64,000 nt of DNA from Escherichia phage HansTraber_Bas100, in sequence record PQ850605.1; one strand, 5' to 3'. Positions 1 through 64,000 of this stretch are shown piece by piece. The notes under the pieces are model-generated. The model made no database searches, was not told where the DNA came from, and saw nothing but the letters and a program-made list of their open reading frames with translations. Both the position numbers and the translations under genes were made by a program. The number at the start of each line of letters is the position of its first letter. Positions within the stretch are counted from its first letter, which is position 1.

Positions 1-74
1 ATTTGGTAACGGTTGGAACGGATTCGACTCAATTCACGAATTGGATGTAAACTCATTCAAGGAGTGGTTGAAGG

Positions 75-989
75 GTGATTGCTCTCAAGCATATGGAGCA
101 CTCAATAATCCTACTAATTCACCGAAGCAAGGTTGATATGGCTTTTAAAGCTTCGAAAAAACGTGAACGCCGCTCACCCGATAGAATCGGGCGCGGCAGT
201 CCGATAATCCCATCCAATGCTATTGCGATGGCCTATCGTCGTGAGATGAAAGGTCTTTGCTATGCGATGATTGACGACTATCAAGCAGGAATTGCTGAGT
301 GGCTTGAAAAGAAGCAGGTTAAAAAGTTCTTTGCGCAAGACTCTGCTGATTCAACTTTTCAGACCTTGATGAAGCGACTGCAACTGAAATGGGCAAAAGC
401 TTTCGCCCGTGTCGGGTCAAAGATTGCCGCAGATTTCATCAAGTCAGTTGAAAAGGGTGCCACTTCTGCTACATTTGCAAGTCTTAAATCTGCAGGAATA
501 GAAGCGCCAAAAGCCACATATAATAAATTCGTTGAGAACACTCTTAAAACAAGCGAGACGTTCAACACGACTTTAGTGACTAAGGTTGGCGAAGATATTC
601 ACAACAGGGTGTACGAAGCGGTGATGCTTTCGCTTACTTCGCCAGACCCAGCGCAACAAGGCACGTCCGGCATTCAGGCGGCATTAAGGAATGTAAAACA
701 CTTCTCTGCAAAACGCGTAGACCTTATCGCAAAAGACCAAACGAGCAAACTTTATTGCGTATTAAGTGATGAAAGGATGCGACAGAATGGCGTTGAGGAA
801 TTTGAGTGGGCGCATTCAGGAGCAGGAAAAGAGCCGCGAATATCGCATGAGCACGTCGACGGAATGAGATTTAAACTTGATGACAAGCGCCTATGGGAAG
901 TTGGCGGCGAATTGAAGTTCAAAAAGGGTGACATCGGTCCTCCTGGATGGGCGATACACTGCAAGTGCAGAAAAATACCAATTATCTGA
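75..989 (+). CDS. phage head morphogenesis protein (Mu gpF / SPP1 gp7 family)
   Basis: ORF track (GTG start); C-terminal RISHEHVDGMRF...GPPGWAIHCKCR fits the R-x-H-x-x-DG ... PP-x-H-x-C-R-C signature of this family; sits upstream of scaffold and capsid genes. Confidence 0.6.
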   Translation: MIALKHMEHSIILLIHRSKVDMAFKASKKRERRSPDRIGRGSPIIPSNAIAMAYRREMKGLCYAMIDDYQAGIAEWLEKKQVKKFFAQDSADSTFQTLMKRLQLKWAKAFARVGSKIAADFIKSVEKGATSATFASLKSAGIEAPKATYNKFVENTLKTSETFNTTLVTKVGEDIHNRVYEAVMLSLTSPDPAQQGTSGIQAALRNVKHFSAKRVDLIAKDQTSKLYCVLSDERMRQNGVEEFEWAHSGAGKEPRISHEHVDGMRFKLDDKRLWEVGGELKFKKGDIGPPGWAIHCKCRKIPII

Positions 990-996
990 GGTCATT

Positions 997-1917
997 ATGA
1001 CGATACCAATCAACACATTCCCTCTATCTGGACAAACTCCAGTCTTGCCTGCGGTGTATGCTAATGGCTTGGCAATTGTCTCAGAATTCACTTCTGATAA
1101 AAACTTGATTGTTCCACTGAGCCCGCCGCTTGCATCAGGGTATAACTCAGTAGGTCAATTCTTTATGATTGGCAATGATGGCGATTCGACCAGCAAGCCT
1201 AATCTGACGTTGTCTGTGCCTAAGATGAACATCACAGACGTTCAAACTGGCTTGACTGCATCTACAATCACCATTGCTTTTGGAGAAGCAGTGATTATAG
1301 GGATGGAGTCTGGAGGGTCCAAGAATGCTGTCGCCGTTAAGGTAGTAAAATCCAGCGACAACCAATACACTTTACCAGCTGCGACGGCTTCCGTTCTCGG
1401 CGGCGTCAAAATAGGAAGCGGAATAAGCGTCGCAGGTGACGGTACAATTAGCGTCACTCAATACTCATTGCCGATTGCGTCAGCATCTACTTTAGGCGGC
1501 GTAAAGGTCGGTACAACTCTATCAATTGATGGTTCTGGTATGCTTAATGTAGCGCCAAGCACCGTCCAGAATGCTACTAATAGTGTCAGCAATCCTCCAA
1601 CTACTCTGGTCAATCTGGCGACCTTAAACCTTCCTGCAGGGAAATGGCTTGTAACAGCAAGTCAGTTGACTGTCGCGACAGCAGGAATTCAAGCGAATAC
1701 CGGAATTACAGTCAAATTGTCAACAAGCGATTCAGATATTACGGATGATGCATTTACAATGTCAGCTGGCATTCGGGCTGCAGGTCGTTTCGGCGGCAAT
1801 ATTCCAACAAAGATAATTACTCTTGCCGCGCCTGGCGATGTATGTCTAAACTATCAGTGCACCGATGCGTTGACATCTACCGTTTACGGACAGATCACCG
1901 CAATTAAGCTGAACTAA
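997..1917 (+). CDS. virion structural protein with internal LGGVK(I/V)G repeats
   Basis: Internal ATG at 997 with GAGG RBS; repeated TLPAATASVLGGVKIGSGISV / SLPIASASTLGGVKVGTTLSI segments; located in head module. Confidence 0.4.
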   Translation: MTIPINTFPLSGQTPVLPAVYANGLAIVSEFTSDKNLIVPLSPPLASGYNSVGQFFMIGNDGDSTSKPNLTLSVPKMNITDVQTGLTASTITIAFGEAVIIGMESGGSKNAVAVKVVKSSDNQYTLPAATASVLGGVKIGSGISVAGDGTISVTQYSLPIASASTLGGVKVGTTLSIDGSGMLNVAPSTVQNATNSVSNPPTTLVNLATLNLPAGKWLVTASQLTVATAGIQANTGITVKLSTSDSDITDDAFTMSAGIRAAGRFGGNIPTKIITLAAPGDVCLNYQCTDALTSTVYGQITAIKLN

Positions 1918-1927
1918 AGAGGAAGTT

Positions 1928-2065
1928 ATGCAAAAGATTATTCAGTCACGTTATGTTAAAGTGCGAAATATTAATTGCAACTCTTTGCTTTCTTGGAAAT
2001 GGGCTGTTTATGACTCAATGCTGATTGGCGTTTTAGTTGCAGGAGTGCTATTTAATATTCACTGA
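1928..2065 (+). CDS. small hydrophobic protein (45 aa)
   Basis: ATG preceded by AAGAGGAAG RBS; not in the 60-aa track; hydrophobic C-terminal half (LIGVLVAGVLF). Confidence 0.25.
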   Translation: MQKIIQSRYVKVRNINCNSLLSWKWAVYDSMLIGVLVAGVLFNIH

Positions 2066-2107
2066 ATTCATCGGCAAAGGATTGCCGCGAGTTTTATACG
2101 TATAATG

Positions 2108-2373
2108 ACGTATCATACGTATCAAGTAAGTTATTGTTTTCAAAAGAATCTTACGGATGATACGGATGATACGCGTTGCCGCCGTACTATATAGGAATTC
2201 AAATAAATTAATTTAAAATTATATATCTAATTTAATTTTATTTTTTTTATAAACTCTTATATATGAAAAGTATCCGTATCATCCGTATCATCCGTAGCAC
2301 ACCAGTGATAGCGCGGCTTATACACCGATACGGATAAAAATACGCCTCATTTTATCCGTATCATCCGTATCAC
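2108..2373. repeat. iteron-like 9-bp repeat arrays (ATCCGTATC / GATACGGAT, both orientations) flanking an AT-rich core
   Basis: At least 10 copies or close variants at 2111-2128, 2152-2171, 2272-2296, 2327-2335, 2353-2373; AT-rich core 2191-2262 containing TATATAGGAATTCAAATAAATTAATT. Confidence 0.6.
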
Positions 2374-2481
2374 ACTAATAAAGGCGCGGCTATATCGGTT
2401 GTTATACATATTCAAACCATAATTATTGTTTGCCTAAGTTTTTTTCATTAGATATAATACACAATACTTATTTGAGGGTGG

Positions 2482-3903
2482 ATGCGAATGCAAACGGCAC
2501 GCGAAATTGACAAAAATGGATTCTTGACGATTATGGGTTGTCCAATTTCGTCATTTGGCATTTTTGATTATTCTGCTGGTCAAGTTGGTCTTGATGGTGA
2601 TCCGAATCGCATCGTAAAAGTCTATCGCCCTGAGTCAGCGGTGAAAGACCCCGAAGCGATAGATTCATTCAAAAATATCCCTTTCATCGACAATCACGAA
2701 ATGCTTTCTGGATTTGAAGGTGATGAGGATAACACAGCACCCGAAGAGTATGGAGTTGATGGCGTTCTGACTGGCAATGTTTATTATGACAAGCCATGGA
2801 TGCGCGGCGACCTTAAAGTGTTCAGCCGTCGTCTGAAGAAGGCCATTGATTCTGGAAAGGTTGACTTGTCTTTGGGCTATGACTGTGAATTCATCATACA
2901 GTCTGGAGAGTTTGACGGGCAGCCGTATGAAGTGGTGCAGACAACTCTTCGCGGCAACCACATTGCTCTCGTGGACGTTGGTCGAGTACCAGGTGCACGG
3001 GTGCTGGATGGTCGTTGCTTTGACCATCTTTGTTTGACGACTGTAACACCATCCAACGAGGATTTAGACATGCCAAAACCGTTAAAAGGTAAAGCGCGTG
3101 ATAATGCTGTTGAACAGCTGAAATCACTGATCCCTGCGCTCGAACAATTTCTGAACGAAGAGAGTACTGAAGCTGCTCATCAGGATGAAGTTGAAGTGAA
3201 AGCAGAAGAGAAGGACTCAACCGAAAATCGTGAAGAAGTAATGGTTGATCCAGAAGTCAAGGCAGAAGCAGAAGAAACCCCAGAAGGTGAAGAGAAGTTT
3301 GAAGTTGAAACTGAATCTCACGCTGGCGGCGAACTTCCGCAATTGATCAGCCAAATCGAAGCACTTATTGCAAAACTGAAAGGTGGCGCGGTAGGTGATG
3401 AAGAAGAAGTTGAAGCCGAAGTCAAAGACGAAGAAGAAGTTGAAGTCAAGGCTGAAGATGTATCACCTTGCGACAAAGCTGAAGATGTGGTTAGCGGCCT
3501 GCAAAACAGCAACGTAAAGGGGGCTTCGGTCGAAAAAGATGACAAACCGACAAAAGCGGCGAAAGCGTCGCCAGGTCCAGCAAAAGGGGAACACTCAATG
3601 GCATCTGATTCAGCAGTTGCTGCTTTCTACGCTGATTCTGCTCGTAAGAATAGCCTCTACCAGCGCCTGTCTAAAGTTGTTGGTGCCTTTGATCATGCAA
3701 CTATGGACTCCAAGTCCGTAGCGAAATATGGCGCTAAAAAGTTAGGCTTGAAGTGCGTTGATGGGGCTGAGTTTGACGTGGTGGATAATTATCTGCGCGG
3801 CGTTGAGCACGGTCAAAAACAGCGTGTAGTCGCAAAACAAAAGGCCGCTGCGGATTCTGCAGCAACTGACGAAGCATTTGAAGCTTGGTTGAAAGGGGAA
3901 TAA
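2482..3903 (+). CDS. prohead protease / scaffold protein (Mu gpI-like), acidic helical C-terminal half
   Basis: N-terminal ~180 aa with RGNHIALVDVGR segment; C-terminal half is Glu/Lys/Ala-rich (EEVEVKAEEK..., EEEVEAEVKDEEEVEVKAED) typical of scaffold domains; immediately upstream of capsid gene. Confidence 0.5.
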   Translation: MRMQTAREIDKNGFLTIMGCPISSFGIFDYSAGQVGLDGDPNRIVKVYRPESAVKDPEAIDSFKNIPFIDNHEMLSGFEGDEDNTAPEEYGVDGVLTGNVYYDKPWMRGDLKVFSRRLKKAIDSGKVDLSLGYDCEFIIQSGEFDGQPYEVVQTTLRGNHIALVDVGRVPGARVLDGRCFDHLCLTTVTPSNEDLDMPKPLKGKARDNAVEQLKSLIPALEQFLNEESTEAAHQDEVEVKAEEKDSTENREEVMVDPEVKAEAEETPEGEEKFEVETESHAGGELPQLISQIEALIAKLKGGAVGDEEEVEAEVKDEEEVEVKAEDVSPCDKAEDVVSGLQNSNVKGASVEKDDKPTKAAKASPGPAKGEHSMASDSAVAAFYADSARKNSLYQRLSKVVGAFDHATMDSKSVAKYGAKKLGLKCVDGAEFDVVDNYLRGVEHGQKQRVVAKQKAAADSAATDEAFEAWLKGE

Positions 3904-3905
3904 AC

Positions 3906-4523
3906 ATGACTTTCCAAACTAGTGTAGGCCGTCAATATACAACTGGCTTTCCTGGCGACATCGTTCGCGACGGCCCACAGCGTGGGAAGCCAGGCCGAAT
4001 CGTTAGCGCCAACGACGGTGCAAACGTAAACGCCATCAGCCGTGTGTTTGGTTTTAAGGCTGACGTGTCATTAATGGGTACTGGCCAGACCAAAACCTTG
4101 GGCGCGCAGGACTTTGAAGTTGAACTGGGCGGCACCAATTACTATGGCATCCTTGGCAACAGCAAGCGTTACGCTCTGTATGGCAACTCTACTGGTCCTT
4201 TGGGTGCCAGCATGGTTCTGCCTCAATATAGCGAAGGCGAGTTCTATGATATGTGCACGGGCCTCGTAGTTGAAGTATTCAACCCAAGCACCAGTCCGCA
4301 GACGCTGAACTACGGCGACCTGCTCGCTTATGTACCTAAAGGCATTTCCAGCGGTAACAACCCGAACAACTTGCCTATCGGTGCAATTATCGCCTATACT
4401 GGCTCACTGCCAACTGGCATGGTTGCCATTCCAGGCGGTATCGTGATTGACCCGACTGCTATTGCCCTTTCCGGCCCAAGCGTCCAGTCTTCCACTTATA
4501 CCATTGTACAATTGACTCGTTAA
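3906..4523 (+). CDS. head protein (possible decoration / minor capsid protein)
   Basis: ATG at 3906 with AGGGGAA RBS; Gly-rich 205-aa protein between scaffold and major capsid genes. Confidence 0.4.
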   Translation: MTFQTSVGRQYTTGFPGDIVRDGPQRGKPGRIVSANDGANVNAISRVFGFKADVSLMGTGQTKTLGAQDFEVELGGTNYYGILGNSKRYALYGNSTGPLGASMVLPQYSEGEFYDMCTGLVVEVFNPSTSPQTLNYGDLLAYVPKGISSGNNPNNLPIGAIIAYTGSLPTGMVAIPGGIVIDPTAIALSGPSVQSSTYTIVQLTR

Positions 4524-4537
4524 TAGGCAGGTGAATA

Positions 4538-5677
4538 ATGACTCGCATTAGCCAAACACACTCTCGCCTCCCAGCGAGCAAGGTGCGCCCTTTTGATATG
4601 CAATCCGTTACTGATGCGGCTGTTTCCCAGCTTGCTCGTATCGGTATTGTGTTTGATTCCGCGATTGTGCGTGATCAGATTGAGCACTTAAACCGTGCAG
4701 GCGCTTTTCGCGTAGGTGACGCCGCGTTTACTGCGCCGCAGACTACTCCGTCAATCCCGACCCCGTTGCAATTCCTGCAGCAGTGGTTGCCTGGCTTCGT
4801 CAAAATCATGACCGCTGCTCGTAAAATCGACGAGCTGGTTGGTATTGATACCGTTGGTCAGTGGGAAGATGCAGAAATCGTTCAGGGTATCGTTGAACCA
4901 GCTGGCACCGCAGTTGAATATGGTGATTTCACCTCTATTCCTCTGGCAAGCTGGAACGTAAACTTTGAACGTCGTTCTATCGTTCGTGGCGAAATGGGCA
5001 TGGCAGTTGGTATGCTGGAAGAAGGCCGCGCGTCTGCGATGCGTCTGAACTCCGCAGAAACCAAGCGCCAGCAGGCTGCTGTATCTCTGGAAATCATGCG
5101 TAACGCAATCGGCTTCTATGGCTGGTACAACGGGAACAACCGTACATTCGGCTTCCTGAATGATCCAAACCTGCCAGCGGCGATGACTTCCAACACCACT
5201 TCCGGCTGGGCCACTGCGACCTTCCAACAGGTGACTGCAGACATCCGTTTGATGGTTCGTCAAATTCGTGTGAACTCTCAGGACCAGATTGATCCAGAGA
5301 AGGTTGACATGACTCTGGCACTGCCGACCAACTCTATCGATTGGCTGTCCAACACCACTGACTTCGGTATTTCTGTACGTGACTGGATCACCCAGACTTA
5401 TCCGAAGATGAAGATCAAGTCTGCACCGGAACTCAACGGCGCACTTGGCAGCGACCCGACTTTCTTGAACGTGGCATACCTGTACGCTGATCACATCGAT
5501 TCCTCAATCGATGGTTCAAGCGATGATGGTTCCGTATTCAGTCAGCTGGTTCAGACCAAGTTCATGACTCTGGGCGTTGAAAAGCGTGCTAAGAGCTACG
5601 TTGAAGACTACGCAAACGCAACAGCAGGCGTTCTGCTCAAGCGTCCGTTCGCAGTCGTCCGTATGACTGGTATTTAA
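4538..5677 (+). CDS. major capsid protein
   Basis: 379-aa ORF after protease/scaffold, followed by a strong hairpin; size and position typical of a major capsid protein. Confidence 0.6.
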
Positions 5678-5702
5678 TTGCTGTGATTACACAGTAAAAC
5701 AC

Positions 5703-5732
5703 ATGGGGCGTGGTCGAAAGGCTTCGCCCCAT
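5703..5732 (+). terminator. hairpin downstream of capsid gene (ATGGGGCG...CGCCCCAT)
   Basis: 8-bp GC-rich inverted repeat directly 3' of the capsid stop codon; no clean T-run. Confidence 0.4.
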
Positions 5733-5792
5733 ATCAATAGACCTCAAGGGCTGTAGGGGCTTATCTGAGGCTTATATAAATAGGACTACAAA

Positions 5793-6257
5793 ATGTCAAA
5801 ATACATCGTTTCAACTATGTCTATGTCAGTTAACTACACTTTCTATACGGAAGTGAAAGAAAACCCGAATGCAAAAGCTGGTTCAGGCGCTCTTCCAAAT
5901 ATTCGCAAACAGATTCTAATCAAGGGCGGCGCTGGTCTTACTTCAGCAACTTCCGGCTTTGGTGAAATGGCAAAAGGCGCTGACGGTGCACCTTTGTGGA
6001 CTCCTGAAGGAATCGTCACCGTTGTAAGCGATGCAGATTTTGAGCATCTGAAAGATCATCACGTGTTTAAGCAGCATCTTGAAAAAGGTTTGGTGAAAGT
6101 CGTAAATCACGACATTGTTGGCAATCACAAAGCCGTCGCTAAAGAAGTTCGCGGCATGTCAGACGACCCGTTTGCGCCTATGACGCGCGAAACTGCTGAC
6201 AAGCGCATCAAGGTGAAATTGAGCGGCGACCAAGAAGATGATTTATTCCGCGTTTAA
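5793..6257 (+). CDS. hypothetical head/connector protein
   Basis: ORF track; AGGA RBS; morphogenesis module. Confidence 0.4.
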   Translation: MSKYIVSTMSMSVNYTFYTEVKENPNAKAGSGALPNIRKQILIKGGAGLTSATSGFGEMAKGADGAPLWTPEGIVTVVSDADFEHLKDHHVFKQHLEKGLVKVVNHDIVGNHKAVAKEVRGMSDDPFAPMTRETADKRIKVKLSGDQEDDLFRV

Positions 6258-6271
6258 ATAAGGTGAATGCC

Positions 6272-6727
6272 ATGTCATTAGATTACGAAAAGTTCAGAAT
6301 TAAATTTCCACAGTTTGCTGATCAGGTTAAATTCCCTGACACAACACTTCAAGTATTCTATGACATGGCATGTGAATTTATTGAATCACAAGACAGTCCT
6401 TGTCGTGTTTTAAATGGCAGTAAATTGGAGCTGGCATTGGAATATATGACGGCTCATCTTTTATGCATAGCCACAGACCAACAGGTGTCTGTGTCTTCTG
6501 GTGACGGAGTTGAACAAGGCGGCTTCGTGACTGGTGCAACAATCGGTGACATCACCGTGAATAAGGTAGCGCCGCCTGCAAGTGATGGTTGGGAATACTG
6601 GCTTTCAAGCACTCCTTATGGCATGGCGCTTTGGGCGCTTCTGCAAGCACTGGCTGTCGGCGGCTTGTCGTTTGGCGGTCTTCCAGAGCGCGAAGGATTT
6701 CGTAAAATTGGTGGGGTATTCTGGTGA
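6272..6727 (+). CDS. hypothetical head-tail joining protein
   Basis: ATG at 6272 with AAGGTGA RBS 6 nt upstream; morphogenesis module. Confidence 0.4.
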   Translation: MSLDYEKFRIKFPQFADQVKFPDTTLQVFYDMACEFIESQDSPCRVLNGSKLELALEYMTAHLLCIATDQQVSVSSGDGVEQGGFVTGATIGDITVNKVAPPASDGWEYWLSSTPYGMALWALLQALAVGGLSFGGLPEREGFRKIGGVFW

Positions 6728-7110
6728 GGATTCCTGGCGTAAACTTATATCGAGTTGCGACAAAGGTCATCGGTCGCCAACCGATTCAATATTACATGTA
6801 CAAGGGGCGCACTCTTGATAAAATGCGCAACTACGTTACCACTTATGAAGAACCAATCACGCTACTTGCTTCGGTGCAGGCTGTTCTTCGAAATCAATAC
6901 GTCGAGCTTGGATTGGAGCTTCAAAAGAACTATGTCAAAATCTGGGTAGACAAAGACATTGTTGACCTTGACCGCGACGCTTCCGGCGACTATTTTGTGT
7001 TTGGTGGGAAAACGTATAAAATGGAAGATGAAACGACATGGTTTGACCAAGATGGTTGGACGACTTGCCTTGCCGTGGAAATAAAACAAAGCTTTCCAGT
7101 GTCTACTTGA
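6724..7110 (+). CDS. hypothetical morphogenesis protein
   Basis: ORF track; GTG start overlapping the upstream stop (GTGA). Confidence 0.4.
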   Translation: MRIPGVNLYRVATKVIGRQPIQYYMYKGRTLDKMRNYVTTYEEPITLLASVQAVLRNQYVELGLELQKNYVKIWVDKDIVDLDRDASGDYFVFGGKTYKMEDETTWFDQDGWTTCLAVEIKQSFPVST

Positions 7111-7111
7111 G

Positions 7112-7693
7112 GTGTATATGACAGATGTCGACCTGATTGACATGCTGGCAACGCGAATTGAAGAAGGTCTGGCGACGTATAGTCGTGCAGACCTTTCTGC
7201 TGTTCCGGTCCAGAAAAAGTATCAACCGACTCAACAGGGTATTCCGACTGGTGACCAAATTTGGTTTAACCTTTTATTCTCAGTTCCGTTTGGATGGTCC
7301 ATGAGGAAAAGTGAATTTGTCAATGATGAGTCTCAATTTGTAAACGGAAAATTCAAAGATATTGAAGATCAAATATACGCTACACGTTTTCAAATCAGCG
7401 GCTTATTTCCAGAAGTTCCTGGCAATCCAGAAAAGCCTACTGCTAATGACGTATTGACTTATTTGGCAAGATTCATAACTCATAAAGCGAATTTGAGGGA
7501 TTGGTTCAACAAGCATCAGGCATCAGTATATCGAATCGACATGAATAATAATGAAAAGTTTTATGATGACATGTCGCAATTTGAATCATTCCCTTCTTTT
7601 GATTTGGTAATACTTCACAGAAACGCAATTTCAATTGATACTCCTGCTGTTGCAAGAGCTGTTAATAATGATTTGGGTGATATTCCGGTGTAA
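7112..7693 (+). CDS. hypothetical morphogenesis protein
   Basis: ORF track; start codon uncertain (GTG 7112 or ATG 7118). Confidence 0.4.
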   Translation: MYMTDVDLIDMLATRIEEGLATYSRADLSAVPVQKKYQPTQQGIPTGDQIWFNLLFSVPFGWSMRKSEFVNDESQFVNGKFKDIEDQIYATRFQISGLFPEVPGNPEKPTANDVLTYLARFITHKANLRDWFNKHQASVYRIDMNNNEKFYDDMSQFESFPSFDLVILHRNAISIDTPAVARAVNNDLGDIPV

Positions 7694-7694
7694 T

Positions 7695-8180
7695 ATGACA
7701 AAATCAAAAATGATAGAAAAACAGATTAAGGCGCTTCAGTCTATGAAGGGTCTTACTGTTGAGGCAGGATGGTTTGATTCTACCAGATACCCTTCAGAAA
7801 CTGGTGGAGAAGGAATACTGGTGTCAGAAGTAGCGCGGCTTAACGAGTTTGGTCACATAGCCGTTTTGAACTTTGGACAAGGCCCAGTCAGGGTAGAAGT
7901 GCCACCCAGACCATTCATGAGATATGCCTATGAATTATTCGTTAGTGAGCGCAGTGAAATAGAGAATAAAATTGCTAAAAAGATTTTTTCCGGTAAAATA
8001 GACGCTAGACAGGCATTGGGTCAAATTGGGCTTGCGATGGAAGCAAAGATTGTCGAATCAATTAAAAACGGACCGTGGCAACCAAATGCCAGATATACTG
8101 TACGTGTGAAGGGATTCGACAAGCCTTTGATTCACACTAGCCTCATGTGGCAATCTGTCAGCAGCCAAGTCATTAAATAA
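7695..8180 (+). CDS. virion morphogenesis / tail completion protein (Mu gpG / HK97 gp10-like)
   Basis: Internal ATG at 7695 right after the upstream stop; ~160 aa; positioned immediately before the sheath gene as in Mu-like phages. Confidence 0.4.
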   Translation: MTKSKMIEKQIKALQSMKGLTVEAGWFDSTRYPSETGGEGILVSEVARLNEFGHIAVLNFGQGPVRVEVPPRPFMRYAYELFVSERSEIENKIAKKIFSGKIDARQALGQIGLAMEAKIVESIKNGPWQPNARYTVRVKGFDKPLIHTSLMWQSVSSQVIK

Positions 8181-8192
8181 GAGGACACCGAC

Positions 8193-9731
8193 GTGATCAG
8201 TCAATCTCGTTATATTAAAATTGTATCAGGGGTCGGAGCAGGCGCGGCTGTTGCAGTTCGCAAACTGTCGCTTCGCGTCATGACTTCTAATACAGTTCTG
8301 CCGCCGGGCATTGTAGCAGAATTTTCAACGGCTGATGCTGTTGGATCATATTTCGGTTATTCTTCCGAAGAATATAAGCGCGCAGCATTATATTTTGGAT
8401 TCATCAGCAAGCAAATTAACTCGCCTGATTCAATCAGCTTCTCGCGTATTGTTTCAACTGCGATTCCAGCAATGGTCATCGGTGATACTGAGCCTAAAGT
8501 GCTTGCTACGTTTCAAGCATTCACTGGCGCTATTTTAAGCATCACTTATGATGGCACAGACTACCTGACTGACGCAATTAACCTTTCAGCGGCAACAAGT
8601 CTGGCGAATGTGGCTGAACTTCTGGAAACGGCAATCAATACTAAATTTGCAGCAGAAGGTGGCACGTCGGTGCCTGCACTTGCTGATGCAGAAGTGTATT
8701 GGAACGCTAATACTCAGCAGTTCACGCTGGAAGCAGCGCCGTCGACCGCTGGCGCAGGCAACCTGTCTATCAACGTCACAGGCCAACCGACCGACCCGTC
8801 TCAAGCATTGGGTTGGACCACCACTGGCACCGTAACCGTTGCAGGCCAGGGCGTTTCAAGTCCGGTAGAAGCAATCGCAGCATCTGTGGAAATCTCCAAC
8901 AACTTCGGCTCATTCCTTTTTGCTGGGGCTGACCGAACTCTGGAAGAAATTACCGCTGTGGCAGCGTGGAATCATTCGCAGAATAATATGTACATGTATT
9001 TATTCTCGACTTCGTTCGCTAATATCGGGTCATACTACACCGCTCTGAAAGGGTACTCAGGCGTTGGCATGATGATTCGCGCCACTAACCTTGCAAACGA
9101 TTACATCGACCAAGCGCCTGCTGAAATCCTCGCGGCGACGAACTATAATACTGTGAATGCGACTCAAAACTACATGTATTATCAGTTTGATACTCGCAAC
9201 GTGACTGTTTCAACTGACTCTCGCGCAGATACTGCTGATCAAAACCGTGCTAACTACATCGGTGCAACTCAGCAGGCCGGACAAACCTTGGCATTCTTCC
9301 AGCGCGGCGTATTGATGGGCGGGTCTACCGCAGCAGTTGACATGAATACTTATGCCAACGAGATGTGGCTTAAATCTGCTATCACTTCTCAGCTGTTCAG
9401 CATGTTCTTGAATCTTGGTCGCGTGCCTGCAAACGAAGAAGGTAAAGCGACTGTACAAGCCATGATTCAAGTTGCTGTTGACAATGCGAAGGTTAACGGC
9501 ACCATCTCTGTTGGCAAGGCGCTGACTGAGATTCAGAAACAATACATCACGCAAACTTCCGGTGACAACACTGCTTGGCGGCAGGTTGAAACTATCGGTT
9601 ACTGGCTGACTGTAGATTTTGATACTGAAACCACTTCCGATGGGCGCACCGAATACTATGCAACATACACGCTAATCTACTCTAAAGATGATGCTGTGCG
9701 TCGCGTTGAAGGTCGTGACGTCCTTATCTAA
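8193..9731 (+). CDS. tail sheath protein
   Basis: 512-aa ORF directly upstream of a ~155-aa tube-like gene; order matches sheath-tube of contractile tails. Confidence 0.5.
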   Translation: MISQSRYIKIVSGVGAGAAVAVRKLSLRVMTSNTVLPPGIVAEFSTADAVGSYFGYSSEEYKRAALYFGFISKQINSPDSISFSRIVSTAIPAMVIGDTEPKVLATFQAFTGAILSITYDGTDYLTDAINLSAATSLANVAELLETAINTKFAAEGGTSVPALADAEVYWNANTQQFTLEAAPSTAGAGNLSINVTGQPTDPSQALGWTTTGTVTVAGQGVSSPVEAIAASVEISNNFGSFLFAGADRTLEEITAVAAWNHSQNNMYMYLFSTSFANIGSYYTALKGYSGVGMMIRATNLANDYIDQAPAEILAATNYNTVNATQNYMYYQFDTRNVTVSTDSRADTADQNRANYIGATQQAGQTLAFFQRGVLMGGSTAAVDMNTYANEMWLKSAITSQLFSMFLNLGRVPANEEGKATVQAMIQVAVDNAKVNGTISVGKALTEIQKQYITQTSGDNTAWRQVETIGYWLTVDFDTETTSDGRTEYYATYTLIYSKDDAVRRVEGRDVLI

Positions 9732-9778
9732 ATAATTGCCGCCGTAACTGGCGGCCATCTCTCTGAGAGGAATCTGTA

Positions 9779-10246
9779 ATGATTAACGTTTCCGGTTTTG
9801 GCGCTTCGATTCGTTTAGTGGCATCAAACACTTTTCCAAATGGTGTAACTCTTTCTGATTTCGCAGATGATGCTGATCCGATTGACGCGCCTGATCTTCA
9901 AATCTCTGAAGCGGCAATGGGATTGAACGGTGACTTGGTAGTCTGGAACCGTGCCAACCCTCTTGAAGTAGGCGTCAACATCATCCCTACTTCTGAAAGC
10001 GATGTAAACTTAGATGTTCTGGCAGCGGCTAACCGTGTAGGTAAGCGCAAGAACTCTGCGAAAGACGTGATCACCCTTATTCTGACCTACCCTTCTGGCA
10101 TGGTCATCACACTGAACAAGGGAACTTTGACGACTGGTTCAGTGATTCCTGGCATCCAGTCTCAGGGTCGTGTAAAAACACGTCAATATCGCTTTAAGTT
10201 TGAGAACGTAGTCAAAACTGGCGTGAGCAACCAAGAGATTTTATAA
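9779..10246 (+). CDS. tail tube protein
   Basis: 155-aa protein after sheath; N-terminus MINVSGFGASIRLVA; paralogous to 11197..11694. Confidence 0.5.
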   Translation: MINVSGFGASIRLVASNTFPNGVTLSDFADDADPIDAPDLQISEAAMGLNGDLVVWNRANPLEVGVNIIPTSESDVNLDVLAAANRVGKRKNSAKDVITLILTYPSGMVITLNKGTLTTGSVIPGIQSQGRVKTRQYRFKFENVVKTGVSNQEIL

Positions 10247-10575
10247 TGTATCAAATACCACTTGACAGCGTACCTAACCAGAATATCAGCTTTAACGTTG
10301 ACGGTGCTTATTGGCAGCTGCACATATTCGCCGCAATTGAGCACATGTGCGCAGATGTTTACCGCAATGGCGAATTGTTGATTCAGGGGGTACGTTGTTT
10401 TGGTGGTATACCAATGGTGCCTTATAAATATCTCATGATTGGGTACGGCAACTTTATTTTTGACAGCGTACCCGATTATGAGCATTTTAACTCTGGCGGC
10501 TGTAATTTATATTACATGTCAGAATCTGAGTTGGCTGAATTCCAGAAAACTGCTGAAGCGGAGTTTGCAATTTGA
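10246..10575 (+). CDS. hypothetical tail protein
   Basis: ORF track; start overlaps upstream stop. Confidence 0.4.
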   Translation: MYQIPLDSVPNQNISFNVDGAYWQLHIFAAIEHMCADVYRNGELLIQGVRCFGGIPMVPYKYLMIGYGNFIFDSVPDYEHFNSGGCNLYYMSESELAEFQKTAEAEFAI

Positions 10576-10928
10576 CAACTCTAACGATTGAAGTTAATGA
10601 TAACAATGACCTGTTTCTGCCTGATGGAAGAAATTTGAATATTCTGTCAGGAGAAAAGGCCATGGTACAAGTTATCAAGGCGGCGCATCAAATGCGACTT
10701 GGTGAAGACTTGTACGATATAGAAAACGGGGTCGATTATTTGGGGACCGTTTTCAAGTCGCCCGTTGACGAAGACGGTGCGCGAAAGTCGATTGCAGATG
10801 CTATTCTGAAGAAAGCAGACGTTGCCGGAATCGACTCATTGACTGTCACCATCCAAAACGGTATTCTTGGATTCACCGCTGAAGTGGTGACTATTTATGG
10901 CGAACGTATAAAGGTGAGTAATCAATAA
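10572..10928 (+). CDS. hypothetical tail protein
   Basis: ORF track (TTG start); translationally coupled. Confidence 0.35.
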   Translation: MTTLTIEVNDNNDLFLPDGRNLNILSGEKAMVQVIKAAHQMRLGEDLYDIENGVDYLGTVFKSPVDEDGARKSIADAILKKADVAGIDSLTVTIQNGILGFTAEVVTIYGERIKVSNQ

Positions 10929-11194
10929 TGGCACAAGTAATTCATTTTGCAAATGGCGTCATGAAATTTGGCGAAAAATTTGAAGACGCATCAGAGCTGT
11001 TTAATAAGAAGGTTGAGCCTGTTGCAGAAATCAAAGAGCAGGTCGAAGAAGAATCCGTTGAACAAAAACTAGATTTTGATTCCATGAGCGTTTCAGAATT
11101 GAAGTCTTATGCTAAAGAAAATGGCATTGACATCAAGGGTCTTTCTTATAAGGATGAAATTCTTGCTGCAGTTAAATCTGCATCTGCGGAGTAA
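10928..11194 (+). CDS. small acidic protein with C-terminal HeH/SAP-like motif
   Basis: 88 aa; C-terminal SVSELKSYAKENGIDIKGLSYKDEILAAV resembles a helix-extension-helix motif. Confidence 0.35.
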   Translation: MAQVIHFANGVMKFGEKFEDASELFNKKVEPVAEIKEQVEEESVEQKLDFDSMSVSELKSYAKENGIDIKGLSYKDEILAAVKSASAE

Positions 11195-11196
11195 AC

Positions 11197-11694
11197 ATGG
11201 TCAATATTAGTGGATTTGGCACAAGCATTAGAATTGTCGCTCTTCAATCTTTTCCTGTTGGGCTGAATATCAGTTCTTTGTCTGATGACCAGGATTCGCT
11301 AATTATTGAGGAAGTTGAATCAGTAGGTTATCAACTTACTTACGACGGCGGCATTTGCATATACGACAAAGCCGCCGTCGTTCGCGTATCCATTGCGGTC
11401 ATTCCAAACACTGAAGATGACATAAATCTTAAGCTTTTATTATCTGCCCGTAAAGGTGGATTCAAGTGGTTGCCAATTCAGGATGTGACATCGATGCTTA
11501 TTACATATCCTGACGGTGGAAGGGTAGTATTCTCGAACGGAACAATAATCAGCGGTCCGCTTGGTGACTCCATAGAGCAATCAGGCCGTCGCAAGACAAA
11601 CCGATACACATTTGTGTTTGCCAGCTACGGTGGCGCACAGAGCACGTCTCAAATTGCCAAGGGCGTGGTGCAGAGCATATTGGGGTCCATTTAA
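11197..11694 (+). CDS. tail tube-like protein (paralog of 9779..10246)
   Basis: N-terminus MVNISGFGTSIRIVA parallels MINVSGFGASIRLVA of the upstream tube gene; similar length. Confidence 0.45.
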   Translation: MVNISGFGTSIRIVALQSFPVGLNISSLSDDQDSLIIEEVESVGYQLTYDGGICIYDKAAVVRVSIAVIPNTEDDINLKLLLSARKGGFKWLPIQDVTSMLITYPDGGRVVFSNGTIISGPLGDSIEQSGRRKTNRYTFVFASYGGAQSTSQIAKGVVQSILGSI

Positions 11695-12227
11695 TGGCTA
11701 TCGATTTACTGTCATATAGTCTATCAAACAGAAGCTTCACGATAAAGAGCTTCAACCTTGGAGAAGTATCCACGCTTGGATGGGCCATAGTCAACGTCAA
11801 AATAAGACTCCAAGCGAAGATATTCAAAAACCAAAGGGAAGACGGCAGCTATATTGTCGATGGCAGAGTAAAGATGCCGCGAATACTCACTGTCACCGTG
11901 ATAGCTCAGACGAAAAGCGCATCAGATGCAATCGCTAAGATGTTGCAAAACAGGTCGACTATATACACAATTAATTCCCGTGGTCTAATATTCGAACGTA
12001 TGGTGCTGCAAAATAACAACTTCAGCCAGGACGCTGACAATATAACGTCTCAGCCCATACAATTGGTCTTCCATGAGATATTAACACAGCAGGATGTGTC
12101 TATTCAAACAGCGCAGGCAGGCGACTCAACAGTAATAGAGCGCGGCATTGCATACATAAAAGAAACTTCTGCCAGCGTCACTGGCGTCGCTACAAAGGTG
12201 ATGAATGGTATCAAGGGGATGTTCTGA
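11694..12227 (+). CDS. hypothetical tail protein
   Basis: ORF track; tail module. Confidence 0.4.
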   Translation: MAIDLLSYSLSNRSFTIKSFNLGEVSTLGWAIVNVKIRLQAKIFKNQREDGSYIVDGRVKMPRILTVTVIAQTKSASDAIAKMLQNRSTIYTINSRGLIFERMVLQNNNFSQDADNITSQPIQLVFHEILTQQDVSIQTAQAGDSTVIERGIAYIKETSASVTGVATKVMNGIKGMF

Positions 12228-12787
12228 TGGACTTCGTTTCGATTCTGCTTTCTGGTCAATCTTTGACCATAACGAATGAGTCAACAGGTCTTCCTGTCTG
12301 GACAAGGCTTTCACCTGTTTCTGCAGAAATAACATCCCCAGCAGAAACAACTCAATTCCCTCTTGCTGGTACAGCCATGCAGGTTGTCGAAGTATCAAGC
12401 ACGTCATCAGTAAGCAATTTACAGGCGGCAAAGGTTGTAATGCCAGCCCATATGGCGTTAAACGTAATTTGCAATGACCAGTCTACAATTGAAAATATCA
12501 TAAATTCATTTGATGATGACGAAGTCACATTTTCAATAACTTCTCGAAGCATCATTGCCAGTAAAATGTCGATGTCCGACGTTGAAATAACCCAGTCAGA
12601 AGAAAACTTGAATGGAGTATCAATAGTAATAACTTTCGAGCAAACGTCATTTAGCATTCAAGGAAGCTTCGACCCTAAACAATCTGCAGACGAATCATCA
12701 AATGGTGTTGCTATTAAAGAACCAGTCAGTTTGACTACAACTGTGAGTTCGTTATATAATAAAATAAAATCAACAGTAGGAATATAG
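12227..12787 (+). CDS. hypothetical tail protein
   Basis: ORF track; tail module. Confidence 0.4.
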   Translation: MDFVSILLSGQSLTITNESTGLPVWTRLSPVSAEITSPAETTQFPLAGTAMQVVEVSSTSSVSNLQAAKVVMPAHMALNVICNDQSTIENIINSFDDDEVTFSITSRSIIASKMSMSDVEITQSEENLNGVSIVITFEQTSFSIQGSFDPKQSADESSNGVAIKEPVSLTTTVSSLYNKIKSTVGI

Positions 12788-12788
12788 A

Positions 12789-13205
12789 ATGAAGATCACC
12801 AACAAACAAACTGGTCGTACAGTAGAAATTAAAATCAGCAAAATGACTGCGATGGAAGGCTGGAATATTCAGCGTCGCTTTGTCGAATTTGCAATGTCGA
12901 AAGACCCTGCGTTCCGTTCAGAGTATACGATGGAAGTGTTGAGCTTCGCAAAAGTCGAGCTTGATGTGGGCCAAGAAATCCCATTAAGTACTGGTGCACT
13001 AATTGACAACCATCTTGGTGACTGGGAAAACCTTAAAGAAGTCTTCGAAGCAGTCCTCATGGAGAACGGTATAAACCCAGATACTCACGCCGAGCGTGAA
13101 GGCTACTGGGAACAAGCTGGCGGCGAAATGGCTGCAGCATTCATCGGCGAATCGATGCGATTAATCGCTCCATTCCTCAGCGGCGAGACTCCAAACAAGG
13201 GGTAA
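12789..13205 (+). CDS. putative tail assembly chaperone
   Basis: 138-aa acidic protein immediately upstream of the tape measure gene. Confidence 0.35.
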   Translation: MKITNKQTGRTVEIKISKMTAMEGWNIQRRFVEFAMSKDPAFRSEYTMEVLSFAKVELDVGQEIPLSTGALIDNHLGDWENLKEVFEAVLMENGINPDTHAEREGYWEQAGGEMAAAFIGESMRLIAPFLSGETPNKG

Positions 13206-13208
13206 ACT

Positions 13209-15389
13209 GTGTCTGACTCATTAGAAAAATTTGTGCTTCAATATACGGTGGACTTGAAAGAGTCCATCAATCGTCTTGAGCAATTGCAAGATAAGGTTGA
13301 TCAGACAAACAAAAAGGCAAAATCCGCTGGCAAAGATTTCTCTGGAGCATTCAAAGATGTTTTTGGCGAGCTAAAGCCGCTTACTGGTGAGCTAGGGTCA
13401 ATTGACGGAATACTTGCGCGGCTGACATATCGTTTTGCCGCGCTCGTCCCTGTTGTCGCAGGATTGGCAGTCGTCGTCAAATCCATCGTTGATGTTCGAA
13501 AAGAATACGAAGCGCAAAGAAAGCTTGGTTTTGAAGCCGGACTCTCTCCAATGGGTGTCGAACAACTACAACGACAGTTGAATGAAAGTTCAGGTGGCAT
13601 CCTTGGCGCACAGGGGTCGCGCGATTTAATCAGCAAAGCTTCTAATTTGGCATTCAATGCATACACCAACCCTGATGTGATGAACAAGGACAACTTGTTG
13701 CTGAACAAGATGGGGACAAGTCCTTTCAACAGTAACGGCGGCATCAAAGACACGAATCAGCTGCTTGATGAAATTGGAACAAAGCTGAGAAGTGTTAATG
13801 AGCAAACCGCTCGTGCCATTGGTGCTCTGGCAGGATTCACGGCTGATGAAGTCCGCGCCCTTCGTGAGCGCAACCAGTCTGTGAAAGAAAGCACGCGCAT
13901 AAGTGACGAAGAAACCGCGAAGCTGCAAAGACAGCAAGCTGCTCTTGAGACTATACGAAATAGTATGGGGCAAATTCAAGAAGATTGGCGGCGTATTGAA
14001 CTGGTCATCGGTGAAAACGTTATGCCTGCATTCTCGACGCTTGTCAGCAAAACCGCCGATACAGTCGAAGGATTCCAGATGATGTTCCAAAGAATGTCCG
14101 ATGGGTGGTCTGAATTCGTCGACAATTTCATTGCTGACTTGAAACATCCGTTCGACAAGCAGGCCGCTGTCAACGAGCGTCACGAGCGTGCCGTTGATAG
14201 ATGGATCACGCAGATGGCAGACGGCGATGTGAAACGCCAGAGGAACCAGGAGCAAAACGCTGCTGAACAACGCTCTGCACAAGCACTTTTCACTCGTGAT
14301 ATAAATCTTTTTTCAAGCGCCGTGTCAACTTTTGCTGGCGTGATTGATGAGCGTCAAGCTTGGGCGGCATGGGCAGGTGAAATTGGGCGCAGCGCAGGGC
14401 AATCCGCGATGCCTGGAACGCCTGCATTGAATACTGGCGCGACCATAGGGAGTAATCTTGGGTCAGGAAACCCGACAGCGTATGACTCAATATATGAGGA
14501 AGCTTCAAAACGCTATGGCATACCTGTGGCGATGATGAAGGCCGTGACTGAAGTTGAATCTGGATTCAATCCAAATGCTGTGAGCGGAGCAGGCGCGACT
14601 GGTTTGATGCAAATAATGCCTTCTAACTTCAAGGGTCTTGGAATAACCGATGGCAATGATCCTCGACAAAACATTATGGGCGGCGCTCAACTGTTGAAAG
14701 AGTATTTAAACGCTGCCAACGGCGATTGGAATCTTGCGCTGACGATGTATCACGGTGGCTACGACCGCAGCGGCTGGGGCAAGAATACACGCGCTTATCC
14801 TGGAAAGGTCATGGCCGCTCTCGACCGACAATCCAATGGTGAGTATGCCACGGCAGCGCCGCAAGGTGCACCAGTTACTCCAGTACTTAGCGGTAGCGGA
14901 GCGGAAGCACCAAAGGGCAGCTATGCACCAGTACAAGGCCAATCGCGCCAAACAGTGCAATACAGGCAATTGCAAGAAGCCATTGCAGGATACCTGAACG
15001 TACCAGTTGAGCAGTTGATGCAGGGACAAGTCAACAAAGGTGATATTGACTTTGCTCAAACTTACCTTAAGCTTGGCACGCAAAGGGATTATATTAAAAA
15101 CATGCAACTGGCTTCAACTCCAGGTGTAAGACCGAACATTCAAGCCGAAGCTATGAAAAACGCTCGTCTTGCTGCATTCCAACTTGAAGCATTCCAGAAA
15201 TACGGTGGCGACCTTTCCGCGAATAGTCGACCTGGTGGGCGTGATATTACTATGGGTCAGAAAAACGTTGTCATCAACGTCAACGGCGCTCAAGACCCAC
15301 GCAGCACGGCATTCGAAACGAAACGAGTGCTTGAACAAGATGATATCAACGACATAAACAACCTTACTGCTACACCTTTGAAGTGGTGA
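13209..15389 (+). CDS. tail tape measure protein with lytic transglycosylase (SLT) domain
   Basis: 726 aa; helical N-terminal half with a hydrophobic segment; SLT catalytic signature KAVTEVESGFNPNAVSGAGATGLMQIMPSNF. Confidence 0.7.
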   Translation: MSDSLEKFVLQYTVDLKESINRLEQLQDKVDQTNKKAKSAGKDFSGAFKDVFGELKPLTGELGSIDGILARLTYRFAALVPVVAGLAVVVKSIVDVRKEYEAQRKLGFEAGLSPMGVEQLQRQLNESSGGILGAQGSRDLISKASNLAFNAYTNPDVMNKDNLLLNKMGTSPFNSNGGIKDTNQLLDEIGTKLRSVNEQTARAIGALAGFTADEVRALRERNQSVKESTRISDEETAKLQRQQAALETIRNSMGQIQEDWRRIELVIGENVMPAFSTLVSKTADTVEGFQMMFQRMSDGWSEFVDNFIADLKHPFDKQAAVNERHERAVDRWITQMADGDVKRQRNQEQNAAEQRSAQALFTRDINLFSSAVSTFAGVIDERQAWAAWAGEIGRSAGQSAMPGTPALNTGATIGSNLGSGNPTAYDSIYEEASKRYGIPVAMMKAVTEVESGFNPNAVSGAGATGLMQIMPSNFKGLGITDGNDPRQNIMGGAQLLKEYLNAANGDWNLALTMYHGGYDRSGWGKNTRAYPGKVMAALDRQSNGEYATAAPQGAPVTPVLSGSGAEAPKGSYAPVQGQSRQTVQYRQLQEAIAGYLNVPVEQLMQGQVNKGDIDFAQTYLKLGTQRDYIKNMQLASTPGVRPNIQAEAMKNARLAAFQLEAFQKYGGDLSANSRPGGRDITMGQKNVVINVNGAQDPRSTAFETKRVLEQDDINDINNLTATPLKW

Positions 15390-15393
15390 TAAT

Positions 15394-16266
15394 TTGAAAA
15401 AGAGAATCCTTAAAGTCACCTTATCTATGCCGGATGGCACAAGCCAAGTGCTTGATGAAGGATTGATGCTTAGATGCCGAATCAAAAAGGCAGCACTTTC
15501 CGTGCAAAATAAGGCCACAATCGAAGTCGCAGGATTAACAGGGTACTTGAGAGAGTACCTGCTTTCCAACTTCACCGCATTCAACAAACGTCTGCGTGAT
15601 CAAGGCCAATTGGCGGCGAATTATGTCAACGTAACAATTGAAGCTGGATATAGAGAAGGCAACGTTGTTAGTAGCAACTTAGTCTACAAGGGGCAAGTCA
15701 CAACGGTCGAGATAACAGCGCCGCCGCCGAACATCGTCATACGCATCACTTGCTACACCAACCAGATAAACAGGACTAAGTTCATCACTCAAGCTGCGCC
15801 GTCAAACCCAACATTCAAAGAGTTTGTGGAGTGGTCGGCAAAGCAAATGGATATTGATACTGTTATATGCGATACTTCGATTAACAATCAGCGCCTTGTT
15901 AACCCAGGCCGCACAACATATGTTGCAGCCGCCTTGCTGCTTGAGATTCAGAACTATCAAAGGAACTCTATTGCGGCATATATCGATGATGATACGCTCA
16001 TCGTCAAGGATAAAGACAAAATTCTGAATCCAGAACAAATAACGGTGATTGAGGAATTTGTCGGAATACCGATGTGGAACGAGTGGGGCGCTGACTTCAC
16101 TTGCATGTATAACGCGGATTTGAAGCTTGCCCAAGGTGTGAAATTCAAATCAGTCTTAAACCCAAGCTTGAACGACACCACATTCGTCATCATGCAACTT
16201 GAATATGATTTAGCAAGTCGTGATGACATATTTACGGTGACGGGCGACGTTGCACCATCGGCCTAA
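15394..16266 (+). CDS. tail/baseplate protein
   Basis: 290-aa ORF (TTG start) directly after the tape measure gene. Confidence 0.4.
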   Translation: MKKRILKVTLSMPDGTSQVLDEGLMLRCRIKKAALSVQNKATIEVAGLTGYLREYLLSNFTAFNKRLRDQGQLAANYVNVTIEAGYREGNVVSSNLVYKGQVTTVEITAPPPNIVIRITCYTNQINRTKFITQAAPSNPTFKEFVEWSAKQMDIDTVICDTSINNQRLVNPGRTTYVAAALLLEIQNYQRNSIAAYIDDDTLIVKDKDKILNPEQITVIEEFVGIPMWNEWGADFTCMYNADLKLAQGVKFKSVLNPSLNDTTFVIMQLEYDLASRDDIFTVTGDVAPSA

Positions 16267-16268
16267 AT

Positions 16269-16790
16269 ATGAGAAAGAATAAAGTAATTGAGCTGTTTGG
16301 AGTTACTTATGAAATACATCAATTCAGCGCAATAGATGCGTTTGAAATGGTTGATGCGATAAGCATATTAACTCCACTTGAATTATTGAGTGAATGTCAT
16401 GTTATCAAATATGACGGAACTAAAGTCAGGTTAAACTCTGAGAAGGCAATAAGTGAAGAGGTGAAAAGTGTGCCAAATCACTTGCCGCCCAACCTTGTAT
16501 TGAAAGTTCTAATGGAAGCGGTAAAGAAGCACAATTTTGGATTCCTCAGCGATTGGAAAGGTACTAAGATTCCAAATAGATTCTTGGCTGACGTTCCGAC
16601 CGTAGAGCCTAATTATCTTGAGCCGATGGTTGCAAGCCTAATAAACAATGGTCTTGCTTCGTTAAAAGAATTGGAAGAATATTATTCATTGCGTGATGCA
16701 TTCGCTATGTTTGATGGACTAATAGCAAAATCACTTAATGAAGCCTACTCAAACGAAGCTGCCATTAAAGAATCAAAGTCAAATCGCTAA
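16269..16790 (+). CDS. hypothetical baseplate-region protein
   Basis: ORF track. Confidence 0.4.
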   Translation: MRKNKVIELFGVTYEIHQFSAIDAFEMVDAISILTPLELLSECHVIKYDGTKVRLNSEKAISEEVKSVPNHLPPNLVLKVLMEAVKKHNFGFLSDWKGTKIPNRFLADVPTVEPNYLEPMVASLINNGLASLKELEEYYSLRDAFAMFDGLIAKSLNEAYSNEAAIKESKSNR

Positions 16791-16847
16791 AATATTGCTT
16801 ATAGACTCCTTATAGATTATAATTTGTTGATCAGATATAAGGAGTCT

Positions 16848-17576
16848 ATGATGGCAGAAAAGTTAACCCAACTTACAAGCCCCAACCAAACTGACAAATC
16901 AAGTATGTTTGCCGCGCTGCAGGGAATGCTGGACCGTGGCAAGTATACCACTGACGGCATGATTCCTGCACAAGTAATATCTTATGACCGCAAACAGAAT
17001 TTAGCAGTCATAAAGCCTGTTATTCATTTCGTAAGTCTTGATGATAAACCAGTGGAGCGTCAACCTTTGGTGTCAATTCCTGTATTGGCAATCGGCGGCG
17101 GCGGCTTCGTAATCAACTTTCCTCTGAAAGAGGGTGATTTGGGCTGGATATTCGCTGGCGACCGCGAGTTGTCGACATTCCTTGAAGAATTGAAGCCGAC
17201 CGCGCCTACCAATGGCCGCGCGAAAACTTTTGCTGATGGACTGTTCATACCGGATGTATTTCGAAAATACGCCATAAGCGGAGAGGATGCAGGCTCAATG
17301 GTAATCCAGTCACTCAGCGGAGCTGTCCGCATCGCATTAAGTGATGACTCGATAAACATAACTGCATCGGCTGGAGTAAATGTGAAAACACCAATAACCA
17401 CTATCGACCAACAATTGATAGTTAATGGAAAGGCAACGTTCAATGGTGGTATAGAAGGGAAAGAAGGAACGACGGCAACGCTTCCGACTGGCACAACAAT
17501 CGGCGGCACAAATGTATCCACTCACGGTCACATAGGTAACGGACCTGGAAACAGAACTGGGGATATGATAGAATGA
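16848..17576 (+). CDS. baseplate spike protein (P2 gpV / Mu gp45-like)
   Basis: ATG with AAGGAG RBS; central PLKEGDLGWIFAGDRELSTF resembles the conserved GD-x-V-x-V-x-F-x-GD spike motif. Confidence 0.45.
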   Translation: MMAEKLTQLTSPNQTDKSSMFAALQGMLDRGKYTTDGMIPAQVISYDRKQNLAVIKPVIHFVSLDDKPVERQPLVSIPVLAIGGGGFVINFPLKEGDLGWIFAGDRELSTFLEELKPTAPTNGRAKTFADGLFIPDVFRKYAISGEDAGSMVIQSLSGAVRIALSDDSINITASAGVNVKTPITTIDQQLIVNGKATFNGGIEGKEGTTATLPTGTTIGGTNVSTHGHIGNGPGNRTGDMIE

Positions 17577-18844
17577 GTGCACAATATTCTTACATAGTAA
17601 GCACTGGTGTAATAACCATCGACACAGCCGATTTGCTGGCTGACGTTCAAAGTGAATGGATTGAGTCATTAGGGGTCGGGCTTGACGTTGATGCCTCGAC
17701 ACCGCAAGGCACCCTAATCGCAACGGAGACTTTGGCAAGAACTTCAGTGATGAAGAACAACGCCGAGCTGGGAAGTCTCATCAACCCAAATTATTCGTAT
17801 GGCGTATACCTTGATGCCATCGCGGCATTGCTTGGGATTGAGCGAACTAAAAACATCAGCACGATGCTAAAAGGAATTACCGCAGAAGGAACGCCGCTGT
17901 TGGAGATTCCTGCTGGAAGTTTGCTGACGGATTCAAATGGCACATACTGGTATGTTTTGGAAGACGTTCAAATCACTTCGACTGGCAAGACAAGTAATAT
18001 GACTCTTGCATCAAAAGAGTATGGCTCATTTACTGTTGCACCTGATGAAGAGTTTACCGTGGTGCAAGGATATGACGTCATCGGATGGTCAAGAACGTAT
18101 TCAACATCAGCAACGACGACCGTACCAGGTACGCAATACATGGGCGACGGAGCGTTAAAGGCCGCTCGCGTTAAGCGCCTTTACCAGCAGGGAATTGCAT
18201 CGCTTGGTGCTATTCGCGCTCGCGCCATGTCGGTCGACGGCGTGGAATCGGTGATGGTCGTGGAGAACGACACGGGATTGCCTGGAACGGTGCGCGGCAT
18301 CACCTTTTCAACGCCTAACGGTGTCTGGGTGTGCGCAAGCGGAACGTTCGATAAGCAAGTCTTTGCTGAGACTATTTTCAAGGCAAAGATGGGTGGCCAG
18401 CCGTGGGACTTTGGTGCTACCAACCAGGGTGATCCAGTCAACTCGCCTGATGGAATAGAAGTTGTCGACGAAGAATCGCAACTGTCTTATTTCGTAAAGT
18501 TCAACACTGCTGTCATATATGACTTGTATGTCGATATTACTGTTGTAAGAGGCACCGCAACCGCCGATGCCGAATCTATTATTGCCGCTGTGTTGAATTA
18601 CGGTAATGGAAATTTTAACGGCGAGCAAGGATATGCAGTGGGCCAATCTCAATCTTCTTTTGAGATTGCTTCAGCAGTGTCTTGCGAGTATCCAGGTCTG
18701 TACATTAAAGATTGCAAAATTGCAGCAGTAAAAAGCGGACAGGCAGCGCCAAATTATCCATCCGATTACGGCAGCGAGTGGATTGCCAATCCTTGGGATA
18801 AGGCTAATACTATGCGCGGCTTCATCAACGTTAAATTTGTGTGA
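17573..18844 (+). CDS. baseplate J-like protein
   Basis: 423 aa; follows the spike gene with 4-nt overlap; size and order as for P2 gpJ / Mu gp47. Confidence 0.5.
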   Translation: MSAQYSYIVSTGVITIDTADLLADVQSEWIESLGVGLDVDASTPQGTLIATETLARTSVMKNNAELGSLINPNYSYGVYLDAIAALLGIERTKNISTMLKGITAEGTPLLEIPAGSLLTDSNGTYWYVLEDVQITSTGKTSNMTLASKEYGSFTVAPDEEFTVVQGYDVIGWSRTYSTSATTTVPGTQYMGDGALKAARVKRLYQQGIASLGAIRARAMSVDGVESVMVVENDTGLPGTVRGITFSTPNGVWVCASGTFDKQVFAETIFKAKMGGQPWDFGATNQGDPVNSPDGIEVVDEESQLSYFVKFNTAVIYDLYVDITVVRGTATADAESIIAAVLNYGNGNFNGEQGYAVGQSQSSFEIASAVSCEYPGLYIKDCKIAAVKSGQAAPNYPSDYGSEWIANPWDKANTMRGFINVKFV

Positions 18845-18850
18845 GGAACT

Positions 18851-21589
18851 ATGCAAAAGTTTGACACAAACCTGTTGCAAAACCTTAAGTGGATGCAGAA
18901 CAATGCGCCAAACATCACATCTTTGGTGCAAAAGAAAAGTGACTGGTATGAAAGATACCAAGATCAGTTTTGGACTGACTGGTACAATAACATTTTTAAC
19001 ATTGACACTTGTGATGCAATGGGCATTTATATTTGGTGCGACATTCTTTGCATACCAAGAGACTTTGTGGACTTAAGCAATTATGAGCACAACTGGGCGT
19101 TTGGAACGACGCGCGACAACTTTGAAGGTGCGGACAACATCGGCGGCAACTTCTTTGGTGCTGGCGGGAAGGTTGTAAAGAATATCGAAGAAGCACGCAT
19201 ACTTCTTAAGCTTCGTTATCTGACGCTCACAAGTGATGGTCGCATCGAAAGTATCAACCGCATGCTTAAGTGGATTTTCAACCGTGGAGAGGCTTGGGAT
19301 TACTCTTCATCACGCTACGCATACGTGACCGACAACACTCAAGGCGCAGTATCTTCATCTGAATCAACAAATGGATCATTCCTTCTATACGACTGGCAGG
19401 GGTCAACTGAGATTCAGCACGATTATAAGCAGATACTTTTAAGCCATGGCAACAACGCCGGACTGACTATCAGCGGAGTGTCAGGCACCGTGTCACGGAT
19501 GGCGCACCCAGATTGGTACTCATGGGGGAATGGTTCCGGCACAGGTCTTGTCGGCGGCGACACAAGACAGTATGGCGGCCCTGATTACTATGGGCAGTTG
19601 TGTGGCGATTACCCAGGTGAGGCAATAGAGAATTTTGCCAACGCAGTAAGGGTCGTCAAGACGGCTTCAAGCGGTGAGCCTGTGTATTCTTTGGCCAATA
19701 ATCCAAGCGCACAGTCAATTGCCCTTCCTTCGCAGGCTGGCGTTAACGTTTGCTATAGCTTCTACATAAAGGTGCTTTCTGAAAACGTCGCTTCTGTTTC
19801 TGTTACAGAGAATAGTGATGCATCGAGTAATGGAAAGCTGTTTGACCCCGTCACTGGCCAGTTCAACTTGGACCCGTCATTGAGCTATTTCATCAAAGGC
19901 AAATTCGATGGAGTAAGAAGGGAATCAAACCGTGGTGGCATAAAAGCAATTGGCGGCGATTGGTATCGAATCTGGATTGTAGAGCAGACGGCAACCGCTG
20001 CTTCTGGAGTAAGTACCAGCTTTTCAATAGAGTTGAAGGCGACTGCCGCTGGATCAACTCAAACTCGTGAATTGCCTGAAGGGTCTGATGCTCTTTTGTT
20101 TGGATACTCGATTTGCGTCTGCGACCCTGTTCAGAATCCAAATGGACCTGAGCCTTATTTTTATGGAACGCAAAACCCTCCTTCTGACGGAATAGCAATC
20201 CTGTCTGTAACGGCGGGAACGCTCAATAACATCTCCTGTGCAAACGGACCGCTGACGACAAGAAACGGTGTAGTTGGCGAGTCATTCATGCAACCTGGCT
20301 CATCACTTGCATACTCTGGCTCAATCGGCGGCTACCCGTACCCAGGGAACGCCACGCTGATTGCAGAGACTGATGGAATCAGACGCTCATGGAACGTTAG
20401 CAGGCTGGATGGAGTACCGCCGCCGCCGACCGCCGACTATTACATGGAATACGTCATCGGACCTTATTTCGCCAACAACCTGTCTGACAACTTTAAGACG
20501 CTAGTTGGCGACAGGAATGAAGGATTCTTGCCAGCAAATGCCGGAATACGCTGGCAGCTTTACCAAGAAGTCGCAGACTTATCTGATATCGATTTGACTG
20601 TCAGCGACATAACAGACACGCGCGTAGGATTTGAAACGGAAGGTGTTGCGTGGATTAACACTGACGGCATCATCAGAGTTGGCGGCATTAACGAGTGGCC
20701 GCTGAACAACTTCAACGGTGTGATACGCCAGCTTGAATCTTTGAAAGGTGTAAACCAGGTCGTCGACGGCGCGCTTGTCAACGACTATTCAATCTCAAAA
20801 GCATCAAGAGATGACTTTGGTCGTGAAATACCACGCGCGGCAATCACTAACTATTGGCGCTACACACAGCCAAATGACGGTACATCTTTTGGCAATATCA
20901 TTGAGGATGGCGCAAACACTGTCACAGCGACGCCAATCAGCGGTGCGCCCAACCAGTTCCCATCATTCAAGCTTTCCGCTACAATAGGGACTGTGCCAGC
21001 GTCCGGTTATGCACGCGCTGTACTTGCTACTAAATACACTGGCACCCTGACTGGCCCTTTGTCATTTATCGCAATAGTCAAAAACAACACGGTTAACGGT
21101 CAAAAACTTTTTGTAACTGTACCGGATGGGATGGGCAGCTATATCCCTAAATTCTACAACATAGGCGCAGGTGATTTGCAACGTATCGAAATCGACCTTG
21201 GCGCTGAGATTGTTGAAGGCGCTACCTGGGATGGATCAACAGGCGGCATCAGCATCGGTTTGATATCAGGGAAAGACTTGCCGACCGAAGTTGGTACGAC
21301 TCTTGAACTTGATATTTTAAGCTTGATGCTTGTGTCTGGTAGTACGATGAATGCGCTTGCAATTTCAACAAGCGAAGATTTCGCAAAGAAAACTGCGACT
21401 TCTATATACATCAAAAACCCAGGATCACTTGCCACTGGAGTTCAATTGATTGCTTCTAATGGTGATGTTGTAGCAACAGTAAACTTTCCGAGAAGTGCTG
21501 CTGGTGGTTATGTTTCAAGCATGAACATAACTGACTTAACTGGTGATTGGGCATCAACCCTTTTATCAAAAATTAAATACATCGTGTAG
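18851..21589 (+). CDS. baseplate wedge / tail fibre protein (gpI-like N-terminus)
   Basis: 912 aa; Trp/Asp-rich N-terminal ~90 aa followed by a long Gly/Ser/Thr-rich region typical of fibres. Confidence 0.5.
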   Translation: MQKFDTNLLQNLKWMQNNAPNITSLVQKKSDWYERYQDQFWTDWYNNIFNIDTCDAMGIYIWCDILCIPRDFVDLSNYEHNWAFGTTRDNFEGADNIGGNFFGAGGKVVKNIEEARILLKLRYLTLTSDGRIESINRMLKWIFNRGEAWDYSSSRYAYVTDNTQGAVSSSESTNGSFLLYDWQGSTEIQHDYKQILLSHGNNAGLTISGVSGTVSRMAHPDWYSWGNGSGTGLVGGDTRQYGGPDYYGQLCGDYPGEAIENFANAVRVVKTASSGEPVYSLANNPSAQSIALPSQAGVNVCYSFYIKVLSENVASVSVTENSDASSNGKLFDPVTGQFNLDPSLSYFIKGKFDGVRRESNRGGIKAIGGDWYRIWIVEQTATAASGVSTSFSIELKATAAGSTQTRELPEGSDALLFGYSICVCDPVQNPNGPEPYFYGTQNPPSDGIAILSVTAGTLNNISCANGPLTTRNGVVGESFMQPGSSLAYSGSIGGYPYPGNATLIAETDGIRRSWNVSRLDGVPPPPTADYYMEYVIGPYFANNLSDNFKTLVGDRNEGFLPANAGIRWQLYQEVADLSDIDLTVSDITDTRVGFETEGVAWINTDGIIRVGGINEWPLNNFNGVIRQLESLKGVNQVVDGALVNDYSISKASRDDFGREIPRAAITNYWRYTQPNDGTSFGNIIEDGANTVTATPISGAPNQFPSFKLSATIGTVPASGYARAVLATKYTGTLTGPLSFIAIVKNNTVNGQKLFVTVPDGMGSYIPKFYNIGAGDLQRIEIDLGAEIVEGATWDGSTGGISIGLISGKDLPTEVGTTLELDILSLMLVSGSTMNALAISTSEDFAKKTATSIYIKNPGSLATGVQLIASNGDVVATVNFPRSAAGGYVSSMNITDLTGDWASTLLSKIKYIV

Positions 21590-21599
21590 AGGAACGGCA

Positions 21600-23387
21600 A
21601 TGCCAACACTTATTAACAGACCTTTCGCGCAAAGCGGTGATGTATCCGTGGTGCCGGATGCAAGTCCAAGCGGTTATGTGAACTTCCAGCGCGGCTACAC
21701 CCCTGACTATGCACTTGCGCTGGAAGCCGGAAACGTCGCCGCGAAAGCAGTTGAACGTGAGTCGATGAACTGGTTGCTGAATCTGATCACCGACAACCTT
21801 ATGTTCATCCAGGACCACGGCGCTCAACAGTATTTCTCGTCTGACTTGAAGCCAGATGGATACCCGAAAAATGCCATCGTTGTCAGCAACTCTGGCACCC
21901 CTTCAGCGCCTGAATGGCGCATTTTCCAGAGTGTGGTAGACGGCAACACCAGCGCAGTCCCAGCTAACGGCGAAACAGAATCTTGGCAGGAATTGACGCT
22001 GCCTAGCGAAGCGAGAAAATATATTCCTATGCCTGCTGGCGGCGATGCGCAAAACCCGTATTTTGTTCGCGGACTGATTTCAAACTTTGTGGACTTTGAT
22101 AATATCACGACTTCCACAACTATTGTCATTCAATCTGATGCCGTTGCCGCTCTCTGCTCTAACATCCCGAACGCGGTTGGTGCGACGAAGGTTGCAGGTC
22201 GTCTCCAGGTTTGCGCTTGGCAGGTTGATGCGCAGACTTTCGCCCTGCAACAATACACGTCAATGAACGGATATGTTTTCACCCGCTCTTATACGTCTGG
22301 TGCTTGGAGTGCTTGGATTCAAAATGCAACTGTTCAAGATGTGCAAATCGGCACGCCGAATCTTGCATCAGGTAAAGGCGCACAAGATATAATCCTTACC
22401 GTTCCGGCAGGTTATGCATGGCCGCCGTCAGCAGGTAGTCGCCTGACAATTGTCAATGATGTAACGACTACCGGACCTGTTACCGTGACCATTGGTGCAA
22501 ACAAAGTTGCAGTCCTTGGATTCGACGGCGGCGAGCTGCCAGCAGGGTCCATCGTCGGGCTTCTTCCTTTTACTATTATTTATGACGGCACCGTTTGGCG
22601 TCTTCTTCAAGCATTCGGCGCGGCGCAAATCGGTGTCGATGCTAGTGAGCCGCAACAGTTTGTTACAAAGCGCCAACTCGATGCTTTGGCCGCGAAGTTG
22701 ATCACTATGGGTGATGTGTTCGAAGTCGGTGAGACTCGATTCTTGACTAATGGCACCAACCCAAATACTAAACTGGGCGCTTACGGTCAGGTATGGACCA
22801 GATTGCCTGATAACATGGTCATCAGGACGTCTGGCACGGCAAGAAACGGTCTTGACACTGGAGGTGCAGACTCTGTTACTCTTACTGCCGCCATGCTTCC
22901 TCTGCACAATCACAGCGTGAACATAACTACGCGACAAAGTGGTCCATGGTCCAATACCACTGGAGACGCAGGCAACCATAACCACACAGGCGATACCAGT
23001 CAAAACGGTGCTCACGTGCACGGAATGGATTCAGCAGGCAACCACCACCATGACAGTAGCTGGGGTGAAGCAAATACGAATGATGCGCGGTATGGCGTGT
23101 ATGATGGGACGCACAACAACTTCGGAAGTCGAAAGGGCGGCGACTGGGACAACTATAAATACAACACCTCAACTAACGGCAACCACGTTCACAATATTCA
23201 ATCTTCTGGGTCACACACTCATGGGTTGAATATAAATTACGCTGGCAATCACAGCCATGGATATACCCTCCCCGCTCACACTCACGATGTGGTCGGTAAC
23301 ACTGGCGATGCAGGGCAGTCCGTCCCAACGGCTGTTTCAACTCTGCCGCGATATGTCGTCTTGAACGGCTGGTACAGAAGCGCATAA
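21600..23387 (+). CDS. long tail fibre distal protein with His-x-His repeats (T4 gp37-like tip)
   Basis: ATG at 21600 with GAGGA RBS; C-terminal region carries repeated H-x-H motifs (HNHTGD, HVHGMD, NHHHD, HVHNIQ, HTHGL, HSHGY, HTHDV). Confidence 0.55.
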   Translation: MPTLINRPFAQSGDVSVVPDASPSGYVNFQRGYTPDYALALEAGNVAAKAVERESMNWLLNLITDNLMFIQDHGAQQYFSSDLKPDGYPKNAIVVSNSGTPSAPEWRIFQSVVDGNTSAVPANGETESWQELTLPSEARKYIPMPAGGDAQNPYFVRGLISNFVDFDNITTSTTIVIQSDAVAALCSNIPNAVGATKVAGRLQVCAWQVDAQTFALQQYTSMNGYVFTRSYTSGAWSAWIQNATVQDVQIGTPNLASGKGAQDIILTVPAGYAWPPSAGSRLTIVNDVTTTGPVTVTIGANKVAVLGFDGGELPAGSIVGLLPFTIIYDGTVWRLLQAFGAAQIGVDASEPQQFVTKRQLDALAAKLITMGDVFEVGETRFLTNGTNPNTKLGAYGQVWTRLPDNMVIRTSGTARNGLDTGGADSVTLTAAMLPLHNHSVNITTRQSGPWSNTTGDAGNHNHTGDTSQNGAHVHGMDSAGNHHHDSSWGEANTNDARYGVYDGTHNNFGSRKGGDWDNYKYNTSTNGNHVHNIQSSGSHTHGLNINYAGNHSHGYTLPAHTHDVVGNTGDAGQSVPTAVSTLPRYVVLNGWYRSA

Positions 23388-23395
23388 GGTGATTT

Positions 23396-24040
23396 ATGAT
23401 TAATGCAAACGTAATATCTAAAGGGACCGGATGCAGCATGGATGTTGCTGAAAAATGGGTCGACCCCTTCAAGCAGGCTTGTGAGCACTACGGAATCAAA
23501 AGCAAGAATGCCATCGCTGCGCTGCTTGCAAACGTAGGAGTGGAAACAGGCAGTCTGAAGACCTTTGTGGAAAATCTGAATTATTCCGCTCAAGGTCTTG
23601 CTAATACGTGGCCTAGCCGTTACAGCGCCAGCGGTCGTTTCGGTGGCGCACCAAACTCCTTGGCATTGTCGATTGCCCGTAAACCAATGGAAATCGCCAA
23701 TAATACATATGCAAACCGAATGGGAAATGGTTCGGTAGCATCTGGCGACGGTTGGAAGTACCGTGGCCGTGGTGCCATTCAGCTGACTGGAAAGGATAAC
23801 TATGCAGAGTATTCAAAGCAATCAGGGTATGACGCATTGAATAACCCTGACATTTTGACTGAGCCGAAATACATTGCTGACAGCGCGGCATGGTTCTTCA
23901 AGAACAGCGGTTGCATTCCACTTGCCGATGCGGGCGCATTTGATTCGACCGTGAAGCGGATTAACGGGGCCGCGCCAAATACGGCTAACCATGGGGATTT
24001 GCGACGAAAGCGTTACAAGGAAGCACTAGCAGTTATGTAA
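23396..24040 (+). CDS. endolysin, glycoside hydrolase family 19 (chitinase-like) fold
   Basis: WKYRGRGAIQLTGKDNY matches the GH19 Y-R-G-R-G-x-I-Q-L-T signature; follows the tail fibre genes. Confidence 0.7.
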   Translation: MINANVISKGTGCSMDVAEKWVDPFKQACEHYGIKSKNAIAALLANVGVETGSLKTFVENLNYSAQGLANTWPSRYSASGRFGGAPNSLALSIARKPMEIANNTYANRMGNGSVASGDGWKYRGRGAIQLTGKDNYAEYSKQSGYDALNNPDILTEPKYIADSAAWFFKNSGCIPLADAGAFDSTVKRINGAAPNTANHGDLRRKRYKEALAVM

Positions 24041-24065
24041 GAAAAAGGCCCATATGGGCCTTTGT

Positions 24066-24296
24066 TTATTTTACGGCTTCAACCTGGACGGGCGGCGCGG
24101 AACTTGTATCGATGTCTGGCAAGTCGAAGTAATACCCCGCCATGCCAATCACGCCAACAATCGCGGCCCGTGCCACCTTGTTGCTAATTGACTCCCCAAT
24201 AAGCTTTACCAACAGGGACAAGATTTGAGACGTCAAAGCCTTTTTCAGCCTTTTGTTTTCTTCCAAATCTTTCTGCATAACTACCACCCATGTCAA
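24066..24296 (-). CDS. small membrane protein (holin candidate)
   Basis: 76 aa; one hydrophobic segment AAIVGVIGMAGYYF; convergent with the endolysin gene. Confidence 0.35.
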   Translation of the reverse strand: MTWVVVMQKDLEENKRLKKALTSQILSLLVKLIGESISNKVARAAIVGVIGMAGYYFDLPDIDTSSAPPVQVEAVK

Positions 24297-24835
24297 CGCA
24301 CATCCTGTGTCTTAACATTACCTGAAGCATCTCTTAATGGCAGTGGATAGTAGGCCATTTGGTAGTCTGATACGCCTTCAACATGATAAAACACGATTAC
24401 GTCTTTGCTGTTGATGAGCATGTTAACGACATCTGATTTATCTTCTGGAGTGAGTATGAGTGCGCCGCCTGTCCTGCTGTCTACTGCAACAGGGTATGTC
24501 TTATCGACAAGGCCGCTGTCCAATGTATTATACCTGACAACGATTTCAGGGGCATCAACTTTTGCAATTGACATTCCGAACACAAACGACACGACTTGGC
24601 GACCGCGATCATTCATTACGCACATCTTTTCCTTGTCAAACCTTTCCTTTATCACATCGTATTTATTCCAGCAAAATTCGAACGATTGGCCGTTGTTAAA
24701 ATATCTCGTTAACACTTTGGCATTACTATTTGGCGGCGTAAACATACTTTCAGCCGCTGCACTTTTGGTGAAGAACAAAACTGTCAGCATAGCCATGATG
24801 ATGATCAAAACAATCTTTAAGTTTTTCGATTTCAT
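24293..24835 (-). CDS. secreted protein with N-terminal signal peptide
   Basis: N-terminus MKSKNLKIVLIIIMAMLTVLFFTKSAAAE is a signal-peptide-like segment. Confidence 0.4.
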   Translation of the reverse strand: MKSKNLKIVLIIIMAMLTVLFFTKSAAAESMFTPPNSNAKVLTRYFNNGQSFEFCWNKYDVIKERFDKEKMCVMNDRGRQVVSFVFGMSIAKVDAPEIVVRYNTLDSGLVDKTYPVAVDSRTGGALILTPEDKSDVVNMLINSKDVIVFYHVEGVSDYQMAYYPLPLRDASGNVKTQDVR

Positions 24836-24910
24836 TATAATTCACCTTTTGATTACGAATATTAATAGTATAGGCCGAAGGTTTTGAAAGTAAATAAGGC
24901 GAAAGGTAAA

Positions 24911-24940
24911 TAAAAGAAAAGCCGGAGATTTCCGGCTTTA
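24911..24940. terminator. bidirectional rho-independent terminator (GCCGGAGATTTCCGGC)
   Basis: Perfect 6-bp stem with A-run upstream and TTTA downstream; downstream of ligase gene on the - strand. Confidence 0.55.
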
Positions 24941-25011
24941 TGTATACACTGTATATTAAATTCTATAAAACGACGCGATAGATTATCCGCACCAATTACT
25001 TATCTAGTGTC

Positions 25012-25989
25012 TTAAAAATACTCCATATCGGTAATATCACGGAAGCATTTATACAAAGCAGAGCGCGGCACGTCGACGATGCCAAAGTTAAAGAATTTAT
25101 ACGTTAGGTATTTATCGCGATAGTTCTCGCGATTCTCCCAAAGCATTTTACGCTCTGCCATAGGCATTGAACCAGCGGAGACGCGGAAAGGAATCATTTC
25201 ACCTTTCTCATCCACATATTTTGGATTGACGACTACGAATGAGCCAAGGTATCCTTTCGCAACTAAACCTTCAGCCTCTTTTGAACGCTTGGTGCGACCC
25301 AATTCGTCAATGAATGCTTCGTTGTTGTTCTCCATCATCTCAACGAAGTCTATGATCAACCCTTCTTCATCGGTCCACGGCTTGTCCTTCCACACATCAC
25401 GTGACTTCGGCGTCGCGCGGCCATGCTTATATTTGCCCGTCCAAGACTTGCCATACAAGCCTTCATAGCCAAGCTGGTCTGCTTCGATTTGCATTGCCGC
25501 GTACTGGTCCATATTTTCGATGTTGCGATATTCGAGAGCGCGAAGGAATGGACGTCGGCCATGGTCAATGAGATGTTGATTGACCTCAGCAACACGTCGA
25601 TTGTACTTCTCATAACGGGCCGAGAATGGCAAATCAGGTTCGCTAAAGTCATCAAACACCCACCATGTAAAGTTAGTGATTGCATCAGTGTTCATGCATG
25701 CAGTATAGGCCTGTTGCATGACGTTCTTGTCATTTGGATTGCCGTCGATTAGCTCTCCATCAAGTCCGTGAATTAATTCACCCAAGAAGAGGAACTCTTT
25801 TTTGATTTGAATGTTGCGCAGCGCCATGCCGGACGTGCCCATTGGCAAGTTGTCATACGCCATTGCGCGTATGCCATCGACCTTGAATGACAATCCGCAA
25901 GGCAGCGGCACGTCTTCGCCGCGCTCGATTATTTGCTTACGCTGGCAACCCTTCATTGGTTTTAATGCTTTGATTTCTCCTGCCATCAC
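25012..25989 (-). CDS. ATP-dependent DNA ligase
   Basis: Adenylation motif FKVDGIRA (K-x-DG) near the N-terminus, followed by DGELIDG, EGLYGK and KDK motifs. Confidence 0.6.
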   Translation of the reverse strand: MMAGEIKALKPMKGCQRKQIIERGEDVPLPCGLSFKVDGIRAMAYDNLPMGTSGMALRNIQIKKEFLFLGELIHGLDGELIDGNPNDKNVMQQAYTACMNTDAITNFTWWVFDDFSEPDLPFSARYEKYNRRVAEVNQHLIDHGRRPFLRALEYRNIENMDQYAAMQIEADQLGYEGLYGKSWTGKYKHGRATPKSRDVWKDKPWTDEEGLIIDFVEMMENNNEAFIDELGRTKRSKEAEGLVAKGYLGSFVVVNPKYVDEKGEMIPFRVSAGSMPMAERKMLWENRENYRDKYLTYKFFNFGIVDVPRSALYKCFRDITDMEYF

Positions 25990-26579
25990 TCAAACTCCTT
26001 ATTCATCACTTGTTCCAGCGCATAGGCGTAATCCTGATCAGTCGATTTGATAAACGTGCCGTTGTACATGACGCCTTTGCGGTCTTTGATGTCTTCGTAG
26101 GCAGCTTGCGCACAGTCGGATAAGCGAAGGCCATAATCATGAGCTACGCCGGAAAGGTAATCGACTGCGGCCATGATGTTGACGTCAATATCCATGGTTT
26201 GATTCTTGGCAATAGCATCACCAAGTCGTCCAAGGGTCTTTGCCAGGCGAAGGATAAATGAATGAGGGTGAGCGCCTTTATCAGCGCAACCGCCGCCATT
26301 AATGTTTTCGATTTCAGCACCGTTTTGCGCTGCCAGGATGGTCAACACAACAAGGCAATCGCCAATGTCGTCCTTAATTGCAGCTTGCAAGTCACAGATG
26401 GCCTGCTCTGTATATCCAATTTCAGGGTCGAAGAACACAAGGTCATGGAGTTGATCAACGTGGTCGGTTAACTCCCCAAACTCGCTGATAAGCTTCGGGT
26501 ATTGGTCCTTAAGGTCGCAACCTTGGATGATGTTACGGTCAGAAGCCCACTGGCGAATGTTTGCATAAATCTGTTTCAT
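25986..26579 (-). CDS. mazG: MazG-like nucleoside triphosphate pyrophosphohydrolase
   Basis: LISEFGELTDHVD and IKDDIGDCLVVLTILA match the MazG E-x-x-E-L-x-D / D-x-x-G-D helical motifs. Confidence 0.5.
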   Translation of the reverse strand: MKQIYANIRQWASDRNIIQGCDLKDQYPKLISEFGELTDHVDQLHDLVFFDPEIGYTEQAICDLQAAIKDDIGDCLVVLTILAAQNGAEIENINGGGCADKGAHPHSFILRLAKTLGRLGDAIAKNQTMDIDVNIMAAVDYLSGVAHDYGLRLSDCAQAAYEDIKDRKGVMYNGTFIKSTDQDYAYALEQVMNKEFE

Positions 26580-27094
26580 TTATTTTCCTTTGATGCATTG
26601 AATTGATCGATTTTTATTTTAGCCTGATTATAAGTATCAATCAAGCTATTAACTTTCTCTTTTAATCGATTTGTTTCTGCGGCGAACTGAACAAGAAATC
26701 TGACATCTTCTTCTGATAGTCCACAGTTTCCTTCTGGGATAGAGAGGCGTCCAGTGGTCGCAGAGTCGGGCACACTCCTGAGTAACTCACGGGAGCAGCT
26801 GAGTTGCTCGCGCAGCTTGATATTCCCAGACTTGTAACGAGCAATAGTGTCATCAGCAACCAGTTGCGCTTCCTGGCGACCTTTCTCATATGCCGATGCC
26901 GATTCAACCTGTAAAGATGCAATTTGCTCTTCGAGTGCATTTATCTTGTCCTTACGCTCATTAAGCGATGTCAGATATTGATTATCCTTGGCCAGTGATG
27001 CGTTGGTTTGCTGCAGGTCTTCAACGTATGATCCAGCGGCGAACGCGCCAACAAGGGCCAGAATCTTCAGGAGCGGTACAATTCTTTCTATCAT
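26576..27094 (-). CDS. i-spanin (Rz-like)
   Basis: N-terminal transmembrane segment IVPLLKILALVGAFAAGSY followed by a long coiled-coil-like region; contains an embedded out-of-frame lipoprotein ORF. Confidence 0.45.
   Translation of the reverse strand: MIERIVPLLKILALVGAFAAGSYVEDLQQTNASLAKDNQYLTSLNERKDKINALEEQIASLQVESASAYEKGRQEAQLVADDTIARYKSGNIKLREQLSCSRELLRSVPDSATTGRLSIPEGNCGLSEEDVRFLVQFAAETNRLKEKVNSLIDTYNQAKIKIDQFNASKENK
26662..26853 (-). CDS. o-spanin (Rz1-like lipoprotein) embedded in the i-spanin gene
   Basis: 63-aa ORF in a different frame inside 26576..27094; N-terminus MTLLLVTSLGISSC has a lipobox-like I-S-S-C; Pro-containing mature region. Confidence 0.35.
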   Translation of the reverse strand: MTLLLVTSLGISSCASNSAAPVSYSGVCPTLRPLDASLSQKETVDYQKKMSDFLFSSPQKQID

Positions 27095-27106
27095 GATGCA
27101 CCAGAT

Positions 27107-27132
27107 AAATAAAAGGCCGCCAATCGGCAGCC
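27107..27132 (-). terminator. rho-independent terminator downstream of SSB-like gene
   Basis: On the - strand GGCTGCCGATTGGCGGCC hairpin followed by TTTTATTT. Confidence 0.45.
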
Positions 27133-27151
27133 TTGTTGATTTGATTGTCGA

Positions 27152-28012
27152 TTAAAACTCTTCTGCGTCGGTCGGAGTTTCATTGACAGGACCAGCGGCA
27201 CCGCTTGCTTCTTCCTGCTTGCTGCGGTCAATGTTAACGTTGCCGCCAACTACGTCGTTGTGGAATGCTTTAGCGACTTCGTACAGACCTTTATCCTGCA
27301 CCAGACCTTCCAGCTCAAACTTAAGAACTGACCAGGTGTTGCCGTCTTTGGACTGAGATGCAGTGCCCATGCGAACAATGTTCATAAAGGTCGGCGGCGT
27401 TTTCAGACCCTGCGGAGTCTGAACTTTCTTCTGCTGCAGAGCGGTCATCAGCATGCGAGACGGCTTGATCATGGAAGAAGTCAGAGACAGCATTGCGCTA
27501 CCAAATTCACCAGTTTCTTCGTTCAACAGAATTACGAAGTGGTTGCGTGTATCTGCGTAGTAAGGCGATTTCTTCTCGTGCACCTTGCCGTTTTCGTCCG
27601 GCACGAATACCTTACCGTTGATCTCAACAGCGCGGCCTGCCGCGACTTCTGCATCAACGTGCTCTTTGGTGAATTCACCTTTAAAGCCTTTATCGTCGGA
27701 CTCGCGACCGCCCCAAAGGATGAAGGTGCGTTTGAATGCGCAAGGGATGATCTGCACGCCTTTCTTGCCGTCATACAACTCACCAGTAACGGTGTTGTAA
27801 AGCATGCCAGCTTTTGCACCAGGAACGTGTTTTGGATCATCTTCGTCGACCATAGGAGACATCTTCTGCAGGACGACGATAAAAGGAATGGCATACGCAT
27901 CGGCATCGGCACCTTCAAAACCAGCGCCAAAATCGGTCATGTCGACAAAATCAGCCATAGCGGACATCTGGGTGTTTTTCACTGCAACTTCGGTAGTTTC
28001 TTTCTTAGACAT
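27152..28012 (-). CDS. single-stranded DNA-binding protein (T7 gp2.5-like, tentative)
   Basis: 286 aa ending in an acidic tail with terminal Phe (ETPTDAEEF), as in gp2.5-type SSBs; replication module. Confidence 0.4.
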   Translation of the reverse strand: MSKKETTEVAVKNTQMSAMADFVDMTDFGAGFEGADADAYAIPFIVVLQKMSPMVDEDDPKHVPGAKAGMLYNTVTGELYDGKKGVQIIPCAFKRTFILWGGRESDDKGFKGEFTKEHVDAEVAAGRAVEINGKVFVPDENGKVHEKKSPYYADTRNHFVILLNEETGEFGSAMLSLTSSMIKPSRMLMTALQQKKVQTPQGLKTPPTFMNIVRMGTASQSKDGNTWSVLKFELEGLVQDKGLYEVAKAFHNDVVGGNVNIDRSKQEEASGAAGPVNETPTDAEEF

Positions 28013-28071
28013 TTGATATTTTCCTATAGTATCAAGTTTCGTGGCAACCTGATTTCAAGATAAAGGTTAAA

Positions 28072-28629
28072 TTACTTTTTGCTTTTAGGCAAGGTTATTT
28101 TAGCTTCTTTGTATTCAAAAACGCTAATATCTTCACTAACTGGATTGCCCGCTTCCAGCTGTTCTTTTACAAACGACTTCAGTGTAGCAGAATGAACGCC
28201 TTGTTTCAACGTGGCTTCAACACCATCTTCACGCAGCGCGGCAACAATCTCTTGCGCCTGTTCGATTTCTTCGCGACCGAACTCAGCCGTGACGCTGGAC
28301 TTGATCAAGCCGCCGTAACCGTTGTTGACAAGCCAATCGAAAACTTTTAATTCGTTTTCTTTCTTGATTGAAGCGTTCACCTTGGACTCGACCTTGATTT
28401 TGGTCTTGTCCTCAAGCTTGATTTCGGACACACCAAGCTCATCCATAACGCCAGGAAGCAGAACAGTTTTGATTTCACTGATGCGCTGCTTTTGCATATC
28501 AGCTTCATCTTCAAGCTCTGTCAAAGCCTCTTGGCGTTCTGCCAGTTCAGATACTAAGCGCGCAAGGCGCTCTTGAATGCTCTCAGGAGCGACCTGCGGC
28601 AAATCATCTTCCCAATTAATATTGCTCAT
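28072..28629 (-). CDS. hypothetical replication/recombination-module protein
   Basis: ORF track; acidic coiled-coil-like N-terminus. Confidence 0.4.
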   Translation of the reverse strand: MSNINWEDDLPQVAPESIQERLARLVSELAERQEALTELEDEADMQKQRISEIKTVLLPGVMDELGVSEIKLEDKTKIKVESKVNASIKKENELKVFDWLVNNGYGGLIKSSVTAEFGREEIEQAQEIVAALREDGVEATLKQGVHSATLKSFVKEQLEAGNPVSEDISVFEYKEAKITLPKSKK

Positions 28630-28889
28630 ATTTTACCTTCTTGCATTAGCCCTTCAACACGGGTCATTTGATAACGTTCAGGTTTCCAAGCCGCCAAAGC
28701 CTTCTCAGCGCCTTTTAAGGTTTTATATGCCTTGATGCCAGGCATAATAACGGTATTCACCCCAGCACCGTTGCCATAATCAAACTCTTTAACAACGCGG
28801 AACATCCCGTCAATTTCTTTGACCAAAAGACGTTTGAAAGCGATTGCGCCAGTAGCTTCATTTTTGTAACGTTCAAGGATGCGTACCAT
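28626..28889 (-). CDS. hypothetical protein
   Basis: ORF track; translationally coupled to flanking genes. Confidence 0.4.
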   Translation of the reverse strand: MVRILERYKNEATGAIAFKRLLVKEIDGMFRVVKEFDYGNGAGVNTVIMPGIKAYKTLKGAEKALAAWKPERYQMTRVEGLMQEGKI

Positions 28890-28963
28890 TTTGTATTCCT
28901 CTGTTTCGTTTCGATGAAGTAATTATGACTCATCTTCCGTGACAAGTCAAATTATTTTTGATA

Positions 28964-30487
28964 TTAATTCATCTTTTTGCCGTCGAGGATGTGATCAGCA
29001 AGCATAGACTTCATACTTAGTGATCGCTGAATTTCTTCGTCGATGGTGTCAACACCAATAAAATCAACATACAACACGCTTGATTTGGTGCCGATGCGGT
29101 GATTTCGGTCTTCGGATTGCTTGCGCAGCTCGTTGTCATAGTTGCAAGAATAATAGATTGCCAAGTCAGCGGCGGTAAGCGTGATTCCGATGCCTGCCGC
29201 TGCAGCGTGACAAACCAACACTTGCGTCCCACCGTTCTCGACTGTGTTCTTCTGGAAGTCATCAATCAAAAACTCGCGTTGCTCTTTTGATGTTTCACCG
29301 TTATATACACCAGTGACCACGCCTTCAGACTCAAGCCAATCCTTAATCTGGTTCATCTCTTCCTTAAAGATGGCCCACACAATGAATTTGCGCTCTGGGT
29401 CGTCTTCCAGCACCCCTTCCACATAGTCCTTAAAGGCCGTGAATCGTGGGTTGTCTTCCATGTAGACCATCTCATCATACACCTTAACAAAGCCTGATGT
29501 CACCTGCTTCATCTTGGTGCGAGACGCGATCATCTCAAACTTAACGTTTTCTTCTTCGCCTTTGTACTCCATCAGATAGTTGTACTCATTCTTGAGTTCA
29601 TCGTATACATCGCGCTGCTTAGGTGACAACTCGAAGTCGATAAACTTGTACACCTTCTCTGGAAGGTCCGGCAAGTATTCTGCTTTTGTCGCGCGGAAAT
29701 AATGCGGCTCCATCAGCCGGATAAGCTTGTCAAGGTTTTTGTACATCGGTCGGCCAAACTGGTCTTTGCGCGGCACTTGCGGAATGCCATAACCGTTGCC
29801 GCCGATTTTCTTGAGAATGGCCTGCATCTCTGGGTCGTGCGCTTCAAGCAGCACCGTGAATTCAGAATTGAATGCACGGAACGATTTTGTGCCAAGCAAG
29901 CCAGCTTCAAGGAAGTGATACTGCATGTAAATATCAGCAGGCGAGCGCGGCAGCGGCGTACCGGAAAGGATTCGACGGGCCTTTGCCAGCCGTCCCAATT
30001 CCACAACCTTGATGGAGCGTTTGGCTGTGTTATTTTTGATACGCGTCGATTCATCAATGATCATCAAACAGCGGTACTTCTTCAGGACGGACTCAATGTG
30101 TTGATAACCGACTGGCGTATTCACCGTATCAATGTTGAATGAGAAGATGCGCGCAGGCACTTCACCTTCAGGGTAGTGATCAGCAAACATCTTCTCCCAA
30201 AGCGCCTTGCCCTTTTTAGTCTTCATCTTGTCATTGCCGCGCCAGTAATGACCAATCCATTTGATGGAAAGGTGCTCTGGTGCTTCACGGCGAATCCAGT
30301 TCGAGTGGACACCGTTAGGAGCGATGACAACCATGGCATCAAATGCGCCAGCGGCGAAGTGTTTTTCAAACTCTGCCAAAGCAGTCCAGGTTTTGCCAAG
30401 ACCCTGCTCCATGAAATAAGCAAAGTATTTTCTGCGGCCTGCTTTATCAAGCGCCAATAATTGGTGGCGCATTCCTTGTGTTTTCAT
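28964..30487 (-). CDS. SNF2-family helicase
   Basis: N-terminal MEQGLGKTWTA (SNF2-type Walker A); 507 aa; adjacent VRR-NUC gene. Confidence 0.65.
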   Translation of the reverse strand: MKTQGMRHQLLALDKAGRRKYFAYFMEQGLGKTWTALAEFEKHFAAGAFDAMVVIAPNGVHSNWIRREAPEHLSIKWIGHYWRGNDKMKTKKGKALWEKMFADHYPEGEVPARIFSFNIDTVNTPVGYQHIESVLKKYRCLMIIDESTRIKNNTAKRSIKVVELGRLAKARRILSGTPLPRSPADIYMQYHFLEAGLLGTKSFRAFNSEFTVLLEAHDPEMQAILKKIGGNGYGIPQVPRKDQFGRPMYKNLDKLIRLMEPHYFRATKAEYLPDLPEKVYKFIDFELSPKQRDVYDELKNEYNYLMEYKGEEENVKFEMIASRTKMKQVTSGFVKVYDEMVYMEDNPRFTAFKDYVEGVLEDDPERKFIVWAIFKEEMNQIKDWLESEGVVTGVYNGETSKEQREFLIDDFQKNTVENGGTQVLVCHAAAAGIGITLTAADLAIYYSCNYDNELRKQSEDRNHRIGTKSSVLYVDFIGVDTIDEEIQRSLSMKSMLADHILDGKKMN

Positions 30488-30906
30488 GACAATTCCTCTA
30501 AATACTTGATGATGTGATGAATAGTTCCCTTCACGATTATCTCACGTTGAACGTCTGCAGTATTATAACGCTTTAATTCAATAGAAGGGTGGACTAAATA
30601 AAACATCTTCTCAGAATCAACCTTAAGCAAAACGAATGATGGGTATCGCCAATCATTCCACGAAGAAAGGAAGCTGCACTGTCCTTTCTCAAATGCATTT
30701 CTGAAAGGTGCAGTGGTTGCCCTTGCAGGCCACGATTCAAAGAACTTCATTTCAAGCCAAAAGCCGCGCCCTTTCCGGTTGGTGCCGATTACGTCCGGCA
30801 CGCCATCACCAGTCATCGACTCGATTCGTTGAAGCTTCAATACCGATTCTGAATGCTTCTTCAAAGGCACGAATATGTATTTCTGCTCACGGTTATTTGT
30901 TGCCAT
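30484..30906 (-). CDS. VRR-NUC domain nuclease
   Basis: GDGVPDVIG...GRGFWLEMKF gives a PD-(D/E)xK-type PD...E-x-K arrangement; paired with the SNF2 helicase. Confidence 0.5.
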   Translation of the reverse strand: MATNNREQKYIFVPLKKHSESVLKLQRIESMTGDGVPDVIGTNRKGRGFWLEMKFFESWPARATTAPFRNAFEKGQCSFLSSWNDWRYPSFVLLKVDSEKMFYLVHPSIELKRYNTADVQREIIVKGTIHHIIKYLEELS

Positions 30907-33790
30907 CTGGATACACCTGTTTGATCACGTCAACGATGAACATGTCAATGCCTTCAAGCTTACGACCTTTCATCAGGAAGAATGCGCCGTTCCCGACGTT
31001 TTCAGCAATGTACTTCCCGTACTTCTGGAACTTCTCTGGACGAATCCTGAAGCGCATTGGCGAGTCGGTCGAGTCGTCTTTGCACATAAGGTCGATGAAC
31101 TGAGTCTCAAGCTTGTTCCCGTACTGGTCAAACTCTGCGTAGCGGCCATCAGCTTGAAGACCCTTTTTAAGCTTTCCGTACTTTGTATAAATGCCGCGCT
31201 CAAGACGTTTGCGGATGCGTGTTGCTTCGTTCTCGTCTGCAAGCACTTTCTTTGTCAACTTGCCGATTACTATTGCGCGCTCGTCATCACCGACTTCCTT
31301 CATCTGGCGTATTGAAGCGCCGGACGTCACGCCAATAAGATAAGGGTCATTATACGCCCAGCCAAACTTTGTGTGCATCTCTGTAAGGTCGCCGTATTTG
31401 ACTTCAGCATTGGCCAATGCATCCTTTTGCTTTTGCGTTAAGGTTCCGGCTTCACGTGCTTCGATATACTTCATCGCCTTCACCATTCCGTACCCTTTCG
31501 CGTTCATGATGCCGCCGATTAGCTTTCCGTTCGCGATGGTCCAGTTCATCGAAGAGTGATCAGGGTCGATTGGCACATAATCCACGCCTTCCTTCGCAAG
31601 TTCACGTAATATCGCAATCGTCTGGTCTTCGTCCTTAGCAGCGCGTAAGCAGGCAGCGGCAAATTCCAACGGGTAGTGTCGCTTAAGCCACAAGGTCCAG
31701 TAGGTCACGACCGCGTATGACACGGAGTGTGACTTGTTAAAGCCCCATGACCCGAACGTAGCCATCGCTTGCCAAAGCTTTCTTGCATCCGCTTCCGGTA
31801 CGCCGTTATTGATTGCGCCTGCAACGAAGTCCTCGCCAAGCTTGTTAAAGTATTCTTCACCCTTACGGCCTGACATTGCCTTACGTACAGCGGACGTTTT
31901 CGCCCAGTCAAATGAACCAATCTCTTTAACCACTGCCATGATTTGCTCTTGGTAAAGAAACACGCCGTAAGTCTCTTTTAAGTACGGCTCAAGCTGCGGC
32001 ACGTCGTATTCAATCGGCGCACGCCCTGCCGCGCGTTCAATGTATTTCTGGGCCATACCGGATGACAACGGGCCAGGTCGACCCAAAGCTGTCAGGTTGT
32101 CGATTTTGTTAAAGTTATCGACGTGAACAAAGTTTGTTACTGATCGTACAGCATCACCTTCAAACTGGAAGATGCCTGACATCTTGTTTTCGTTAAGAAT
32201 GTCAAGGACGCTTTGATCATCAAGCTTGATTCCGTAGAGCGTTTCAGCATCAATAACGCCTGTATCAGAAATAATGCCGAGAGTACGAAGGCCCAGCGCA
32301 TCAAGCTTCAAAAGGTTGAGGTATTCGCTGTCAGGCTTATCGATTTGCGCAATCCCTTCTGCAGTTACAGTACAGTAATCAGAGATTGGGTCATTACACA
32401 CGATGATTCCCGCTGCGTGAACACCTGTGTGGGATGGGTGAATCTCAAGGTCACCCATGCAACGCGCGGCATCAGGATATTTCGCCACGAACTCTTGACC
32501 CGTGGTCGTTGTTGCAAAGGTATCCTCCAGGCCGTGACCATAACGGGCGTCACCGGATGAGTATTCAAGCAATGCGTTTTTAATGTTGGCCGTTTCGTGG
32601 TATCCAATGTTGAACTTCTTACCAACCTGCGCCATTACTGAGTTGGCCTTAAGCGTGTTGATGTTGCCAAGTTTTGCAACGTTCATTTCGCCGTATTTTT
32701 CTTTAAGGTAATCAAACACCATATAGCGTTTGGTATCCTCAAAGTCGATGTCGATGTCAGGAAGGTCGGCGCGGCTTACGTCGATGAATCGGGCAAACAG
32801 CAGCTTATACGGGATTGGGTCCACTTCCGTGATGCCGAGGCAATAGCAAACAAGTGAACCAGCTGATGAGCCGCGAGCAGGACCGACGAGCATTTTTGTT
32901 TTTGCGAATCGTACAAGGTCAGCTACTACCAGAAAGTATGAGTCGAAATCTTTCAGCTGAATCTGGTGAATTTCTTCATTGAATCGGTCCTCATATTCCT
33001 GAGTCCATTCTTTGATGTGACCTGCTTTTAGACGATACTCCATCCCCTCGCGAGCAAGTTTTACCATGTCACCAGCAAGGTGAATAATCGGTGCCTTGCG
33101 CAATTTCAAGTCAAGTCCGACTATGCCGTTTGCGATGTCAACAGCATTGGCCGTTGCCTGATCAAGTTCATCTTCAGTCAAGATGCCTTTAAGCTGTTTG
33201 CGCAAATCTTCAACGTCCACGATGCAATGCGGCTTAACCGTGTCGCGCACTTCCCACGCATAAGCGAAGTAAACATGCTCAGGAGAAGGCATGTGATTGT
33301 ATCCGGTTAAAACCAGCGGCCTTCCACCACTACGATGAGCCAATGCCTGGCGTTTTGCCAAAAGGAACGACGATGGGTTGACGTCTATATAGTCGTAGTC
33401 CTCTGGCCGCAGCAGCTCCACGGCACCGCCACAGAATTTAACGACGCCATCGAGCGCCCCGAACTCTGCACGGGTAAGCCCGCCGCGCTGCGTTGCAAGC
33501 GTTGTAGCATTGTAAAAAGATTTTAAGTCAAGGGCCAATATCCAAGCCTTCGGTTTAAATCCCTTTTTCGGGTCCGCATCAGGGTCGATGATTGGAATCT
33601 CCATCCCAAACATAGGCTTAATATCATTTTTCTGGCATTCCTTTTCCCAGCGAACGTGACCCCATGTATTGTTATCAACTAATGCCGCGACTTCGCAGCC
33701 CAACTCTTTGAGCCGTGCTATAATTTCAGGATGCCGTCCATAAACTTCTTTGAACGTGTAACCGCTGCGAACTCTCAATTGTGGAAACAT
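30893..33790 (-). CDS. dnaE: DNA polymerase III alpha subunit-like replicative polymerase (family C)
   Basis: Palm motifs PDIDIDF and GVHAAGIIV; LGRPGPLSSGM; GFNKSHSVSYAVVTYWTLWLKRHYP closely parallels bacterial DnaE. Confidence 0.75.
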   Translation of the reverse strand: MFPQLRVRSGYTFKEVYGRHPEIIARLKELGCEVAALVDNNTWGHVRWEKECQKNDIKPMFGMEIPIIDPDADPKKGFKPKAWILALDLKSFYNATTLATQRGGLTRAEFGALDGVVKFCGGAVELLRPEDYDYIDVNPSSFLLAKRQALAHRSGGRPLVLTGYNHMPSPEHVYFAYAWEVRDTVKPHCIVDVEDLRKQLKGILTEDELDQATANAVDIANGIVGLDLKLRKAPIIHLAGDMVKLAREGMEYRLKAGHIKEWTQEYEDRFNEEIHQIQLKDFDSYFLVVADLVRFAKTKMLVGPARGSSAGSLVCYCLGITEVDPIPYKLLFARFIDVSRADLPDIDIDFEDTKRYMVFDYLKEKYGEMNVAKLGNINTLKANSVMAQVGKKFNIGYHETANIKNALLEYSSGDARYGHGLEDTFATTTTGQEFVAKYPDAARCMGDLEIHPSHTGVHAAGIIVCNDPISDYCTVTAEGIAQIDKPDSEYLNLLKLDALGLRTLGIISDTGVIDAETLYGIKLDDQSVLDILNENKMSGIFQFEGDAVRSVTNFVHVDNFNKIDNLTALGRPGPLSSGMAQKYIERAAGRAPIEYDVPQLEPYLKETYGVFLYQEQIMAVVKEIGSFDWAKTSAVRKAMSGRKGEEYFNKLGEDFVAGAINNGVPEADARKLWQAMATFGSWGFNKSHSVSYAVVTYWTLWLKRHYPLEFAAACLRAAKDEDQTIAILRELAKEGVDYVPIDPDHSSMNWTIANGKLIGGIMNAKGYGMVKAMKYIEAREAGTLTQKQKDALANAEVKYGDLTEMHTKFGWAYNDPYLIGVTSGASIRQMKEVGDDERAIVIGKLTKKVLADENEATRIRKRLERGIYTKYGKLKKGLQADGRYAEFDQYGNKLETQFIDLMCKDDSTDSPMRFRIRPEKFQKYGKYIAENVGNGAFFLMKGRKLEGIDMFIVDVIKQVYPDGNK

Positions 33791-34332
33791 TATTTACTCC
33801 AGATGTCATATACGCCAATTTGTTGGCAGACTTTGTGCAGTAATATTACGTCGTCTAATGCACGGTGCTTCTGTTCATATTTTCCGAAATATAATTCATA
33901 CAACTCTTGAAGCTTAACTCTTCGGCCAAAAATAGGCAAGGTTTGCTCAACTGTACAGATGTTTATTTCTGGGAAATTAACATCATCAAGTGTAAGTCCT
34001 TCGCGCTGTAGTGCATAATCAAGAATGTTCTTATCGAACGCATGGTTGTGCGCGATAGTTGCATCCGTCTTCTTGAATATTTCTTTTAGCTGCGGGACAA
34101 AATTGATGAATGGTGGATTGCACTCAAGGTCTTCATTTGTTAATCCGGTAATCTTTGTGATGATTTCTTCAATCACGATTTCAGGATTAATTATGAATTC
34201 AAACGTTTCAAGAATCTCTTTGCCGTCCGTCAACAGGCCTGCAAATTCAATAGGGCGCGGCTGCATCCCAAGCGGCGCTTTCGGGTGCACGGTCAATCCG
34301 GTTGTTTCGAAGTCATAAGGGAGAAATAACAC
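33790..34332 (-). CDS. dnaQ: DnaQ-like 3'-5' proofreading exonuclease
   Basis: Exo I DFETTG, Exo II AHNHAFD, Exo III HRALDDV; GTG start with AGGAGG RBS; immediately upstream of the polymerase gene. Confidence 0.75.
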   Translation of the reverse strand: MLFLPYDFETTGLTVHPKAPLGMQPRPIEFAGLLTDGKEILETFEFIINPEIVIEEIITKITGLTNEDLECNPPFINFVPQLKEIFKKTDATIAHNHAFDKNILDYALQREGLTLDDVNFPEINICTVEQTLPIFGRRVKLQELYELYFGKYEQKHRALDDVILLHKVCQQIGVYDIWSK

Positions 34333-34345
34333 ATTAGCCTCCTAC

Positions 34346-34370
34346 AAAAAGGCCGCCCATTAGGACGGCC
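34346..34370 (-). terminator. intra-operon terminator/attenuator hairpin
   Basis: On the - strand GGCCGTCCTAATGGGCGGCC followed by TTTTT, between the VOC-like and exonuclease genes. Confidence 0.45.
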
Positions 34371-34386
34371 ACAGATTCACGATTCG

Positions 34387-34938
34387 TTATACGGTGTACG
34401 GAGTACCGTCTTGATTCAAGCGCACGATGAATTTCAAATCGACGCCGATGATTTCACGCGTATCAAAGATCACATAGTTGTAACGACGTTGGCCAGCAAT
34501 GTTTGGGTTGGTGTGAGAGTCAGTCACGACTTCCTGTGCAACCTGAATGCCTTCTTCGCTAAAGAACTTACGCCATTCGGCAAGTTCAACGGCAGTAACG
34601 TGCATGCCAAGATGGCTCACTTGATTGTCGTGCGCATCGAGCATTTCGATGTTTTCTTCAATCCAGTTACACCCTTTTGTATAGTCGAGAATTTCAAGCT
34701 CAAGAGGCTTACCAGCGCCGCCATCCGTGCCATTGCCAGACTGATAGTTGAAGCGCAAGTCAGCTTCATTGGTGCAATCGTCGCGACGACCTTTAAAGTC
34801 ATCAGCTTCAAATACGCGACCAGTAGCAACAACATGATCATGGAACCATTCTGTCAGGCCGATTTTAGCCAAGAAATCCTGTGCGCGCTGAGCATCTGGA
34901 ATTGACAGGGCGATTTGTTCAATTTTAAAATGTGGCAT
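34387..34938 (-). CDS. hypothetical protein (possible VOC/glyoxalase-like fold)
   Basis: 183 aa; fold assignment is weak, based only on general composition. Confidence 0.3.
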   Translation of the reverse strand: MPHFKIEQIALSIPDAQRAQDFLAKIGLTEWFHDHVVATGRVFEADDFKGRRDDCTNEADLRFNYQSGNGTDGGAGKPLELEILDYTKGCNWIEENIEMLDAHDNQVSHLGMHVTAVELAEWRKFFSEEGIQVAQEVVTDSHTNPNIAGQRRYNYVIFDTREIIGVDLKFIVRLNQDGTPYTV

Positions 34939-35035
34939 TTTTGTTTCCTTAATTAAATATTATTGATTAATTACTGTGTTGTCTTCGTCCTGTTTCTTTT
35001 CAGGAGCGGGTGTGACAACTTCAAATGTTCGTGAT

Positions 35036-35719
35036 TTATTTACCAAATGGAATATCAGTACCAGACATAAAGCGCCATGCGCCAGTAATTAAGATATGGC
35101 GAATGAAGTCGGCAATTACTTGCGGCTCAGTCTCCAATCCATTCATCAATGCCTTTTTCTGGTATTCAGCGGCGTATTCAGGAGTCCAGCCGCGAGTCGC
35201 ACAAACGGCATCTTCAATCTGTTTAGACATGCCGGTGCCGCGCAACTTGTTAGGACTAATAGAGAATACCGTGATGCCGTACTTAGGCGTAAGTTCGTGA
35301 GCCATCTGCTTGCTGATCATAAGCGCAGCAGCCTTGGATGCATTATAACACAAGCTGGACGTCATAGGAATATGCGCAGCGTTGGAAACGATGTTGATCA
35401 CAAAGCCTTTGTTGTCGATAAGACTTTTCAGCGCAGCCTGAGTCGTGTTAACGAAAGAGAATGCGTTGGTGTGCATAACGCGGTTAAACTCTTCATAGTT
35501 TACATCTTCAAACCAATTGTTAGAGTTGACACCAGCACAGTTGATCAAGCCTTCAACATCATATGGGCTTAAAATTTCTTTCATCTGTTTAGCATCGCGG
35601 ACGTCATATCCGTATGCTGAATCGATGCCAAGCACGTTATGACCGTAAGCGCCAAGGGTGTCAAAAATAGATTTACCAAGACCGGAATTGGAACCTGTTA
35701 CAACAATTACTTTTTTCAT
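35036..35719 (-). CDS. short-chain dehydrogenase/reductase (SDR)
   Basis: N-terminal VTGSNSGLGKS (TGxxxGxG) and catalytic YNASK (Y-x-x-x-K). Confidence 0.65.
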   Translation of the reverse strand: MKKVIVVTGSNSGLGKSIFDTLGAYGHNVLGIDSAYGYDVRDAKQMKEILSPYDVEGLINCAGVNSNNWFEDVNYEEFNRVMHTNAFSFVNTTQAALKSLIDNKGFVINIVSNAAHIPMTSSLCYNASKAAALMISKQMAHELTPKYGITVFSISPNKLRGTGMSKQIEDAVCATRGWTPEYAAEYQKKALMNGLETEPQVIADFIRHILITGAWRFMSGTDIPFGK

Positions 35720-35785
35720 TTATTTATCCTTTTTTGGACTTCGTTTCGATGAGGTAAATATAACTCATCGAAACGCACAAGTAAA

Positions 35786-36661
35786 CTATTTATTGAAATT
35801 AATATTATGGGTGTTGACAAGACGTTCACACATGGCGCTATAAACACCATCGTCGTGTATCGAGTCTTCATGCTTCAGGCCGCTGATTGCGAAGCGTGTA
35901 AGCTTGACAATCTTAAGCTCGAACAGGTGCCACATGTGGTAGTCTTCCGGTGTCTTCAACGTTACGCCATTAGGGAACAACACCTGCATAACCTGACCTA
36001 CCATCACAGCGTTATCGCCATAAACGGCATTGCGCTCACGGAAGGTCGCGGCCATCGCATCAAGAATATCAGCAGCGGTTGCTGGGGCTTGTTGTTCAAC
36101 TTCAACAAGTTTAGTCTCTTCTTTTCCTGTTGCACTTGGATCAACTGCTAATTGTTGCACCACTTCACCTGCCTTGCAAAGATTAAATGTAAAGGCGATT
36201 TTATTTTGCGCCATGGAATTATAATGCAAAGCTTCTTCTTGCATCCGCGCGAGTACGTCTTGTCTATCTTCAAATACGTTGATTATTCGATAATCGCCGT
36301 GTCGCAATACATACGATAACCATGCAGATTTCATAACAGTTGATGGACGCTTGTCGCCATGTTCTCTCATCTTGATTGTGAATTCATCAAAAGGGAAAAC
36401 GTTGTCCAGACGTTCAAAAGTGACTTGTCTGTATTTTTCTGGTCTTGCAGTCCAATATTCGACCGCCTCACCGCGAAGTGATGCCGTCTCTACTGCTGAC
36501 GCAATGTTAGGATAGAACTGATCATAACCAATGCCGCTGTGGTAATCATCATAGTCGGACAACGGGCCTGCCACCCTGATACGGTCTAAGCGCCAACGGT
36601 CATCAAACAGAGTTCCGTCAAGGTCGAATACGTTTAAGATTTGGTTATTTTTGATACTCAT
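35786..36661 (-). CDS. HAD-superfamily hydrolase with C-terminal extension
   Basis: Motif I FDLDGTL near the N-terminus; ~120-aa C-terminal domain of unknown function; stop overlaps the ThyX-like gene. Confidence 0.55.
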   Translation of the reverse strand: MSIKNNQILNVFDLDGTLFDDRWRLDRIRVAGPLSDYDDYHSGIGYDQFYPNIASAVETASLRGEAVEYWTARPEKYRQVTFERLDNVFPFDEFTIKMREHGDKRPSTVMKSAWLSYVLRHGDYRIINVFEDRQDVLARMQEEALHYNSMAQNKIAFTFNLCKAGEVVQQLAVDPSATGKEETKLVEVEQQAPATAADILDAMAATFRERNAVYGDNAVMVGQVMQVLFPNGVTLKTPEDYHMWHLFELKIVKLTRFAISGLKHEDSIHDDGVYSAMCERLVNTHNINFNK

Positions 36662-37461
36662 CCTTTTGATACTCCATCTTTGGCAACTGGATTATTGGTG
36701 ATTGGCATCGCATCCCAAAACTGGATGCGCAACTCTTCTTGCTGTGCAGTGGTATCCATCCAATCACGATACCATGGGCAATGGGCCTTACCGTGACGAG
36801 GAAATGCGCACTTACCCATACCGATGCACTGCGGCTGTAGTAAAGGATTGGCCCACGGGTGCACCTTAAGGACTTCCGCAACCATTGCACGGAATACTTC
36901 TTGATACTCGCCTTGAGTACGCGTGCACAAGCGGTTAGAGGCCATTTGTTGTAGAGTGCGCAAGTTGAACTTTGCCATGATATGCGTTTGCATATTAGAA
37001 GGCAACACGGCACGTGCATCTTGAATCTCTGCACCAGCCGCGCGAAGTTCTTGGTATAGGGCGTCAATGGTTGCCATTGCATCATCCCACTTCTCTGCAA
37101 GTTCAGCGGCCTTCTTGTCGTGACGAGTCCATCCCCTTGGATCATCCTCTGGGTAAGTGAATTTAGCAGGACGAATCGCATCAAATGCAGAAGATTCCTG
37201 AGCGCGGCTGGTGCGTTCTTGATATGCGCCTGTGCGTGTGCGTACCATCTGATGAGTCATATTCTTTGATACAGCGGTGATGTCAAAGATATAGTCCACA
37301 AAGTCAAAAGGCGACTTGATGGTGTCAAGCATGTAGTGCCAATGCTCTTGCTTCTCTGATTCCGTCATCTCAGAGACAGGCTTACCAGTCATGCGCGTGC
37401 TCTTTGTTTCCAGCAAAAGGTCAAGTGCATCTTGGGTGTATCGAATTAATTCAACTTTCAT
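36658..37461 (-). CDS. thyX: flavin-dependent thymidylate synthase (ThyX)-like protein, variant signature
   Basis: SPFDFVDYIFDITAVSKNMTHQMVRTRTGAYQERTSR and ARAVLPSNMQTHIMAKFNLRTLQQMASNR align with ThyX motifs, but RHR-x7-S appears as RTR-x7-T. Confidence 0.6.
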   Translation of the reverse strand: MKVELIRYTQDALDLLLETKSTRMTGKPVSEMTESEKQEHWHYMLDTIKSPFDFVDYIFDITAVSKNMTHQMVRTRTGAYQERTSRAQESSAFDAIRPAKFTYPEDDPRGWTRHDKKAAELAEKWDDAMATIDALYQELRAAGAEIQDARAVLPSNMQTHIMAKFNLRTLQQMASNRLCTRTQGEYQEVFRAMVAEVLKVHPWANPLLQPQCIGMGKCAFPRHGKAHCPWYRDWMDTTAQQEELRIQFWDAMPITNNPVAKDGVSKG

Positions 37462-37474
37462 TTTAATTATCCTA

Positions 37475-37921
37475 TTAACGGTAATTTACTAGTTGCTGAT
37501 CACCAGAGAAGGTGCAATGATAAACGAATTGTGCGTTATAAAGCAACTGAAAACTTTTCTTTGGTTCATTATTAGAACTCATTGATGTAAAGATTTCTGC
37601 ACCAGAACGGTTTTCACCAATCAGGTTGATAAAGCCGCCAGTTGAACGAGGCTGAACGAAAGTGAAACGTTGCATCCAAGGAGTGCGGTTGGCACCTTTG
37701 CCTGTGAATCCTTGAATCTGAATATTCAGACCTTCTTGCTCGTTCACGCCGATGTAAGCCGTGATAGTTGCGCCAGTGGCTGCTGCGGTTTTACCGTCCA
37801 TCGCTTCGCAATCATACACAGCGATTGAATCGGAAGTACGGACAGCGGCTTCAGTCGCTTCCATATACATGGTGCCGAGAATAGCAGTTGCGGCAAGCGC
37901 GATTCCAGTGATTCGTTTCAT
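37475..37921 (-). CDS. secreted protein with signal peptide
   Basis: N-terminus MKRITGIALAATAILGTMYMEA is signal-peptide-like. Confidence 0.4.
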   Translation of the reverse strand: MKRITGIALAATAILGTMYMEATEAAVRTSDSIAVYDCEAMDGKTAAATGATITAYIGVNEQEGLNIQIQGFTGKGANRTPWMQRFTFVQPRSTGGFINLIGENRSGAEIFTSMSSNNEPKKSFQLLYNAQFVYHCTFSGDQQLVNYR

Positions 37922-37986
37922 TTTCGTTTCCTCTATGAGTTCTGCTTCAATGATTAAAGTATACGCCCATTGAAGCAGAAAGCAAA

Positions 37987-38982
37987 TTATTTATTAGCAA
38001 TATAAGCAAATTTTTGATAGTTATTTGCTTTGATGAGTTTTTCAACTTCAACAAGGTCATGAGCGACATCATCAAGCAAAATGTTGCGCCAGGTAGCAAA
38101 TCGACCGACACTAAACACGTTCAAATCCATAGTCAGCTGCAGGAGTAGGGCGTGTCGCAAGTCCTTCGGAATGTCGACAATCTTGCCATATTTCTGGTCG
38201 ACCTTTTCAACTTCTTCAAGAGTAATGTCACTCCATGAGAGGCCAAAGGCTGTCAACACTTCGTCGACTTCTGCGCGCAGCTTCATGTCGCGGTAACGAG
38301 TGATGCCGCCTGCGGCTTCAACTGCAGCTGCACTTACGCTGACCAAAGGAATGGTTTCGATGATAAGTGTGTCACCAGTGATTGATGCGCGGTAAGTTCT
38401 GACGGAGTAGTCAGGGAAGTAAATTGTCTGATACAACTCACACTTACGTTTAATCTTAAAGCGGTAAACACGAATGTTTGTTTTATCAAATGAAAAATCA
38501 AGCTTTTGATCAATCCCAGCCAGCTTCATCATAACTGGAAGCGGCGACGTGTTGATGATTGGCGTCTCGCTATAGCCGCAAAGCGTGTCAACCGGAGTGT
38601 TAAAGAATATACGGTCCCCCAGTTTATCGACAAGCTGATCATAGAAGTCGTCTGGCGCAATATAACGCGTTGCAGTTTTAAGCTTCATGATTGAGCGGCT
38701 GCCAAACTGATTGGTGACCTTCATGGAATACATATTGGCAAGGTTGATTGGGCAATGGTCGTGATAGTAGTTACCGCGAAAATACACAGCCTTGTCAACT
38801 GTCACTGCCTTAAAAGGGATTCCGGTAATACGGCTTACTTCTTCGCCGCGAAAGCGTAGCAGCGCCTTGTGCTGTGGCGCTCGCTCCCCTGCTTCGTACA
38901 CAATAGAGTTCGGGAAGTGACACGCGGTAATAAGTCCTGCCAAACCGCCGCCGATAATCATTACAGGTTGTTTCATGTTCAT
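37987..38982 (-). CDS. FAD/NAD(P)-binding oxidoreductase
   Basis: N-terminal VMIIGGGLAGL Rossmann G-x-G-x-x-G dinucleotide-binding motif; 331 aa. Confidence 0.55.
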   Translation of the reverse strand: MNMKQPVMIIGGGLAGLITACHFPNSIVYEAGERAPQHKALLRFRGEEVSRITGIPFKAVTVDKAVYFRGNYYHDHCPINLANMYSMKVTNQFGSRSIMKLKTATRYIAPDDFYDQLVDKLGDRIFFNTPVDTLCGYSETPIINTSPLPVMMKLAGIDQKLDFSFDKTNIRVYRFKIKRKCELYQTIYFPDYSVRTYRASITGDTLIIETIPLVSVSAAAVEAAGGITRYRDMKLRAEVDEVLTAFGLSWSDITLEEVEKVDQKYGKIVDIPKDLRHALLLQLTMDLNVFSVGRFATWRNILLDDVAHDLVEVEKLIKANNYQKFAYIANK

Positions 38983-39061
38983 TTGTCCTTTGTGGGTGAT
39001 ATGAGAAGTATAATAGCTAAATTATTTTACAGCAACAAGTCATTTCTATTTAGTACAGACG

Positions 39062-39088
39062 AAAAAAGACCCACAACAAGTGTGGGTC
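39062..39088 (-). terminator. rho-independent terminator
   Basis: On the - strand GACCCACACTTGTTGTGGGTC hairpin followed by TTTTTT, downstream of the repeat-protein gene. Confidence 0.55.
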
Positions 39089-39116
39089 AATTACCGCTAT
39101 ATAACCGTCCTACAGG

Positions 39117-39962
39117 TTATTCCGCTTGATCACCGTCTTCAGCATCGTCGTTGGATTCAACATCGACAAACTCGATGTGGCCCATCTCTTCCAGCTTGCT
39201 CAGGTAGGAGCGAACGGAAGCGCCAAACAGTTGATCTTTAACTTTCTCGCCCAGCTCATCGATAGACTGTGCCACGCCAACTTCGCCTTCTTTGATCGCA
39301 GCCAGAACGCGTCCACGGGTGGAATGCTCTTGCGGCTGGCTCAGGCCATTACCAGTGTAGATGAAGTGAGTAGCTTTTGCACGACGCTGACCGTTTGCCT
39401 TTTTAGCAGCCTTACGTTCTGCGATGGCTTTGCGACGTTCTTCAGCTTCTTTCTTACGCTGTTCTTTCTGCTGTTCTGCAGCTTCTTTCGCCGCAATCTT
39501 AGCAGCTTCACGCTCTGCCTTGCGTTTCGCTTTAGCTTCTTCTTTGGCCTTCTCTTTTTCGGCCTTCGCTGCAGCACGGGCTTGATCACGCTCTGCTTTC
39601 TTAGCAGCAGCTTGTTCAGCTTTCAGGCGCTTGGCTTCTTCTTTAGCCTTTGCCTTTTCGATTTCTTTCGCTGCTTTAGCGGCTTCACGCTCTGCTTTCT
39701 TAGCAGCGGCCTTTTCTGCACGCTCTTTAGCTTTCTTGGCTGCTTCTTCAGCACGCTTCTGAGCCTTCTCATCAGCAGCCTGCTTGCGTTTCAGCGCAGC
39801 TTCTTCACGCTTGGCTTGTTTTTCCTGCTCACGCTTCTGGCGTTTTTCTTCGGCTTCTTTCTTTTTAGCCAGGCGTTTTTCTTCAGCCACGCGACGACGT
39901 TCTGCTGCAGCTGCTTGTTTTTCTTCTTTAGATAATACTTTGATTGCTTCGGCCATGTTCAC
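39117..39962 (-). CDS. Lys/Ala/Glu-rich repeat protein (TolA-like helical region) with ~80-aa C-terminal globular domain
   Basis: ~200 aa of KAEE/AAKK-type repeats visible at DNA level; distinct C-terminal domain. Confidence 0.5.
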   Translation of the reverse strand: MNMAEAIKVLSKEEKQAAAAERRRVAEEKRLAKKKEAEEKRQKREQEKQAKREEAALKRKQAADEKAQKRAEEAAKKAKERAEKAAAKKAEREAAKAAKEIEKAKAKEEAKRLKAEQAAAKKAERDQARAAAKAEKEKAKEEAKAKRKAEREAAKIAAKEAAEQQKEQRKKEAEERRKAIAERKAAKKANGQRRAKATHFIYTGNGLSQPQEHSTRGRVLAAIKEGEVGVAQSIDELGEKVKDQLFGASVRSYLSKLEEMGHIEFVDVESNDDAEDGDQAE

Positions 39963-40115
39963 AGTCCTTAAATAAATTAGTTTATTTTATATTCCCCGTT
40001 TGGGATAACTTAATTATGCCTTCAGTCGCCGCCAGTAGCAACTAAAAACTATGGCGGCGATGCCACTTTAATTAAACTGATTTTCAGTTTTATTTTTCGT
40101 AAATTTACGTCAACA

Positions 40116-41300
40116 TTAACGCGCTTTCAAATCACGGTACACGGTCAGATTCTTCTTAGCACGGGTGATTGCGGTGTACATCATCTTGGAGTACGGAACG
40201 CCGCGCAAGATTTCTTCCAGCACGCACACATTATCCCACTCGCTGCCTTGCGATTTGTGCACCGTGATGACATAGCCATAGTCCATCCCGCCAACAGCGC
40301 GTTGCGCTTCTTTGCGCACTTCCTGATCAGTAGAGAAGGAAAGAGGATTAATCTTAACCTTTATATCTTTACCATCAGTCAATGAACGCAAGTTGACATA
40401 CATTATTTCATTCGACTCATCTTCACCCCTTTCAAAGTCCGGCACTGGCTCATAGCCAATAACAATCCCTTGCTCGCCATTACAGAATCCTGGCCCGTGT
40501 TGGTTGAAGGTGCAAATAACCTTCTCGCCGATTCCTGGCATTGGTGTTATACGTCCGCTCACTTGCCGTAATAATGAATTCCATTTATCTTTGGTGCTAT
40601 TATAGGAGCAAATAATTTGATCATCTTCGCCCATGAATTTCTTCAATGCAGTAACGCGCGGCGATTCTGCCAATACTTTGACGTCATCGTATTCACGCGG
40701 AGGAAGGCGGTTGCCTTGGCGAACGAAGAAGGAAGCACGGATGATGTTGGACTCTTTCCCTTGCCGCATGATTTCTGTTAACAGTACGTCAACGGCTTCT
40801 TCGGTAAAGTAGGCGGCGGCTTTTACCGGAGGGACTTGTCCAATGTCGCCTAATGCCAGTACAGGGATGCGGTGATCAAGAAGGCGCTCTGTGTCCCACT
40901 CGCCAACCATTGAAGCTTCATCAAGGACGACAAGGAGCGGCTTTTCGTCAAGCTTTGACTTTCTCGAAAAGATTGGCTCATTGTCGTCATTCACGCCGCG
41001 CACGTTATAGATGAACTGGTGAAGGGTCTTAGCGCCACGACAACCTTTCTGCTTTAATCGGCTTGCAGCCTTTCCGGTCGGCGCAATATAGATAGCGCCG
41101 TACTCACCGACACAACGGCGCACAATCTCGCGAGCAATAGAGGTTTTACCAGTCCCTGCATAGCCAGCAATGAAAAACACGCGCTTCGTCGTTTTACCGT
41201 CCTGCAATCGCTTGTACCATGCAACGGCCTTCTCGATGGCATCGATTTGTTGCGCGTTAAACTGAATCACTGGCTCATCATTAAATTCTGGAATGTTCAT
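40116..41300 (-). CDS. Dda/RecD-like SF1 DNA helicase
   Basis: Walker A GYAGTGKTS, Walker B LLVVLDEASMVG; 394 aa. Confidence 0.65.
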   Translation of the reverse strand: MNIPEFNDEPVIQFNAQQIDAIEKAVAWYKRLQDGKTTKRVFFIAGYAGTGKTSIAREIVRRCVGEYGAIYIAPTGKAASRLKQKGCRGAKTLHQFIYNVRGVNDDNEPIFSRKSKLDEKPLLVVLDEASMVGEWDTERLLDHRIPVLALGDIGQVPPVKAAAYFTEEAVDVLLTEIMRQGKESNIIRASFFVRQGNRLPPREYDDVKVLAESPRVTALKKFMGEDDQIICSYNSTKDKWNSLLRQVSGRITPMPGIGEKVICTFNQHGPGFCNGEQGIVIGYEPVPDFERGEDESNEIMYVNLRSLTDGKDIKVKINPLSFSTDQEVRKEAQRAVGGMDYGYVITVHKSQGSEWDNVCVLEEILRGVPYSKMMYTAITRAKKNLTVYRDLKAR

Positions 41301-41626
41301 TATAACTCCACTACGCTTTCAAGGTCCAGATATACTGGAATAAAATGGCAATCTTCTTTTCGTTCAAACATCTCACCATCAACATGGCTGAAGAAAACAG
41401 TCGTGTTTGGTATCTTCCATCCTTTCTCGTCGCGCACTAAGTACGCCATGGATTCAACAGGGATGTACAGCGATACCGGATTTGCGGCAAAAATAAATTT
41501 GATTCTGTCTGGTTGACCCAGGAATCGCATAATTGTTAGGCTTGAGTTCAATCTTGTATTAAGGAAGGACTCAACGATGCCGACGTGTGTTGCACGTTCG
41601 CGTTGCTTCGTATCTTTTTCGTTCAT
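41300..41626 (-). CDS. hypothetical protein (first gene of the - strand operon)
   Basis: ORF track; start adjacent to the divergent promoter region. Confidence 0.4.
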   Translation of the reverse strand: MNEKDTKQRERATHVGIVESFLNTRLNSSLTIMRFLGQPDRIKFIFAANPVSLYIPVESMAYLVRDEKGWKIPNTTVFFSHVDGEMFERKEDCHFIPVYLDLESVVEL

Positions 41627-41729
41627 TTCAGGCGACCTTTGTTAGTGCGGAAATATTTTCTGATAGTATAATTGCAGATATAGTATAAAGCAAAGTAAAT
41701 CGAAATTGTGAACTAAATGGTAAATATTG

Positions 41730-41757
41730 TTGACTTTGTATCACTCAATATTATACT
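41730..41757 (+). promoter_or_regulatory. sigma70-like promoter in the divergent control region (TTGACT-16-TATACT)
   Basis: Hexamers with 16-nt spacer about 30 nt upstream of the primase-like gene. Confidence 0.45.
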
Positions 41758-41786
41758 GCAGGTATTGATCACCGAAGGAAAGAAAG

Positions 41787-42869
41787 ATGGCTAGTTTAAG
41801 AGAAGAAGCAAAAATAATCGAAGAGTTTTTAACAGAACTCCAAAGAGGCATTCCAGAAGATGAGCGCGTCATGACGGTGTTTGCGCCTGAAGCAACGGTG
41901 CAGACTGACGAGCGCGGCAAGAAGATTAACAGCAGCTTCTGGCCTAAGCCTTGGAAGTTGGGCAAGCCGCTCATGCAGCACCAAAACGGCTATGCCTGCA
42001 TCAGTTCAATGCGTAAGTCTCCCAACCCGAAGACGGGTGAGATGCGATACTGGCGTACAGAGTCAGCCTTTGGTCACGGTATGGCGATGATGGTCGACGA
42101 CATCGGTCACGGTAAAGGGTCCAAAGGCGATTTAGATTTGGAATTCTTTTTCGAGCGACTGAAGCCGACTGTCATTGTCGAGACGTCACCGAACAACCAC
42201 CAGCTGTGGTACTTCTTTAAAGAACCAATTGACCATCTTATTCAGTTCAAAGCATTCCTTGGGTCTTTCGTAAACATGGTACTCAAGAAGGGCGGCGACA
42301 ACACGATTAAAGACGTAACGCGCGTGGGCCGTGTTCCTGGGTGCATCAACAACAAGCGCGTGACTCACGACGGCCCCTATAAATATGTCGATGAGAACGG
42401 CGACCCGTTCCGCTGCCGACTTGTCCATGCAGATTACTCCTTGCGCTACACCATCGAAGACATTTGTCAGGCATTCGGCTTTCACGTTGTAATGCCGCAA
42501 AAGCGTGAGATTCAAATTGACGTCGATGAATACAAATACGATGCTGTTTGGTATAAGATAGCCCAGCAGATTCTAGCGCGCAACAAGATGGGTGAAGGGT
42601 CTGATGGCGACGTTATCGAGAATATGTCAGGTAAGTGTCGCATAATCTGTCCTTGGGGTGAAGAGCACACCAACGGCGACCCGTATGGCGCTTACTTTCG
42701 CGGCCCTATTCCTGGTGCAGAACATGAATTTGTGTTCGGTTGCGCCCACGACTGTCACCGGAAAGGGGAAGGCAAGAAAGGTTGGACCGCTTTTGTTGAA
42801 GCAATCGTCATGCCTTATATTGAGAATCAACTTGACATGATAAATCGTCGTGCAGGTGGCATAAAATAG
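41787..42869 (+). CDS. putative DNA primase (primase-polymerase-like core with C-terminal Cys/His cluster)
   Basis: MMVDDIGH and VIVETSPNNHQLWYFF resemble prim-pol Asp and H-x-W motifs; C-terminal CPWGEEH...CAHDCH; followed by a D5/VirE-like helicase. Confidence 0.45.
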   Translation: MASLREEAKIIEEFLTELQRGIPEDERVMTVFAPEATVQTDERGKKINSSFWPKPWKLGKPLMQHQNGYACISSMRKSPNPKTGEMRYWRTESAFGHGMAMMVDDIGHGKGSKGDLDLEFFFERLKPTVIVETSPNNHQLWYFFKEPIDHLIQFKAFLGSFVNMVLKKGGDNTIKDVTRVGRVPGCINNKRVTHDGPYKYVDENGDPFRCRLVHADYSLRYTIEDICQAFGFHVVMPQKREIQIDVDEYKYDAVWYKIAQQILARNKMGEGSDGDVIENMSGKCRIICPWGEEHTNGDPYGAYFRGPIPGAEHEFVFGCAHDCHRKGEGKKGWTAFVEAIVMPYIENQLDMINRRAGGIK

Positions 42870-42927
42870 TTTGCTTTTATTTTTATAGCAACTATAATCA
42901 TTTTATGAACTGAAGCAGAGGTGGTTT

Positions 42928-43074
42928 ATGCAAAGCGAAGAATTGAACATCGAGGTTGAAGGTCTGTTAAAGGCGTTAGAACCTAAACCAGTAGAGCTTC
43001 CGACCCTTCAAGGCGTCATGGCTCACCATCAAGCGGCTGCGGCCCAATACTACTCTGAATTTGTTAAGGAATAA
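42928..43074 (+). CDS. small ORF (48 aa)
   Basis: ATG with GAGGTGG RBS; below the track size cutoff. Confidence 0.25.
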   Translation: MQSEELNIEVEGLLKALEPKPVELPTLQGVMAHHQAAAAQYYSEFVKE

Positions 43075-43077
43075 AAG

Positions 43078-43368
43078 ATGAACGAACCAAAAATGATGAC
43101 CGTTGAAGAAGCACAAAAGCTTCGTGTTGAAAACGAGCTTAAGCTTGTCAACCAGATTCTCCCCTTGTTTGCAGGCTACGCAGTGGAGGAAGTTGTTGGT
43201 GCAATCCTTAACGTATCAACGCATGTCGCTATGAATCTTCAGGCCGAGCGATTCAACACACTTCTGACTATTAAAGACCTTACCGTCAGCGCAACGTTCA
43301 CTGTTGAGCCAGTCAATTTTGACGAAGCTTCAGCCGCGATTCAACAGCAAAGAGATCAAGAGGTGTAG
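43078..43368 (+). CDS. hypothetical early protein
   Basis: ORF track. Confidence 0.4.
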   Translation: MNEPKMMTVEEAQKLRVENELKLVNQILPLFAGYAVEEVVGAILNVSTHVAMNLQAERFNTLLTIKDLTVSATFTVEPVNFDEASAAIQQQRDQEV

Positions 43369-43369
43369 C

Positions 43370-43633
43370 ATGGGCGCTTTCCGTAACGAGTTCATCTGGA
43401 ACGTTACCAGCAATCTCTCGACTTGTCCTAACTGTGCGAGCGATGTTATCAAGGTGCGGCAGCATCGCAACGCGGAGGAAGGTGCCTGGGAAGATGGCGA
43501 CCTTGTAGAGTGCCAGTGCTGCTCTCATGAAGGTGTTGTGGAGCTTTACGCTGGCGAAGGTTGCCCACCAGCAGAACGCACAGCACGCGTTGAATGGGAT
43601 GCGACAGACTCCATTGGTGATCCTCAACAGTAA
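43370..43633 (+). CDS. zinc-ribbon protein
   Basis: Internal ATG at 43370; CPNC...CQCC cysteine pairs. Confidence 0.4.
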   Translation: MGAFRNEFIWNVTSNLSTCPNCASDVIKVRQHRNAEEGAWEDGDLVECQCCSHEGVVELYAGEGCPPAERTARVEWDATDSIGDPQQ

Positions 43634-43651
43634 ATTTAGGTATAGATACTT

Positions 43652-43756
43652 ATGAAAGCCGTAAAGAAATACACATTAATCATTTCCCTTGTTATCATCC
43701 TGGGGCTATTATATGTATTGGATATGGCATATTATTTGGCAGGGGTGAGCGGATGA
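43652..43756 (+). CDS. micro-protein, 34 aa, hydrophobic
   Basis: MKAVKKYTLIISLVIILGLLYVLDMAYYLAGVSG; stop overlaps the next start (ATGA). Confidence 0.2.
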   Translation: MKAVKKYTLIISLVIILGLLYVLDMAYYLAGVSG

Positions 43757-44043
43757 ATATTGTAATTCTTTATGGTGAAAATATCAGCGATGACGACATC
43801 GAAGTTGCCGTTGATGTTTACGGTATCGATGAGGTGAAACGTGTTGAAGAAATTAGTGGCGCAAATCTCAATGAGATTGTCAAAGAAGCTGGTTGCCCTT
43901 CGGAAGAGATTCTGGTGGTTACTAACGATGACCTGTCTTCTATGGATCATTTGCGCCGCATCTTCACCGATTGCCAATACCTTCATGCTGTTCAATCAGT
44001 AAACAAATTGAGAAAGGCATACGCCAACCAATTTCCTTGCTGA
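43753..44043 (+). CDS. hypothetical early protein
   Basis: ORF track. Confidence 0.4.
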   Translation: MNIVILYGENISDDDIEVAVDVYGIDEVKRVEEISGANLNEIVKEAGCPSEEILVVTNDDLSSMDHLRRIFTDCQYLHAVQSVNKLRKAYANQFPC

Positions 44044-44094
44044 TAGTTCACCAGTTATATTGCTTTAAATTGAGTTTTACTATATTAATATACA

Positions 44095-44119
44095 ACGCCA
44101 GATTTCTGGCGTTTATTTA
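44095..44119 (+). terminator. rho-independent terminator (ACGCCAGATTTCTGGCGT + TTATTTA)
   Basis: 7-bp stem hairpin followed by a T-rich run, upstream of the helicase gene. Confidence 0.5.
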
Positions 44120-44179
44120 CCGCACCCTGAAAGGATATATCCATGCAACAATATAACAAAGCCGTATCAGGAGGATTAA

Positions 44180-45850
44180 ATGTCAATTAATAACGACAAT
44201 CTTCCAGAGGATACAGGTGATGAATTTGGTGCAATCTTTGACGAAATTCAAGATGCAGGCGTTTCGGAAGAAATGCAGGCAGCAGAGCAGCAAGGCACCA
44301 GAGCTAAAATCAGCCTTCAACATAAAGCCGTTGAAAAAGATTCAGAGCGCATGGAATGCTACGGTGAAGAAGACTTGGTTGAAAGAGCACGCTTGCTCGC
44401 CTCACTTCAGGTAATCAAGTTCCCTCACTACAAGCCGACCAAAGATGACTTCGTTCTACAGGCAGACCGGACGAGTGACATGAACCGTTATGCGGTTTTC
44501 GACGCGTTGTTTGATAAGGGAAGTGGCGTTGTTCCATTCCCTCACAAAGATACCTTTCGTGGGCGCTTAGTCGACCATCGCGGCGAAACATTCACCGACC
44601 GTACTTTGGAAGTCACAGAGATAGTTGCCGCTGTCGACGCAGCAGGATTGTCCAACCCAAACTCACGTCAGGTCGCTCAATCCTATAAGGAATGGGCCAT
44701 GCGTTATCAGCGCGACGACCTGATGGACTTCTTCTACAAGAAGCTGCCTGAATGGGACGGTACTGCGCGCATCGAGAAATACCTTATCGAGCTATTCCGA
44801 CCGTTCGATACAGAGTTAAACCGACAAATCGGTGTGTATTTTTGGCTATCGCTCTACAACCGCCTGACCAACCCTGGCTGTCAAGCGCCAATCTCCATTG
44901 CGCTCATCGGCGGCCAGAACGCAGGGAAGAGTTATTTTAGCAAGCTGCTTTGCGAAGCTATTATGAACGACCGCCACGCAACACCGATTCCGTTGAACTT
45001 AGCCGCGCAGAACTTCAACCCGTTCTTGCGAGCTATTACGGGTCGCTCAATTATCGCGAACGTCGGCGAGATGACAGGCTTTAAAAAGGCCGACATCGAA
45101 AACATGAAAGCATTCCTGACTAAGACGGAAGATGACCTGGACTTCAAATTTGAAGATACGCAGGTTAAACCACGCCAGTGGATTGCTATCATGGACGGCA
45201 ACGAATACGCAGGCATGCAGCGTGATGACACGGGCAACCGTCGTGTGTATCCTATCTTTGTTGGCCAACTCGCTGACAAGGACGGGCAACCGAACTGGTC
45301 GAAAGACTTCCAAGCTGACCTTTCCACTTTGAAAGAAGATGTTTGGCAATTGATGGCTGAGTGCGCTGCTTGGATGGAGAAGCACGGCGAAGCAGGCTAC
45401 AACGCGTTTGTTGGTGAAACATCTCGCATGCTTACTGAGTTCAGTAAAAACGAAATGGAACGTGCGCGCGGCGTTATCCGTGATGAGATGGTTGACAATG
45501 ACCTTGTTGAAGTCGTCATCACCGCGCCTTATGACCGACATCACAGCGGACGCTGGCACATCACCAGTGGTGCTATTGCTATGGGATTCAGAGCGAAGTG
45601 TGGCAAGTCGCCTTTCTCTCGTACCCTTGCGCCGCACATGTCGAAGCTTGGTTTTGAGCCTGCAACCTATCGCAACCAGCGCGGTTACTTTACGCCGCTG
45701 ATTAAGAATGAAGCAGGGGAATACATTTCTGACTTGATGACCATCTTAGCGTATCTTATCCGTGATGAGTCTGACCCTGAAGATATTGAATTCTTGAAGA
45801 AGGTTATCGAGCGTAAACGTTCTTTGGGAAGAGATAAGGATGAATTCTGA
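44180..45850 (+). CDS. primase-associated helicase (D5 / VirE-like P-loop NTPase)
   Basis: 556 aa; Walker A IALIGGQNAGKSYF; downstream of the primase-like gene. Confidence 0.6.
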   Translation: MSINNDNLPEDTGDEFGAIFDEIQDAGVSEEMQAAEQQGTRAKISLQHKAVEKDSERMECYGEEDLVERARLLASLQVIKFPHYKPTKDDFVLQADRTSDMNRYAVFDALFDKGSGVVPFPHKDTFRGRLVDHRGETFTDRTLEVTEIVAAVDAAGLSNPNSRQVAQSYKEWAMRYQRDDLMDFFYKKLPEWDGTARIEKYLIELFRPFDTELNRQIGVYFWLSLYNRLTNPGCQAPISIALIGGQNAGKSYFSKLLCEAIMNDRHATPIPLNLAAQNFNPFLRAITGRSIIANVGEMTGFKKADIENMKAFLTKTEDDLDFKFEDTQVKPRQWIAIMDGNEYAGMQRDDTGNRRVYPIFVGQLADKDGQPNWSKDFQADLSTLKEDVWQLMAECAAWMEKHGEAGYNAFVGETSRMLTEFSKNEMERARGVIRDEMVDNDLVEVVITAPYDRHHSGRWHITSGAIAMGFRAKCGKSPFSRTLAPHMSKLGFEPATYRNQRGYFTPLIKNEAGEYISDLMTILAYLIRDESDPEDIEFLKKVIERKRSLGRDKDEF

Positions 45851-46497
45851 TGAATAAAGCAATCAACATCGCTAAATTCTTTCAACATCTTGGTGAACTG
45901 AACAAAGAAAGTGACGTTCACGGCGAAGAAATGAACCGGATGATCTCAACCGTGTTGCGTGGCTTTGGTTATGATAAGGACTCAATCACTTGCAAGCGTA
46001 CAAAGCTTGTTGATGAGTCTTATCTTTACTACGTAGAGCTGCGCATCGGGAAAGATGTGATGATCATTGACCCTAAACTGGAAGGGGCGCACTGTTTTGG
46101 CGCTCACCCTCGTGCGAGTGAATTCAAGGGTCGCGGTCGCAACCGAATCCAGAAGCTTGATGACGCAGGCGACTTGAACATTGCAATGTTCCTCAAAGAG
46201 TTCCTTGCTCTTCCAAAGGTTGCATCATCCACGGGTCGCGATGACCCTTGCAAGATTGGCTTCAGAACTAAAGATTTGCGCAATGCGCTACGCAAGAAGG
46301 GATTTGTGCCTTCTTATGACAACGTCGCCGCGCTGATGGCTTCAATGGAGGAAGCTGAAGCGATGGACAAGGTGCGCGGCTATTTCCTGAATACAGGCTT
46401 CACCATGTATGAATGGCACACGAAGGGATTGACTGTCGCCGACTTCATCTATTCATTAGAGCAGAAGTATGTACGCAATATGCAGGCCACAGGATAA
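45850..46497 (+). CDS. hypothetical early protein
   Basis: ORF track; start overlaps the helicase stop. Confidence 0.4.
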   Translation: MNKAINIAKFFQHLGELNKESDVHGEEMNRMISTVLRGFGYDKDSITCKRTKLVDESYLYYVELRIGKDVMIIDPKLEGAHCFGAHPRASEFKGRGRNRIQKLDDAGDLNIAMFLKEFLALPKVASSTGRDDPCKIGFRTKDLRNALRKKGFVPSYDNVAALMASMEEAEAMDKVRGYFLNTGFTMYEWHTKGLTVADFIYSLEQKYVRNMQATG

Positions 46498-46536
46498 TTA
46501 TCATCAAAATATTTGCTTTTCTGACGAGGTGATATT

Positions 46537-46761
46537 ATGATTAATTTAGACAGGATTGAGTTAGCACTTAGTACCTTAATCAAATATTACCAGTTTGCGT
46601 TTAAGGCTAGTTTGTTTGGCTTGTTCAATCCTCATCAAGCAGCAAAGGCGAGAAGCAATGCCAACCGCCTGCGCTGTACTGGTATAGTTATCCATGACCG
46701 GATATTGACAGAGGGTAGATTCAGCCATGAATACACAGGGGAGAATAACAAATCAACGTAG
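46537..46761 (+). CDS. hypothetical early protein
   Basis: ORF track. Confidence 0.3.
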   Translation: MINLDRIELALSTLIKYYQFAFKASLFGLFNPHQAAKARSNANRLRCTGIVIHDRILTEGRFSHEYTGENNKST

Positions 46762-46936
46762 GGCTTTACAAGTCCTCATCCACTACCTGTCACGCCTTTA
46801 TCCAACGGCGCACGAGCAGAATCCAGCAACTGGTCATCTGTTTAAGCGCCGTAACCTTTCGCTAAAAACATTCACTTTAATCCAATATGACCGCTACCTG
46901 GACGGGCGCTACTGCGGCCCGAAGGATTCTCTATGA
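46727..46936 (+). CDS. hypothetical early protein
   Basis: ORF track. Confidence 0.3.
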   Translation: MNTQGRITNQRRALQVLIHYLSRLYPTAHEQNPATGHLFKRRNLSLKTFTLIQYDRYLDGRYCGPKDSL

Positions 46937-47211
46937 TTAATACATACAAAGTATTCTTTGTCAAGTGCACATCATCTATTGATGACCAATTTACTGCTGG
47001 CAAGAATTATCCCGTGATTTCTGAGTCAAGGCTAGATATAATCTTGAATGATCATGAAATCTATGAGCCGATGCCAGCGACTGCGTTTGATGTTATCGGT
47101 CACGTTCGGATTAAGACTAATGTTGAGACGATGCATGACCCGTTGTTCAAGAAACAAATCAAGAATGCCATGCAAGACTTTTGCGCGGCCATGTTTAAAT
47201 ATTATAAGTGA
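46933..47211 (+). CDS. hypothetical early protein
   Basis: ORF track. Confidence 0.35.
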   Translation: MINTYKVFFVKCTSSIDDQFTAGKNYPVISESRLDIILNDHEIYEPMPATAFDVIGHVRIKTNVETMHDPLFKKQIKNAMQDFCAAMFKYYK

Positions 47212-47218
47212 GTTGAAG

Positions 47219-47440
47219 ATGAGCAAGAAAACCCTTAAGGCTGGCGACCGTATCCGTTGGGTGTCAGGACAGCACATGCGTGCGGGCACCATCCTTGAGC
47301 TGGATGAATACCTTACCGATTCTCGCGGTCGCAATCATTACCGTGTAAGAATCGATACAGTAAAAGAAGATGACAAGTCAATGGTTGGTGAAGTGGTCAT
47401 CGTTACTCCACGTCAAATTAAGGCGGCTTGTGAAGCATGA
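47219..47440 (+). CDS. hypothetical early protein (73 aa)
   Basis: Internal ATG of track ORF 47048..47440; the upstream part overlaps the preceding gene. Confidence 0.35.
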   Translation: MSKKTLKAGDRIRWVSGQHMRAGTILELDEYLTDSRGRNHYRVRIDTVKEDDKSMVGEVVIVTPRQIKAACEA

Positions 47441-47592
47441 ATAAATATCAATTTAGCGATAATAAAATCAGTAAGGCAGATGCAATCAAGCAGCTTCGCC
47501 GCGTACTTGAAGCCAGCGGCCATACGAAAGAGCGCGCACGCGTCCTGGCCAAAGAACATTATAAACGTTTTGTGTCACAAATCAGAGGTTAA
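47437..47592 (+). CDS. small ORF (51 aa)
   Basis: ATGA overlap with the upstream stop; ends 2 nt before the next start. Confidence 0.3.
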   Translation: MNKYQFSDNKISKADAIKQLRRVLEASGHTKERARVLAKEHYKRFVSQIRG

Positions 47593-47594
47593 TT

Positions 47595-48089
47595 ATGATC
47601 ATCCATCGCCCTTTAATGTTAAACAAAGAAGAAGCTAAAGAAATTTTACACGCATTGAGACGTGCAGAAGCAGATGTTAACCTTCGTGTAAGGGTGAGAG
47701 ACTTTATCATGAAGGAGTTTGAAAGTGATGACGTTGACTATGCCATTGATGAATTACTGAAGCGCAACGTCAAAGGCGCAACAAGACCCATTTGCCATCA
47801 ATCACGTTGCGTACAAGTTCCTATCAAGACTTATGTTGATAAAAAGCCGCGCCTTAAGCCTGTTCCGGCTGATAAAATAGAAGTCGGTGATGTTATCGTC
47901 TGCGTCTATTACGGCAGTCAGATTTTCAATGCTGTTGTAGTAAGGCGATACAGCATAAACGGTTGCCAATACATGGAAGTGACAAACGCAAAGAAAGAAC
48001 CTGGCAGCTTGAACGTGGCTTACGCATTAAGGGAATTCAGCAGTCCTTCTTGCACTCTTTATAAGGTACTCGACCATGGCTCATGTTAA
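47595..48089 (+). CDS. hypothetical early protein
   Basis: ORF track. Confidence 0.4.
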   Translation: MIIHRPLMLNKEEAKEILHALRRAEADVNLRVRVRDFIMKEFESDDVDYAIDELLKRNVKGATRPICHQSRCVQVPIKTYVDKKPRLKPVPADKIEVGDVIVCVYYGSQIFNAVVVRRYSINGCQYMEVTNAKKEPGSLNVAYALREFSSPSCTLYKVLDHGSC

Positions 48090-48423
48090 AGACGAAGTGT
48101 TGTTTGGCGCAGAGATTAAGAAACGTGTCAGAGAAATGGCAGGAGAAGAAAGAGTGAAGCCGCTGCGAAAAGGTTTTGATCACATCAATGGTGTATCCGG
48201 CACGAAGGAGATGGGCGTGTTGGTAAAAGACATTCGCATTGGCGATGTCATGGTCATCGACCGACAAGCGCGCGTCGTTATCCAGGTACAGACGAACGAT
48301 GATGAAGGTTGTGTCCTATTGAAGCTGAAGAAGCTTTCATCAAGCCCAGCGAAGGCCGTTATCAAGAAGGTGTGGCCCGAAGGGTTACGCAAACTCATCC
48401 GTCGACCCGTGGAGAATGTATAA
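48076..48423 (+). CDS. hypothetical early protein
   Basis: ORF track. Confidence 0.4.
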   Translation: MAHVKDEVLFGAEIKKRVREMAGEERVKPLRKGFDHINGVSGTKEMGVLVKDIRIGDVMVIDRQARVVIQVQTNDDEGCVLLKLKKLSSSPAKAVIKKVWPEGLRKLIRRPVENV

Positions 48424-48659
48424 TGGAAGATTATATCAACGCTATGTATATGGCATTCTATGTCGTGCAACTTCCGAATGGCGCGGTATTCTATGGCGAG
48501 TATACCTTTGACGTTCAATATGACGTTTCAGAGCGTACAGTGTTAACAAGGGAGTTGATTGCTGACCTTAAGGACGACATCAAACGCGTCGCGCGGCAGC
48601 AGTTCAATTTGGATGACACAGTCATCGTTCGAATTACCGGAATAACAGAGGTGCAGTGA
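48423..48659 (+). CDS. hypothetical early protein (78 aa)
   Basis: Internal ATG at 48423 overlapping the upstream stop (TAATG). Confidence 0.35.
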   Translation: MEDYINAMYMAFYVVQLPNGAVFYGEYTFDVQYDVSERTVLTRELIADLKDDIKRVARQQFNLDDTVIVRITGITEVQ

Positions 48660-48988
48660 TGACCCGTGATCAGATACTCGCCGCGCACAGACGCGGATCA
48701 GTAAAAGACATCTGGAAAAGACACAACGCCTTTGCCGAAGCCTATTACTTCTTAAAGAAGTGCATAAAAGAGAATGTGAGGATGGGCGATACCGTTTTGA
48801 CATTCAACCTTTTGTCTTATGGCAATAAGCTTAATGCAATATATGCTTGTCGCCTTGCAAGCATGAGGTTTGATGCAGGCAGCGACGGAGAGTTGACCAT
48901 CTATCGATTCTCTCACCGGACGGGTGATACAAAGATAACAAGGACAAGGCACGAGATAGAGATTGACCTACTCCACTATGTAAAATGA
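48656..48988 (+). CDS. hypothetical early protein
   Basis: ORF track. Confidence 0.4.
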   Translation: MMTRDQILAAHRRGSVKDIWKRHNAFAEAYYFLKKCIKENVRMGDTVLTFNLLSYGNKLNAIYACRLASMRFDAGSDGELTIYRFSHRTGDTKITRTRHEIEIDLLHYVK

Positions 48989-49006
48989 ATATCAAAAAGG
49001 TGATTT

Positions 49007-49201
49007 ATGAGTGTTAAACTAGACATACAGAAAACTCTTGATAAGGCCGCTGCAATAAAGAACTTCATGGATTGTTATGCCAGTTGCACGCTTTATGGAA
49101 GCGTTCCAAACGGCGACGTAAGACCGGAAAGCATGCTTGAGTGGCTTGTTGAACATCGTTACATCATCGACATAGTTGATGAATACATAAAGCAGAAATG
49201 A
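49007..49201 (+). CDS. hypothetical early protein
   Basis: ORF track; AAAGGTGA RBS. Confidence 0.35.
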   Translation: MSVKLDIQKTLDKAAAIKNFMDCYASCTLYGSVPNGDVRPESMLEWLVEHRYIIDIVDEYIKQK

Positions 49202-49224
49202 ATATCAAAAGGTGAGCTAAATGC

Positions 49225-49253
49225 TTGCCTTTTCTTTTATCAATACTTATACT
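49225..49253 (+). promoter_or_regulatory. sigma70-like promoter (TTGCCT-17-TATACT) within a repeated intergenic element
   Basis: Hexamers with 17-nt spacer; element repeated at 50478..50505. Confidence 0.4.
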
Positions 49254-49285
49254 CTTTTCATCAAGACGAACAAGTGAGGTGAATT

Positions 49286-49603
49286 ATGATTTACTTAGGA
49301 ATGGACGAAGACGCGCACAAAGACCTTTCAAGGGTGCCAAACGTTAAGTTAGACACAGCTGTACACATCAAGCCTTGGCCAATCGCCCACCCCGACGTAG
49401 TTGTACCAGTTGCGCCTGGCACGCGTTACGTGGCCATTGATGACGACGGAGTAATTCACTGTTATTCGGAAAAACCAAAGTATATAAAGCAATATCACGG
49501 TTGGTTTTTGGACGAGCACGCAATGGCGCGTTACTGCGGCGAAGTCGGTCTGGAAGGCTGGAGCTTCGAGGCTAGTGAATCGTGTGTCGAGGTGCAATTA
49601 TGA
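49286..49603 (+). CDS. hypothetical early protein
   Basis: ORF track; AGGTGA RBS. Confidence 0.4.
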   Translation: MIYLGMDEDAHKDLSRVPNVKLDTAVHIKPWPIAHPDVVVPVAPGTRYVAIDDDGVIHCYSEKPKYIKQYHGWFLDEHAMARYCGEVGLEGWSFEASESCVEVQL

Positions 49604-49818
49604 ATGCCGCGCTGGGTAAGCTGTCTTTCAACAAGCGCAACGAGTTGCGTATGGTGTCGCGCTTTCAACAAACGCATTTATCACTAATCAAGATTGCAAA
49701 CAAGGCCTACTCTCTAAATTGTCCTGAAGAAGAATGGAAAGAATTGAATGAGCGTCGTAAACAATTACAAAAGGCTGCATTTAAGCTGCAGCAATATGCT
49801 ATGGAGTATGCAAAATGA
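49600..49818 (+). CDS. hypothetical early protein (72 aa)
   Basis: Internal ATG at 49600 overlapping the upstream stop (ATGA). Confidence 0.35.
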   Translation: MNAALGKLSFNKRNELRMVSRFQQTHLSLIKIANKAYSLNCPEEEWKELNERRKQLQKAAFKLQQYAMEYAK

Positions 49819-50198
49819 GAATGAAGCGTTGCCCTTATTGCCACGATGTGATGCACCTTCCACACGAAGAGTTCGTGCAGCACATGATTAACTGTGATAA
49901 GAATCCTAAGAGCGAAAGCGAACTTGAACAGAGGATGTTACTTATTGCATTCAAGACGTCATCTTATCACCGCCAATTAAGTTATGGAGAGCGATGCGAC
50001 TCTGGGTCGACAACAACATTGATAACAGACATTGACTCAATTCAAATTTCTGTCTGGCTAAATGTAAAAGAGGGAATTACACCGCACATAATATCGCGCA
50101 TACAATCTCAGATTCTACAAATTAAGCGCGAACATAACAAGCGTATTGCAGAAGTAAAAGTTTTATCCATAACGCCGATGAATAAGGAGTTGCCGTGA
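49815..50198 (+). CDS. zinc-finger-like early protein
   Basis: N-terminal CPYCHD...H...C cluster. Confidence 0.4.
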   Translation: MRMKRCPYCHDVMHLPHEEFVQHMINCDKNPKSESELEQRMLLIAFKTSSYHRQLSYGERCDSGSTTTLITDIDSIQISVWLNVKEGITPHIISRIQSQILQIKREHNKRIAEVKVLSITPMNKELP

Positions 50199-50455
50199 AC
50201 AAGGGTCCGATGAATAAGTTGGCCGTTGCCGCGCGGAAGCTTCGACAAGCCGTTAATGGGTCGCGGCCCGTGGCGTTAACACTCGACGATGCAAAGGCAT
50301 TGGTAGAGCTACTCGACGAGCACAACAGACGCAAGAATCTGGAGAACACATTACGATGGCGCGTTACTCCAGCCGGGCGGGAGAGCGAGAAGAAAGCTTA
50401 CTTGCGACGCAAACTAAGGTCGGTCGGCCTCCACGAAGAGGCGAAGAATATTTAA
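50195..50455 (+). CDS. hypothetical basic early protein
   Basis: ORF track. Confidence 0.4.
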   Translation: MNKGPMNKLAVAARKLRQAVNGSRPVALTLDDAKALVELLDEHNRRKNLENTLRWRVTPAGRESEKKAYLRRKLRSVGLHEEAKNI

Positions 50456-50477
50456 TTCAAAAAGGTGAGCTAAGTGC

Positions 50478-50505
50478 TTGCCTTTTTATTTGCCTGTATT
50501 ATACT
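50478..50505 (+). promoter_or_regulatory. sigma70-like promoter (TTGCCT-16-TATACT), second copy of the repeated intergenic element
   Basis: Near-identical context to 49199..49260 (AAAAGGTGAGCTAA(A/G)TGCTTGCCTTTT...TATACT). Confidence 0.4.
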
Positions 50506-50533
50506 TAGTTCATCAAGCAAAGGAGAGGTGATT

Positions 50534-50839
50534 ATGAGTTGCGACGAAAGGTTTGGCAGAAGCGGATTGTTTCATGATGCTGTATACAAAGACAGCCAAG
50601 ATGTTGTCTGCGTAGCGTTGAATGAATCTTATAACGGTGTGTTCAAGCCGTTCAAAATCGGTGAGACATACGAGCTGTTTCACGGATGGTTGACGCGTCG
50701 CAACAACCTTCCTGATATGGAAGTCTGGTGGATAGAATACAAGGGTCAGGCTCATCGGTGCAAGGTTGTAGAGATGCACGGCGTCAAATACTATCAATCG
50801 ATTATCAGCGGCTTTGTTTTTAAAGAGGGTGAGCTATGA
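50534..50839 (+). CDS. hypothetical early protein
   Basis: Internal ATG at 50534 with AGGAGAGG RBS. Confidence 0.4.
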   Translation: MSCDERFGRSGLFHDAVYKDSQDVVCVALNESYNGVFKPFKIGETYELFHGWLTRRNNLPDMEVWWIEYKGQAHRCKVVEMHGVKYYQSIISGFVFKEGEL

Positions 50840-51141
50840 GTACCGAAGCGATGAAGAAAAAGATTTTGAACGCTTTGCAAGAAGCCGTGAATTGTGGTGC
50901 CATTAAAGAGTTCAATGAAGCGGAAGTTAGCGGAGAGAATGCAATAGGATTCAGCAATAATCAAGGTGGAATTGCCGCGATACTTTTATTAAATAACAGC
51001 GATGACAAGTTTATCCTTTACGTCGGCGGGTATGAGCTTGTTGTCGATGATTTATTCATCACCTGTGCCGACGGCCTTAATCCTATGTTAACATTTGAGC
51101 GCTGTGGCATCCGTGTTGCAACATTTGGAGGGAAGTTATGA
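50836..51141 (+). CDS. hypothetical early protein
   Basis: ORF track. Confidence 0.4.
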   Translation: MSTEAMKKKILNALQEAVNCGAIKEFNEAEVSGENAIGFSNNQGGIAAILLLNNSDDKFILYVGGYELVVDDLFITCADGLNPMLTFERCGIRVATFGGKL

Positions 51142-51350
51142 GACTAAGCCTAGCACAAATTCAAACGTTGTACCGAATGGAAGATGGAACGCCATACATG
51201 CTGCGCGGCGACCGAAAGAAGGCTTATGAAAGCGGCCTTCGTTATTCCATGACGTCAACGCGCCATCCATCCCTGTCTTATTCCGGTTGGGCCTTGTTGA
51301 TTGGGCGATGCCAGGAGAGAAAGACACAACGCGATATTCATCCGTGGTGA
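51138..51350 (+). CDS. hypothetical early protein
   Basis: ORF track. Confidence 0.35.
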   Translation: MRLSLAQIQTLYRMEDGTPYMLRGDRKKAYESGLRYSMTSTRHPSLSYSGWALLIGRCQERKTQRDIHPW

Positions 51351-51413
51351 TGACAAAAGCAGGTCGCGCAGCATTAAAAGAGATTAAAGAGAATATGACC
51401 GGAGGTAAATATT

Positions 51414-51578
51414 ATGACATCAAATCTTAAAGCCCGTTTATTATTCATCAAGCCGCATGTGCCGTATAAGATTAGTAAGCGCACCTGGCTTAACATCTAC
51501 AACCGCAGCGGCGACCGTTGCTTGTACAAGGCCAAGCGGCGCAAGAAAACCTATTCACACAATACGCAATCTAATTGA
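51414..51578 (+). CDS. small basic protein (54 aa)
   Basis: ATG with GGAGG RBS 7 nt upstream; Lys/Arg-rich. Confidence 0.3.
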   Translation: MTSNLKARLLFIKPHVPYKISKRTWLNIYNRSGDRCLYKAKRRKKTYSHNTQSN

Positions 51579-51593
51579 ATCAGGAGTAAAGAA

Positions 51594-52103
51594 ATGAAAA
51601 TTGAACAACTTGAAGCAGTTCTGGAAATGGCTGTAAAGGCCGGAGCAATCAAAAGCTACAGCCGCGAGAAGTCTGATGATGCTGCGCACTTTTGTCGCAA
51701 CTTCTATATCGTCGGCAACCTTAATGACCACTACACCATCGAGTGGTATACAAATGTCATGACTCTTAAGTCGCGCACCATGGAGCTTTGGTGCGATGAC
51801 GTTTGCCTTTCTCATAGTCACCCGTGCTACGACGTTGCAATTGGATTCTTTCACGAAAGCAAACGTCCAATTGCCCACATCGGCGAGAAGCATGAGCATT
51901 TGAAGGATAAACAAAAGACTGCTGACGGTTGGATTGATTGGGATGGTGGAGACTTGAATCCAGTCCCAGGTAAGAAGGTGCTTTACATGCTGCGCGACGG
52001 TGCTACAGCGACAAAGCCGATTGCATCAAATGAATTGCGCTGGGAGAAGATTGAGCGCCACCGCGACGGCGATGTCATTAAATACAAAGTCGTGGAGGAA
52101 TAA
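51594..52103 (+). CDS. hypothetical early protein; C-terminal domain shared with 53110..53535
   Basis: C-terminus DWDGGDLNPVPGKKVLYMLRDG...IKYKVVEE parallels VWLGGDNPVPGEIVEYKLRNG...IAYRVVKEG. Confidence 0.4.
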   Translation: MKIEQLEAVLEMAVKAGAIKSYSREKSDDAAHFCRNFYIVGNLNDHYTIEWYTNVMTLKSRTMELWCDDVCLSHSHPCYDVAIGFFHESKRPIAHIGEKHEHLKDKQKTADGWIDWDGGDLNPVPGKKVLYMLRDGATATKPIASNELRWEKIERHRDGDVIKYKVVEE

Positions 52104-52444
52104 TGGAAGAGCAAGAAGGCCGTGAGCTAACGTTCGACGAGCAAATGCAAGAGCTTCAGCGCACATCGCCGCTGCGCGGTAAGGTTGTTGACATCGAGGC
52201 GAGCGAATCCAATCTCACCCAGTGGCGGCTCAAGTGCACCAGCACAAGCAAAGAGCTGTCGAGCTTCAAGGTCGGTCAGACCTATTTGCTTTATGAGGCA
52301 AAAGGACTTATTATTGATGGAAGGCAAATTGTCTTCACGGTAGTCAGCGGAATGCGCTGGTTCGTGAAGCGTGATGTCGAGGGCCGTGACATGTTTGTCG
52401 CAGGCTTTCCAGAAACAAGATTCCAATTGGAGAAGGTTAAATGA
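52103..52444 (+). CDS. hypothetical early protein
   Basis: ORF track. Confidence 0.4.
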   Translation: MEEQEGRELTFDEQMQELQRTSPLRGKVVDIEASESNLTQWRLKCTSTSKELSSFKVGQTYLLYEAKGLIIDGRQIVFTVVSGMRWFVKRDVEGRDMFVAGFPETRFQLEKVK

Positions 52445-53106
52445 CTAATAAAACGCAGCGCATTAATTTCGAAGGCAAAGAATATGAAATCGATGCTCGT
52501 GCAAAGTTTATCGCGCGCGATTCTAACGGAACCATCTGGGCGTATGAGGGAAAGCCTGCATGGAACGATTGGCGCGGCCAGTGGGGATGTGCAATTGGCG
52601 ATTCACTTTGGTGTAAGCAAATTGGTGATGGAAAGATGTTCGAAGAGAATAGACCATCATCACGTGATTCATTGAAGGAAGTTGAATCAATCAAAATCCA
52701 AGACCAAGCGCCATCGACCGATAATCAATACGCAGTCGGACAACGTGACATCGAGCAACTCGACGAGGGCGGCTATTATACGCGCCACATCTATGCCATG
52801 ACTCAAGAAGGACTTTACAGCAAGTCGGACATCGCCGCTGAACTGGCCCATCGTGACTTGCAAATTGACCTTATGAGAAATTCAGGTGAAGAATATACTG
52901 TTGTCAAAATGGTCAATGCTCCTGGTAGCGTTTATGCATTCCCGACCAGCGATAACAGCGACGGCATAATCTATGAGATTGTTGACGGTCAACCTTGTCG
53001 CACCACTTGGATGCGTTTCGAACTCCTTCGCGCAATCGAATATAAACGCGCAAAAGTAATTGGAAAGGCCAACGTAAAATTAACTATTCAATACAAACAG
53101 GATTAA
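52441..53106 (+). CDS. hypothetical early protein
   Basis: ORF track. Confidence 0.4.
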   Translation: MTNKTQRINFEGKEYEIDARAKFIARDSNGTIWAYEGKPAWNDWRGQWGCAIGDSLWCKQIGDGKMFEENRPSSRDSLKEVESIKIQDQAPSTDNQYAVGQRDIEQLDEGGYYTRHIYAMTQEGLYSKSDIAAELAHRDLQIDLMRNSGEEYTVVKMVNAPGSVYAFPTSDNSDGIIYEIVDGQPCRTTWMRFELLRAIEYKRAKVIGKANVKLTIQYKQD

Positions 53107-53109
53107 ATC

Positions 53110-53535
53110 ATGATACAACGTTACGACCTGACATATGATGTGGTATCAGAAGATTGCGCCATCACTCCCGTTCCAGAGAGTCATGAAGGACGTTTTGTTG
53201 CATATGAGGACTATGAATCATTGCTCAAACTTAATGAGTCGCTAACAAAAGAGATCGAGCAATACCGCGAGCGCATCAAAGCCGCTGAAGATGTTATCAA
53301 GCTTTTTAGCGAGGCTGTTGATAAATACAAGGAGTGCAACGTACCGATTAAGGAGGAAGCGTGGACCGTGTGGCTTGGCGGCGATAATCCGGTGCCTGGC
53401 GAGATTGTTGAATACAAGCTGCGCAATGGAGGTGATAAAGTACTGTCGAGACTTTCTGACTATCTTCACTGGGGTCATATAGGAGCACTCAAAGGCAGCG
53501 ACATCATTGCTTATCGGGTTGTTAAGGAGGGGTGA
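53110..53535 (+). CDS. hypothetical early protein; C-terminal domain shared with 51594..52103
   Basis: See 51594..52103. Confidence 0.4.
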   Translation: MIQRYDLTYDVVSEDCAITPVPESHEGRFVAYEDYESLLKLNESLTKEIEQYRERIKAAEDVIKLFSEAVDKYKECNVPIKEEAWTVWLGGDNPVPGEIVEYKLRNGGDKVLSRLSDYLHWGHIGALKGSDIIAYRVVKEG

Positions 53536-54068
53536 TGGGTAACGATGCAGGATGGGGCAAGCCGCGATACTCAAAACTTGCCCACTACTTTGACGACGGC
53601 GAGCAAATCAGCTTGTGCGGTAAATTCAGCAAAGGCAATACAGAGTTGACCGATGCTCAAGAAATGGAATCAAGTTTGACAATTGGTGATTGCTCTAAGT
53701 GCAGAAAGGCATTATATGAGTTATTAACTCTAAGGGGATTGAAAGCGGCAAAATCAAGGGATGAATGGGTCATTAACGTCTGTGAAGGGAATCCAGAATT
53801 AATGGATGAATTGCTGAAAACAGATGCCGTAAATGCAATTTTCAAAAGGCATTATAAAACTTGTATGCGTTACAAGATGAATGATGATATTATTTTTATG
53901 GTATTATCTTATTCAAGGAGCACAATGGACGTCAAAAAGCTTCGACAATATCGCCACAAGGTCATGTGTGAATTGCGCCGTTTAGGAGTTATTGTGGATA
54001 ATAATGTCATTAAAACGGAATTGAAGAAGCGTGATAAAAGGAATGGTGACTGGAAGGTCAGCGGATAA
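53532..54068 (+). CDS. hypothetical early protein
   Basis: ORF track. Confidence 0.4.
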   Translation: MMGNDAGWGKPRYSKLAHYFDDGEQISLCGKFSKGNTELTDAQEMESSLTIGDCSKCRKALYELLTLRGLKAAKSRDEWVINVCEGNPELMDELLKTDAVNAIFKRHYKTCMRYKMNDDIIFMVLSYSRSTMDVKKLRQYRHKVMCELRRLGVIVDNNVIKTELKKRDKRNGDWKVSG

Positions 54069-54330
54069 ATAAACACTGTTTACGTGTTTTGAAGAATGGA
54101 ATGTGTGCAATTGGTCGCTTTATGCGGCCTTTTGTCGTTTGGGTCGTGTTTTGCGATGGAATGATTATGAGGTTGTGTTTTATTTATTGATTGTGCGGAA
54201 ATATTTAGAAATATATATAAACAGGATTGTTAATATTTTAATAGTGTATGGCTATTGGTCCGTGGTGTTTGTTAGATTATATCTATGGATTGAAATTTTA
54301 GTGTCGTGAAACGTGGTTTTGAACACATTT

Positions 54331-54700
54331 GATACGCCTAAAATACGGTTAAAAATTAAGCGTATCATGGCTGCAGGCCGCGCCGTTGCTGGATTCCTAT
54401 TTTCAAAAGTGGTACACCCTTACGTCATGATACGTCATGGTTTTCTATCCGTAAGAGTGTACAGCCCTTGCCGCGCCTGGCTTGTACATTAATCTTACGG
54501 ATGATACGGATAAAACTGAGCATCGTTATATATAGAATTCGAAAAATTAATTAACTCCATTTTAAAAACATTTATATTAATTTTTTTCATATCCTCATAC
54601 TTATGTTAATTTATATATTTAACGTATCATCCGTAAGATATAAGTAAAAACAAAGACTTGCGGCAATACGGATGATACGTCATGATACGCTTCAACCAGC
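54331..54700. repeat. second iteron-like ATCCGTATC/GATACGGAT repeat region with similar AT-rich core
   Basis: Same architecture as 2108..2373; core TATATAGAATTCGAAAAATTAATTAAC closely resembles the first region. Confidence 0.6.
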
Positions 54701-54917
54701 CAGCAGCGGCTAAGTCATTGATTTGCATAACAAGCGGCGAAAGGGATGGATTTCTTTTATACGTATCAAACAGTACACCACGCACCACGGTCCGCTATTC
54801 ATTCAGCACTATGATTTATGTACTTTTACAGCCAATCTGAACATCAATCTGCACTTGAATATAATGTTCATTCATTGTATAATTCACACTATTAATTTGC
54901 ACTATGGGATTTGCACT

Positions 54918-55391
54918 ATGAGTCAAGATTATGTAGCAATGCCTGAAGACTTTGAAGACCCGCGATTTGCAGAGCATAATCAGGCATTATTCGATGAGTT
55001 CATTGACCTTGTTATTCAGGGCCATGACATGCGCGCAGCTTTTGCACTAGTATTTGGCATGGAGGTTGCGACCGATAACTACACTGGCCAGCGAATCCTC
55101 TGCACGCAACGCAATCCGTACTACAAGATGCGCTACAAAAAGCGTATGGAAGAGATGCCATTGAAGGAATTGTGGAGCGTAAAGAGTTCCATCCACAATT
55201 TAGTGAAGCTTGTGCGTGATCCAGAAGTCGCGGCGTCAGCCAAGCTTAATGCCATTCGTGAACTGAATATCATCTACGGCATCACGATGATTGATGAAAA
55301 TGGCAATAGTAAAATGGGCCGTTCCATGGACGATTTCTACAAGGATTTTGGAGAGGCAGCCAAAGAGGGTGAGCAATTCTCCCGCCACTAG
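54918..55391 (+). CDS. hypothetical protein (158 aa); start codon embedded in the ATTTGCACTATG motif
   Basis: Internal ATG at 54918 preceded by two motif copies; phage-like base composition; function unknown. Confidence 0.4.
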   Translation: MSQDYVAMPEDFEDPRFAEHNQALFDEFIDLVIQGHDMRAAFALVFGMEVATDNYTGQRILCTQRNPYYKMRYKKRMEEMPLKELWSVKSSIHNLVKLVRDPEVAASAKLNAIRELNIIYGITMIDENGNSKMGRSMDDFYKDFGEAAKEGEQFSRH

Positions 55392-55408
55392 CCAATTTGC
55401 ACTATAAA

Positions 55409-55446
55409 ATGGCCCTAGAACACATTTTCTCCACTTCTAGGGCCAT
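55409..55446. other. perfect 12-bp-stem hairpin (ATGGCCCTAGAA / TTCTAGGGCCAT, 14-nt loop)
   Basis: Perfect inverted repeat 3 nt after the motif copy at 55394-55405 and 18 nt after the stop of 54918..55391; no T-run. Confidence 0.5.
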
Positions 55447-55505
55447 CGGTAATACGACGGGGAAGGTTACAACCATAAACGCGTTAGAAAGTGTATTATT
55501 ATAAG

Positions 55506-55769
55506 TCATCTTTTAGTCACTTTACGTAACAATTTACGACCTTCCGCCGTCCAGTCGAACGACTCCACCAGCAGATTTGCACTATAACCTAAGACGATGC
55601 GTCCCTTCTCGTTATCGACCCGCCAACAAGTCTCGAATAGCATTCGATTTGCACTATTAACTATCGCCGCGACGCGCGTTGGGTAAGCGCAATTTGCACT
55701 ATGGTCATAAAGGGATAAGGTGCGACCGCTTCCGATGGACAACGTAGCGATAAGAATAAGCGTATTCAT
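55506..55769 (-). CDS. doubtful ORF reading through the motif array (motif encodes S-A-N three times)
   Basis: ORF track; hydrophobic N-terminus MNTLILIATLSIGSG; weak RBS; may be an artefact of the in-phase DNA repeats. Confidence 0.2.
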   Translation of the reverse strand: MNTLILIATLSIGSGRTLSLYDHSANCAYPTRVAAIVNSANRMLFETCWRVDNEKGRIVLGYSANLLVESFDWTAEGRKLLRKVTKR

Positions 55770-55819
55770 AAGCCACCAATTTGCACTATGAAAAGCGACC
55801 CCGAAGGGCCGCCATTCGA

Positions 55820-56446
55820 TTAGATAATCTGGAATGTGTAGGACTTGTTGCCGAACTCGAAGTTCAAGCGTCCAGCTTCCTTAAGCTTCATGCGGAAGCG
55901 AATGTGCTTGCTATCCGGTAATCCCAGCGCGGCGAACGCTACGCGGACCGATTTGAACTCGCCTACACCCTCGACCATGACACCGTTACGGGTGAGACGC
56001 TTTTGCGCCACTTCCTTATTATCCCAGCTTTTTGCAATACCTTCGCTATTCGAACGGCGATGGGAAGGAGTTCCATTTTGCACTACGCAATTTGCACTAT
56101 CGTTTAAACCGCTCTTAACGAAGGCTTCATACTCTTCGTCGGTCATCGCGTCGAGTTCTTCCTGGGTCGGCTCGGCCTTTTTAACGACCGCACGCGCCTT
56201 ATGCGTTTTTACATCGCTGGGCACTTCCTCGCGCGACTTCGCGTCTGGGATGGGCGACTCGTTGGACGGCTCATCGAGCGCGTTTAAGGACTCGATTAAC
56301 GCTATTACGCGAGTCTCGGCGGTCCGGCGGTCCGCAAATTTTTTGATCGGCTTCGAACCGGAATTTGCATTGTAAAATGCAACGAGGTCGGCGGTCTTAG
56401 TTGCGATAACGTCGCCGCTAGTCGAGAAACGATTTAAGCTAACCAT
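55820..56446 (-). CDS. hypothetical two-domain protein (208 aa) of the foreign cassette
   Basis: ATG with AGGAG RBS; structured N- and C-terminal regions separated by an acidic low-complexity linker; contains motif copies at 56075-56100; CpG-rich codon usage. Confidence 0.5.
   Translation of the reverse strand: MVSLNRFSTSGDVIATKTADLVAFYNANSGSKPIKKFADRRTAETRVIALIESLNALDEPSNESPIPDAKSREEVPSDVKTHKARAVVKKAEPTQEELDAMTDEEYEAFVKSGLNDSANCVVQNGTPSHRRSNSEGIAKSWDNKEVAQKRLTRNGVMVEGVGEFKSVRVAFAALGLPDSKHIRFRMKLKEAGRLNFEFGNKSYTFQII
56075..56100 (+). repeat. two adjacent motif copies (ATTTTGCACTAC, AATTTGCACTAT) inside the 208-aa gene
   Basis: Read directly; on the coding strand they translate as D-S-A-N-C-V-V-Q-N. 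Confidence 0.6.
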
Positions 56447-56526
56447 AATGAACTCCTATTTGTTAGGGCGCTAGGCGCGAAAGAATTTTATTAAAGCGCC
56501 GCGCACGACGCTCTAAAAATCCTCTC

Positions 56527-56811
56527 TTACGCTTCGACGAGGGAGAAGGTCTCAAATTCTTCTTCGCCCATAACGAGTAAGATGTTACCGATTTCGACCG
56601 CTTCGAAGAAGTATCCGTTAACGTTTACTTCGAAGGCTTCGCGGTCCGATTCCGGTAACGCCGCGTAAAGTTTAAAAGCCTCGGCGACCGTTACCCCACC
56701 CGCCTCGATAGTTTGGTCTACGTTCGCGGCGTAGACTTCGGATAAAATTTGTTTTACGCCGTAGTTCTCGACGATAGCGTTACGAATAGAAGAAACGTTA
56801 AGAATAGCCAT
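56527..56811 (-). CDS. small acidic protein, paralog family member 1 (94 aa)
   Basis: AGGAG RBS; shares SEVYAANVDQTIE and VNVNGYFFEAVEIG blocks with 57445..57735; net charge about -12. Confidence 0.5.
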   Translation of the reverse strand: MAILNVSSIRNAIVENYGVKQILSEVYAANVDQTIEAGGVTVAEAFKLYAALPESDREAFEVNVNGYFFEAVEIGNILLVMGEEEFETFSLVEA

Positions 56812-56834
56812 TTTAAACTCCTAGTTGGGAGAGG

Positions 56835-56860
56835 CGTTAACGACCTATTCGTTAACTCAT
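56835..56860 (-). promoter_or_regulatory. 5' leader element: mini-uORF (ATG-AGT-TAA) overlapping a hairpin GTTAACG-AATAGGT-CGTTAAC
   Basis: Conserved with the leader of 57445..57735; stem differs but stays complementary, loop AATAGGT identical. Confidence 0.45.
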
Positions 56861-56879
56861 CCCGTCCCGATATGAGTAC

Positions 56880-56907
56880 ATTATAATATAGTGTAGAAAA
56901 AAGTAAA
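56880..56907 (-). promoter_or_regulatory. cassette promoter P1 (TTTACT-17-TATAAT on the - strand)
   Basis: - strand reads GTGCTTTACTTTTTTCTACACTATATTATAATG, near-identical to P3. Confidence 0.45.
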
Positions 56908-56917
56908 GCACTTTTTC

Positions 56918-56944
56918 GATAAAAATGAGATAAATTATTTTATC
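56918..56944. promoter_or_regulatory. palindromic operator-like element between divergent promoters (GATAAAAA-11-TTTTTATC)
   Basis: 8-bp inverted repeat centred between the -35 elements of P1 and P2. Confidence 0.35.
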
Positions 56945-56951
56945 TTTTTTC

Positions 56952-56979
56952 TTTACTTCTTCGTACACTCGCGTATACT
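56952..56979 (+). promoter_or_regulatory. cassette promoter P2 (TTTACT-16-TATACT)
   Basis: CTTTACTTCTTCGTACACTCGCGTATACT shares the TTTACTTCTTCGTACACT block with P3. Confidence 0.4.
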
Positions 56980-57035
56980 TGTTTATATCGAGACGGGCGA
57001 TGGCCCTTCCTTCTACTAGCATCGGGAGTTTTATT

Positions 57036-57338
57036 ATGACTACTTTAATCTCTTCTATCCTTACTTACGACGAAGACCGTTTAACCGTTCGTTCTCTTAT
57101 CGCCGCCGTTAACGCGGAACTAGAATCCACCATCATTAAGGTCCGCGCGGTCGCTTTCGTCGGGCTTTCCTTCGACGATATGAAATACGCCGAACGTAGC
57201 GCCATCCGCTTCGCGAAGACCGACGACGAAGCCGTTACCCTTATCGAGACGGTTACGCCTCACGGCGAAGCGTTAATTATCGTCGAGTATATCGACGTAG
57301 AAGGCGATAAAGCTTATAAACATTTTATCGCAAAATAA
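57036..57338 (+). CDS. small acidic protein, possible divergent paralog family member 2 (100 aa)
   Basis: ATG with GGGAG RBS 7 nt upstream; an in-frame upstream ATG at 57000 is also possible; N-terminus MTTL resembles the other two. Confidence 0.45.
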   Translation: MTTLISSILTYDEDRLTVRSLIAAVNAELESTIIKVRAVAFVGLSFDDMKYAERSAIRFAKTDDEAVTLIETVTPHGEALIIVEYIDVEGDKAYKHFIAK

Positions 57339-57348
57339 CGAAAAGTGC

Positions 57349-57377
57349 TTTACTTCTTCGTACACTAAGACTATAAT
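57349..57377 (+). promoter_or_regulatory. cassette promoter P3 (TTTACT-17-TATAAT)
   Basis: GTGCTTTACTTCTTCGTACACTAAGACTATAATG upstream of 57445..57735. Confidence 0.45.
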
Positions 57378-57395
57378 GTTTTATATCGAGAGGGG

Positions 57396-57419
57396 ATGAG
57401 GTAGCGAATAGGTCGCTAC
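57396..57419 (+). promoter_or_regulatory. 5' leader element: mini-uORF (ATG-AGG-TAG) overlapping a hairpin GTAGCG-AATAGGT-CGCTAC
   Basis: Counterpart of the 56835..56860 element with compensatory stem changes. Confidence 0.45.
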
Positions 57420-57444
57420 CCGCCCGACCAACTAGGAGATTATT

Positions 57445-57735
57445 ATGATTACTTTAGCCGCTATCCGTTCCGCTCGCGTCGAGACTTCCGAAAACTCTAA
57501 CGTATTTGGCGAGACTTTAGAGAGCGTTTATCTCTCTAACGTCGACGCGACTATCGAGTCTATTTATGAGCCGATCAACTTCCTCGACCTTTACAAGTAT
57601 CGCGACGAGGACATCGTATCGTCCCGCGTAACGATCAACGGCTTCGTTTATACGATTACCGAAATCGGCGGCGAATATATCGCGGTCCCGCAACTCGGCG
57701 GCGAAGTAACTTATTTTAAAATCGTCTCCTTATAA
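57445..57735 (+). CDS. small acidic protein, paralog family member 3 (96 aa)
   Basis: AGGAG RBS; ESVYLSNVDATIES and VTINGFVYTITEIGG blocks shared with 56527..56811. Confidence 0.5.
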   Translation: MITLAAIRSARVETSENSNVFGETLESVYLSNVDATIESIYEPINFLDLYKYRDEDIVSSRVTINGFVYTITEIGGEYIAVPQLGGEVTYFKIVSL

Positions 57736-57755
57736 TACCCTTCCGTTACTAATAG

Positions 57756-57780
57756 GCCGCGCTTAGTCGCGGCTTTTCTT
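57756..57780 (+). terminator. rho-independent terminator (GCCGCG-CTTAGT-CGCGGC + TTTTCTT)
   Basis: Perfect 6-bp GC stem followed by a T-run 20 nt after the stop of 57445..57735. Confidence 0.6.
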
Positions 57781-57900
57781 CGTCCCTATCTCGTTGCGCT
57801 CCTACGCGAAAACTCCTTTATCCTTCCCTTCGTCGTCGCATAATCTTCGTCGGTATGCGCCTTAGTTCGCATAACAGGTATTACGTTAAATGGAGAACAT

Positions 57901-57973
57901 CGCGTAAGTCCTTGTTTTATATAGACACCTATATCGGACCGTTAGGGCGGGTCGCGTAAGTCGTTGTTTTATA
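57901..57973 (+). repeat. 21-bp direct repeat CGCGTAAGTC(C/G)TTGTTTTATA, two copies 52 bp apart
   Basis: Copies at 57901-57921 and 57953-57973 inside the 0.6-kb non-coding stretch; palindrome ATATAG-ACAC-CTATAT between them. Confidence 0.55.
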
Positions 57974-58202
57974 AAGGCGCAAAACTTTCCCTTCGTTCCG
58001 AACTAAAACGAGAAATATGCGGACCCTTCGCTCGAAAATAGTACGCATGCGAAATTACCGACATCTAGAATAATCCCCATCGATATTATCCTACGCGCAA
58101 CCATTCGCTTTCGAATTGTAACGCTGGAAACTGTAACGGCGATTGATTATTGCGTTCGTGTGGTTTTTAGGGCATGGGTCTTTTGGTGCGTTTTGCTACT
58201 TG

Positions 58203-58318
58203 ATGGAATTTGCAGTACACTAATCAAAATACGACACATTTGGTCCACTAACTTTTCAAAGAAAAAGTCCTAGACAGTACCGTACTATTTTGTATCCACA
58301 GGAAATTTGCAGTACACT
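58203..58318 (+). repeat. two copies of 17-bp GGAA(A)TTTGCAGTACACT, a variant of the left-end motif
   Basis: Copies at 58203-58219 and 58301-58318; palindrome CAGTACCGTACT between them at 58274-58286. Confidence 0.55.
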
Positions 58319-58390
58319 CCTGCGCGCGGCAGGCAAAATAAAGGGCCGCACTAAGCGACCCACGATTCACGGTTAAATCAACAACACCCA

Positions 58391-58771
58391 CTATTCACTC
58401 TTATGGGCATCACCAAATCCATCAGCAATCTGGCTGATCAACGACTCAATGGACACAGTTTTACCAATTGATCGAGCGGTTATGGCGAGCATATTATCAA
58501 TCAAACCGTGATTAACACAATACTCTGGAGATTTAGAATCATCTTCAGAACAACCAAAAAGCTGGTCGCGCAGACTTTCAAGAGAACGCTCAATATTTTC
58601 CAACTTCTCTTCTAAATCGGATTGGCGACGTAAAACCCATGTCAAGTCACGGTTGCCAACTTCCAATCCATCAGAATAGCAAGGTGGAGCGTCAATTTTG
58701 ATGCTGGAACCAAAAGCAGTGCCGCTGCCTTTAGTATAAGTATGGCTCATAGAATCATTTTTATTTGACAT
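58391..58771 (-). CDS. hypothetical protein
   Basis: Internal ATG at 58771 with AGGTAA RBS; phage-like composition resumes here. Confidence 0.4.
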   Translation of the reverse strand: MSNKNDSMSHTYTKGSGTAFGSSIKIDAPPCYSDGLEVGNRDLTWVLRRQSDLEEKLENIERSLESLRDQLFGCSEDDSKSPEYCVNHGLIDNMLAITARSIGKTVSIESLISQIADGFGDAHKSE

Positions 58772-58846
58772 ATCATTACCTTTAATATTTGGGTGATTAA
58801 CAATAACTATAATAAAGCCGCATAGCGCGGCATTCAAATCGATTTA

Positions 58847-59095
58847 TTAATTGTGACGATTGGATTCATCAATCGATACCAATTGTGCAGGGTCGCCGGA
58901 CACCGTTGCGTCGATGATTCCCATTTGAGAGAAAAATTCTGAATAAACTTCTTTCCAGTACTTGCGCGCAGCTTTCTGGGCCTGCCCTTTGCGCTTGTAA
59001 CTTTTTCCTTGAAAGATGAAGCGGTCGTTTGCTGCGTTATACTCCACCACACCTTCCAGCCATTGTAAGAATGCTGCTGATTCATTTTGATTCAT
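58847..59095 (-). CDS. hypothetical protein
   Basis: ORF track. Confidence 0.4.
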   Translation of the reverse strand: MNQNESAAFLQWLEGVVEYNAANDRFIFQGKSYKRKGQAQKAARKYWKEVYSEFFSQMGIIDATVSGDPAQLVSIDESNRHN

Positions 59096-59102
59096 GTTAA
59101 CC

Positions 59103-59498
59103 TCAATATTTTAATAAGAAAGCACCCAACCAACTTTCCTCAATCTCGCGGCCAGTAGCCACACGGTCGGTCTTGGCTATGGGTCTGGATTCGCCGCAGG
59201 GCAATCCGTCCTGTAGTTGTGTACTATTGCCAATTCTCACCAGAATCTTTCCATCAGGGTCGATATAAGCGCGACAGCCCATGATTTCGAGCCGTTGTAG
59301 ACACTGGCGAATCGTTTTCAGCTTCTCACCGGACCGGATAGAGCGCGGTCGCGACCGCTGACCATTCTTATTCACTGTACGCTTGAAGACCGGAATATCA
59401 TTGGTGCGTTGCGGCTTCGGTCGGTAGTAGGCTTCTTCGCCAGGAGTCGCGCCTGGCGTCAGTTCGCGCTTAAGCGCCTTTTCAATATCAATGATCAT
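59103..59498 (-). CDS. hypothetical basic protein
   Basis: ORF track. Confidence 0.4.
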   Translation of the reverse strand: MIIDIEKALKRELTPGATPGEEAYYRPKPQRTNDIPVFKRTVNKNGQRSRPRSIRSGEKLKTIRQCLQRLEIMGCRAYIDPDGKILVRIGNSTQLQDGLPCGESRPIAKTDRVATGREIEESWLGAFLLKY

Positions 59499-59592
59499 AA
59501 TTCATGCCGCAGCAGCGTGAATGATTGCGTAAACAATTCCTAACAGGGCGACGACACAAACCGTGCCCCAAAATGCAAAGCGCCTTGCTTCT

Positions 59593-59880
59593 TTATCCAT
59601 TAGACCCTTCTCCGCTGTTAATGTTGTCTAGAATCAAGGTTGGAATTTCATCTTGAGTCCTGACTTTGTAATGCGAAGGCATCTTGCTTTCTAACAATGC
59701 CTGTTCTGCTTCTCCCTTTGTCTCAAAGAGCGGGATGCACCAATCAACTGCATTGCCGTGTTCATCACTATTGACGGCCTTCAAAAAGACAAGTCGTTTG
59801 TCTGCAGGGTCGATTCCGCAAATTAAGTATTTTGGAAGAGCCTTTGCTTTCTGAGCCTTATCAATATCTTCAAATTTCAT
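59593..59880 (-). CDS. hypothetical protein
   Basis: Internal ATG at 59880 with GAGGTG RBS. Confidence 0.4.
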   Translation of the reverse strand: MKFEDIDKAQKAKALPKYLICGIDPADKRLVFLKAVNSDEHGNAVDWCIPLFETKGEAEQALLESKMPSHYKVRTQDEIPTLILDNINSGEGSNG

Positions 59881-59927
59881 AAAACACCTCACTTGTTAAC
59901 GTATAATGAGTATAACTTAATTGCGCA

Positions 59928-59952
59928 TAAAGTAAAGGCGCTGAAAAGCGCC
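59928..59952 (-). terminator. terminator-like hairpin downstream of the second tail-fibre gene
   Basis: GGCGCTGAAAAGCGCC hairpin; on the - strand followed by a T-rich run. Confidence 0.4.
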
Positions 59953-59961
59953 TTGAGTGAA

Positions 59962-62295
59962 TTATTTTGCTGCTTTCAGCGCGGCTATCTCTGCCTCTAG
60001 GGATTCAACTTTTTTCATCAACTCCTGCACCACGTGCATAGTATCCAAGAGCATAGGCGTGGTGTCAAGTTGCTTTTGCTCGACCTCTACACCTTCACTC
60101 GGATAAAACTTCACCGTTTTTACATACAACGGGTCGATTATCTCTGCTTTTTGAGCGATGACGCCCCTTCTTACCCTTTCCTTTTCATCATTGTTGTAGA
60201 TGAACGTTACATACTCCAGCGATGAAAGGTTGCTCCATGCCTTTTCAACCGTTCCTGGTTGTATGTCATGCTTCAAATTCTCATCAGAGATGGCATTCTT
60301 CTGAAGAGTGTAAAAGCTATCTGATCCAAGAATTGACACAGAGAAAAATACATCATGAGAGTTAGGCTGTATGTTCATCCTTGTCTGGTACTGAGCGTTG
60401 TCATCACCAACAACAAGCCAAGTCCCCTGCGCAAAACTTCCGTTATTATTATGGATCAAACCGTGATGAAGAGTGGTTGCATAGCCTGTATCTACTTGTT
60501 GACCGCCGCTGAAAAGGCTGTTGAATGCATAGTTTTGACCTATTGACTGTCTCACCGTTGCATAAGTGCCGATTCTTGTGCCAGTCTCGCTCCAAGACAT
60601 GAGACTTCCATATCTCGCAGCAAATCTGTCACTGCTAAGGGTGCCCGCATCGTCAAATGCAAGGTCCTTAGTCACCCCTTTTGTTTTATTGTACACAGAC
60701 AGGATTGCATAATAAAGCCCATCCATGTATGCATCACACCGCAATCCAGCATCTGCTTCAACAACAGCACCAATTTTGTATTGTGCTCTTACCTGCCCTG
60801 AAGATGCCTTGACTCCTGAACCTGGGCGAACAGCATCAGCATTGATGACTTGCCATTGCGTATTCGCAGCAACAAATCCACCCGATGCACGAATCACCCA
60901 AACGCCAACAAAGTTACGCGGAACGATTTCCGCTGCTGAACGACCATAAACAGGACTGCAGCGAGAAGCGTCAAAGTTTGTTTGTATGAATCTTGACCCA
61001 GAGCCTGCTGCCGCAGGAGAGTCACCCGAAGTGATTGACTGAAAAGCACCGTTAGTCGCCACCTGGCTTGGCGCAGAAGCCAATGTCACCATTGTGTGCG
61101 GCGCTGCGTAAGTTATATTTGGAGCGCCTGATTCAGACACGATACCGTTGGATGATGAATTCCCGCCGTCACCCCTGCCGAATAAGGCTTGTATGGAACC
61201 GGTCTGGACACCATTTCTGTCTGGTACACGGAATGTCGTTGTGCCGTTACCCAGAGAATATTTGCCGCGTTTCGCTGGGTCCGCTAACCAATCTGCATCT
61301 GCAATAGGTGAAAGCATTTGCGCATACGCCCAAAGCTCAGGCCAGTCCGCACGGTTTAGCAACTGTCCATCAGCAACGACTTCATACGGTTGGATGTAGG
61401 CGCGACTGTCGCGCAAGTGGAAGTCGCCAACACCATAGTTCATAACGCCGTTCATACTTGGTCCAACGGTGCCTGTGCTTACTAAATTCTCAACCCAACG
61501 CTTAGTCGCGGCATCATAATCATTAACGGGGTCGCCAGCCAGTGGTGTTGAGCCTTGTGGACGAATATTCAACCATGCTTGCGCATTGTCTGCTGATCCG
61601 GTGCCGCCCATGGAAGTTGGGACGATGTTTTGATCAGCAACAGTCCCGAATCCAAAAGCAGACTTCATTCCTTGGATGGTAGTTTGGCCTGTGCCGCCAT
61701 TTACTACAGGGATTACGCTTGACTCGGAGTAAATCATTACCCAAGAAGACCATGATTGAGTTTCCATGGTGAATCTTCTTTGATATGTATTGTTGGAATC
61801 GAATGTCGTATATCGCTGAATGCAACTTTCTGCGATAACGCCAGTTTGCAATACTTCTAATATTCCTGCTTGCTGCGCAGGGTAGTTCAGCGCGGAAGAA
61901 GCACCACCGTTTGAATTTTGGAAGTATTGCCCAAACCAAGTCCCTGTAAGGGCATTGAGATTCATGCCGGACGGAACAATACCAAAATTTCGGACAGTGC
62001 CTGTCAAAGTGGCAGCAGTGGTTCGAATGGAAAGCATGTCACCAGCCGCCCATGCACGCGCTGCAGTTCCTTCCTGCGCACGCTGCACGGTTAGCACGTT
62101 TCCAACTACGGCTGTTACTGTGACGATTTCAAATTGGAGGCCTGTTGCAGCGTCGACGATTGTCGCCACTACACGCTCGTTCGCGCCCAAGGTCGGAAAG
62201 CCCGACCCTGAGCGGATTGTGATTGTGGTGTCTGAAGTCGTCGTTGGCTGGGCAAGCGCGACCTCAAAGTTGTTTTTGAATATTAGCCTTGGCAT
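59962..62295 (-). CDS. tail fibre / tailspike with C-terminal intramolecular chaperone (peptidase S74-like) domain
   Basis: 777 aa; C-terminus ...QKNAISDENLKHDIQPGTVEKAWSNLSSLEYVTFIY...LEAEIAALKAAK matches the autoproteolytic chaperone domain of endosialidase-type fibres. Confidence 0.65.
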   Translation of the reverse strand: MPRLIFKNNFEVALAQPTTTSDTTITIRSGSGFPTLGANERVVATIVDAATGLQFEIVTVTAVVGNVLTVQRAQEGTAARAWAAGDMLSIRTTAATLTGTVRNFGIVPSGMNLNALTGTWFGQYFQNSNGGASSALNYPAQQAGILEVLQTGVIAESCIQRYTTFDSNNTYQRRFTMETQSWSSWVMIYSESSVIPVVNGGTGQTTIQGMKSAFGFGTVADQNIVPTSMGGTGSADNAQAWLNIRPQGSTPLAGDPVNDYDAATKRWVENLVSTGTVGPSMNGVMNYGVGDFHLRDSRAYIQPYEVVADGQLLNRADWPELWAYAQMLSPIADADWLADPAKRGKYSLGNGTTTFRVPDRNGVQTGSIQALFGRGDGGNSSSNGIVSESGAPNITYAAPHTMVTLASAPSQVATNGAFQSITSGDSPAAAGSGSRFIQTNFDASRCSPVYGRSAAEIVPRNFVGVWVIRASGGFVAANTQWQVINADAVRPGSGVKASSGQVRAQYKIGAVVEADAGLRCDAYMDGLYYAILSVYNKTKGVTKDLAFDDAGTLSSDRFAARYGSLMSWSETGTRIGTYATVRQSIGQNYAFNSLFSGGQQVDTGYATTLHHGLIHNNNGSFAQGTWLVVGDDNAQYQTRMNIQPNSHDVFFSVSILGSDSFYTLQKNAISDENLKHDIQPGTVEKAWSNLSSLEYVTFIYNNDEKERVRRGVIAQKAEIIDPLYVKTVKFYPSEGVEVEQKQLDTTPMLLDTMHVVQELMKKVESLEAEIAALKAAK

Positions 62296-62333
62296 TTTAC
62301 GGTCCTCGTTTTGTCGACAACCGTATTATAACC

Positions 62334-62675
62334 TTAATTTCTTTTGAGAGGAATATGACGGTGGCTGCCATTATTTGGTTTAATAATGAGCATAAAAACG
62401 ATTAGAAAGATGATGGCTGATATACTTAATTCAATCAGCGCGGCTTGAGATATAGATTGATCTTCATGATACTGCTTTTGCATTTCCGCTTTCTTCTGAG
62501 CGCAAACTTCAGGTGATATGTAATCGCCTTTTGAGTTGCCATAATAAATTTCACCGTTTTCAGAAATCAGTCTGCCGCAAATATCCGTTTCAGCCTTTGC
62601 GCTTGACATCATAATAACGGTGCCGATGATAGCGGCGATAGTCCAGATTAGCAGTTGTGATAAAGTGTTGTTCAT
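62334..62675 (-). CDS. membrane protein (113 aa)
   Basis: Internal ATG at 62675 with AAGAGG RBS; N-terminal signal/TM segment and C-terminal TM segment LIELSISAIIFLIVFMLII. Confidence 0.4.
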   Translation of the reverse strand: MNNTLSQLLIWTIAAIIGTVIMMSSAKAETDICGRLISENGEIYYGNSKGDYISPEVCAQKKAEMQKQYHEDQSISQAALIELSISAIIFLIVFMLIIKPNNGSHRHIPLKRN

Positions 62676-62871
62676 GATAACCTCTTTAAATTCCCTTCCC
62701 GAAGTGGGAAGGGTGATAATTATTTTACGCGAAAGAATAGGCGCGTACCACACAGCGAGTCCCAACGGCCTTCGCCATCCCATACCGACCCAACGCCAGC
62801 GGTGATGACGCCAGCAGAATTGGCGGCATTGGCCCAGGCAAGACGTTTCAACTTCCAACTGCACCAACGAT

Positions 62872-63123
62872 TCACAGTTCGTCTCCAGATTGCAAAATCA
62901 GACCTGTATAGAGTATTGCCAGAGCTAAAGGCGCACCGCTTCCAGCCTCTCTATTCTCTTTAATTTGAAGCGTGTCCTTAAGGAATTGCAATTGAACGTT
63001 AAATTCATTTTCAATCCCAAGCACCACGGCCAATTCTTTTACAGAATCTGCATATGTCTTATCTAGCACTTCTTTTGGTACTTTTAAAGTTAATTCACTT
63101 GCCATTTTCTTTCCACTCCACAA
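62872..63123 (-). CDS. hypothetical protein
   Basis: ORF track. Confidence 0.35.
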   Translation of the reverse strand: MWSGKKMASELTLKVPKEVLDKTYADSVKELAVVLGIENEFNVQLQFLKDTLQIKENREAGSGAPLALAILYTGLILQSGDEL

Positions 63124-63316
63124 ATGTGCTGCCGATTGTTTCTCTGTTTAGCAGGTATCTGCCGCGCATTCCATGAAGGCTAAACTCAACCGTCGATGGA
63201 TTAGATTTTGAAAGCCACATCGCTTGACCGTCGAATGGACCGCCTACGCATGTATATTTCGCTTTTGGCTCACTCCTTTTGGGACGTTTTGCCCGCTCTT
63301 TTATTGATAGTCTCAT
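63095..63316 (-). CDS. hypothetical basic protein
   Basis: ORF track. Confidence 0.35.
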   Translation of the reverse strand: MRLSIKERAKRPKRSEPKAKYTCVGGPFDGQAMWLSKSNPSTVEFSLHGMRGRYLLNRETIGSTFVEWKENGK

Positions 63317-63531
63317 CAGTCTTCACCTTGAGATTCCAGACAAGTAAGGACAAGCCACGTCATCGGAAGAATCAAAACCAGAGAAATGAGGGACCAGATA
63401 GACCAGCACAAGATGACAGACTTGAATGTGTGAACGTCGCCAAACGCAGCAGTAAAACAGAATCCCATTACAAATGCAATAGCCGTGGAATGGTTGTCTA
63501 TGGCTTTGATGGCGCGGTCGATGAGTTTCAT
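63316..63531 (-). CDS. small membrane protein
   Basis: Two hydrophobic segments (ITSGFELI-side context; WSIWSLISLVLILPMTWLVL). Confidence 0.35.
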   Translation of the reverse strand: MKLIDRAIKAIDNHSTAIAFVMGFCFTAAFGDVHTFKSVILCWSIWSLISLVLILPMTWLVLTCLESQGED

Positions 63532-63619
63532 ATTACCTCCGGTTTTGAGTTAATATGATTATAACGCAGAGTTTCAGAAAGGCAAACTTTTTGTGAATTA
63601 TGCCGTCCATGGCATCGTA

Positions 63620-63850
63620 TCAGTGTGAAGACACAATTAATGTGCCACTTCCCTTTGCGAAAATCTCAACGCCTGGCGGGATTGTGACTGTACCAACAAC
63701 TGCGATTCCGATCAAATTGTCATCGGCCTTTTCCCCAAAACAAATCTCAGCGGCACCGCCGCGAACTTGAATAAGTGCTCCTGATACGTTTTCAGCAACA
63801 GAGATTACGGAAGTATAAGAGGGAGTGAGTTGAATGTTGACTAGGGCCAT
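63620..63850 (-). CDS. hypothetical protein
   Basis: ORF track; AGGAGT RBS. Confidence 0.35.
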   Translation of the reverse strand: MALVNIQLTPSYTSVISVAENVSGALIQVRGGAAEICFGEKADDNLIGIAVVGTVTIPPGVEIFAKGSGTLIVSSH

Positions 63851-63863
63851 GGTTTACTCCTGA

Positions 63864-63891
63864 TAAAAAAATGGCCAGAAAGAATCTGGCC
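63864..63891 (-). terminator. rho-independent terminator
   Basis: On the - strand GGCCAGATTCTTTCTGGCC hairpin followed by TTTTTTT. Confidence 0.5.
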
Positions 63892-64000
63892 GAAAGATCA
63901 CCCTTTATCCACTACTAAGCTGGAATCATAATTTTACTTGATATAGCTTGCACAAGCAAACTATAATATGAATAAAATATTAACACATAATTGGAAAGTC

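What the first reader, a model, noticed from the sequence alone, without database searches (positions are those of the whole stretch)
54331..54700. Second copy of the ATCCGTATC repeat/AT-rich core architecture, preceding the motif array
The core TATATAGAATTCGAAAAATTAATTAAC closely matches TATATAGGAATTCAAATAAATTAATT at 2196-2221, flanked by the same 9-mer in both orientations, including palindromic ACGTCATGATACGTCATG variants. It sits between the early genes and the gene whose start is embedded in the cassette motif.
Basis: seen in the sequence. Interest (0 to 1): 0.5.

Follow-up and report, generated by a model that had tools for sequence, protein, structure and literature searches.

The report
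Origin-like repeat module holding genome end
This stretch of an E. coli phage (Wifcevirus) genome is one of two copies of a repeat-flanked, AT-rich DNA module built like a replication origin; this copy also contains the exact point where the packaged phage chromosome begins, and the paired layout is conserved across the whole PB1-like phage family but has not been described.

Summary
Window 54320-54780 (module B) and 2070-2400 (module A) are paralogous. Both have short iterons (consensus ATGATACGGATGA; 15 and 16 copies) in arrays that point inward at an AT-rich core, with GCCGC only to the left and GCGGC only to the right. The two cores are the most AT-rich stretches of the window.

The left physical end of the virion DNA (start of the ~3.7 kb direct terminal repeat) lies inside the B core at 54558|54559. 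Two independent records start there, and the orthologous point is the mapped packaging start of headful Pbunavirus JG024.

The module pair is conserved, with lineage-specific iterons shared by A and B, in Wifcevirus, two metagenomic lineages (in one of these only A was recovered), Myosmarvirus and Pbunavirus. BcepF1 has B (A not checked). The ancestral order is helicase, B, terS, and head gene, A, prohead protease.

The phage encodes a SaPI-Rep-type self-loading helicase with a C-terminal winged helix. SaPI origins have exactly this layout.

Best reading (about 0.5): A and B are Rep-type origins, and B doubles as the packaging start. Main rival (about 0.3): both are small-terminase binding sites. 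Sequence alone cannot decide between them.

The parts
54113..54129 (+). Terminator-like hairpin that closes the upstream early-gene block. It marks the left limit of the non-coding gap that holds module B.
54331..54370 (.). Module B, far-left iterons: GATACGCCTAAAATACGG and GCGTATCATGG. This flank differs between Wifcevirus clades, but every variant carries iterons.
54377..54381 (+). GCCGC element. GCCGC occurs only to the left of the core.
54419..54455 (.). Module B, left outer iterons: CTTACGTCATGATACGTCATGG (two 10-nt units) and CTATCCGTAAG (inverted unit).
54467..54481 (+). GC box CTTGCCGCGCCTGGC, which contains GCCGC. Related boxes (GGTGCGCCGCGACTGGG) sit at the same place in other Wifcevirus clades and in Serratia phage MyoSmar.
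54491..54511 (+). Module B, left inner arm: AATCTTACGGATGATACGGAT. It holds two tandem 9-nt iterons pointing at the core and is identical to 2147-2167.
54512..54622 (.). Module B AT-rich core (83% A+T). It overlaps the most AT-rich 100-nt (54528-54627) and 150-nt (54510-54659) windows of the whole sequence. It contains the TATATAGAATTC box at 54529-54540.
54558..54559 (+). Left physical end of the virion DNA, which is the start of the direct terminal repeat and the packaging start: ...TTAATTAACTCC|ATTTTAAAAACA.
   Evidence: Position 1 of Mansfield (PhageTerm) and position 1 of WFC both map to 54559. The orthologous position is the terminus or pac start in MTx, MyoSmar, JG024 and Pa193.
54623..54637 (-). 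Module B, right inner arm: CGTATCATCCGTAAG. It holds two iterons pointing at the core and is the inverted repeat of 54494-54508.
54660..54738 (+). Three GCGGC elements at 54660, 54706 and 54734. GCGGC occurs only to the right of the core.
54666..54689 (+). Module B, right outer iterons: ATACGGATGATACGTCATGATACG (three units).
54759..54767 (.). Outlying palindromic iteron ATACGTATC.
54855..54883 (+). Sigma70-like promoter (TTGAAT, 17-nt spacer, TATAAT) for the small terminase gene. It lies outside the module.
54918..55391 (+). Small terminase (TerS) gene.
   Evidence: PDB 7UXE (E217 TerS), E 9e-33. Annotated as TerS in Mansfield.
2072..2087 (+). Terminator-like hairpin upstream of module A. It overlaps a GCCGC element at 2084.
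2097..2123 (.). Module A, left outer iterons: TACGTATAATGACGTATCATACGTATC.
2147..2173 (+). Module A, left inner arm, with three tandem 9-nt iterons: TACGGATGA TACGGATGA TACG.
2174..2187 (+). GC box CGTTGCCGCCGTAC, with GCCGC at 2178.
2188..2271 (.). Module A AT-rich core (90% A+T). The stretch 2196-2255 is 95% A+T and is the most AT-rich 60 nt of the window. It starts with TATATAGGAATTC.
2272..2298 (-). Module A, right inner arm, with three tandem iterons. It forms a perfect 22-nt inverted repeat with 2152-2173.
2313..2390 (+). Two GCGGC elements at 2313 and 2386, found only to the right of the core.
2327..2371 (.). Module A, right outer iterons: GATACGGATAAAAATACGCCTCATTTTATCCGTATCATCCGTATC.
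2430..2458 (+). Sigma70-like promoter (TTGCCT, 17-nt spacer, TATAAT) for the prohead protease operon. The same arrangement is seen in MTx.
44180..45850 (+). VapE-like, SaPI-Rep-type self-loading helicase with a C-terminal winged helix. It is the candidate iteron-binding initiator.
   Evidence: Pfam PF05272. PDB 7PDS: E 4e-11 by sequence, 5e-23 by profile. AF2 model, pLDDT 86, winged-helix topology at residues 436-504. Foldseek match to 7PDS, E 1e-16, TMt 0.61.
41787..42869 (+). RepB-type DNA primase, the likely partner of the helicase.
   Evidence: Pfam PF16793, E 4.5e-36
58183..58184 (+). Probable right end of the direct terminal repeat: ...GGGTCTTT|TGGTGCG. There is no iteron module here.
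   Evidence: The Mansfield boundary maps here. MyoSmar has the same motif and boundary. The WFC record runs 81 nt further.

Best explanation
Window 54113-54883 (module B) and 2072-2458 (module A) are two paralogous cis-acting nucleoprotein assembly sites built like origins of replication.

Proposed mechanism (inferred):
1. The phage's SaPI-Rep-type self-loading helicase (window 44180-45847) binds the 9-nt iterons through its C-terminal winged helix.
2. One complex assembles on each inward-pointing iteron array.
3. The complexes melt the 84-111 nt AT-rich core between the arrays. These cores are the two easiest-to-open stretches of the genome.
4. With the RepB-type primase (41787-42869) and the phage Pol III-type polymerase, bidirectional replication starts.
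5. The family-wide polarised GCCGC/GCGGC elements are a second protein-recognition layer whose binder is unknown.

Module B has a second job, and this part is shown by data. The terminase makes the packaging-initiation cut inside its core at 54558|54559. That point is the left end of the virion DNA and of the ~3.7 kb direct terminal repeat. Module A lacks the sequence at the cut point (AACTCC|ATTTT), so it is probably not cut.
For: Shown by data:
(1) Identity of the window. It is a Wifcevirus genome.
(2) Position of the genome end. Mansfield (PhageTerm) and WFC were deposited by different groups, and both start at window 54559, inside the B core. In Myosmarvirus MTx and MyoSmar the PhageTerm repeat boundary also falls in the core of the orthologous module. 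In headful Pbunavirus JG024, 36 of 161 long reads start at 59,376 +/- 5, and a pac restriction fragment matches this (PMC10913387). That position lies in the core of the orthologous module, and four other Pbunavirus records start at that same nucleotide.
(3) Architecture. The inner arms carry 3+3 (A) and 2+2 (B) iterons in opposite orientation around the core. GCCGC occurs only on the left and GCGGC only on the right of both cores. The cores rank first and second for A+T content at 60, 100 and 150 nt. Each module sits between a terminator-like hairpin and a downstream promoter.
(4) Conservation with co-variation. A and B share lineage-specific iterons in four lineages: TACGGATGA in Wifcevirus, TTGCGGATA in L066/L068, ACTTTTCG in Myosmarvirus and GGTAATTTGG in Pbunavirus. 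In L069 only A was recovered (AAGCGGATA). In BcepF1 only B was examined (TAGTTA). Module A is almost invariant across Wifceviruses and is more conserved than the neighbouring ORF. Three non-homologous left flanks of B all carry iterons.
(5) The initiator candidate. The 556-aa protein matches SaPI PriRep1 (PDB 7PDS) by sequence, profile and fold, and the model has a winged helix at residues 436-504. Its C-terminal domain is the most divergent part: 18-38% identity (15-33% for the winged-helix core), against 57-66% for the ATPase domain.

From the literature (PMC9371898): SaPI origins have 6-12 short iterons just downstream of rep, an AT-rich centre, and at least two iterons on each side in opposite orientation. 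Rep binds them through its C-terminal winged helix and melts the origin without ATP. In Pbunavirus, Myosmarvirus and BcepF1, module B lies immediately downstream of the helicase gene.

Inferred, not shown: that Rep binds these iterons, that either module fires as an origin, and that A is not cut.
Against: - No binding, melting or replication data exist for any member of the family.
- B is always immediately upstream of terS. In Wifcevirus and in the L070 lineage many small ORFs separate B from the helicase gene. B therefore stays with terS rather than with the helicase, which fits a terminase site equally well.
- A is never next to a replication gene. It lies between head genes.
- The iterons here are 9 nt with 9-10 nt spacing, longer than the SaPI penta- or hexanucleotides.
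- Divergence of the helicase C-terminal domain follows phylogeny, and the TerS N-terminus also diverges (22-53% identity). The co-variation therefore does not discriminate between the two proteins.
- Cumulative GC skew follows transcription direction and gives no origin signal. The Banzai paper places the skew minima in the replication-gene block.
Confidence: 0.5

Rival explanations
1. Both modules are small-terminase (TerS) recognition sites. The TerS ring binds the iterons and wraps the ~100 nt core. At B the large terminase then cuts, making B the pac site or repeat boundary. A is an uncut pac-like partner. It might be used to synapse two sites on a concatemer before packaging, as proposed for the gene 16 and gene 19 pac-like sequences of T4, or it might tie terminase to the head-gene region.
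For: - The cut is inside B in every lineage where ends are known.
- terS lies directly downstream of B in all six lineages, including those where the helicase gene has moved away.
- A lies directly upstream of the head-morphogenesis operon.
- The arm-to-arm distance (105-118 nt in the window) is about one turn around a TerS ring. This point rests on my own knowledge of TerS ring dimensions.
- TerS-binding repeats on both sides of the cut are known from SPP1 pacL/pacR (own knowledge).
Against: - A review reports that E217 TerS, the solved homologue of the window's TerS (E 9e-33), showed no appreciable DNA binding in vitro (PMC9611059).
- A recognition site that occurs twice in the genome is unusual for a pac or terminus site.
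- No reads or records are reported to start at A.
- Inverted iteron arrays around the most AT-rich DNA of the genome, next to a Rep-type helicase gene, match origin design rather than known pac sites.
- The right end of the terminal repeat, which terminase must also cut, has no iterons.
Confidence: 0.3
2. The iteron arrays are operator or enhancer sites for a phage transcription factor. This factor co-regulates the two downstream promoters (terS and the protease-scaffold-capsid operon), and the genome end falls in B only by coincidence.
For: - Both modules lie 60-170 nt upstream of near-consensus sigma70-like promoters of packaging and head genes. The same promoters are present in MTx.
- Pbunavirus 14-1 has a set of phage-specific promoters with a CTGGG core (PMC10914365). 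Pbunavirus module A contains TATATAGCCTGGG.
Against: - The modules are far larger and more elaborate than operators: about 30 sites, an 84-111 nt AT core and polarised GC elements.
- The iterons are too far upstream to repress the promoters.
- The precise cut inside the core in three genera is not explained.
- No promoter in the core itself scores above chance.
Confidence: 0.12
3. The similarity is a neutral remnant of a duplication or of gene conversion and has no function of its own.
For: In the L066/L068 lineage, A and B share about 35 nt of near-identical core sequence. This could reflect gene conversion.
Against: - The pair is kept in four lineages (Wifcevirus, L066/L068, Myosmarvirus, Pbunavirus) whose proteins are only 40-60% identical, while the iteron sequence itself has turned over.
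- Module A is nearly invariant within Wifcevirus.
- Iterons reappear in non-homologous flanks.
Confidence: 0.03

Closest known systems
SaPI (staphylococcal pathogenicity island) replication origin with its Rep or PriRep self-loading helicase
   Same: The layout matches: short iterons on both sides of an AT-rich centre, at least two per side in opposite orientation, lying just downstream of the rep gene. This holds for module B in Pbunavirus, Myosmarvirus and BcepF1. The initiator candidate is a homologous SF3-type helicase with a C-terminal winged helix (PDB 7PDS is the best sequence and fold match).
   Different: This is a ~68 kb virulent myophage, not a satellite island. There are two copies per genome, 15.6 kb apart on the virion DNA. 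The iterons are 9 nt rather than 5-6 nt. There is an extra polarised GCCGC/GCGGC layer. One copy contains the packaging cut. In the window the helicase gene is 8.7 kb away from B.
Phage P4 ori plus crr, bound by the alpha primase-helicase (from my own knowledge, not checked here)
   Same: A D5/VirE-class primase-helicase with a C-terminal DNA-binding domain recognises the same short iteron at two separated cis sites on one small replicon.
   Different: The P4 crr is a pair of 120-bp direct repeats rather than a symmetric AT-core module. P4 uses cos ends that are unrelated to ori.
Bacillus phage SPP1 oriL/oriR, and the SPP1 pac site (pacL-pacC-pacR) (from my own knowledge)
   Same: SPP1 has two discrete origins of the same design, each with initiator boxes next to an AT-rich region. 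Its pac site has TerS-binding repeats on both sides of the cut.
   Different: In SPP1 the origins and pac are separate loci bound by different proteins (G38P and G1P). Here a single module type carries both signatures.
T4 gene 16 / gene 19 pac-like sequences (terminase synapsis model) (from my own knowledge)
   Same: Two homologous sequences a few kb apart are proposed to be bound by the small terminase. E217-type TerS has been compared with T4 TerS.
   Different: The T4 sites are 24-nt sequences inside genes, with no iteron arrays or AT cores. T4 has no unique genome end.

Membership tests
SaPI/PICI-type Rep-iteron origin | The element encodes an SF3/VapE-class self-loading helicase with a C-terminal winged-helix domain. 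| tested here: met
   Pfam PF05272, E 1.6e-28. PDB 7PDS: E 4e-11 by sequence, 5e-23 by profile. AF2 model, pLDDT 86, with helix-strand-helix-helix-strand-strand topology at residues 436-504. Foldseek match to 7PDS: E 1e-16, about 480 aligned columns, TMt 0.61.
SaPI/PICI-type Rep-iteron origin | Short iterons lie on both sides of a central AT-rich region, at least two per side, pointing in opposite directions. | tested here: met
   A has 3+3 inner units around a 90% A+T core. B has 2+2 inner units around an 83% A+T core. Both have further outer units. The units are 9 nt, longer than in SaPIs.
SaPI/PICI-type Rep-iteron origin | The origin lies immediately downstream of the rep ORF. | tested here: inconclusive
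   Met for module B in Pbunavirus, Myosmarvirus and BcepF1. One ORF intervenes in L066. Not met in the window, where the gap is 8.7 kb, and never met for module A.
SaPI/PICI-type Rep-iteron origin | Rep binds the iterons and melts the AT-rich region, and the fragment supports Rep-dependent replication. | not testable with these tools
   Requires EMSA or footprinting, KMnO4 probing, and plasmid or marker-frequency assays.
Packaging initiation site (pac / left boundary of the direct terminal repeat) | A defined virion DNA end or packaging-series start maps to the site. | tested here: met
   Mansfield and WFC position 1 both map to window 54559. The MTx and MyoSmar PhageTerm boundaries fall in the orthologous core. 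The JG024 long-read start at 59,376 and four Pbunavirus record starts fall at the orthologous nucleotide. This rests on public records and a paper, not on reads analysed here.
Packaging initiation site (pac / left boundary of the direct terminal repeat) | The site lies next to or within the small terminase gene. | tested here: met
   terS starts 359 nt downstream of the cut. The same order is seen in all lineages examined.
Packaging initiation site (pac / left boundary of the direct terminal repeat) | The site is unique in the genome. | tested here: not met
   Module A is a full paralogue. However, A lacks the AACTCC|ATTTT sequence at the cut point.
Packaging initiation site (pac / left boundary of the direct terminal repeat) | TerS binds the site specifically. 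| not testable with these tools
   The only relevant report is negative, for the E217 homologue in vitro (PMC9611059). The DNA used in that experiment is not known to me.
Known structured RNA (Rfam) | A match to a curated covariance model. | tested here: not met
   No hit in B. A gives only sub-threshold plant miRNA hairpin matches (31 bits against a gathering score of 80), caused by its long AT-rich inverted repeat.

The most novel reading that the evidence does not exclude
Replication initiation and packaging initiation are physically fused in this phage family. The terminase cuts inside the duplex-unwinding element of a Rep-type origin, perhaps recognising the Rep-opened or Rep-bound structure rather than a TerS-DNA complex. 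That would explain why E217 TerS does not bind DNA on its own. The second, uncut origin copy (A) next to the head genes provides replication, or a synapsis partner, that is uncoupled from cutting. The same ancestral module would then underlie both headful (Pbunavirus) and fixed-end terminal-repeat (Wifcevirus, Myosmarvirus) packaging.
Probability: 0.2. Interest if true: 0.75.

Novelty: new variant of a known kind. Interest (0 to 1): 0.55.

Why it matters
PB1-like phages (Pbunavirus, and increasingly Wifcevirus) are among the phages most used and engineered for therapy. Their origins of replication are unknown, and their packaging signal is known only as a read-start coordinate.

This analysis gives two precise, family-wide candidate cis elements with testable binding proteins. 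It explains why several records open where they do. It predicts that genome rebooting or synthetic designs must keep both modules intact.

If origin and pac really are one module, that would be an unusual coupling of replication and packaging. It would also offer a route by which headful and fixed-end packaging interconvert.

Tried and rejected
- Cumulative GC skew follows gene orientation and gives no origin signal.
- Sigma70 promoter scans inside the cores give nothing above chance.
- The Rfam search gives no real hit.
- Single-strand folding gives long hairpins (z -6.4 and -5.2). This only restates the inverted repeat and does not discriminate between models.
- A 17-mer scan of IMG/VR for the MTx arm found only chance hits outside MTx.
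- The TerS search in IMG/VR returned only near-identical Wifceviruses.
- Comparing domain divergence of the helicase C-terminal domain and the TerS N-terminus, to decide which protein co-varies with the iterons, was uninformative. Both diverge with phylogeny. One sequence I labelled MyoSmar TerS in that call was the wrong ORF and was ignored.
- The E217 terminase paper (PMC10026623) is not held, and the supplementary TSS tables for phage 14-1 are not held. I could not check whether a transcript starts in the Pbunavirus cores or which DNA the E217 TerS was tested on.
- One contig look-up returned no DNA.
- A DnaA-box reading was considered and dropped. TTATCCGTA differs from TTATCCACA at two core positions, and the iteron changes completely between lineages that share hosts.
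- An IHF-site reading was checked by eye and no consensus match was found.

Full report
**What the window is.** The two regions named in the finding match 28 phage records at 90-99.5% identity, all from the genus Wifcevirus (E. coli and Shigella myophages such as WFC, Mansfield and ECML-117). These are distant relatives of the Pseudomonas PB1-like phages (Pbunavirus). Their genomes are about 68 kb plus a direct terminal repeat of about 3.7 kb.

- Every exact copy of ATCCGTATC lies in 2159-2371 or at 54503.
- 17 of the 36 copies of GATACG/CGTATC lie in the two regions, which are the only places with at least 4 copies per 400 nt.
- When the repeat is taken as a TACG-core unit, there are 16 units in 2097-2366 and 15 in 54333-54762, with consensus ATGATACGGATGA.
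- The regions align collinearly with a score of 70, against 22.3 +/- 3.1 for shuffles. They share a 21-nt exact word at 2147 and 54491.
- The AT core alone is only modestly similar. It scores 40, against 27.9 +/- 5.3 for shuffles of itself and 21.5 +/- 3.6 (maximum 33) for the 30 other most AT-rich segments.

**Anatomy.** Each module lies in a non-coding gap between a terminator-like hairpin (2072-2087; 54113-54129) and a near-consensus sigma70-like promoter (2430-2458; 54855-54883).
- Inner iteron arrays point at the core from both sides: 3+3 in module A (a perfect 22-nt inverted repeat) and 2+2 in module B.
- Further iterons lie outside the inner arrays on both sides.
- GCCGC occurs only to the left of both cores and GCGGC only to the right.
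- The cores (2188-2271, 90% A+T; 54512-54622, 83% A+T) rank first and second for A+T content in the window at 60, 100 and 150 nt.

Phage Mansfield was opened at a PhageTerm-predicted repeat boundary. Phage WFC was deposited by another group with both repeats included. Both start at the same nucleotide, window 54559, inside the B core...TTAATTAACTCC|ATTTTAAAAACA. The gene 359 nt downstream (54918-55391) is the small terminase. It matches the solved E217 TerS (PDB 7UXE) at E 9e-33. Module B is therefore the junction between the unique right end of the genome and the terminal repeat, and the packaging start lies in its core. The right end of the repeat (about 58183|58184) has no iterons.

**Relatives.** The same pair of modules is present in other lineages, with different iterons.
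- Serratia phage MTx (Myosmarvirus; its prohead protease is 53% identical): one copy lies upstream of the protease and one at the junction of unique DNA and terminal repeat. Both use ACTTTTCG-type repeats, and the PhageTerm boundary is again in the core. MyoSmar is the same.
- Pbunavirus vB_Pae436M-8 has both copies, with GGTAATTTGG/CCGGTAATT repeats and 22-nt arms that carry GCCGCG.
- Two metagenomic lineages use TTGCGGATA (both copies recovered) and AAGCGGATA (only the A copy recovered).
- Burkholderia phage BcepF1 uses TAGTTA. Only its B copy was examined.
- Within each genome where both copies were recovered, A and B share the iteron. Between lineages the iteron differs.
- The gene order is constant: VapE-like helicase, then B, then terS; and MuF-like head gene, then A, then prohead protease.
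- Pbunaviruses package by the headful mechanism and have circularly permuted genomes. The module pair is therefore not a by-product of terminal repeats.
- For JG024, 36 of 161 long reads start at 59,376 +/- 5, and a pac fragment was seen (PMC10913387). That nucleotide lies in the core of the Pbunavirus B module. Four other Pbunavirus records start exactly there.

**Selection.** Module A is almost invariant across Wifceviruses and is more conserved than the small ORF next to it. The left flank of B exists in three non-homologous versions, and all of them carry iterons and a GCCGCG box.

**Who binds?** The window encodes a 556-aa VapE-like protein (44180-45847) and a RepB-type primase (41787-42866).
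- The former matches SaPI PriRep1 (PDB 7PDS) by sequence (E 4e-11), by profile (E 5e-23) and by fold (Foldseek E 1e-16, about 480 aligned columns, TMt 0.61).
- The AF2 model (pLDDT 86) has a winged-helix topology at residues 436-504.
- The paper on these helicases states that SaPI origins lie just downstream of rep. They have 6-12 short iterons split by an AT-rich centre, with at least two on each side in opposite orientation. Rep recognises them through its C-terminal winged helix and melts the origin without ATP (PMC9371898).
- That is the design seen here. In Pbunavirus, Myosmarvirus and BcepF1, module B does lie directly after the helicase gene.
- The helicase C-terminal domain is its most divergent part: 18-38% identity, against 57-66% for the ATPase domain. 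This fits a specificity domain.
- The TerS N-terminus also diverges, so this comparison does not decide between the two proteins.

**Rival reading.** Both modules could be TerS sites, with B cut and A an uncut partner. In favour:
- the cut is in B;
- B stays next to terS even where small ORFs separate it from the helicase gene (window; L070);
- A sits next to head genes.

Against:
- a review reports that E217 TerS showed no appreciable DNA binding;
- the site is not unique;
- the right end of the repeat lacks iterons;
- the design is that of an origin.

A transcription-factor reading is weaker. The good promoters lie outside the modules, and the precise cut would be unexplained. A neutral-remnant reading is contradicted by the conservation pattern.

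**Verdict.** Shown: the duplication, its architecture, its family-wide conservation with iterons shared between the copies, and the genome end or pac start inside copy B. Inferred: both copies are Rep-type origins and B doubles as the packaging start (confidence about 0.5). The TerS-site model stands at about 0.3.

In the literature I could search, neither the module architecture nor copy A is described for this family. The position of the end itself is already annotated in Mansfield and reported for JG024.

Noticed in passing
window 58170-58195 (boundary 58183|58184): The right end of the direct terminal repeat seems sequence-defined. The Mansfield boundary ...GGGCATGGGTCTTT|TGGTGCGTTTTGC has a counterpart in Serratia phage MyoSmar, ...GGGCAAGGGC|TGGTGCGATTTCAC, cut at the same place. 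The MTx boundary lies 22 nt upstream of the same motif. The WFC record runs 81 nt further. TGGTGCG also occurs in the GC box to the left of module B in the FEC19-type Wifceviruses and in MyoSmar.
   Followed up: partly
window 54895-56100: ATTTGCACTAT occurs 8 times exactly, always on the + strand, only inside the terminal repeat and nowhere else in the window (expected 1.9 with one mismatch allowed). Two copies overlap the terS ribosome-binding and start region. A related AATTTGCAGTACACT occurs twice near the right end of the repeat (58208, 58303). This is the 'motif array' of the finding's title. Its function is unknown.
   Followed up: partly
window 1822-1836 and 54467-54481: The 15-mer CTTGCCGCGCCTGGC is shared between the GC box of module B and a site inside the ORF 928-1917, about 325 nt upstream of module A's left arm. 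It could be chance, or an outlying element of module A.
   Followed up: no
L011 (IMG/VR contig 3300045988_152943), locus position 1, equivalent to window 2149: A 68,520-nt metagenome-assembled Wifcevirus contig ends exactly at the left inner arm of module A. This is probably an assembly break at the 21-nt word shared by A and B.
   Followed up: no
L067 6299-6835 (Burkholderia phage BcepF1, EF153632.1): A clear TerS homologue (SNPYF...LW...LNVLAG.TFID..GNTR.GR.L.DFYA) is encoded on the + strand. The stored gene table lists only small ORFs there, on the opposite strand.
   Followed up: partly
window 56809-56873 / 57383-57447 and 56889-56915 / 57341-57367: Large nested inverted repeats (65 nt at 78% and 27 nt at 89% complementarity) inside the terminal repeat enclose about 425-510 nt. 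A very AT-rich stretch (56870-56969, 78% A+T) lies at the left arm.
   Followed up: no
window 49207-49238 and 50460-50491: A near-identical 32-nt element, AAAAGGTGAGCTAAATGCTTGCCTTTTCTTTT (91% identity), occurs twice in the early-gene block. It looks like a repeated terminator hairpin.
   Followed up: no
L051/L052 (MTx) and L058 (MyoSmar) module B cores: The PhageTerm repeat boundaries of the two Myosmarvirus records differ by about 16-17 nt within the same core (AAGGAAATACGAAAACGAAACCA|TAG in MTx, AAGAAATAC|GAAAAAG in MyoSmar). At least one of them is imprecise, or the cut is staggered.
   Followed up: no

What the first reader, a model, noticed from the sequence alone, without database searches (positions are those of the whole stretch)
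55392..58390. Compositionally foreign ~3-kb cassette between phage gene blocks
From just after the stop of 54918..55391 to just before the 58391 gene, the sequence changes character: it is CpG-rich with TCG/CGA/ACG/GCG/CGC-type codons and visibly higher GC than the flanks. It carries its own sigma70-like promoters, a clean terminator, four or five ORFs and about 0.6 kb of non-coding DNA, and is bracketed by copies of one short motif. This looks like a recently acquired self-contained module, and is my best candidate for an undescribed system (regulatory, anti-defence or parasitic element).
Basis: partly seen in the sequence, partly recalled or inferred. Interest (0 to 1): 0.85.

Follow-up and report, generated by a model that had tools for sequence, protein, structure and literature searches.

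The report
CA/TG-free early module in phage terminal repeat
The flagged 3 kb is not foreign DNA but the early-gene part of this E. coli phage's 3.7-kb terminal repeat, and about 1.8 kb of it almost completely lacks the dinucleotides CA and TG, in genes and spacers alike. Two sister phage genera keep the same rule, I found no published description of it, and it may explain why these phages resist most restriction enzymes.

Summary
The compositional break is real, but it is not a GC shift. GC is 0.459 in the core against 0.463 outside. CA/TG is excluded: 72 observed against 268 expected in 56300-58130 (P=3e-51). CpG and TpA roughly double to balance it.

Six codons (CTG, TTG, GTG, TCA, CCA, ACA) are unused in the three core genes, and Gln, His, Cys and Trp are rare or absent.

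The window is a Wifcevirus. The segment lies inside the 3.7-kb direct terminal repeat (54559 to about 58264) and is present in all 28 relatives, so it was not recently acquired. Equivalent 2-kb CA/TG-free islands lie at the same place in the terminal repeats of Kylevirus (Pantoea) and Myosmarvirus (Serratia), carrying mostly unrelated small acidic genes. Substitutions within the genus still avoid creating CA/TG.

The island has three copies of one sigma70-type promoter in divergent units, three acidic ORFan genes, a terminator and a conserved non-coding tail.

Published BASEL phenotypes fit a T5-like rule. The repeat has no EcoRI, EcoRV, EcoAI or CACAG (EcoCFT_II, inferred) sites but 5-7 AGACC sites. 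EcoP1_I, which cuts AGACC, is the only system that restricts these phages.

Best reading: a pre-early, T5-like anti-restriction/host-takeover module. What reads CA/TG is unknown.

The parts
54559..58264 (.). Direct terminal repeat (DTR) of the phage, collapsed to one copy in this window. The flagged cassette is its right three quarters.
   Evidence: The WFC and Mansfield records both start at the sequence of window 54559. The WFC record repeats 3784 bp at its right end, which ends at window 58264. PhageTerm gives 3673 bp for Mansfield, ending at about 58186. Korf 2019 reports a terminal repeat of about 3.7 kb.
54918..55391 (+). Small terminase (TerS) gene with normal dinucleotide composition. 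It lies just left of the flagged region.
   Evidence: phmmer E=9e-33 to the solved small terminase 7uxe. phrog_4783. CA/TG 1.2-1.7 of expectation.
54895..56100 (+). Array of ATTTGCACTAT sites. There are 8 exact copies, all on the + strand, plus variants at 54882, 55040, 56076 and 56363. The function is unknown; TerS binding, a DNA-transfer stop or a phage-specific promoter are possible.
   Evidence: (chance expectation about 0.03 exact copies). The same family occurs in the Pantoea phage Kyle DTR between TerS and the island.
55565..55572 (-). The single Chi octamer (GCTGGTGG on the - strand) of the DTR, embedded in one extended motif copy.
   Evidence: Sister genera have 4-9 Chi sites in the same zone and orientation.
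55392..56299 (.). Graded zone. CA/TG is moderately depleted (about 0.4-1.0 of expectation) and CpG is 1.4-1.9. Many of the remaining CA/TG sit in the motif copies.
55506..55769 (-). g87: an 87-aa basic protein with a signal-peptide-like N-terminus. Function unknown.
   Evidence: Homolog Kyle_2, phmmer 1e-11. No family hit.
55820..56446 (-). g208: a conserved lineage core protein (phrog_4730) of unknown function. A paralog sits inside the island of Serratia phages.
   Evidence: No solved relative. The AF2 model is unusable, pLDDT 40.
56300..58130 (.). Core of the CA/TG-free island.
   Evidence: 72 CA/TG against 268 expected; CG 206 against 107; TA 164 against 88; GC 0.459 against 0.463. Index log2(CG*TA/(CA*TG)) is about +5, against about -1 elsewhere.
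56527..56811 (-). g94: an acidic 94-aa ORFan (pI 4.05), paralog of g96. The locus is hypervariable, and WFC carries an unrelated allele here.
56880..56907 (-). Early promoter copy P1 (TTTACT, 16 nt spacer, TATAAT), driving g94 and probably g208.
   Evidence: Inverted repeat I2 with P3.
56952..56979 (+). Early promoter copy P2 (TTTACT, 16 nt spacer, TATACT), driving g100.
   Evidence: Direct repeats D8 and D9 with P3.
57036..57338 (+). g100: an acidic 100-aa ORFan (pI 4.8).
   Evidence: No family hit.
57349..57377 (+). Early promoter copy P3 (TTTACT, 17 nt spacer, TATAAT), driving g96.
   Evidence: About 78-80 % identical to a stretch of the Pantoea phage PA1 island.
57445..57735 (+). g96: an acidic 96-aa ORFan (pI 4.2), hypervariable within the genus (64-99 % aa identity).
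   Evidence: The AF2 model is unusable, pLDDT 56.
57754..57775 (+). Intrinsic terminator of the rightward unit.
   Evidence: Annotated in Mansfield and WFC.
57776..58130 (.). Non-coding tail of the island, still CA/TG-poor. Up to about 58000 it is 96-99 % conserved in the genus. It contains the direct repeat TCGCGTAAGTC(C/G)TTGTTTTATA at 57900 and 57952.
   Evidence: No Rfam match and no excess RNA folding.
58207..58318 (+). Two copies of AATTTGCAGTACACT (58207-58221 and 58304-58318) that bracket the WFC-type right boundary of the DTR at 58264.

Best explanation
The segment is the early ('pre-early') expression module of the phage's 3.7-kb direct terminal repeat. It works like the first-step-transfer region of phage T5 but is not homologous to it.

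Proposed sequence of events:
1. One repeat copy is the first phage DNA active in the cell.
2. Host sigma70 RNA polymerase fires three copies of one strong promoter in two divergent units.
3. These units make small, acidic, fast-evolving proteins (g94, g100, g96, perhaps with g208 and g87).
4. Those proteins protect the rest of the genome against restriction and take over the host.
5. This DNA has to work before any protection exists, so it must be invisible to DNA-targeting host activities. It carries no sites for most restriction systems, and its core has gone further by purging the CA/TG dinucleotide altogether. CAG/CTG and CAA/TTG are purged most strongly.

Shown here:
- the location in the repeat;
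- the promoter, gene and terminator anatomy;
- the dinucleotide exclusion, its conservation in three genera, and its continued maintenance;
- the match between sites present in the repeat and the published restriction phenotypes.

Inferred:
- early timing and first entry;
- the protective function of the proteins;
- that the exclusion is a stealth adaptation. The agent that reads CA/TG is not identified.
For: Location:
- The segment lies in the DTR.
- In Wifcevirus and Myosmarvirus, whose termini are mapped, the island ends 60-130 bp from one physical genome end. Kylevirus has the same layout, but its repeat length is only estimated from record lengths.

Anatomy:
- Three repeated TTTACT...TATAAT promoters in divergent units, followed by a terminator.
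- Proteins with pI 4.0-4.8 and no known family.
- g94 and g96 are only 46-65 % identical at DNA level between WFC and this phage, while the flanks are 95-99 % identical. Alleles are exchanged between genera. This pattern is typical of arms-race genes.

The exclusion acts on the DNA itself:
- Both dinucleotides are depleted on both strands, in all codon phases and in non-coding DNA.
- Six codons are unused, and Gln, His, Cys and Trp are depleted.
- The same rule holds in Kylevirus and Myosmarvirus.
- Within the genus, substitutions that create CA/TG number 27 against 49.6 expected, and those that remove it 22 against 10.6. Control regions match expectation.

Phenotype fit:
- BASEL Wifcevirus plate at EOP about 0.3-2.4 on EcoCFT_I, EcoRI, EcoRV and EcoCFT_II, despite 36-38 counted EcoRI sites (19 in this window) and about 90 EcoCFT_II sites. 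They give no plaques on EcoP1_I.
- I inferred the EcoCFT_II site to be CACAG. It is the only 5-mer that reproduces the published counts of 81 in T7 and 63 in P2.
- This window's DTR has no EcoKI, EcoAI, EcoRI, EcoRV or CACAG sites. For CACAG, 4.9 are expected, P(0)=0.008, and the DTR lies in the largest CACAG-free gap of the window. It has 7 AGACC sites, 5 of them in the island core, in both orientations.
- The pattern holds in the phages that were phenotyped. ManiWeber has 0 CACAG and HermannAdler has 1; neither has EcoRI, EcoRV or EcoAI sites; they have 6 and 5 AGACC.
- The same rule is established for T5 and BF23. They resist restriction unless the site lies in the first-step region, and their pre-early genes sit in the duplicated repeat as two inversely oriented units (PMC10644984).
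Against: - No transcription or DNA-entry data exist for these phages.
- Which end enters first is unknown, and the clues conflict. Chi orientation points to the TerS-side end. Packaging logic from lambda, T7 and N4 (my own knowledge) points to the island-side end.
- There are no homologs of T5 A1, A2 or dmp, or of T7 Ocr or gp5.9.
- Protein functions are untested, and both structure models failed.
- The restriction fit rests on few systems. Only the CACAG/AGACC contrast is statistically strong, and the CACAG site was inferred rather than read.
- EcoKI was not tested on these phages, and ManiWeber has one EcoKI site in its repeat.
- T5 relatives resist EcoP1_I despite sites in their first-step DNA, so sensitivity could simply mean the protector does not cover EcoP1_I.
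- Generic site avoidance explains the CA/TG purge poorly. The share of possible 5-bp specificities with no inverted site pair is 47 %, against 42 % in controls. Palindromes such as CTAG, TCGA and CGCG are enriched.
- T7 and T5 leading DNA show no CA/TG exclusion.
Confidence: 0.45

Rival explanations
1. Self/non-self mark for a nuclease the phage itself unleashes. Early proteins would trigger degradation of host DNA by an activity that needs CA/TG (most of all CAR/YTG). The only phage DNA present at that moment survives because it lacks the target.
For: - The exclusion is total enough to distort protein composition. It applies to the dinucleotide rather than to particular sites. One cutter of low specificity would explain this better than many restriction enzymes.
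- How unmodified T5 DNA escapes the A1-dependent degradation it induces is an acknowledged open question.
- Very fast replication is reported for Wifcevirus.
Against: - No nuclease is recognisable in or near the island.
- The rest of the repeat, including TerS, has normal CA/TG and would be destroyed.
- T5 first-step DNA is not CA/TG-free.
- There is no evidence that these phages degrade host DNA.
Confidence: 0.15
2. A cis-acting role tied to the genome end. The CA/TG-free duplex or its single strands would serve recombination, replication or packaging of the terminal repeat. Examples are avoiding RecBCD/Chi-like or RecA-preferred GT-rich sequences, avoiding primase start sites (host DnaG uses CTG), or keeping terminase from cutting near the end.
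For: - The island ends 60-130 bp from a physical end in the two genera with mapped termini, and lies in the same place in the third.
- Chi octamers are clustered, all in one orientation, right beside the island: Kyle 9, MTx 4, MyoSmar 4, Wifcevirus 1, against 0.06 expected. RecBCD is therefore clearly a selective force on this repeat.
- CTG/CAG is the most depleted trinucleotide, 1 against 61 expected in the core.
- The 355-bp non-coding tail is 96-99 % conserved.
Against: - The depletion is symmetric on both strands and covers all eight CA/TG trinucleotides. Strand-specific processes such as priming, Chi recognition or a 3' tail would predict asymmetry.
- The other half of the repeat is not constrained.
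- No specific mechanism predicts CAT/ATG tolerance.
Confidence: 0.15
3. Mutational footprint. A context-specific mutation or repair bias confined to this part of the repeat would drive CA/TG to CG and TA by transitions, without selection on the dinucleotide.
For: - The compensating gains are exactly the two transition products.
- The equilibrium pattern of substitutions fits either biased mutation or selection.
- The fungal RIP process shows that CpA-targeted mutation can reshape repeated DNA.
Against: - Losing CA/TG at fixed base composition forces CG and TA up arithmetically, so the 'transition' look is not diagnostic.
- GC is unchanged, unlike RIP.
- The edges are sharp, within 100-200 bp, and in the same place in three genera.
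- The remaining CA/TG sit in promoters, start codons and motif copies.
- The depletion is strand-symmetric, and no deaminase or other mutator gene was seen.
Confidence: 0.1
4. An expression-level cause. The rule would serve transcription or mRNA function of the earliest genes, for example by removing -35 (TTGACA) and extended -10 (TG) look-alikes, internal NTG start codons, or RNase or toxin cleavage sites.
For: - All start codons and the sigma70 -35 and extended -10 elements contain TG or CA.
- The island promoters themselves use TTTACT.
- The genes are probably very highly expressed.
Against: - Depletion is equal for CA and TG in the sense strand of genes transcribed in one direction only, and in the untranscribed tail after the terminator.
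- ACA, the MazF site, is among the least depleted trinucleotides.
- Even the real promoters pay the cost.
- There is no RNA structure signal.
Confidence: 0.07
5. One reading: a recently acquired foreign cassette or parasitic element that keeps the composition of its donor.
For: There is a sharp compositional break, and the segment has its own promoters and terminator.
Against: - Present in all 28 relatives in conserved synteny.
- Inside the terminal repeat.
- g208 is a core gene of the lineage.
- No integrase, transposase or att-like ends.
- The same signature occurs with different genes in two other genera.
- In about 2.1 Mb of other viral DNA only one locus came near, an unrelated fragment with much weaker depletion. 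No known kind of genome has this dinucleotide signature (my own knowledge).
Confidence: 0.03

Closest known systems
First-step-transfer (pre-early) region in the long terminal repeats of phage T5, BF23 and other Tequintavirus
   Same: - It lies in a long direct terminal repeat.
- Small genes of unknown function form two inversely oriented sigma70 units, beside a repeat-rich non-coding border.
- The phage resists type I, II and III restriction unless the recognition site lies in this segment (PMC10644984). The Wifcevirus site map and the BASEL phenotypes reproduce this pattern.
   Different: - There is no sequence homology to A1, A2, dmp or other T5 pre-early genes.
- The repeat is 3.7 kb rather than 10 kb, and it contains the TerS gene.
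- Two-step DNA transfer is not shown.
- T5 first-step DNA has raised CpG (1.35 against 0.76) but no CA/TG exclusion.
- T5 relatives resist EcoP1_I, whereas these phages do not.
Leading end of phage T7 (promoters A1-A3 plus gene 0.3/Ocr)
   Same: Several strong host-type promoters sit close to a genome end. They drive a small, very acidic first protein that blocks restriction before the rest of the DNA is exposed.
   Different: - There is no homology to Ocr.
- The T7 left end has normal dinucleotide composition.
- Ocr covers only type I restriction, whereas Wifcevirus also resists EcoRI and EcoRV.
Restriction-site (oligonucleotide) avoidance in phage genomes
   Same: Selection removes short words from phage DNA. 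The effect is strongest where the DNA is exposed first (Rusinov 2018 as cited).
   Different: - Classical avoidance removes specific 4-6-bp, mostly palindromic, words genome-wide.
- Here a whole dinucleotide is purged from a 2-kb patch. Palindromes CTAG, TCGA and CGCG are enriched, and amino-acid usage is reshaped.
- The generic gain against random specificities is small.
Repeat-induced point mutation (RIP) signature in fungi, and CpG-depletion signatures
   Same: Loss of CpA/TpG with gain of TpA in repeated DNA, detected with the same kind of dinucleotide index.
   Different: - CpG is doubled rather than unchanged, and GC is not lowered.
- The genes stay intact and conserved.
- It is the mirror image of methylation-driven CpG to TpG decay.

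Membership tests
T5-type first-step-transfer / pre-early region | Located in a long direct terminal repeat | tested here: met
   DTR 54559-58264.
T5-type first-step-transfer / pre-early region | Host-promoter-driven genes in two inversely oriented units | tested here: met
   Promoters at 56907-56880(-), 56952-56979(+) and 57349-57377(+), with a terminator at 57754-57775. This is sequence prediction only.
T5-type first-step-transfer / pre-early region | Restriction acts only when the recognition site lies in the segment | tested here: met
   There are 0 sites in the DTR for the four tested systems that fail and 5-7 AGACC sites for the one that works. This is a correlation between published phenotypes and my site map, and the CACAG site is inferred.
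T5-type first-step-transfer / pre-early region | Homologs of A1 and A2, the proteins needed for second-step transfer | tested here: not met
   tblastn best E=0.2. No Pfam, PHROG function or NCBIfam match.
T5-type first-step-transfer / pre-early region | DNA entry pauses after the segment (two-step transfer) | not testable with these tools
   Needs interrupted-infection experiments.
DNA-mimic anti-restriction proteins (Ocr, ArdA, gp5.9 type) | Small and strongly acidic | tested here: met
   g94 pI 4.05, g96 pI 4.23, g100 pI 4.79.
DNA-mimic anti-restriction proteins (Ocr, ArdA, gp5.9 type) | Sequence or fold similarity to a known mimic | tested here: inconclusive
   No sequence similarity. The AF2 model has pLDDT 56, so no fold search was run.
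Horizontally acquired genomic island / mobile element | Atypical GC, mobility genes or att-like ends, and patchy presence among relatives | tested here: not met
   GC 0.459 against 0.463. No mobility genes. Present in all 28 relatives.
Classical restriction-site avoidance | Depletion of specific short palindromic recognition words | tested here: not met
   CTAG 18 against 2.2 expected; TCGA and CGCG are enriched. The depleted unit is a dinucleotide.
RIP-like mutational signature | CpA to TpA change with a fall in GC and gene inactivation | tested here: not met
   CpG is doubled, GC is unchanged and the ORFs are intact.
Rfam RNA families | Match to a curated covariance model | tested here: not met
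   No match at E<=1 in 53800-58600.

The most novel reading that the evidence does not exclude
The CA/TG-free island is a previously unrecognised kind of cis-encoded immunity: a 'dinucleotide exclusion zone'. It would make the first-acting phage DNA unreadable to one broadly conserved DNA-targeting activity with minimal CA/TG (CAR/YTG) specificity. That activity could be an Enterobacterales host function or a nuclease the phage itself sets loose on the host chromosome. The island would then be a sequence-encoded self mark rather than a sum of restriction-site losses.
Probability: 0.3. Interest if true: 0.9.

Novelty: new variant of a known kind. Interest (0 to 1): 0.8.

Why it matters
[quoted passage not shown] It noted that the contrast with EcoCFT_II was unexplained. 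The site map gives a concrete answer: a T5-like pre-early module in the terminal repeat. It points to three small candidate genes and to simple engineering tests.

**The composition rule appears to be new.** Two full-text searches returned no paper describing exclusion of one dinucleotide from 2 kb of coding and non-coding DNA in phages. The exclusion is strong enough to remove six codons and most of four amino acids. It has been kept through complete gene turnover in three genera. Something in these infections therefore reads CA/TG, and finding it could reveal a new host defence or a new phage weapon.

**Practical uses.**
- The dinucleotide index is a one-line scan that could find first-acting DNA in other phages.
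- The island is a natural template for 'stealth' DNA design.

Tried and rejected
- **GC-content shift:** absent.
- **Foreign origin:** rejected.
- **H-NS high-affinity motif (TCGATAAATT-like):** CGATA and CGTTA are enriched only as far as the island's own dinucleotide content predicts. Only CTTCG/CGAAG exceeds that model, probably because of Glu-rich coding.
- **Structured RNA:** no Rfam match. Folding z-scores are -0.4 and +0.6 for the non-coding tail.
- **tRNA or codon-supply explanation:** rejected. The rule follows dinucleotides across codon phases and also holds in non-coding DNA.
- **Generic reduction of possible restriction sites:** the gain is small.
- **General property of first-injected DNA:** not seen in T7. 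T5 shows only a CpG excess.
- **Homology to T5 or T7 early proteins:** none.
- **Pfam, PHROG and NCBIfam:** no informative hits for the five proteins.
- **Structure prediction:** g96 family pLDDT 56 and g208 pLDDT 40. Both are too poor for fold search, so none was run.
- **Large-database search with g208:** returned only near-identical Wifcevirus copies.
- **Promoter 14-mer scan of viral contigs:** too unspecific to find relatives, but it served as a second null set.
- **Literature searches:** none returned a description of CA/TG exclusion in phages or of the early biology of this lineage.
- **DnaA boxes:** not enriched overall.

Full report
**1. What the sequence is**

Megablast places the window in the genus Wifcevirus, 68-kb E. 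coli/Shigella myophages such as WFC, ECML-117, Mansfield and the BASEL phages Bas98-101. All 28 records match at 92-96 % identity, and 24 of them cover at least 80 % of the 5-kb query.

Two records were opened at mapped termini.
- Mansfield annotates a PhageTerm direct terminal repeat (DTR) of 3673 bp at its start.
- WFC carries both copies, 3784 bp each. Korf et al. report 'a terminal repeat of about 3.7 kb'.

Both records begin at the sequence of window position 54559. The repeat ends at window 58186 (Mansfield) or 58264 (WFC). The flagged 55392-58390 is therefore the right three quarters of the terminal repeat plus about 130 bp beyond it. The window is a circularly collapsed assembly.

**2. 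Checking the observation**

GC does not differ: 0.468 in the region against 0.461 in the window, and 0.459 in the core against 0.463 outside. CpG does differ. Observed/expected is 1.88 in the region, against 0.94-1.25 in 3-kb windows that do not overlap it.

The CpG excess is the visible half of a larger signal:

| Dinucleotide | Odds ratio in 55401-58250 | Odds ratio outside |
|---|---|---|
| CA/TG | 0.49 | 1.18 |
| CG | 1.91 | 1.09 |
| TA | 1.15 | 0.67 |

All other dinucleotides are unchanged.

- From 56300 to 58130 both CA and TG run at 0.17-0.4 of expectation on the + strand.
- In that core there are 72 CA/TG against 268 expected (P=3e-51), 206 CG against 107, and 164 TA against 88.
- The zone 55400-56300 is graded.
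- The TerS gene just to the left is normal.

At fixed base composition, removing CA and TG can only be balanced by adding CG and TA. I therefore describe the feature as CA/TG exclusion.

The 'bracketing motif' is real but belongs to a family of ten or more sites.

**3. The exclusion acts on the DNA**

- It affects both dinucleotides on both strands, all three codon phases, and the non-coding parts.
- In the three core genes the codons CTG, TTG, GTG, TCA, CCA and ACA are used 0 times, and GCA makes up 3 % of Ala codons. Reference genes of the same phage use these codons at 20-36 %.
- Gln falls from 4.1 to 1.0 %, His from 1.4 to 0.7 %, and Cys and Trp to zero.
- All eight CA/TG-containing trinucleotides are depleted. 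CAG/CTG is hit hardest, 1 against 61 expected in this core, and CAT/ATG least.
- In non-coding island DNA pooled over three genera, the survivors are skewed the same way (chi-square p=3e-8):

| Trinucleotide | Observed | Expected |
|---|---|---|
| CAG/CTG | 12 | 27 |
| CAA/TTG | 21 | 38 |
| CAC/GTG | 30 | 20 |
| CAT/ATG | 49 | 28 |

- The remaining CA/TG sit in start codons, Met, His and Gln codons, the repeated promoter, and the ATTTGCACTAT sites.

**4. It is conserved and still maintained**

The 208-aa protein at the graded edge (phrog_4730) is a core protein of the wider Pbunavirus-like lineage. Around its homologs I found the same kind of 2-kb island in two sister genera:
- Pantoea phages PA1 and Kyle (Kylevirus);
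- Serratia phages SMP, MTx and MyoSmar (Myosmarvirus).

Their index log2(CG*TA/(CA*TG)) reaches 5-8. A Xanthomonas phage and a Pbunavirus show only weak traces.

- In MyoSmar and MTx the island lies inside a PhageTerm-mapped terminal repeat of 3559 and 3566 bp. As here, it stops about 100 bp from one physical end.
- In Kyle it lies at the same place relative to TerS. The Kyle repeat length is only estimated from record lengths.
- The island genes are mostly unrelated between genera. One acidic family links the WFC allele, Kyle_6/PA1_93 and MyoSmar_3/MTx_4 at E about 1e-5.
- Within Wifcevirus the g94 and g96 genes are only 46-65 % identical between WFC and this phage, while their flanks are 95-99 % identical. 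The WFC alleles are equally CA/TG-free.
- Comparing this window with four relatives, substitutions in the core that create CA/TG number 27 against 49.6 expected, and those that remove it 22 against 10.6. In the TerS part and the right flank, observed equals expected.

Two null sets were scanned with the same index:
- 79 loci around g208 homologs. Outside the three genera the maximum was 2.26.
- 117 arbitrary viral loci, about 1.06 Mb. Besides a Wifcevirus, only one unrelated AT-rich 5.7-kb contig (L186, index 3.9) exceeded 3.

**5. Anatomy of the module**

In window coordinates, left to right:
- Left terminus at 54559, in the centre of a 27-nt inverted repeat.
- TerS at 54918-55391, with E=9e-33 to solved small terminase 7uxe.
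- An array of eight exact ATTTGCACTAT sites at 54895-56100, all on the + strand. One copy is extended to contain the Chi complement.
- g87 and g208 on the minus strand.
- The island core.
- The right repeat boundary, midway between two AATTTGCAGTACACT copies.

The island core contains:
- three copies of one roughly 50-bp promoter (TTTACT, 16-17 nt spacer, TATAAT/TATACT), one pointing left and two pointing right;
- g94 on the minus strand, and g100 and g96 on the plus strand, with pI 4.05, 4.79 and 4.23;
- a terminator at 57754-57775;
- a 355-bp non-coding tail that is 96-99 % conserved up to about 58000, with no RNA-family match or folding signal.

g94 and g96, together with their leaders and promoters, form an inverted duplication (I1 and I2). 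None of the five proteins matches a family of known function. g96 relatives exist only in Wifcevirus. Both structure predictions failed.

**6. Link to published phenotypes**

[quoted passage not shown] - The raw data for Bas98-100 show EOP about 0.3-2.4 on EcoCFT_I, EcoRI, EcoRV and EcoCFT_II, and no plaques at all on EcoP1_I. EcoKI was not tested.
- The papers give the EcoCFT_II site only in a figure. I recovered it from their site counts. CACAG is the only 5-mer with 81 occurrences in T7 and 63 in P2. The same method reproduces their AGACC, EcoRI and EcoRV counts exactly.
- This window's terminal repeat has no EcoKI, EcoAI (= EcoCFT_I type), EcoRI, EcoRV or CACAG sites.
- The largest CACAG-free gap of the window, 53780-58297, spans the repeat. 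For CACAG, 4.9 sites are expected and P(0)=0.008.
- The repeat has seven AGACC sites, five of them in the island core, in both orientations.
- In the phenotyped phages ManiWeber and HermannAdler, the repeat has 0 and 1 CACAG, no EcoRI, EcoRV or EcoAI, and 6 and 5 AGACC.

This is the rule known for T5 and BF23. [quoted passage not shown] Their pre-early genes lie in the duplicated terminal repeat as two inversely oriented units (PMC10644984).

**7. Most likely mechanism**

I read the segment as a functional analogue of the T5 first-step/pre-early region. It would be the first phage DNA to act, transcribed by unmodified host polymerase. It would encode small, fast-evolving proteins that protect the rest of the genome and take over the host, and it would be selected to carry nothing that host DNA-targeting systems can recognise.

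- The location, the anatomy, the composition rule and the site/phenotype correlation are shown.
- Timing, entry order and protein function are inferred.
- It is not a member of the T5 family. There are no A1, A2, dmp, Ocr or gp5.9 homologs.

**8. What remains unexplained**

The CA/TG purge is too broad for ordinary site avoidance.
- The share of 5-bp specificities with no site rises only from 9.6 to 23 %.
- The share with no inverted pair rises only from 42 to 47 %.
- Palindromes such as CTAG, TCGA and CGCG become more frequent.

Three enterobacterial type III sites, CAGCAG, CAGAG and CACAG, share CAG, the most depleted trinucleotide. The first two are from my own knowledge and the third is inferred here. 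This gives a partial rationale only. A single reader with CAR/YTG-level specificity, whether of host or phage origin, would fit better. T7 leading DNA and T5 first-step DNA lack the feature.

Which end enters first is open.
- In all five repeats examined, Chi octamers lie only on the minus strand and only between the TerS-side end and the island: Kyle 9, MTx 4, MyoSmar 4, Wifcevirus 1, against 0.06 expected.
- That orientation stops RecBCD coming from the TerS-side end before it reaches the island. It argues that this end is exposed while RecBCD is active.
- Packaging logic from lambda, T7 and N4 (my own knowledge) argues for the other end.

**9. Verdict**

The 'recently acquired foreign cassette' reading is refuted, while the anti-defence reading is supported indirectly. 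No paper returned by the literature searches describes CA/TG exclusion in phages. I rate it a new variant of a known kind: a pre-early terminal-repeat module with recognition-site avoidance. There is a substantial chance that the dinucleotide exclusion reflects a mechanism not yet described.

Noticed in passing
L011 255-1972 (Pantoea phage Kyle); L010 179-1276 (Serratia phage MTx); L009 2107-2447 (MyoSmar); L003 8322-9894 (PA1); L004 13947-15125 (SMP); window 55565-55572: Clusters of exact Chi octamers (GCTGGTGG) lie inside the terminal repeats. All are in one orientation, and all lie between the TerS-side genome end and the CA/TG-free island: 9, 4, 4, 7 and 5 copies, and 1 in Wifcevirus, against 0.06 expected per strand. 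The orientation is the one active for RecBCD entering at the TerS-side end.
   Followed up: partly
window 54895-56100 (+ strand); L011 576-1484: There are eight exact copies of ATTTGCACTAT plus variants, all on one strand, flanking TerS and running antisense through g87 and g208. The extended form is CCACCAGCnGATTTGCACTAT. The same family occurs in the same zone of the Pantoea phage Kyle repeat. Its function is unknown.
   Followed up: partly
window 54482-54649: The left genome terminus (54558/54559) lies at the centre of a 27-nt inverted repeat (54482-54508 and 54623-54649). It is surrounded by TACGGATGATACG-type repeats, which makes this a candidate terminase recognition and cutting site.
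   Followed up: no
window 58207-58318: The WFC-type right boundary of the terminal repeat (58264) lies midway between two exact AATTTGCAGTACACT copies. The PhageTerm boundary of Mansfield is about 80 bp further left.
   Followed up: partly
window 54070-54330: This non-coding stretch just outside the repeat is strongly G/T-skewed, with 34-36 TG against 5-6 CA per 300 nt.
   Followed up: no
window 56527-56811; L002 1970-2284: The g94 position is a cassette-exchange site. This phage carries a paralog of g96. WFC carries an unrelated 104-aa acidic protein whose relatives sit in the islands of Pantoea and Serratia phages.
   Followed up: partly
window 53993-54001 (-) and 58292-58300 (+): The only perfect DnaA box of the window and a near-perfect one (GTATCCACA) lie just outside the two ends of the repeat. 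Overall, DnaA-like boxes are not enriched. T5 has DnaA boxes at its injection-stop region.
   Followed up: no
window 54536-54541: An EcoRI site lies 17 bp outside the left boundary of the repeat, while the 3.7-kb repeat itself has none.
   Followed up: yes
L008 1-9200 against 10300-16000 (phage T5): The T5 first-step-transfer DNA has a CpG odds ratio of 1.35, against 0.76 just beyond the repeat. GpC is 1.56 against 1.06, and CA/TG is unchanged. This is a different and weaker compositional step at the same functional border.
   Followed up: partly
L186 1-2100 and 4650-5740 (IMGVR_UViG_3300028414_000759): An unrelated AT-rich 5.7-kb viral contig shows a moderate CA/TG-poor, CpG-rich stretch (index 2.3-5.0) over ordinary-looking replication genes. 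The signature may exist outside this lineage.
   Followed up: partly
window 41787-42869 and 44180-45850: The phage encodes a RepB-type primase (PF16793, E=4.5e-36) and a VapE-like protein (PF05272, E=1.6e-28).
   Followed up: no
window 55506-55769 (-): g87 has a signal-peptide-like N-terminus and two conserved cysteines. It is conserved in Kylevirus (Kyle_2, E=1e-11). It may be an envelope or exclusion protein encoded inside the terminal repeat.
   Followed up: no

What the first reader, a model, noticed from the sequence alone, without database searches (positions are those of the whole stretch)
55820..56446. 208-aa cassette protein whose gene contains copies of the repeated motif
The gene has a strong RBS and protein-like sequence with two structured regions and an acidic linker, and carries two adjacent motif copies at 56075-56100 plus a near-palindromic variant at 56362-56382 (TTGCATTGTAAAATGCAA). 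Binding sites placed inside the gene of their own binding protein are typical of partition and initiator proteins, so this protein is a candidate motif-binding factor.
Basis: inference. Interest (0 to 1): 0.6.

Follow-up and report, generated by a model that had tools for sequence, protein, structure and literature searches.

The report
Phage DNA-binding gene inside polar repeat array
The 208-residue gene is a real, conserved gene of an E. coli virus that probably encodes a DNA-binding protein, but the repeats inside it are only the edge of a one-stranded array of signals near the end of the viral genome, and nothing shows that this protein reads them.

Summary
The window is a Wifcevirus, a PB1-like virulent E. 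coli myophage. The ORF at 55820..56446 (-) is a genuine gene under purifying selection and lies inside the ~3.6 kb direct terminal repeat. It belongs to a large uncharacterised phage family (PHROG 4730).

AlphaFold gives three parts: a small helical N-domain that looks SAP-like, an acidic disordered linker, and a C-terminal beta-beta-HTH-beta domain. The C-domain's closest structural matches are sCTP-23166 and the DNA-binding HTH of homing endonuclease I-HmuI.

The two motif copies in the gene are real. They are the far edge of 10 exact TTTGCACTA copies, all on one strand, at 54896-56099. The array starts at the small-terminase (TerS) promoter and start codon, about 340 bp from the genome's left end.

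The same motif, polarity and position recur in five more lineages (p208 identity down to 47%). Chi sites lie interleaved with it on the same strand.

The intragenic pair is missing in two Wifceviruses. Homologues with identical DNA-contact residues occur in genomes without the motif. So DNA binding is plausible, "binds its own intragenic sites" is unproven, and a partition or initiator role is not supported.

The parts
55820..56446 (-). p208 CDS (208 aa). It has an N-terminal helical, SAP-like domain (aa ~10-58), an acidic disordered linker (aa ~60-130), and a C-terminal beta-beta-HTH-beta-beta domain (aa ~133-208). Equals CPT_Mansfield_004 / WFC_00110; PHROG 4730.
   Evidence: Purifying selection: 13-42 synonymous against 1-15 non-synonymous codon differences.
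56453..56457 (-). Ribosome-binding site AGGAG, 6 nt before the ATG.
   Evidence: Read from the sequence; annotated in Mansfield.
56880..56907 (-). Sigma-70-like promoter (TTTACT-16-TATAAT) placed to drive the leftward operon p94-p208-p87.
   Evidence: 10/12 match. Function is inferred.
56527..56811 (-). p94, the first gene of the leftward operon; unknown function.
55795..55812 (-). Hairpin GCGGCCC-TTCG-GGGTCGC followed by TTTTC. It looks like an intrinsic terminator or attenuator after p208 and is directly followed by a motif copy and the p87 RBS.
   Evidence: Read from the sequence. The same layout occurs in L011.
55506..55769 (-). p87, a small protein with a signal-peptide-like N-terminus. 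It carries three motif copies, all coding x-Ser-Ala-Asn.
   Evidence: Homologues are present in L011, L014-L017 and SMP.
55409..55446 (.). 12-bp-arm perfect inverted repeat between the convergent TerS and p87 genes; looks like a bidirectional terminator.
   Evidence: I18.
54918..55391 (+). Small terminase (TerS), 157 aa.
   Evidence: PDB 7UXE, E217 small terminase, E = 9e-33; Mansfield annotation; PHROG 4783.
54855..54883 (+). Sigma-70-like promoter (TTGAAT-17-TATAAT) upstream of TerS. The first two motif copies fall in the predicted 5' UTR.
   Evidence: The equivalent TATAAT lies before three motif copies in L011.
54896..54904 (+). Motif copy 1 (TTTGCACTA), in the TerS 5' UTR.
   Evidence: conserved in 7 of 7 Wifcevirus loci.
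54910..54918 (+). Motif copy 2; its last base is the A of the TerS ATG.
55041..55049 (+). Motif copy 3, inside TerS (codes F-A-L of AAFALVFG).
   Evidence: also present in L011.
55396..55404 (+). Motif copy 4, between the TerS stop codon and the bidirectional hairpin.
55576..55584 (+). Motif copy 5, in p87, 3 nt from the Chi complement.
55648..55656 (+). Motif copy 6, in p87.
55693..55701 (+). Motif copy 7, in p87.
55780..55788 (+). Motif copy 8, between the p208 hairpin and the p87 RBS.
56077..56085 (+). Motif copy 9, in p208 linker codons (V-V-Q frame).
   Evidence: absent in ECML-117 and RCIP0319.
56091..56099 (+). Motif copy 10, in p208 linker codons (S-A-N frame).
   Evidence: absent in ECML-117 and RCIP0319.
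55565..55572 (-). Chi (GCTGGTGG on the - strand), oriented to act on RecBCD entering from the left genome end.
   Evidence: conserved in four of four Wifcevirus loci checked. Chi islands occur in L014-L017 and SMP.
55385..55392 (-). Chi-like octamer GCTAGTGG on the - strand, 3 nt from motif copy 4.
56365..56382 (.).
54559..58183 (.). Direct terminal repeat (~3625 bp), placed by alignment to the record ends of Mansfield, WFH, SP13 and Ro157lw.
   Evidence: PMC6753283. The boundaries are inferred, not measured for this isolate.
58207..58221 (+). Variant repeat AATTTGCAGTACACT, copy 1, 24 bp beyond the right edge of the repeat.
58304..58318 (+). Variant repeat AATTTGCAGTACACT, copy 2.

Best explanation
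The ORF is a real, conserved gene of a PB1-like virulent phage and sits in the direct terminal repeat. A sigma-70-like promoter upstream suggests leftward transcription with p94 and p87; this is inferred.

The protein joins two small nucleic-acid-binding-type modules through a ~70-residue acidic flexible linker. One module is an N-terminal SAP/HeH-like helix pair. The other is a C-terminal homing-endonuclease-type HTH.

The two motif copies in the gene are not a property of the gene. They are spill-over, into the mutation-tolerant linker codons, of a strand-polar DNA-level array of TTTGCACTA. That array belongs to the conserved module TerS -> <- p87 <- p208 and starts ~340 bp inside the left genome end. 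It overlaps the TerS promoter, 5' UTR and start codon. It is interleaved with Chi sites of the same polarity.

The most likely role of the array is tied to the genome end. Candidate roles are marking or orienting the left terminal repeat for the packaging or terminal-repeat machinery, setting TerS dosage, and acting together with Chi on DNA entered from that end.

A partition or replication-initiator function is unlikely.
For: Shown:
- Identity of the phage and the terminal repeat.
- Purifying selection on the gene.
- A family of 831 clusters at 50% identity, with homologues in Pbunavirus and Serratia phage SMP.
- 10 exact copies on one strand against 0.88 expected.
- Same motif, polarity and position in L011, L014, L015, L016 and L017.
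- Copies occupy whichever reading frame has no stop (S-A-N/K, V-V-Q, F-A-L), so selection acts on DNA or RNA, not on protein.
- The intragenic pair is swapped out as a 10-codon block in two Wifceviruses, whereas L017 carries 8 copies inside its homologue.
- Chi islands on the same strand: 6 in L015, 4 in L017, 2 each in L014 and L016, 1 conserved in Wifceviruses, and 5 around TerS in SMP. The motif abuts Chi in three lineages.
- TerS identity.

Inferred: timing of expression, the role of the array, and which factor reads it.
Against: No binding data exist. The fold matches are weak: Foldseek against PDB found nothing below E = 0.25, there is no Pfam match, and the profile match to I-HmuI is E = 1.6.

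p208 homologues with the same recognition helix occur in motif-less genomes, and no residue separates the motif-bearing from the motif-less groups. This argues against p208 as a TTTGCACTA-specific reader.

The E217 TerS homologue showed no appreciable DNA binding in vitro (review PMC9611059).

The array is irregularly spaced, unlike known TerS wrapping sites or iterons.

The terminal-repeat boundaries are transferred from relatives, not measured for this isolate.
Confidence: 0.55

Rival explanations
1. First reader's model. p208 is the specific TTTGCACTA-binding protein, and the sites within and next to its own gene form a centromere-like or iteron-like element for partition, replication initiation or autoregulation.
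For: The HTH fold is of a kind that binds asymmetric sites as a monomer. The array abuts the p208 stop codon in every motif-bearing lineage: it starts at +1 after the stop in L014 and within 5-55 bp in L011, L015, L016 and the window. It invades the gene in L017 with 8 copies. The C-domain is nearly invariant across the lineages in which the motif is invariant.
Against: The intragenic copies are not conserved. There are no copies at the operon promoter 56880-56907, so no autoregulatory layout. There is no ParA/ParM or Rep partner, and the host genome is a virulent phage. Identical recognition residues occur in genomes without the motif. Spacing is irregular.
Confidence: 0.2
2. The array is a pac-like recognition region read by the terminase small subunit, alone or with a helper, as in P22, Sf6 and SPP1 where the site lies in or next to the TerS gene. 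p208 is merely a neighbour.
For: The array starts at the TerS promoter and start codon and has one copy inside TerS. It lies 340-1540 bp from the left physical end and has the same direction as TerS. TerS has a few clade-specific residues in its N-terminal part. Presence of the motif in only one clade is what is expected of packaging sites.
Against: E217 TerS (39% identical) bound no DNA appreciably in vitro. The motif is invariant although TerS identity falls to 45%. Most copies lie outside TerS, and in L015 nearly all lie in the downstream genes. A different repeat (GGATGATACG) flanks the actual repeat boundary.
Confidence: 0.3
3. RNA-level element. The leftward p94-p208-p87 mRNA carries 7 copies of AUAGUGCAAAU, which is complementary to the two copies that cover the TerS 5' UTR and AUG. 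It therefore acts in trans as an antisense brake on TerS translation.
For: Motif copies overlap the TerS start codon in the window and in L011. The copies are strictly on one strand and lie in regions predicted, from consensus promoter and terminator matches, to be transcribed convergently. TerS overexpression is reported to reduce E217 infectivity, so dosage control is plausible.
Against: A purely RNA-RNA pairing would let the sequence drift, yet it is invariant across six lineages. L015 has no copy in the TerS 5' UTR. The association with Chi is unexplained. There are no transcript data.
Confidence: 0.1
4. The motif is a polar signal for a host or phage DNA translocase or nuclease acting from the genome end, a companion of Chi. 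p208 has an unrelated conserved function.
For: The motif shares strand and island with Chi in five lineages and abuts Chi in three. A Chi island at the same place in SMP shows that this end is exposed to RecBCD. Motif invariance fits a conserved host reader. The motif is restricted to lineages carrying the enteric Chi.
Against: No known E. coli enzyme recognises this sequence. SMP has Chi but no motif. The tandem pairs and triples at 12-15 bp spacing look more like protein-binding sites.
Confidence: 0.15

Closest known systems
C-terminal HTH DNA-binding domains of homing endonucleases I-HmuI (PDB 1U3E) and I-TevI (1I3J), and the stand-alone sCTP-23166 (8B6E)
   Different: p208 has no nuclease domain and an extra C-terminal strand. 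It is preceded by two helices and fused through an acidic linker to a second helical domain. Sequence similarity is not significant.
SAP / HeH motifs (Ku70 C-terminus 1JJR, PIAS1 1V66, DEK) and the Rho N-terminal helical subdomain (1A62)
   Different: There is no Pfam SAP or Rho_N match. Assigning the hits to the N-domain is an inference, because aligned ranges are not reported.
pac sites inside or beside small-terminase genes (P22 gene 3, Sf6, SPP1 pacL/pacR, P1 pac hexamers) - recalled from general knowledge
   Same: Short repeated asymmetric elements in or next to the TerS gene, near the first packaged end, oriented with TerS.
   Different: Here there are 10 copies spread irregularly over 1.2 kb through two other genes. 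The phage has a fixed 3.6 kb terminal repeat rather than headful permutation. Its nearest structurally studied TerS did not bind DNA in vitro.
Chi-mediated protection and recombination of linear DNA in E. coli - recalled from general knowledge
   Same: Properly oriented Chi sites close to a DNA end. Clusters occur in relatives.
   Different: TTTGCACTA is not a Chi variant. Its link to RecBCD is by co-location only.
   Same: Direct repeats of 8-11 bp, some in tandem at 12-15 bp spacing.
   Different: There is no partner NTPase or Rep gene. The genome is a virulent phage. Spacing is irregular, the copies sit in coding DNA, and the intragenic copies are not conserved.

Membership tests
PHROG 4730 (uncharacterised phage protein family; Pbunavirus JG024 gp80 / 14-1 gp77) | Full-length profile match. 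| tested here: met
   E = 5e-88 over residues 4-208. tblastn hits in 356 phage records. JG024 gp80 has the same sequence as the 14-1 gp77 entry.
Homing-endonuclease-type HTH domain (I-HmuI/I-TevI; Pfam PF22083 and relatives) | The beta-beta-alpha-alpha-beta fold with the HTH packed on the sheet. | tested here: met
Homing-endonuclease-type HTH domain (I-HmuI/I-TevI; Pfam PF22083 and relatives) | Significant sequence or profile match to the family model. | tested here: not met
   No Pfam hit for the window protein. One of 46 homologues hits PF22083, at E = 0.0035. The PDB profile hit to I-HmuI is E = 1.6.
Homing-endonuclease-type HTH domain (I-HmuI/I-TevI; Pfam PF22083 and relatives) | Fusion to an HNH or GIY-YIG nuclease domain. 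| tested here: not met
   No such domain in the window protein, in 46 homologues, or in 10 longer homologues.
Homing-endonuclease-type HTH domain (I-HmuI/I-TevI; Pfam PF22083 and relatives) | Sequence-specific DNA binding. | not testable with these tools
   Needs EMSA, footprinting or a co-structure.
SAP / HeH domain | Helix-extended loop-helix of ~35-45 aa with a profile match. | tested here: inconclusive
Centromere-binding or partition protein (ParB/ParR/ParG type) | Adjacent partner NTPase (ParA/ParM) and a replicon that needs segregation. | tested here: not met
   The neighbours are TerS, p87 and p94, with no Pfam or PHROG partition hit. The genome annotation is that of a virulent myophage.
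Centromere-binding or partition protein (ParB/ParR/ParG type) | A conserved cognate repeat array next to or in its gene. | tested here: inconclusive
   The array abuts the gene in six lineages. It is absent from SMP, JG024, L018-L020 and L153-L156, which encode homologues.
Replication initiator with iterons | Regularly spaced iterons beside an AT-rich unwinding region, and an initiator fold (winged-helix Rep, DnaA-like or similar). | tested here: not met
   Spacings are 14, 131, 355, 180, 72, 45, 87, 297 and 14 bp, inside coding DNA. A different repeat (GGATGATACG) flanks the AT-rich regions. No Rep-family hit.
pac-type terminase recognition site | Located in or beside the TerS gene and near the first packaged end. 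| tested here: met
   Copies lie at the TerS 5' UTR, start codon and codons 42-44, 340 bp or more from the repeat's left edge.
pac-type terminase recognition site | Bound by TerS, or required for packaging. | not testable with these tools
   The only indirect evidence is that the E217 TerS homologue showed no appreciable DNA binding in vitro.

The most novel reading that the evidence does not exclude
TTTGCACTA is a previously unrecognised strand-polar genome-end signal of Wifcevirus-like enterobacterial phages. It works together with a Chi island. It is read on DNA entered or processed from the left terminus, possibly by the SAP-plus-HTH protein p208, to protect the end or to drive terminal-repeat recombination and concatemer formation. 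This would help explain how these phages do without any known RecBCD inhibitor or other genome-protection system.
Probability: 0.12. Interest if true: 0.8.

Novelty: new variant of a known kind. Interest (0 to 1): 0.45.

Why it matters
The gene belongs to a very large family (831 clusters at 50% identity) that has no annotation. The family includes the Pbunavirus phages used in therapy. A domain-level reading, SAP-like plus homing-endonuclease-type HTH with no nuclease, gives a first testable function.

The polar motif array and the Chi island next to TerS give concrete handles on several open points about Wifceviruses. These are how they define and process their 3.6 kb terminal repeats, how TerS dosage is set, and how their DNA ends survive RecBCD. 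The E217 TerS homologue does not bind DNA in vitro, which leaves the DNA-recognition step of packaging open in this group.

If none of this holds up, the result is still a useful correction: the sites inside the gene are incidental.

Tried and rejected
- Sequence annotation of p208. Pfam, NCBIfam and PDB searches, with the single sequence and with profiles, gave nothing significant. Ten longer homologues had no informative extra domains.
- Foldseek of the full-length model against PDB. Only non-significant winged-helix hits, E >= 0.25.
- Literature search for the motif string. Only unrelated papers.
- Promoter readings of the motif (sigma-70 -35 or -10, extended -10, sigma-54, T4 MotA box, T7-like). 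Rejected because there is no partner element at the right spacing, no phage RNA polymerase or sigma factor is annotated, and no copy lies outside this 1.2 kb.
- DnaA box, marbox and NtrC half-site readings. Rejected on mismatches at required positions (reasoned from the sequences).
- IMG/VR scan for motif pairs. Only Wifcevirus contigs plus unrelated tandem repeats.
- IMG/VR scan for motif plus Chi. The hit count (74) is near chance by my own rough estimate (the collection size is assumed). None of the newly retrieved hits has an array or p208/TerS homologue; the only array-bearing hits are the two Wifcevirus contigs already found.
- Covariation test. No residue distinguishes p208 of motif-bearing phages from that of motif-less phages. 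There is no sub-motif enrichment in motif-less genomes. TerS shows only a few clade-specific positions, with three outgroups.
- Search for a Pseudomonas Chi-like cluster in JG024. Nothing clear.
- The E217 terminase paper could not be read because it is not held.

Full report
**What the window is**

Megablast of 54000-58500 matches 28 phage records at 93-97% identity. All are Wifceviruses or close relatives (WFC, WFH, Mansfield, ECML-117, FEC19, BASEL Bas98-101). These are virulent PB1-like E. coli/Shigella myophages of 66-72 kb.

In phage Mansfield the matching stretch is positions 1-4023, and positions 1-3673 are annotated as a direct terminal repeat predicted by PhageTerm. The record ends of Mansfield and WFH on the left, and of SP13 and Ro157lw on the right, map to window 54559 and 58183. 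Left of 54559 the relatives lose homology. The finding therefore lies inside a ~3.6 kb terminal repeat, not in a mobile or plasmid-like cassette.

**The observation**

The ORF at 55820..56446 (-) is 208 aa, and AGGAG lies 6 nt before the ATG. It is a real gene. Against six relatives it shows 13-42 synonymous but only 1-15 non-synonymous codon differences, and most nucleotide changes are at third positions.

The two motif copies are present at 56077-56085 and 56091-56099. In the whole window TTTGCACTA occurs 10 times, always on the + strand and always between 54896 and 56099. Shuffles give 0.88 +/- 0.81 copies, and none of 100 reached 10.

The 'palindromic variant' at 56365-56382 exists but shares only 7 bases with the motif. 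It encodes the conserved AFYNAN peptide, and synonymous changes alter both arms in ECML-117 and RCIP0319. I treat it as a by-product of coding.

**The protein**

Close homologues are all 'hypothetical'. An exhaustive search finds 831 clusters at 50% identity with E <= 0.001. tblastn finds the protein in 356 phage records, of which 296 are Pseudomonas phages (mostly Pbunavirus; for example JG024 gp80, the same sequence as 14-1 gp77); the rest include Serratia, Xanthomonas, Burkholderia, Pantoea, Erwinia and Aeromonas phages. It is PHROG 4730, function unknown. Pfam, NCBIfam and PDB sequence searches are negative.

An alignment of 46 diverse members shows three parts:
- a conserved N-domain (ELVAFYN...KPVKKFADRKTAEKRV);
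- a variable acidic linker, which carries a zinc ribbon in some members;
- a conserved C-domain (SNSxGIAASW...EFKSVRxAFxxLxLPxSKHIRFRMxLK...).

AlphaFold with this alignment gives mean pLDDT 84.7, with both domains above 90 and the linker low. The C-domain modelled alone has pLDDT 84.8 and the order alpha-alpha-beta-beta-alpha-alpha-beta-beta.

The protein therefore looks like two small nucleic-acid-binding modules on a flexible acidic tether, with no enzyme domain. All fold scores are modest, and Foldseek against PDB found nothing significant.

**The array and its context**

The gene order is TerS (54918..55391, +), then convergently p87 (55506..55769, -), p208 and p94 (56527..56811, -).

TerS is secure: PDB 7UXE, the E217 small terminase, matches at E = 9e-33.

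Consensus scans place a sigma-70-like promoter at 54855-54883 before TerS and another at 56907-56880 before p94. A perfect 12-bp-arm hairpin separates the convergent units. A UUCG-loop hairpin with a U-tract follows p208.

The motif copies are placed as follows:
- two in the predicted TerS 5' UTR, the second ending on the A of the ATG;
- one in TerS, coding F-A-L;
- one between the TerS stop codon and the hairpin;
- three in p87, each coding x-S-A-N;
- one between the p208 hairpin and the p87 RBS;
- two in the p208 linker, coding S-A-N and V-V-Q.

Because TAG is a stop on the gene strand, only these frames are open. The use of two of them shows selection on the nucleic acid rather than on the protein.

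The eight copies from 54896 to 55788 are at homologous positions in all seven Wifcevirus loci examined, with occasional single-base changes. The pair inside p208 is absent from ECML-117 and RCIP0319. There, exactly codons 117-126 are replaced.

**More distant relatives**

Contigs encoding p208 homologues at 66, 58, 52, 51 and 47% identity are L011, L014, L015, L016 and L017. All carry the same 9-mer on the same strand relative to the genes.
- L011: three tandem copies before and over the TerS ATG, one in TerS, two in p87 and one between p208 and p87.
- L014: three tandem copies starting at the base after the p208 stop codon, plus one more.
- L015: ten copies from 53 bp after p208 through two small genes into TerS.
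- L016: one exact and three one-mismatch copies at the same places.
- L017: eight copies inside the p208 homologue itself, seven of them coding x-S-A-K/N/D in the linker, plus one in the next gene.

The module p208 -> p87 -> <- TerS is present wherever the contig is long enough. So the array is a conserved feature of this module, and its exact footprint slides. Sometimes it covers p208 and mostly it does not.

The motif is absent from the whole JG024 genome. It is effectively absent from the whole SMP genome, which has one exact copy, far from the module. It is also absent from L018, L019, L020 and L153-L156.

**Does p208 read the motif?**

For:
- The fold suits a monomer on an asymmetric site.
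- The array always touches the gene's 3' end.
- The C-domain, including the helix LPDSKHIRFRMKLKEA, is essentially invariant across the lineages in which the motif is invariant.
- The nearest studied TerS (E217) showed no appreciable DNA binding in vitro, which leaves room for another reader.

Against:
- SMP and L020 have the same helix but no motif. No alignment column in either domain separates motif-bearing from motif-less proteins. Sub-motifs are not enriched in the motif-less genomes.
- There is no copy at the operon's own promoter.

Whatever p208 does in the wider family cannot depend on TTTGCACTA.

**A clue from Chi**

On the strand that reads TAGTGCAAA, the E. coli Chi octamer GCTGGTGG is clustered:
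- six in 1.2 kb in L015;
- four in 1.7 kb in L017;
- two each in L014 and L016;
- one, conserved, in the four Wifcevirus loci checked and in the window (55565-55572), with a Chi-like GCTAGTGG at 55385;
- five in 1.2 kb around TerS in SMP, which lacks the motif.

In three lineages a motif copy is followed within 1-4 nt by Chi.

Established RecBCD biology says that Chi acts on an enzyme approaching from its 3' side. These sites would therefore act on RecBCD entering at the left genome end and moving towards TerS. This places the array in a region built around a DNA end. It also fits the BASEL observation that Wifceviruses resist most defences without a known genome-protection mechanism.

Whether the motif is functionally tied to Chi, or merely shares the end-proximal location, is not shown.

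**Most likely mechanism, and rivals**

The best-supported reading is this. p208 is a conserved, probably early, DNA-binding protein of PB1-like phages. The motif copies in its gene are overflow of an end-proximal polar array.

The array probably serves the terminal-repeat and packaging machinery, TerS dosage control, or end protection and recombination.

- TerS reading it as a pac-like site: ~0.3;
- p208 as the specific reader: ~0.2-0.25;
- a polar signal for a translocase or nuclease, or another host or phage factor: ~0.15;
- RNA-level antisense control of TerS translation: ~0.1;
- something not on this list: the remainder.

A partition or initiator role is unlikely. There is no partner gene and no replicon to segregate, the spacing is irregular, and the intragenic sites are not conserved.

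**Novelty**

The fold types are known. The family, its domain combination without a nuclease, and the conserved polar array with a Chi island beside TerS were not found described in the papers searched. I rate it a new variant of known kinds, of moderate specialist interest.

Noticed in passing
window 55565-55572 and 55385-55392; L015:6814-8017; L017:144-1365; L014:688,1025; L016:2705,3185; Serratia phage SMP record 45615-46793: Chi (GCTGGTGG) is clustered on the strand complementary to TerS, next to or downstream of TerS, in several PB1-like enterobacterial phages. There are up to 6 sites in 1.2 kb. They are oriented to act on RecBCD entering from the TerS-side genome end. In three lineages Chi sits 1-4 nt after a TAGTGCAAA copy.
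   Followed up: partly
window 54418-54692 and window 2150-2375: A second repeat system, CGGATGATACG(GATGATACG) in both orientations around an AT-rich core, occurs at two places. One core contains the left boundary of the terminal repeat (54559). The other lies in the intergenic region before the 473-aa ORF at 2482..3903, which I take to be the head maturation protease by matching length to the Bas99 annotation. It could be an origin, a regulated promoter or a terminase site.
   Followed up: partly
JG024 record 59115-59640 and 12934/13204; SMP record 62309-62583; L015:8074-8528: Relatives have their own lineage-specific iterons at the equivalent places, which suggests a co-evolving protein and site pair. 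JG024 has GTAATTTGG upstream of TerS and before the protease gene. SMP has GAAAAGTAA/AAAACGAAAA before the gene at the equivalent position (annotated hypothetical). L015 has TATCCGCAAG nine times upstream of TerS.
   Followed up: no
window 58207-58221 and 58304-58318: Two exact copies of AATTTGCAGTACACT lie 97 bp apart on the same strand as the array, 24 and 121 bp beyond the inferred right edge of the terminal repeat. At least one copy is present in all seven relatives and both in four. They look like a diverged relative of the motif.
   Followed up: no
window 54904-54921: The two motif copies before TerS create a 5-codon mini-ORF (ATG GGA TTT GCA CTA TGA). Its stop codon overlaps the TerS ATG (ATGA), a layout typical of translational coupling.
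   Followed up: no
window 55506-55769 (-): p87 begins MNTLILIATLSIGSG, which looks like a signal peptide. Homologues follow the p208 homologue in L011, L014-L017 and SMP. It is probably a secreted or envelope protein and unlikely to bind DNA.
   Followed up: partly
window 56527-56811 (-) and 57445-57735 (+); 56951-56969 and 57348-57366: p94 and p96 look like diverged paralogues in inverted orientation (65-nt inverted repeat, 78% complementary, over their starts). A 19-nt box, CTTTACTTCTTCGTACACT, occurs as two direct copies on the + strand, before the 119-aa ORF (56979..57338) and before p96. A 27-nt inverted repeat (89% complementary) places a related box on the other strand upstream of p94.
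   Followed up: no
L054:10264-10503, L067:4661-4899, L036, L070, L075 (IMG/VR contigs): Unrelated viral contigs carry TTTGCACTA in regular tandem arrays with periods of 11-15 bp. Some are arranged as three forward plus three reverse copies ~200 bp apart, like plasmid or phage iterons. None encodes p208 or TerS homologues. This is probably coincidence of sequence.
   Followed up: partly
L003:4605-5639 and L003:9167-9670 (Serratia phage SMP): SMP carries two paralogues of the p208 family. One has a ~130-aa N-terminal extension with no Pfam match.
   Followed up: no
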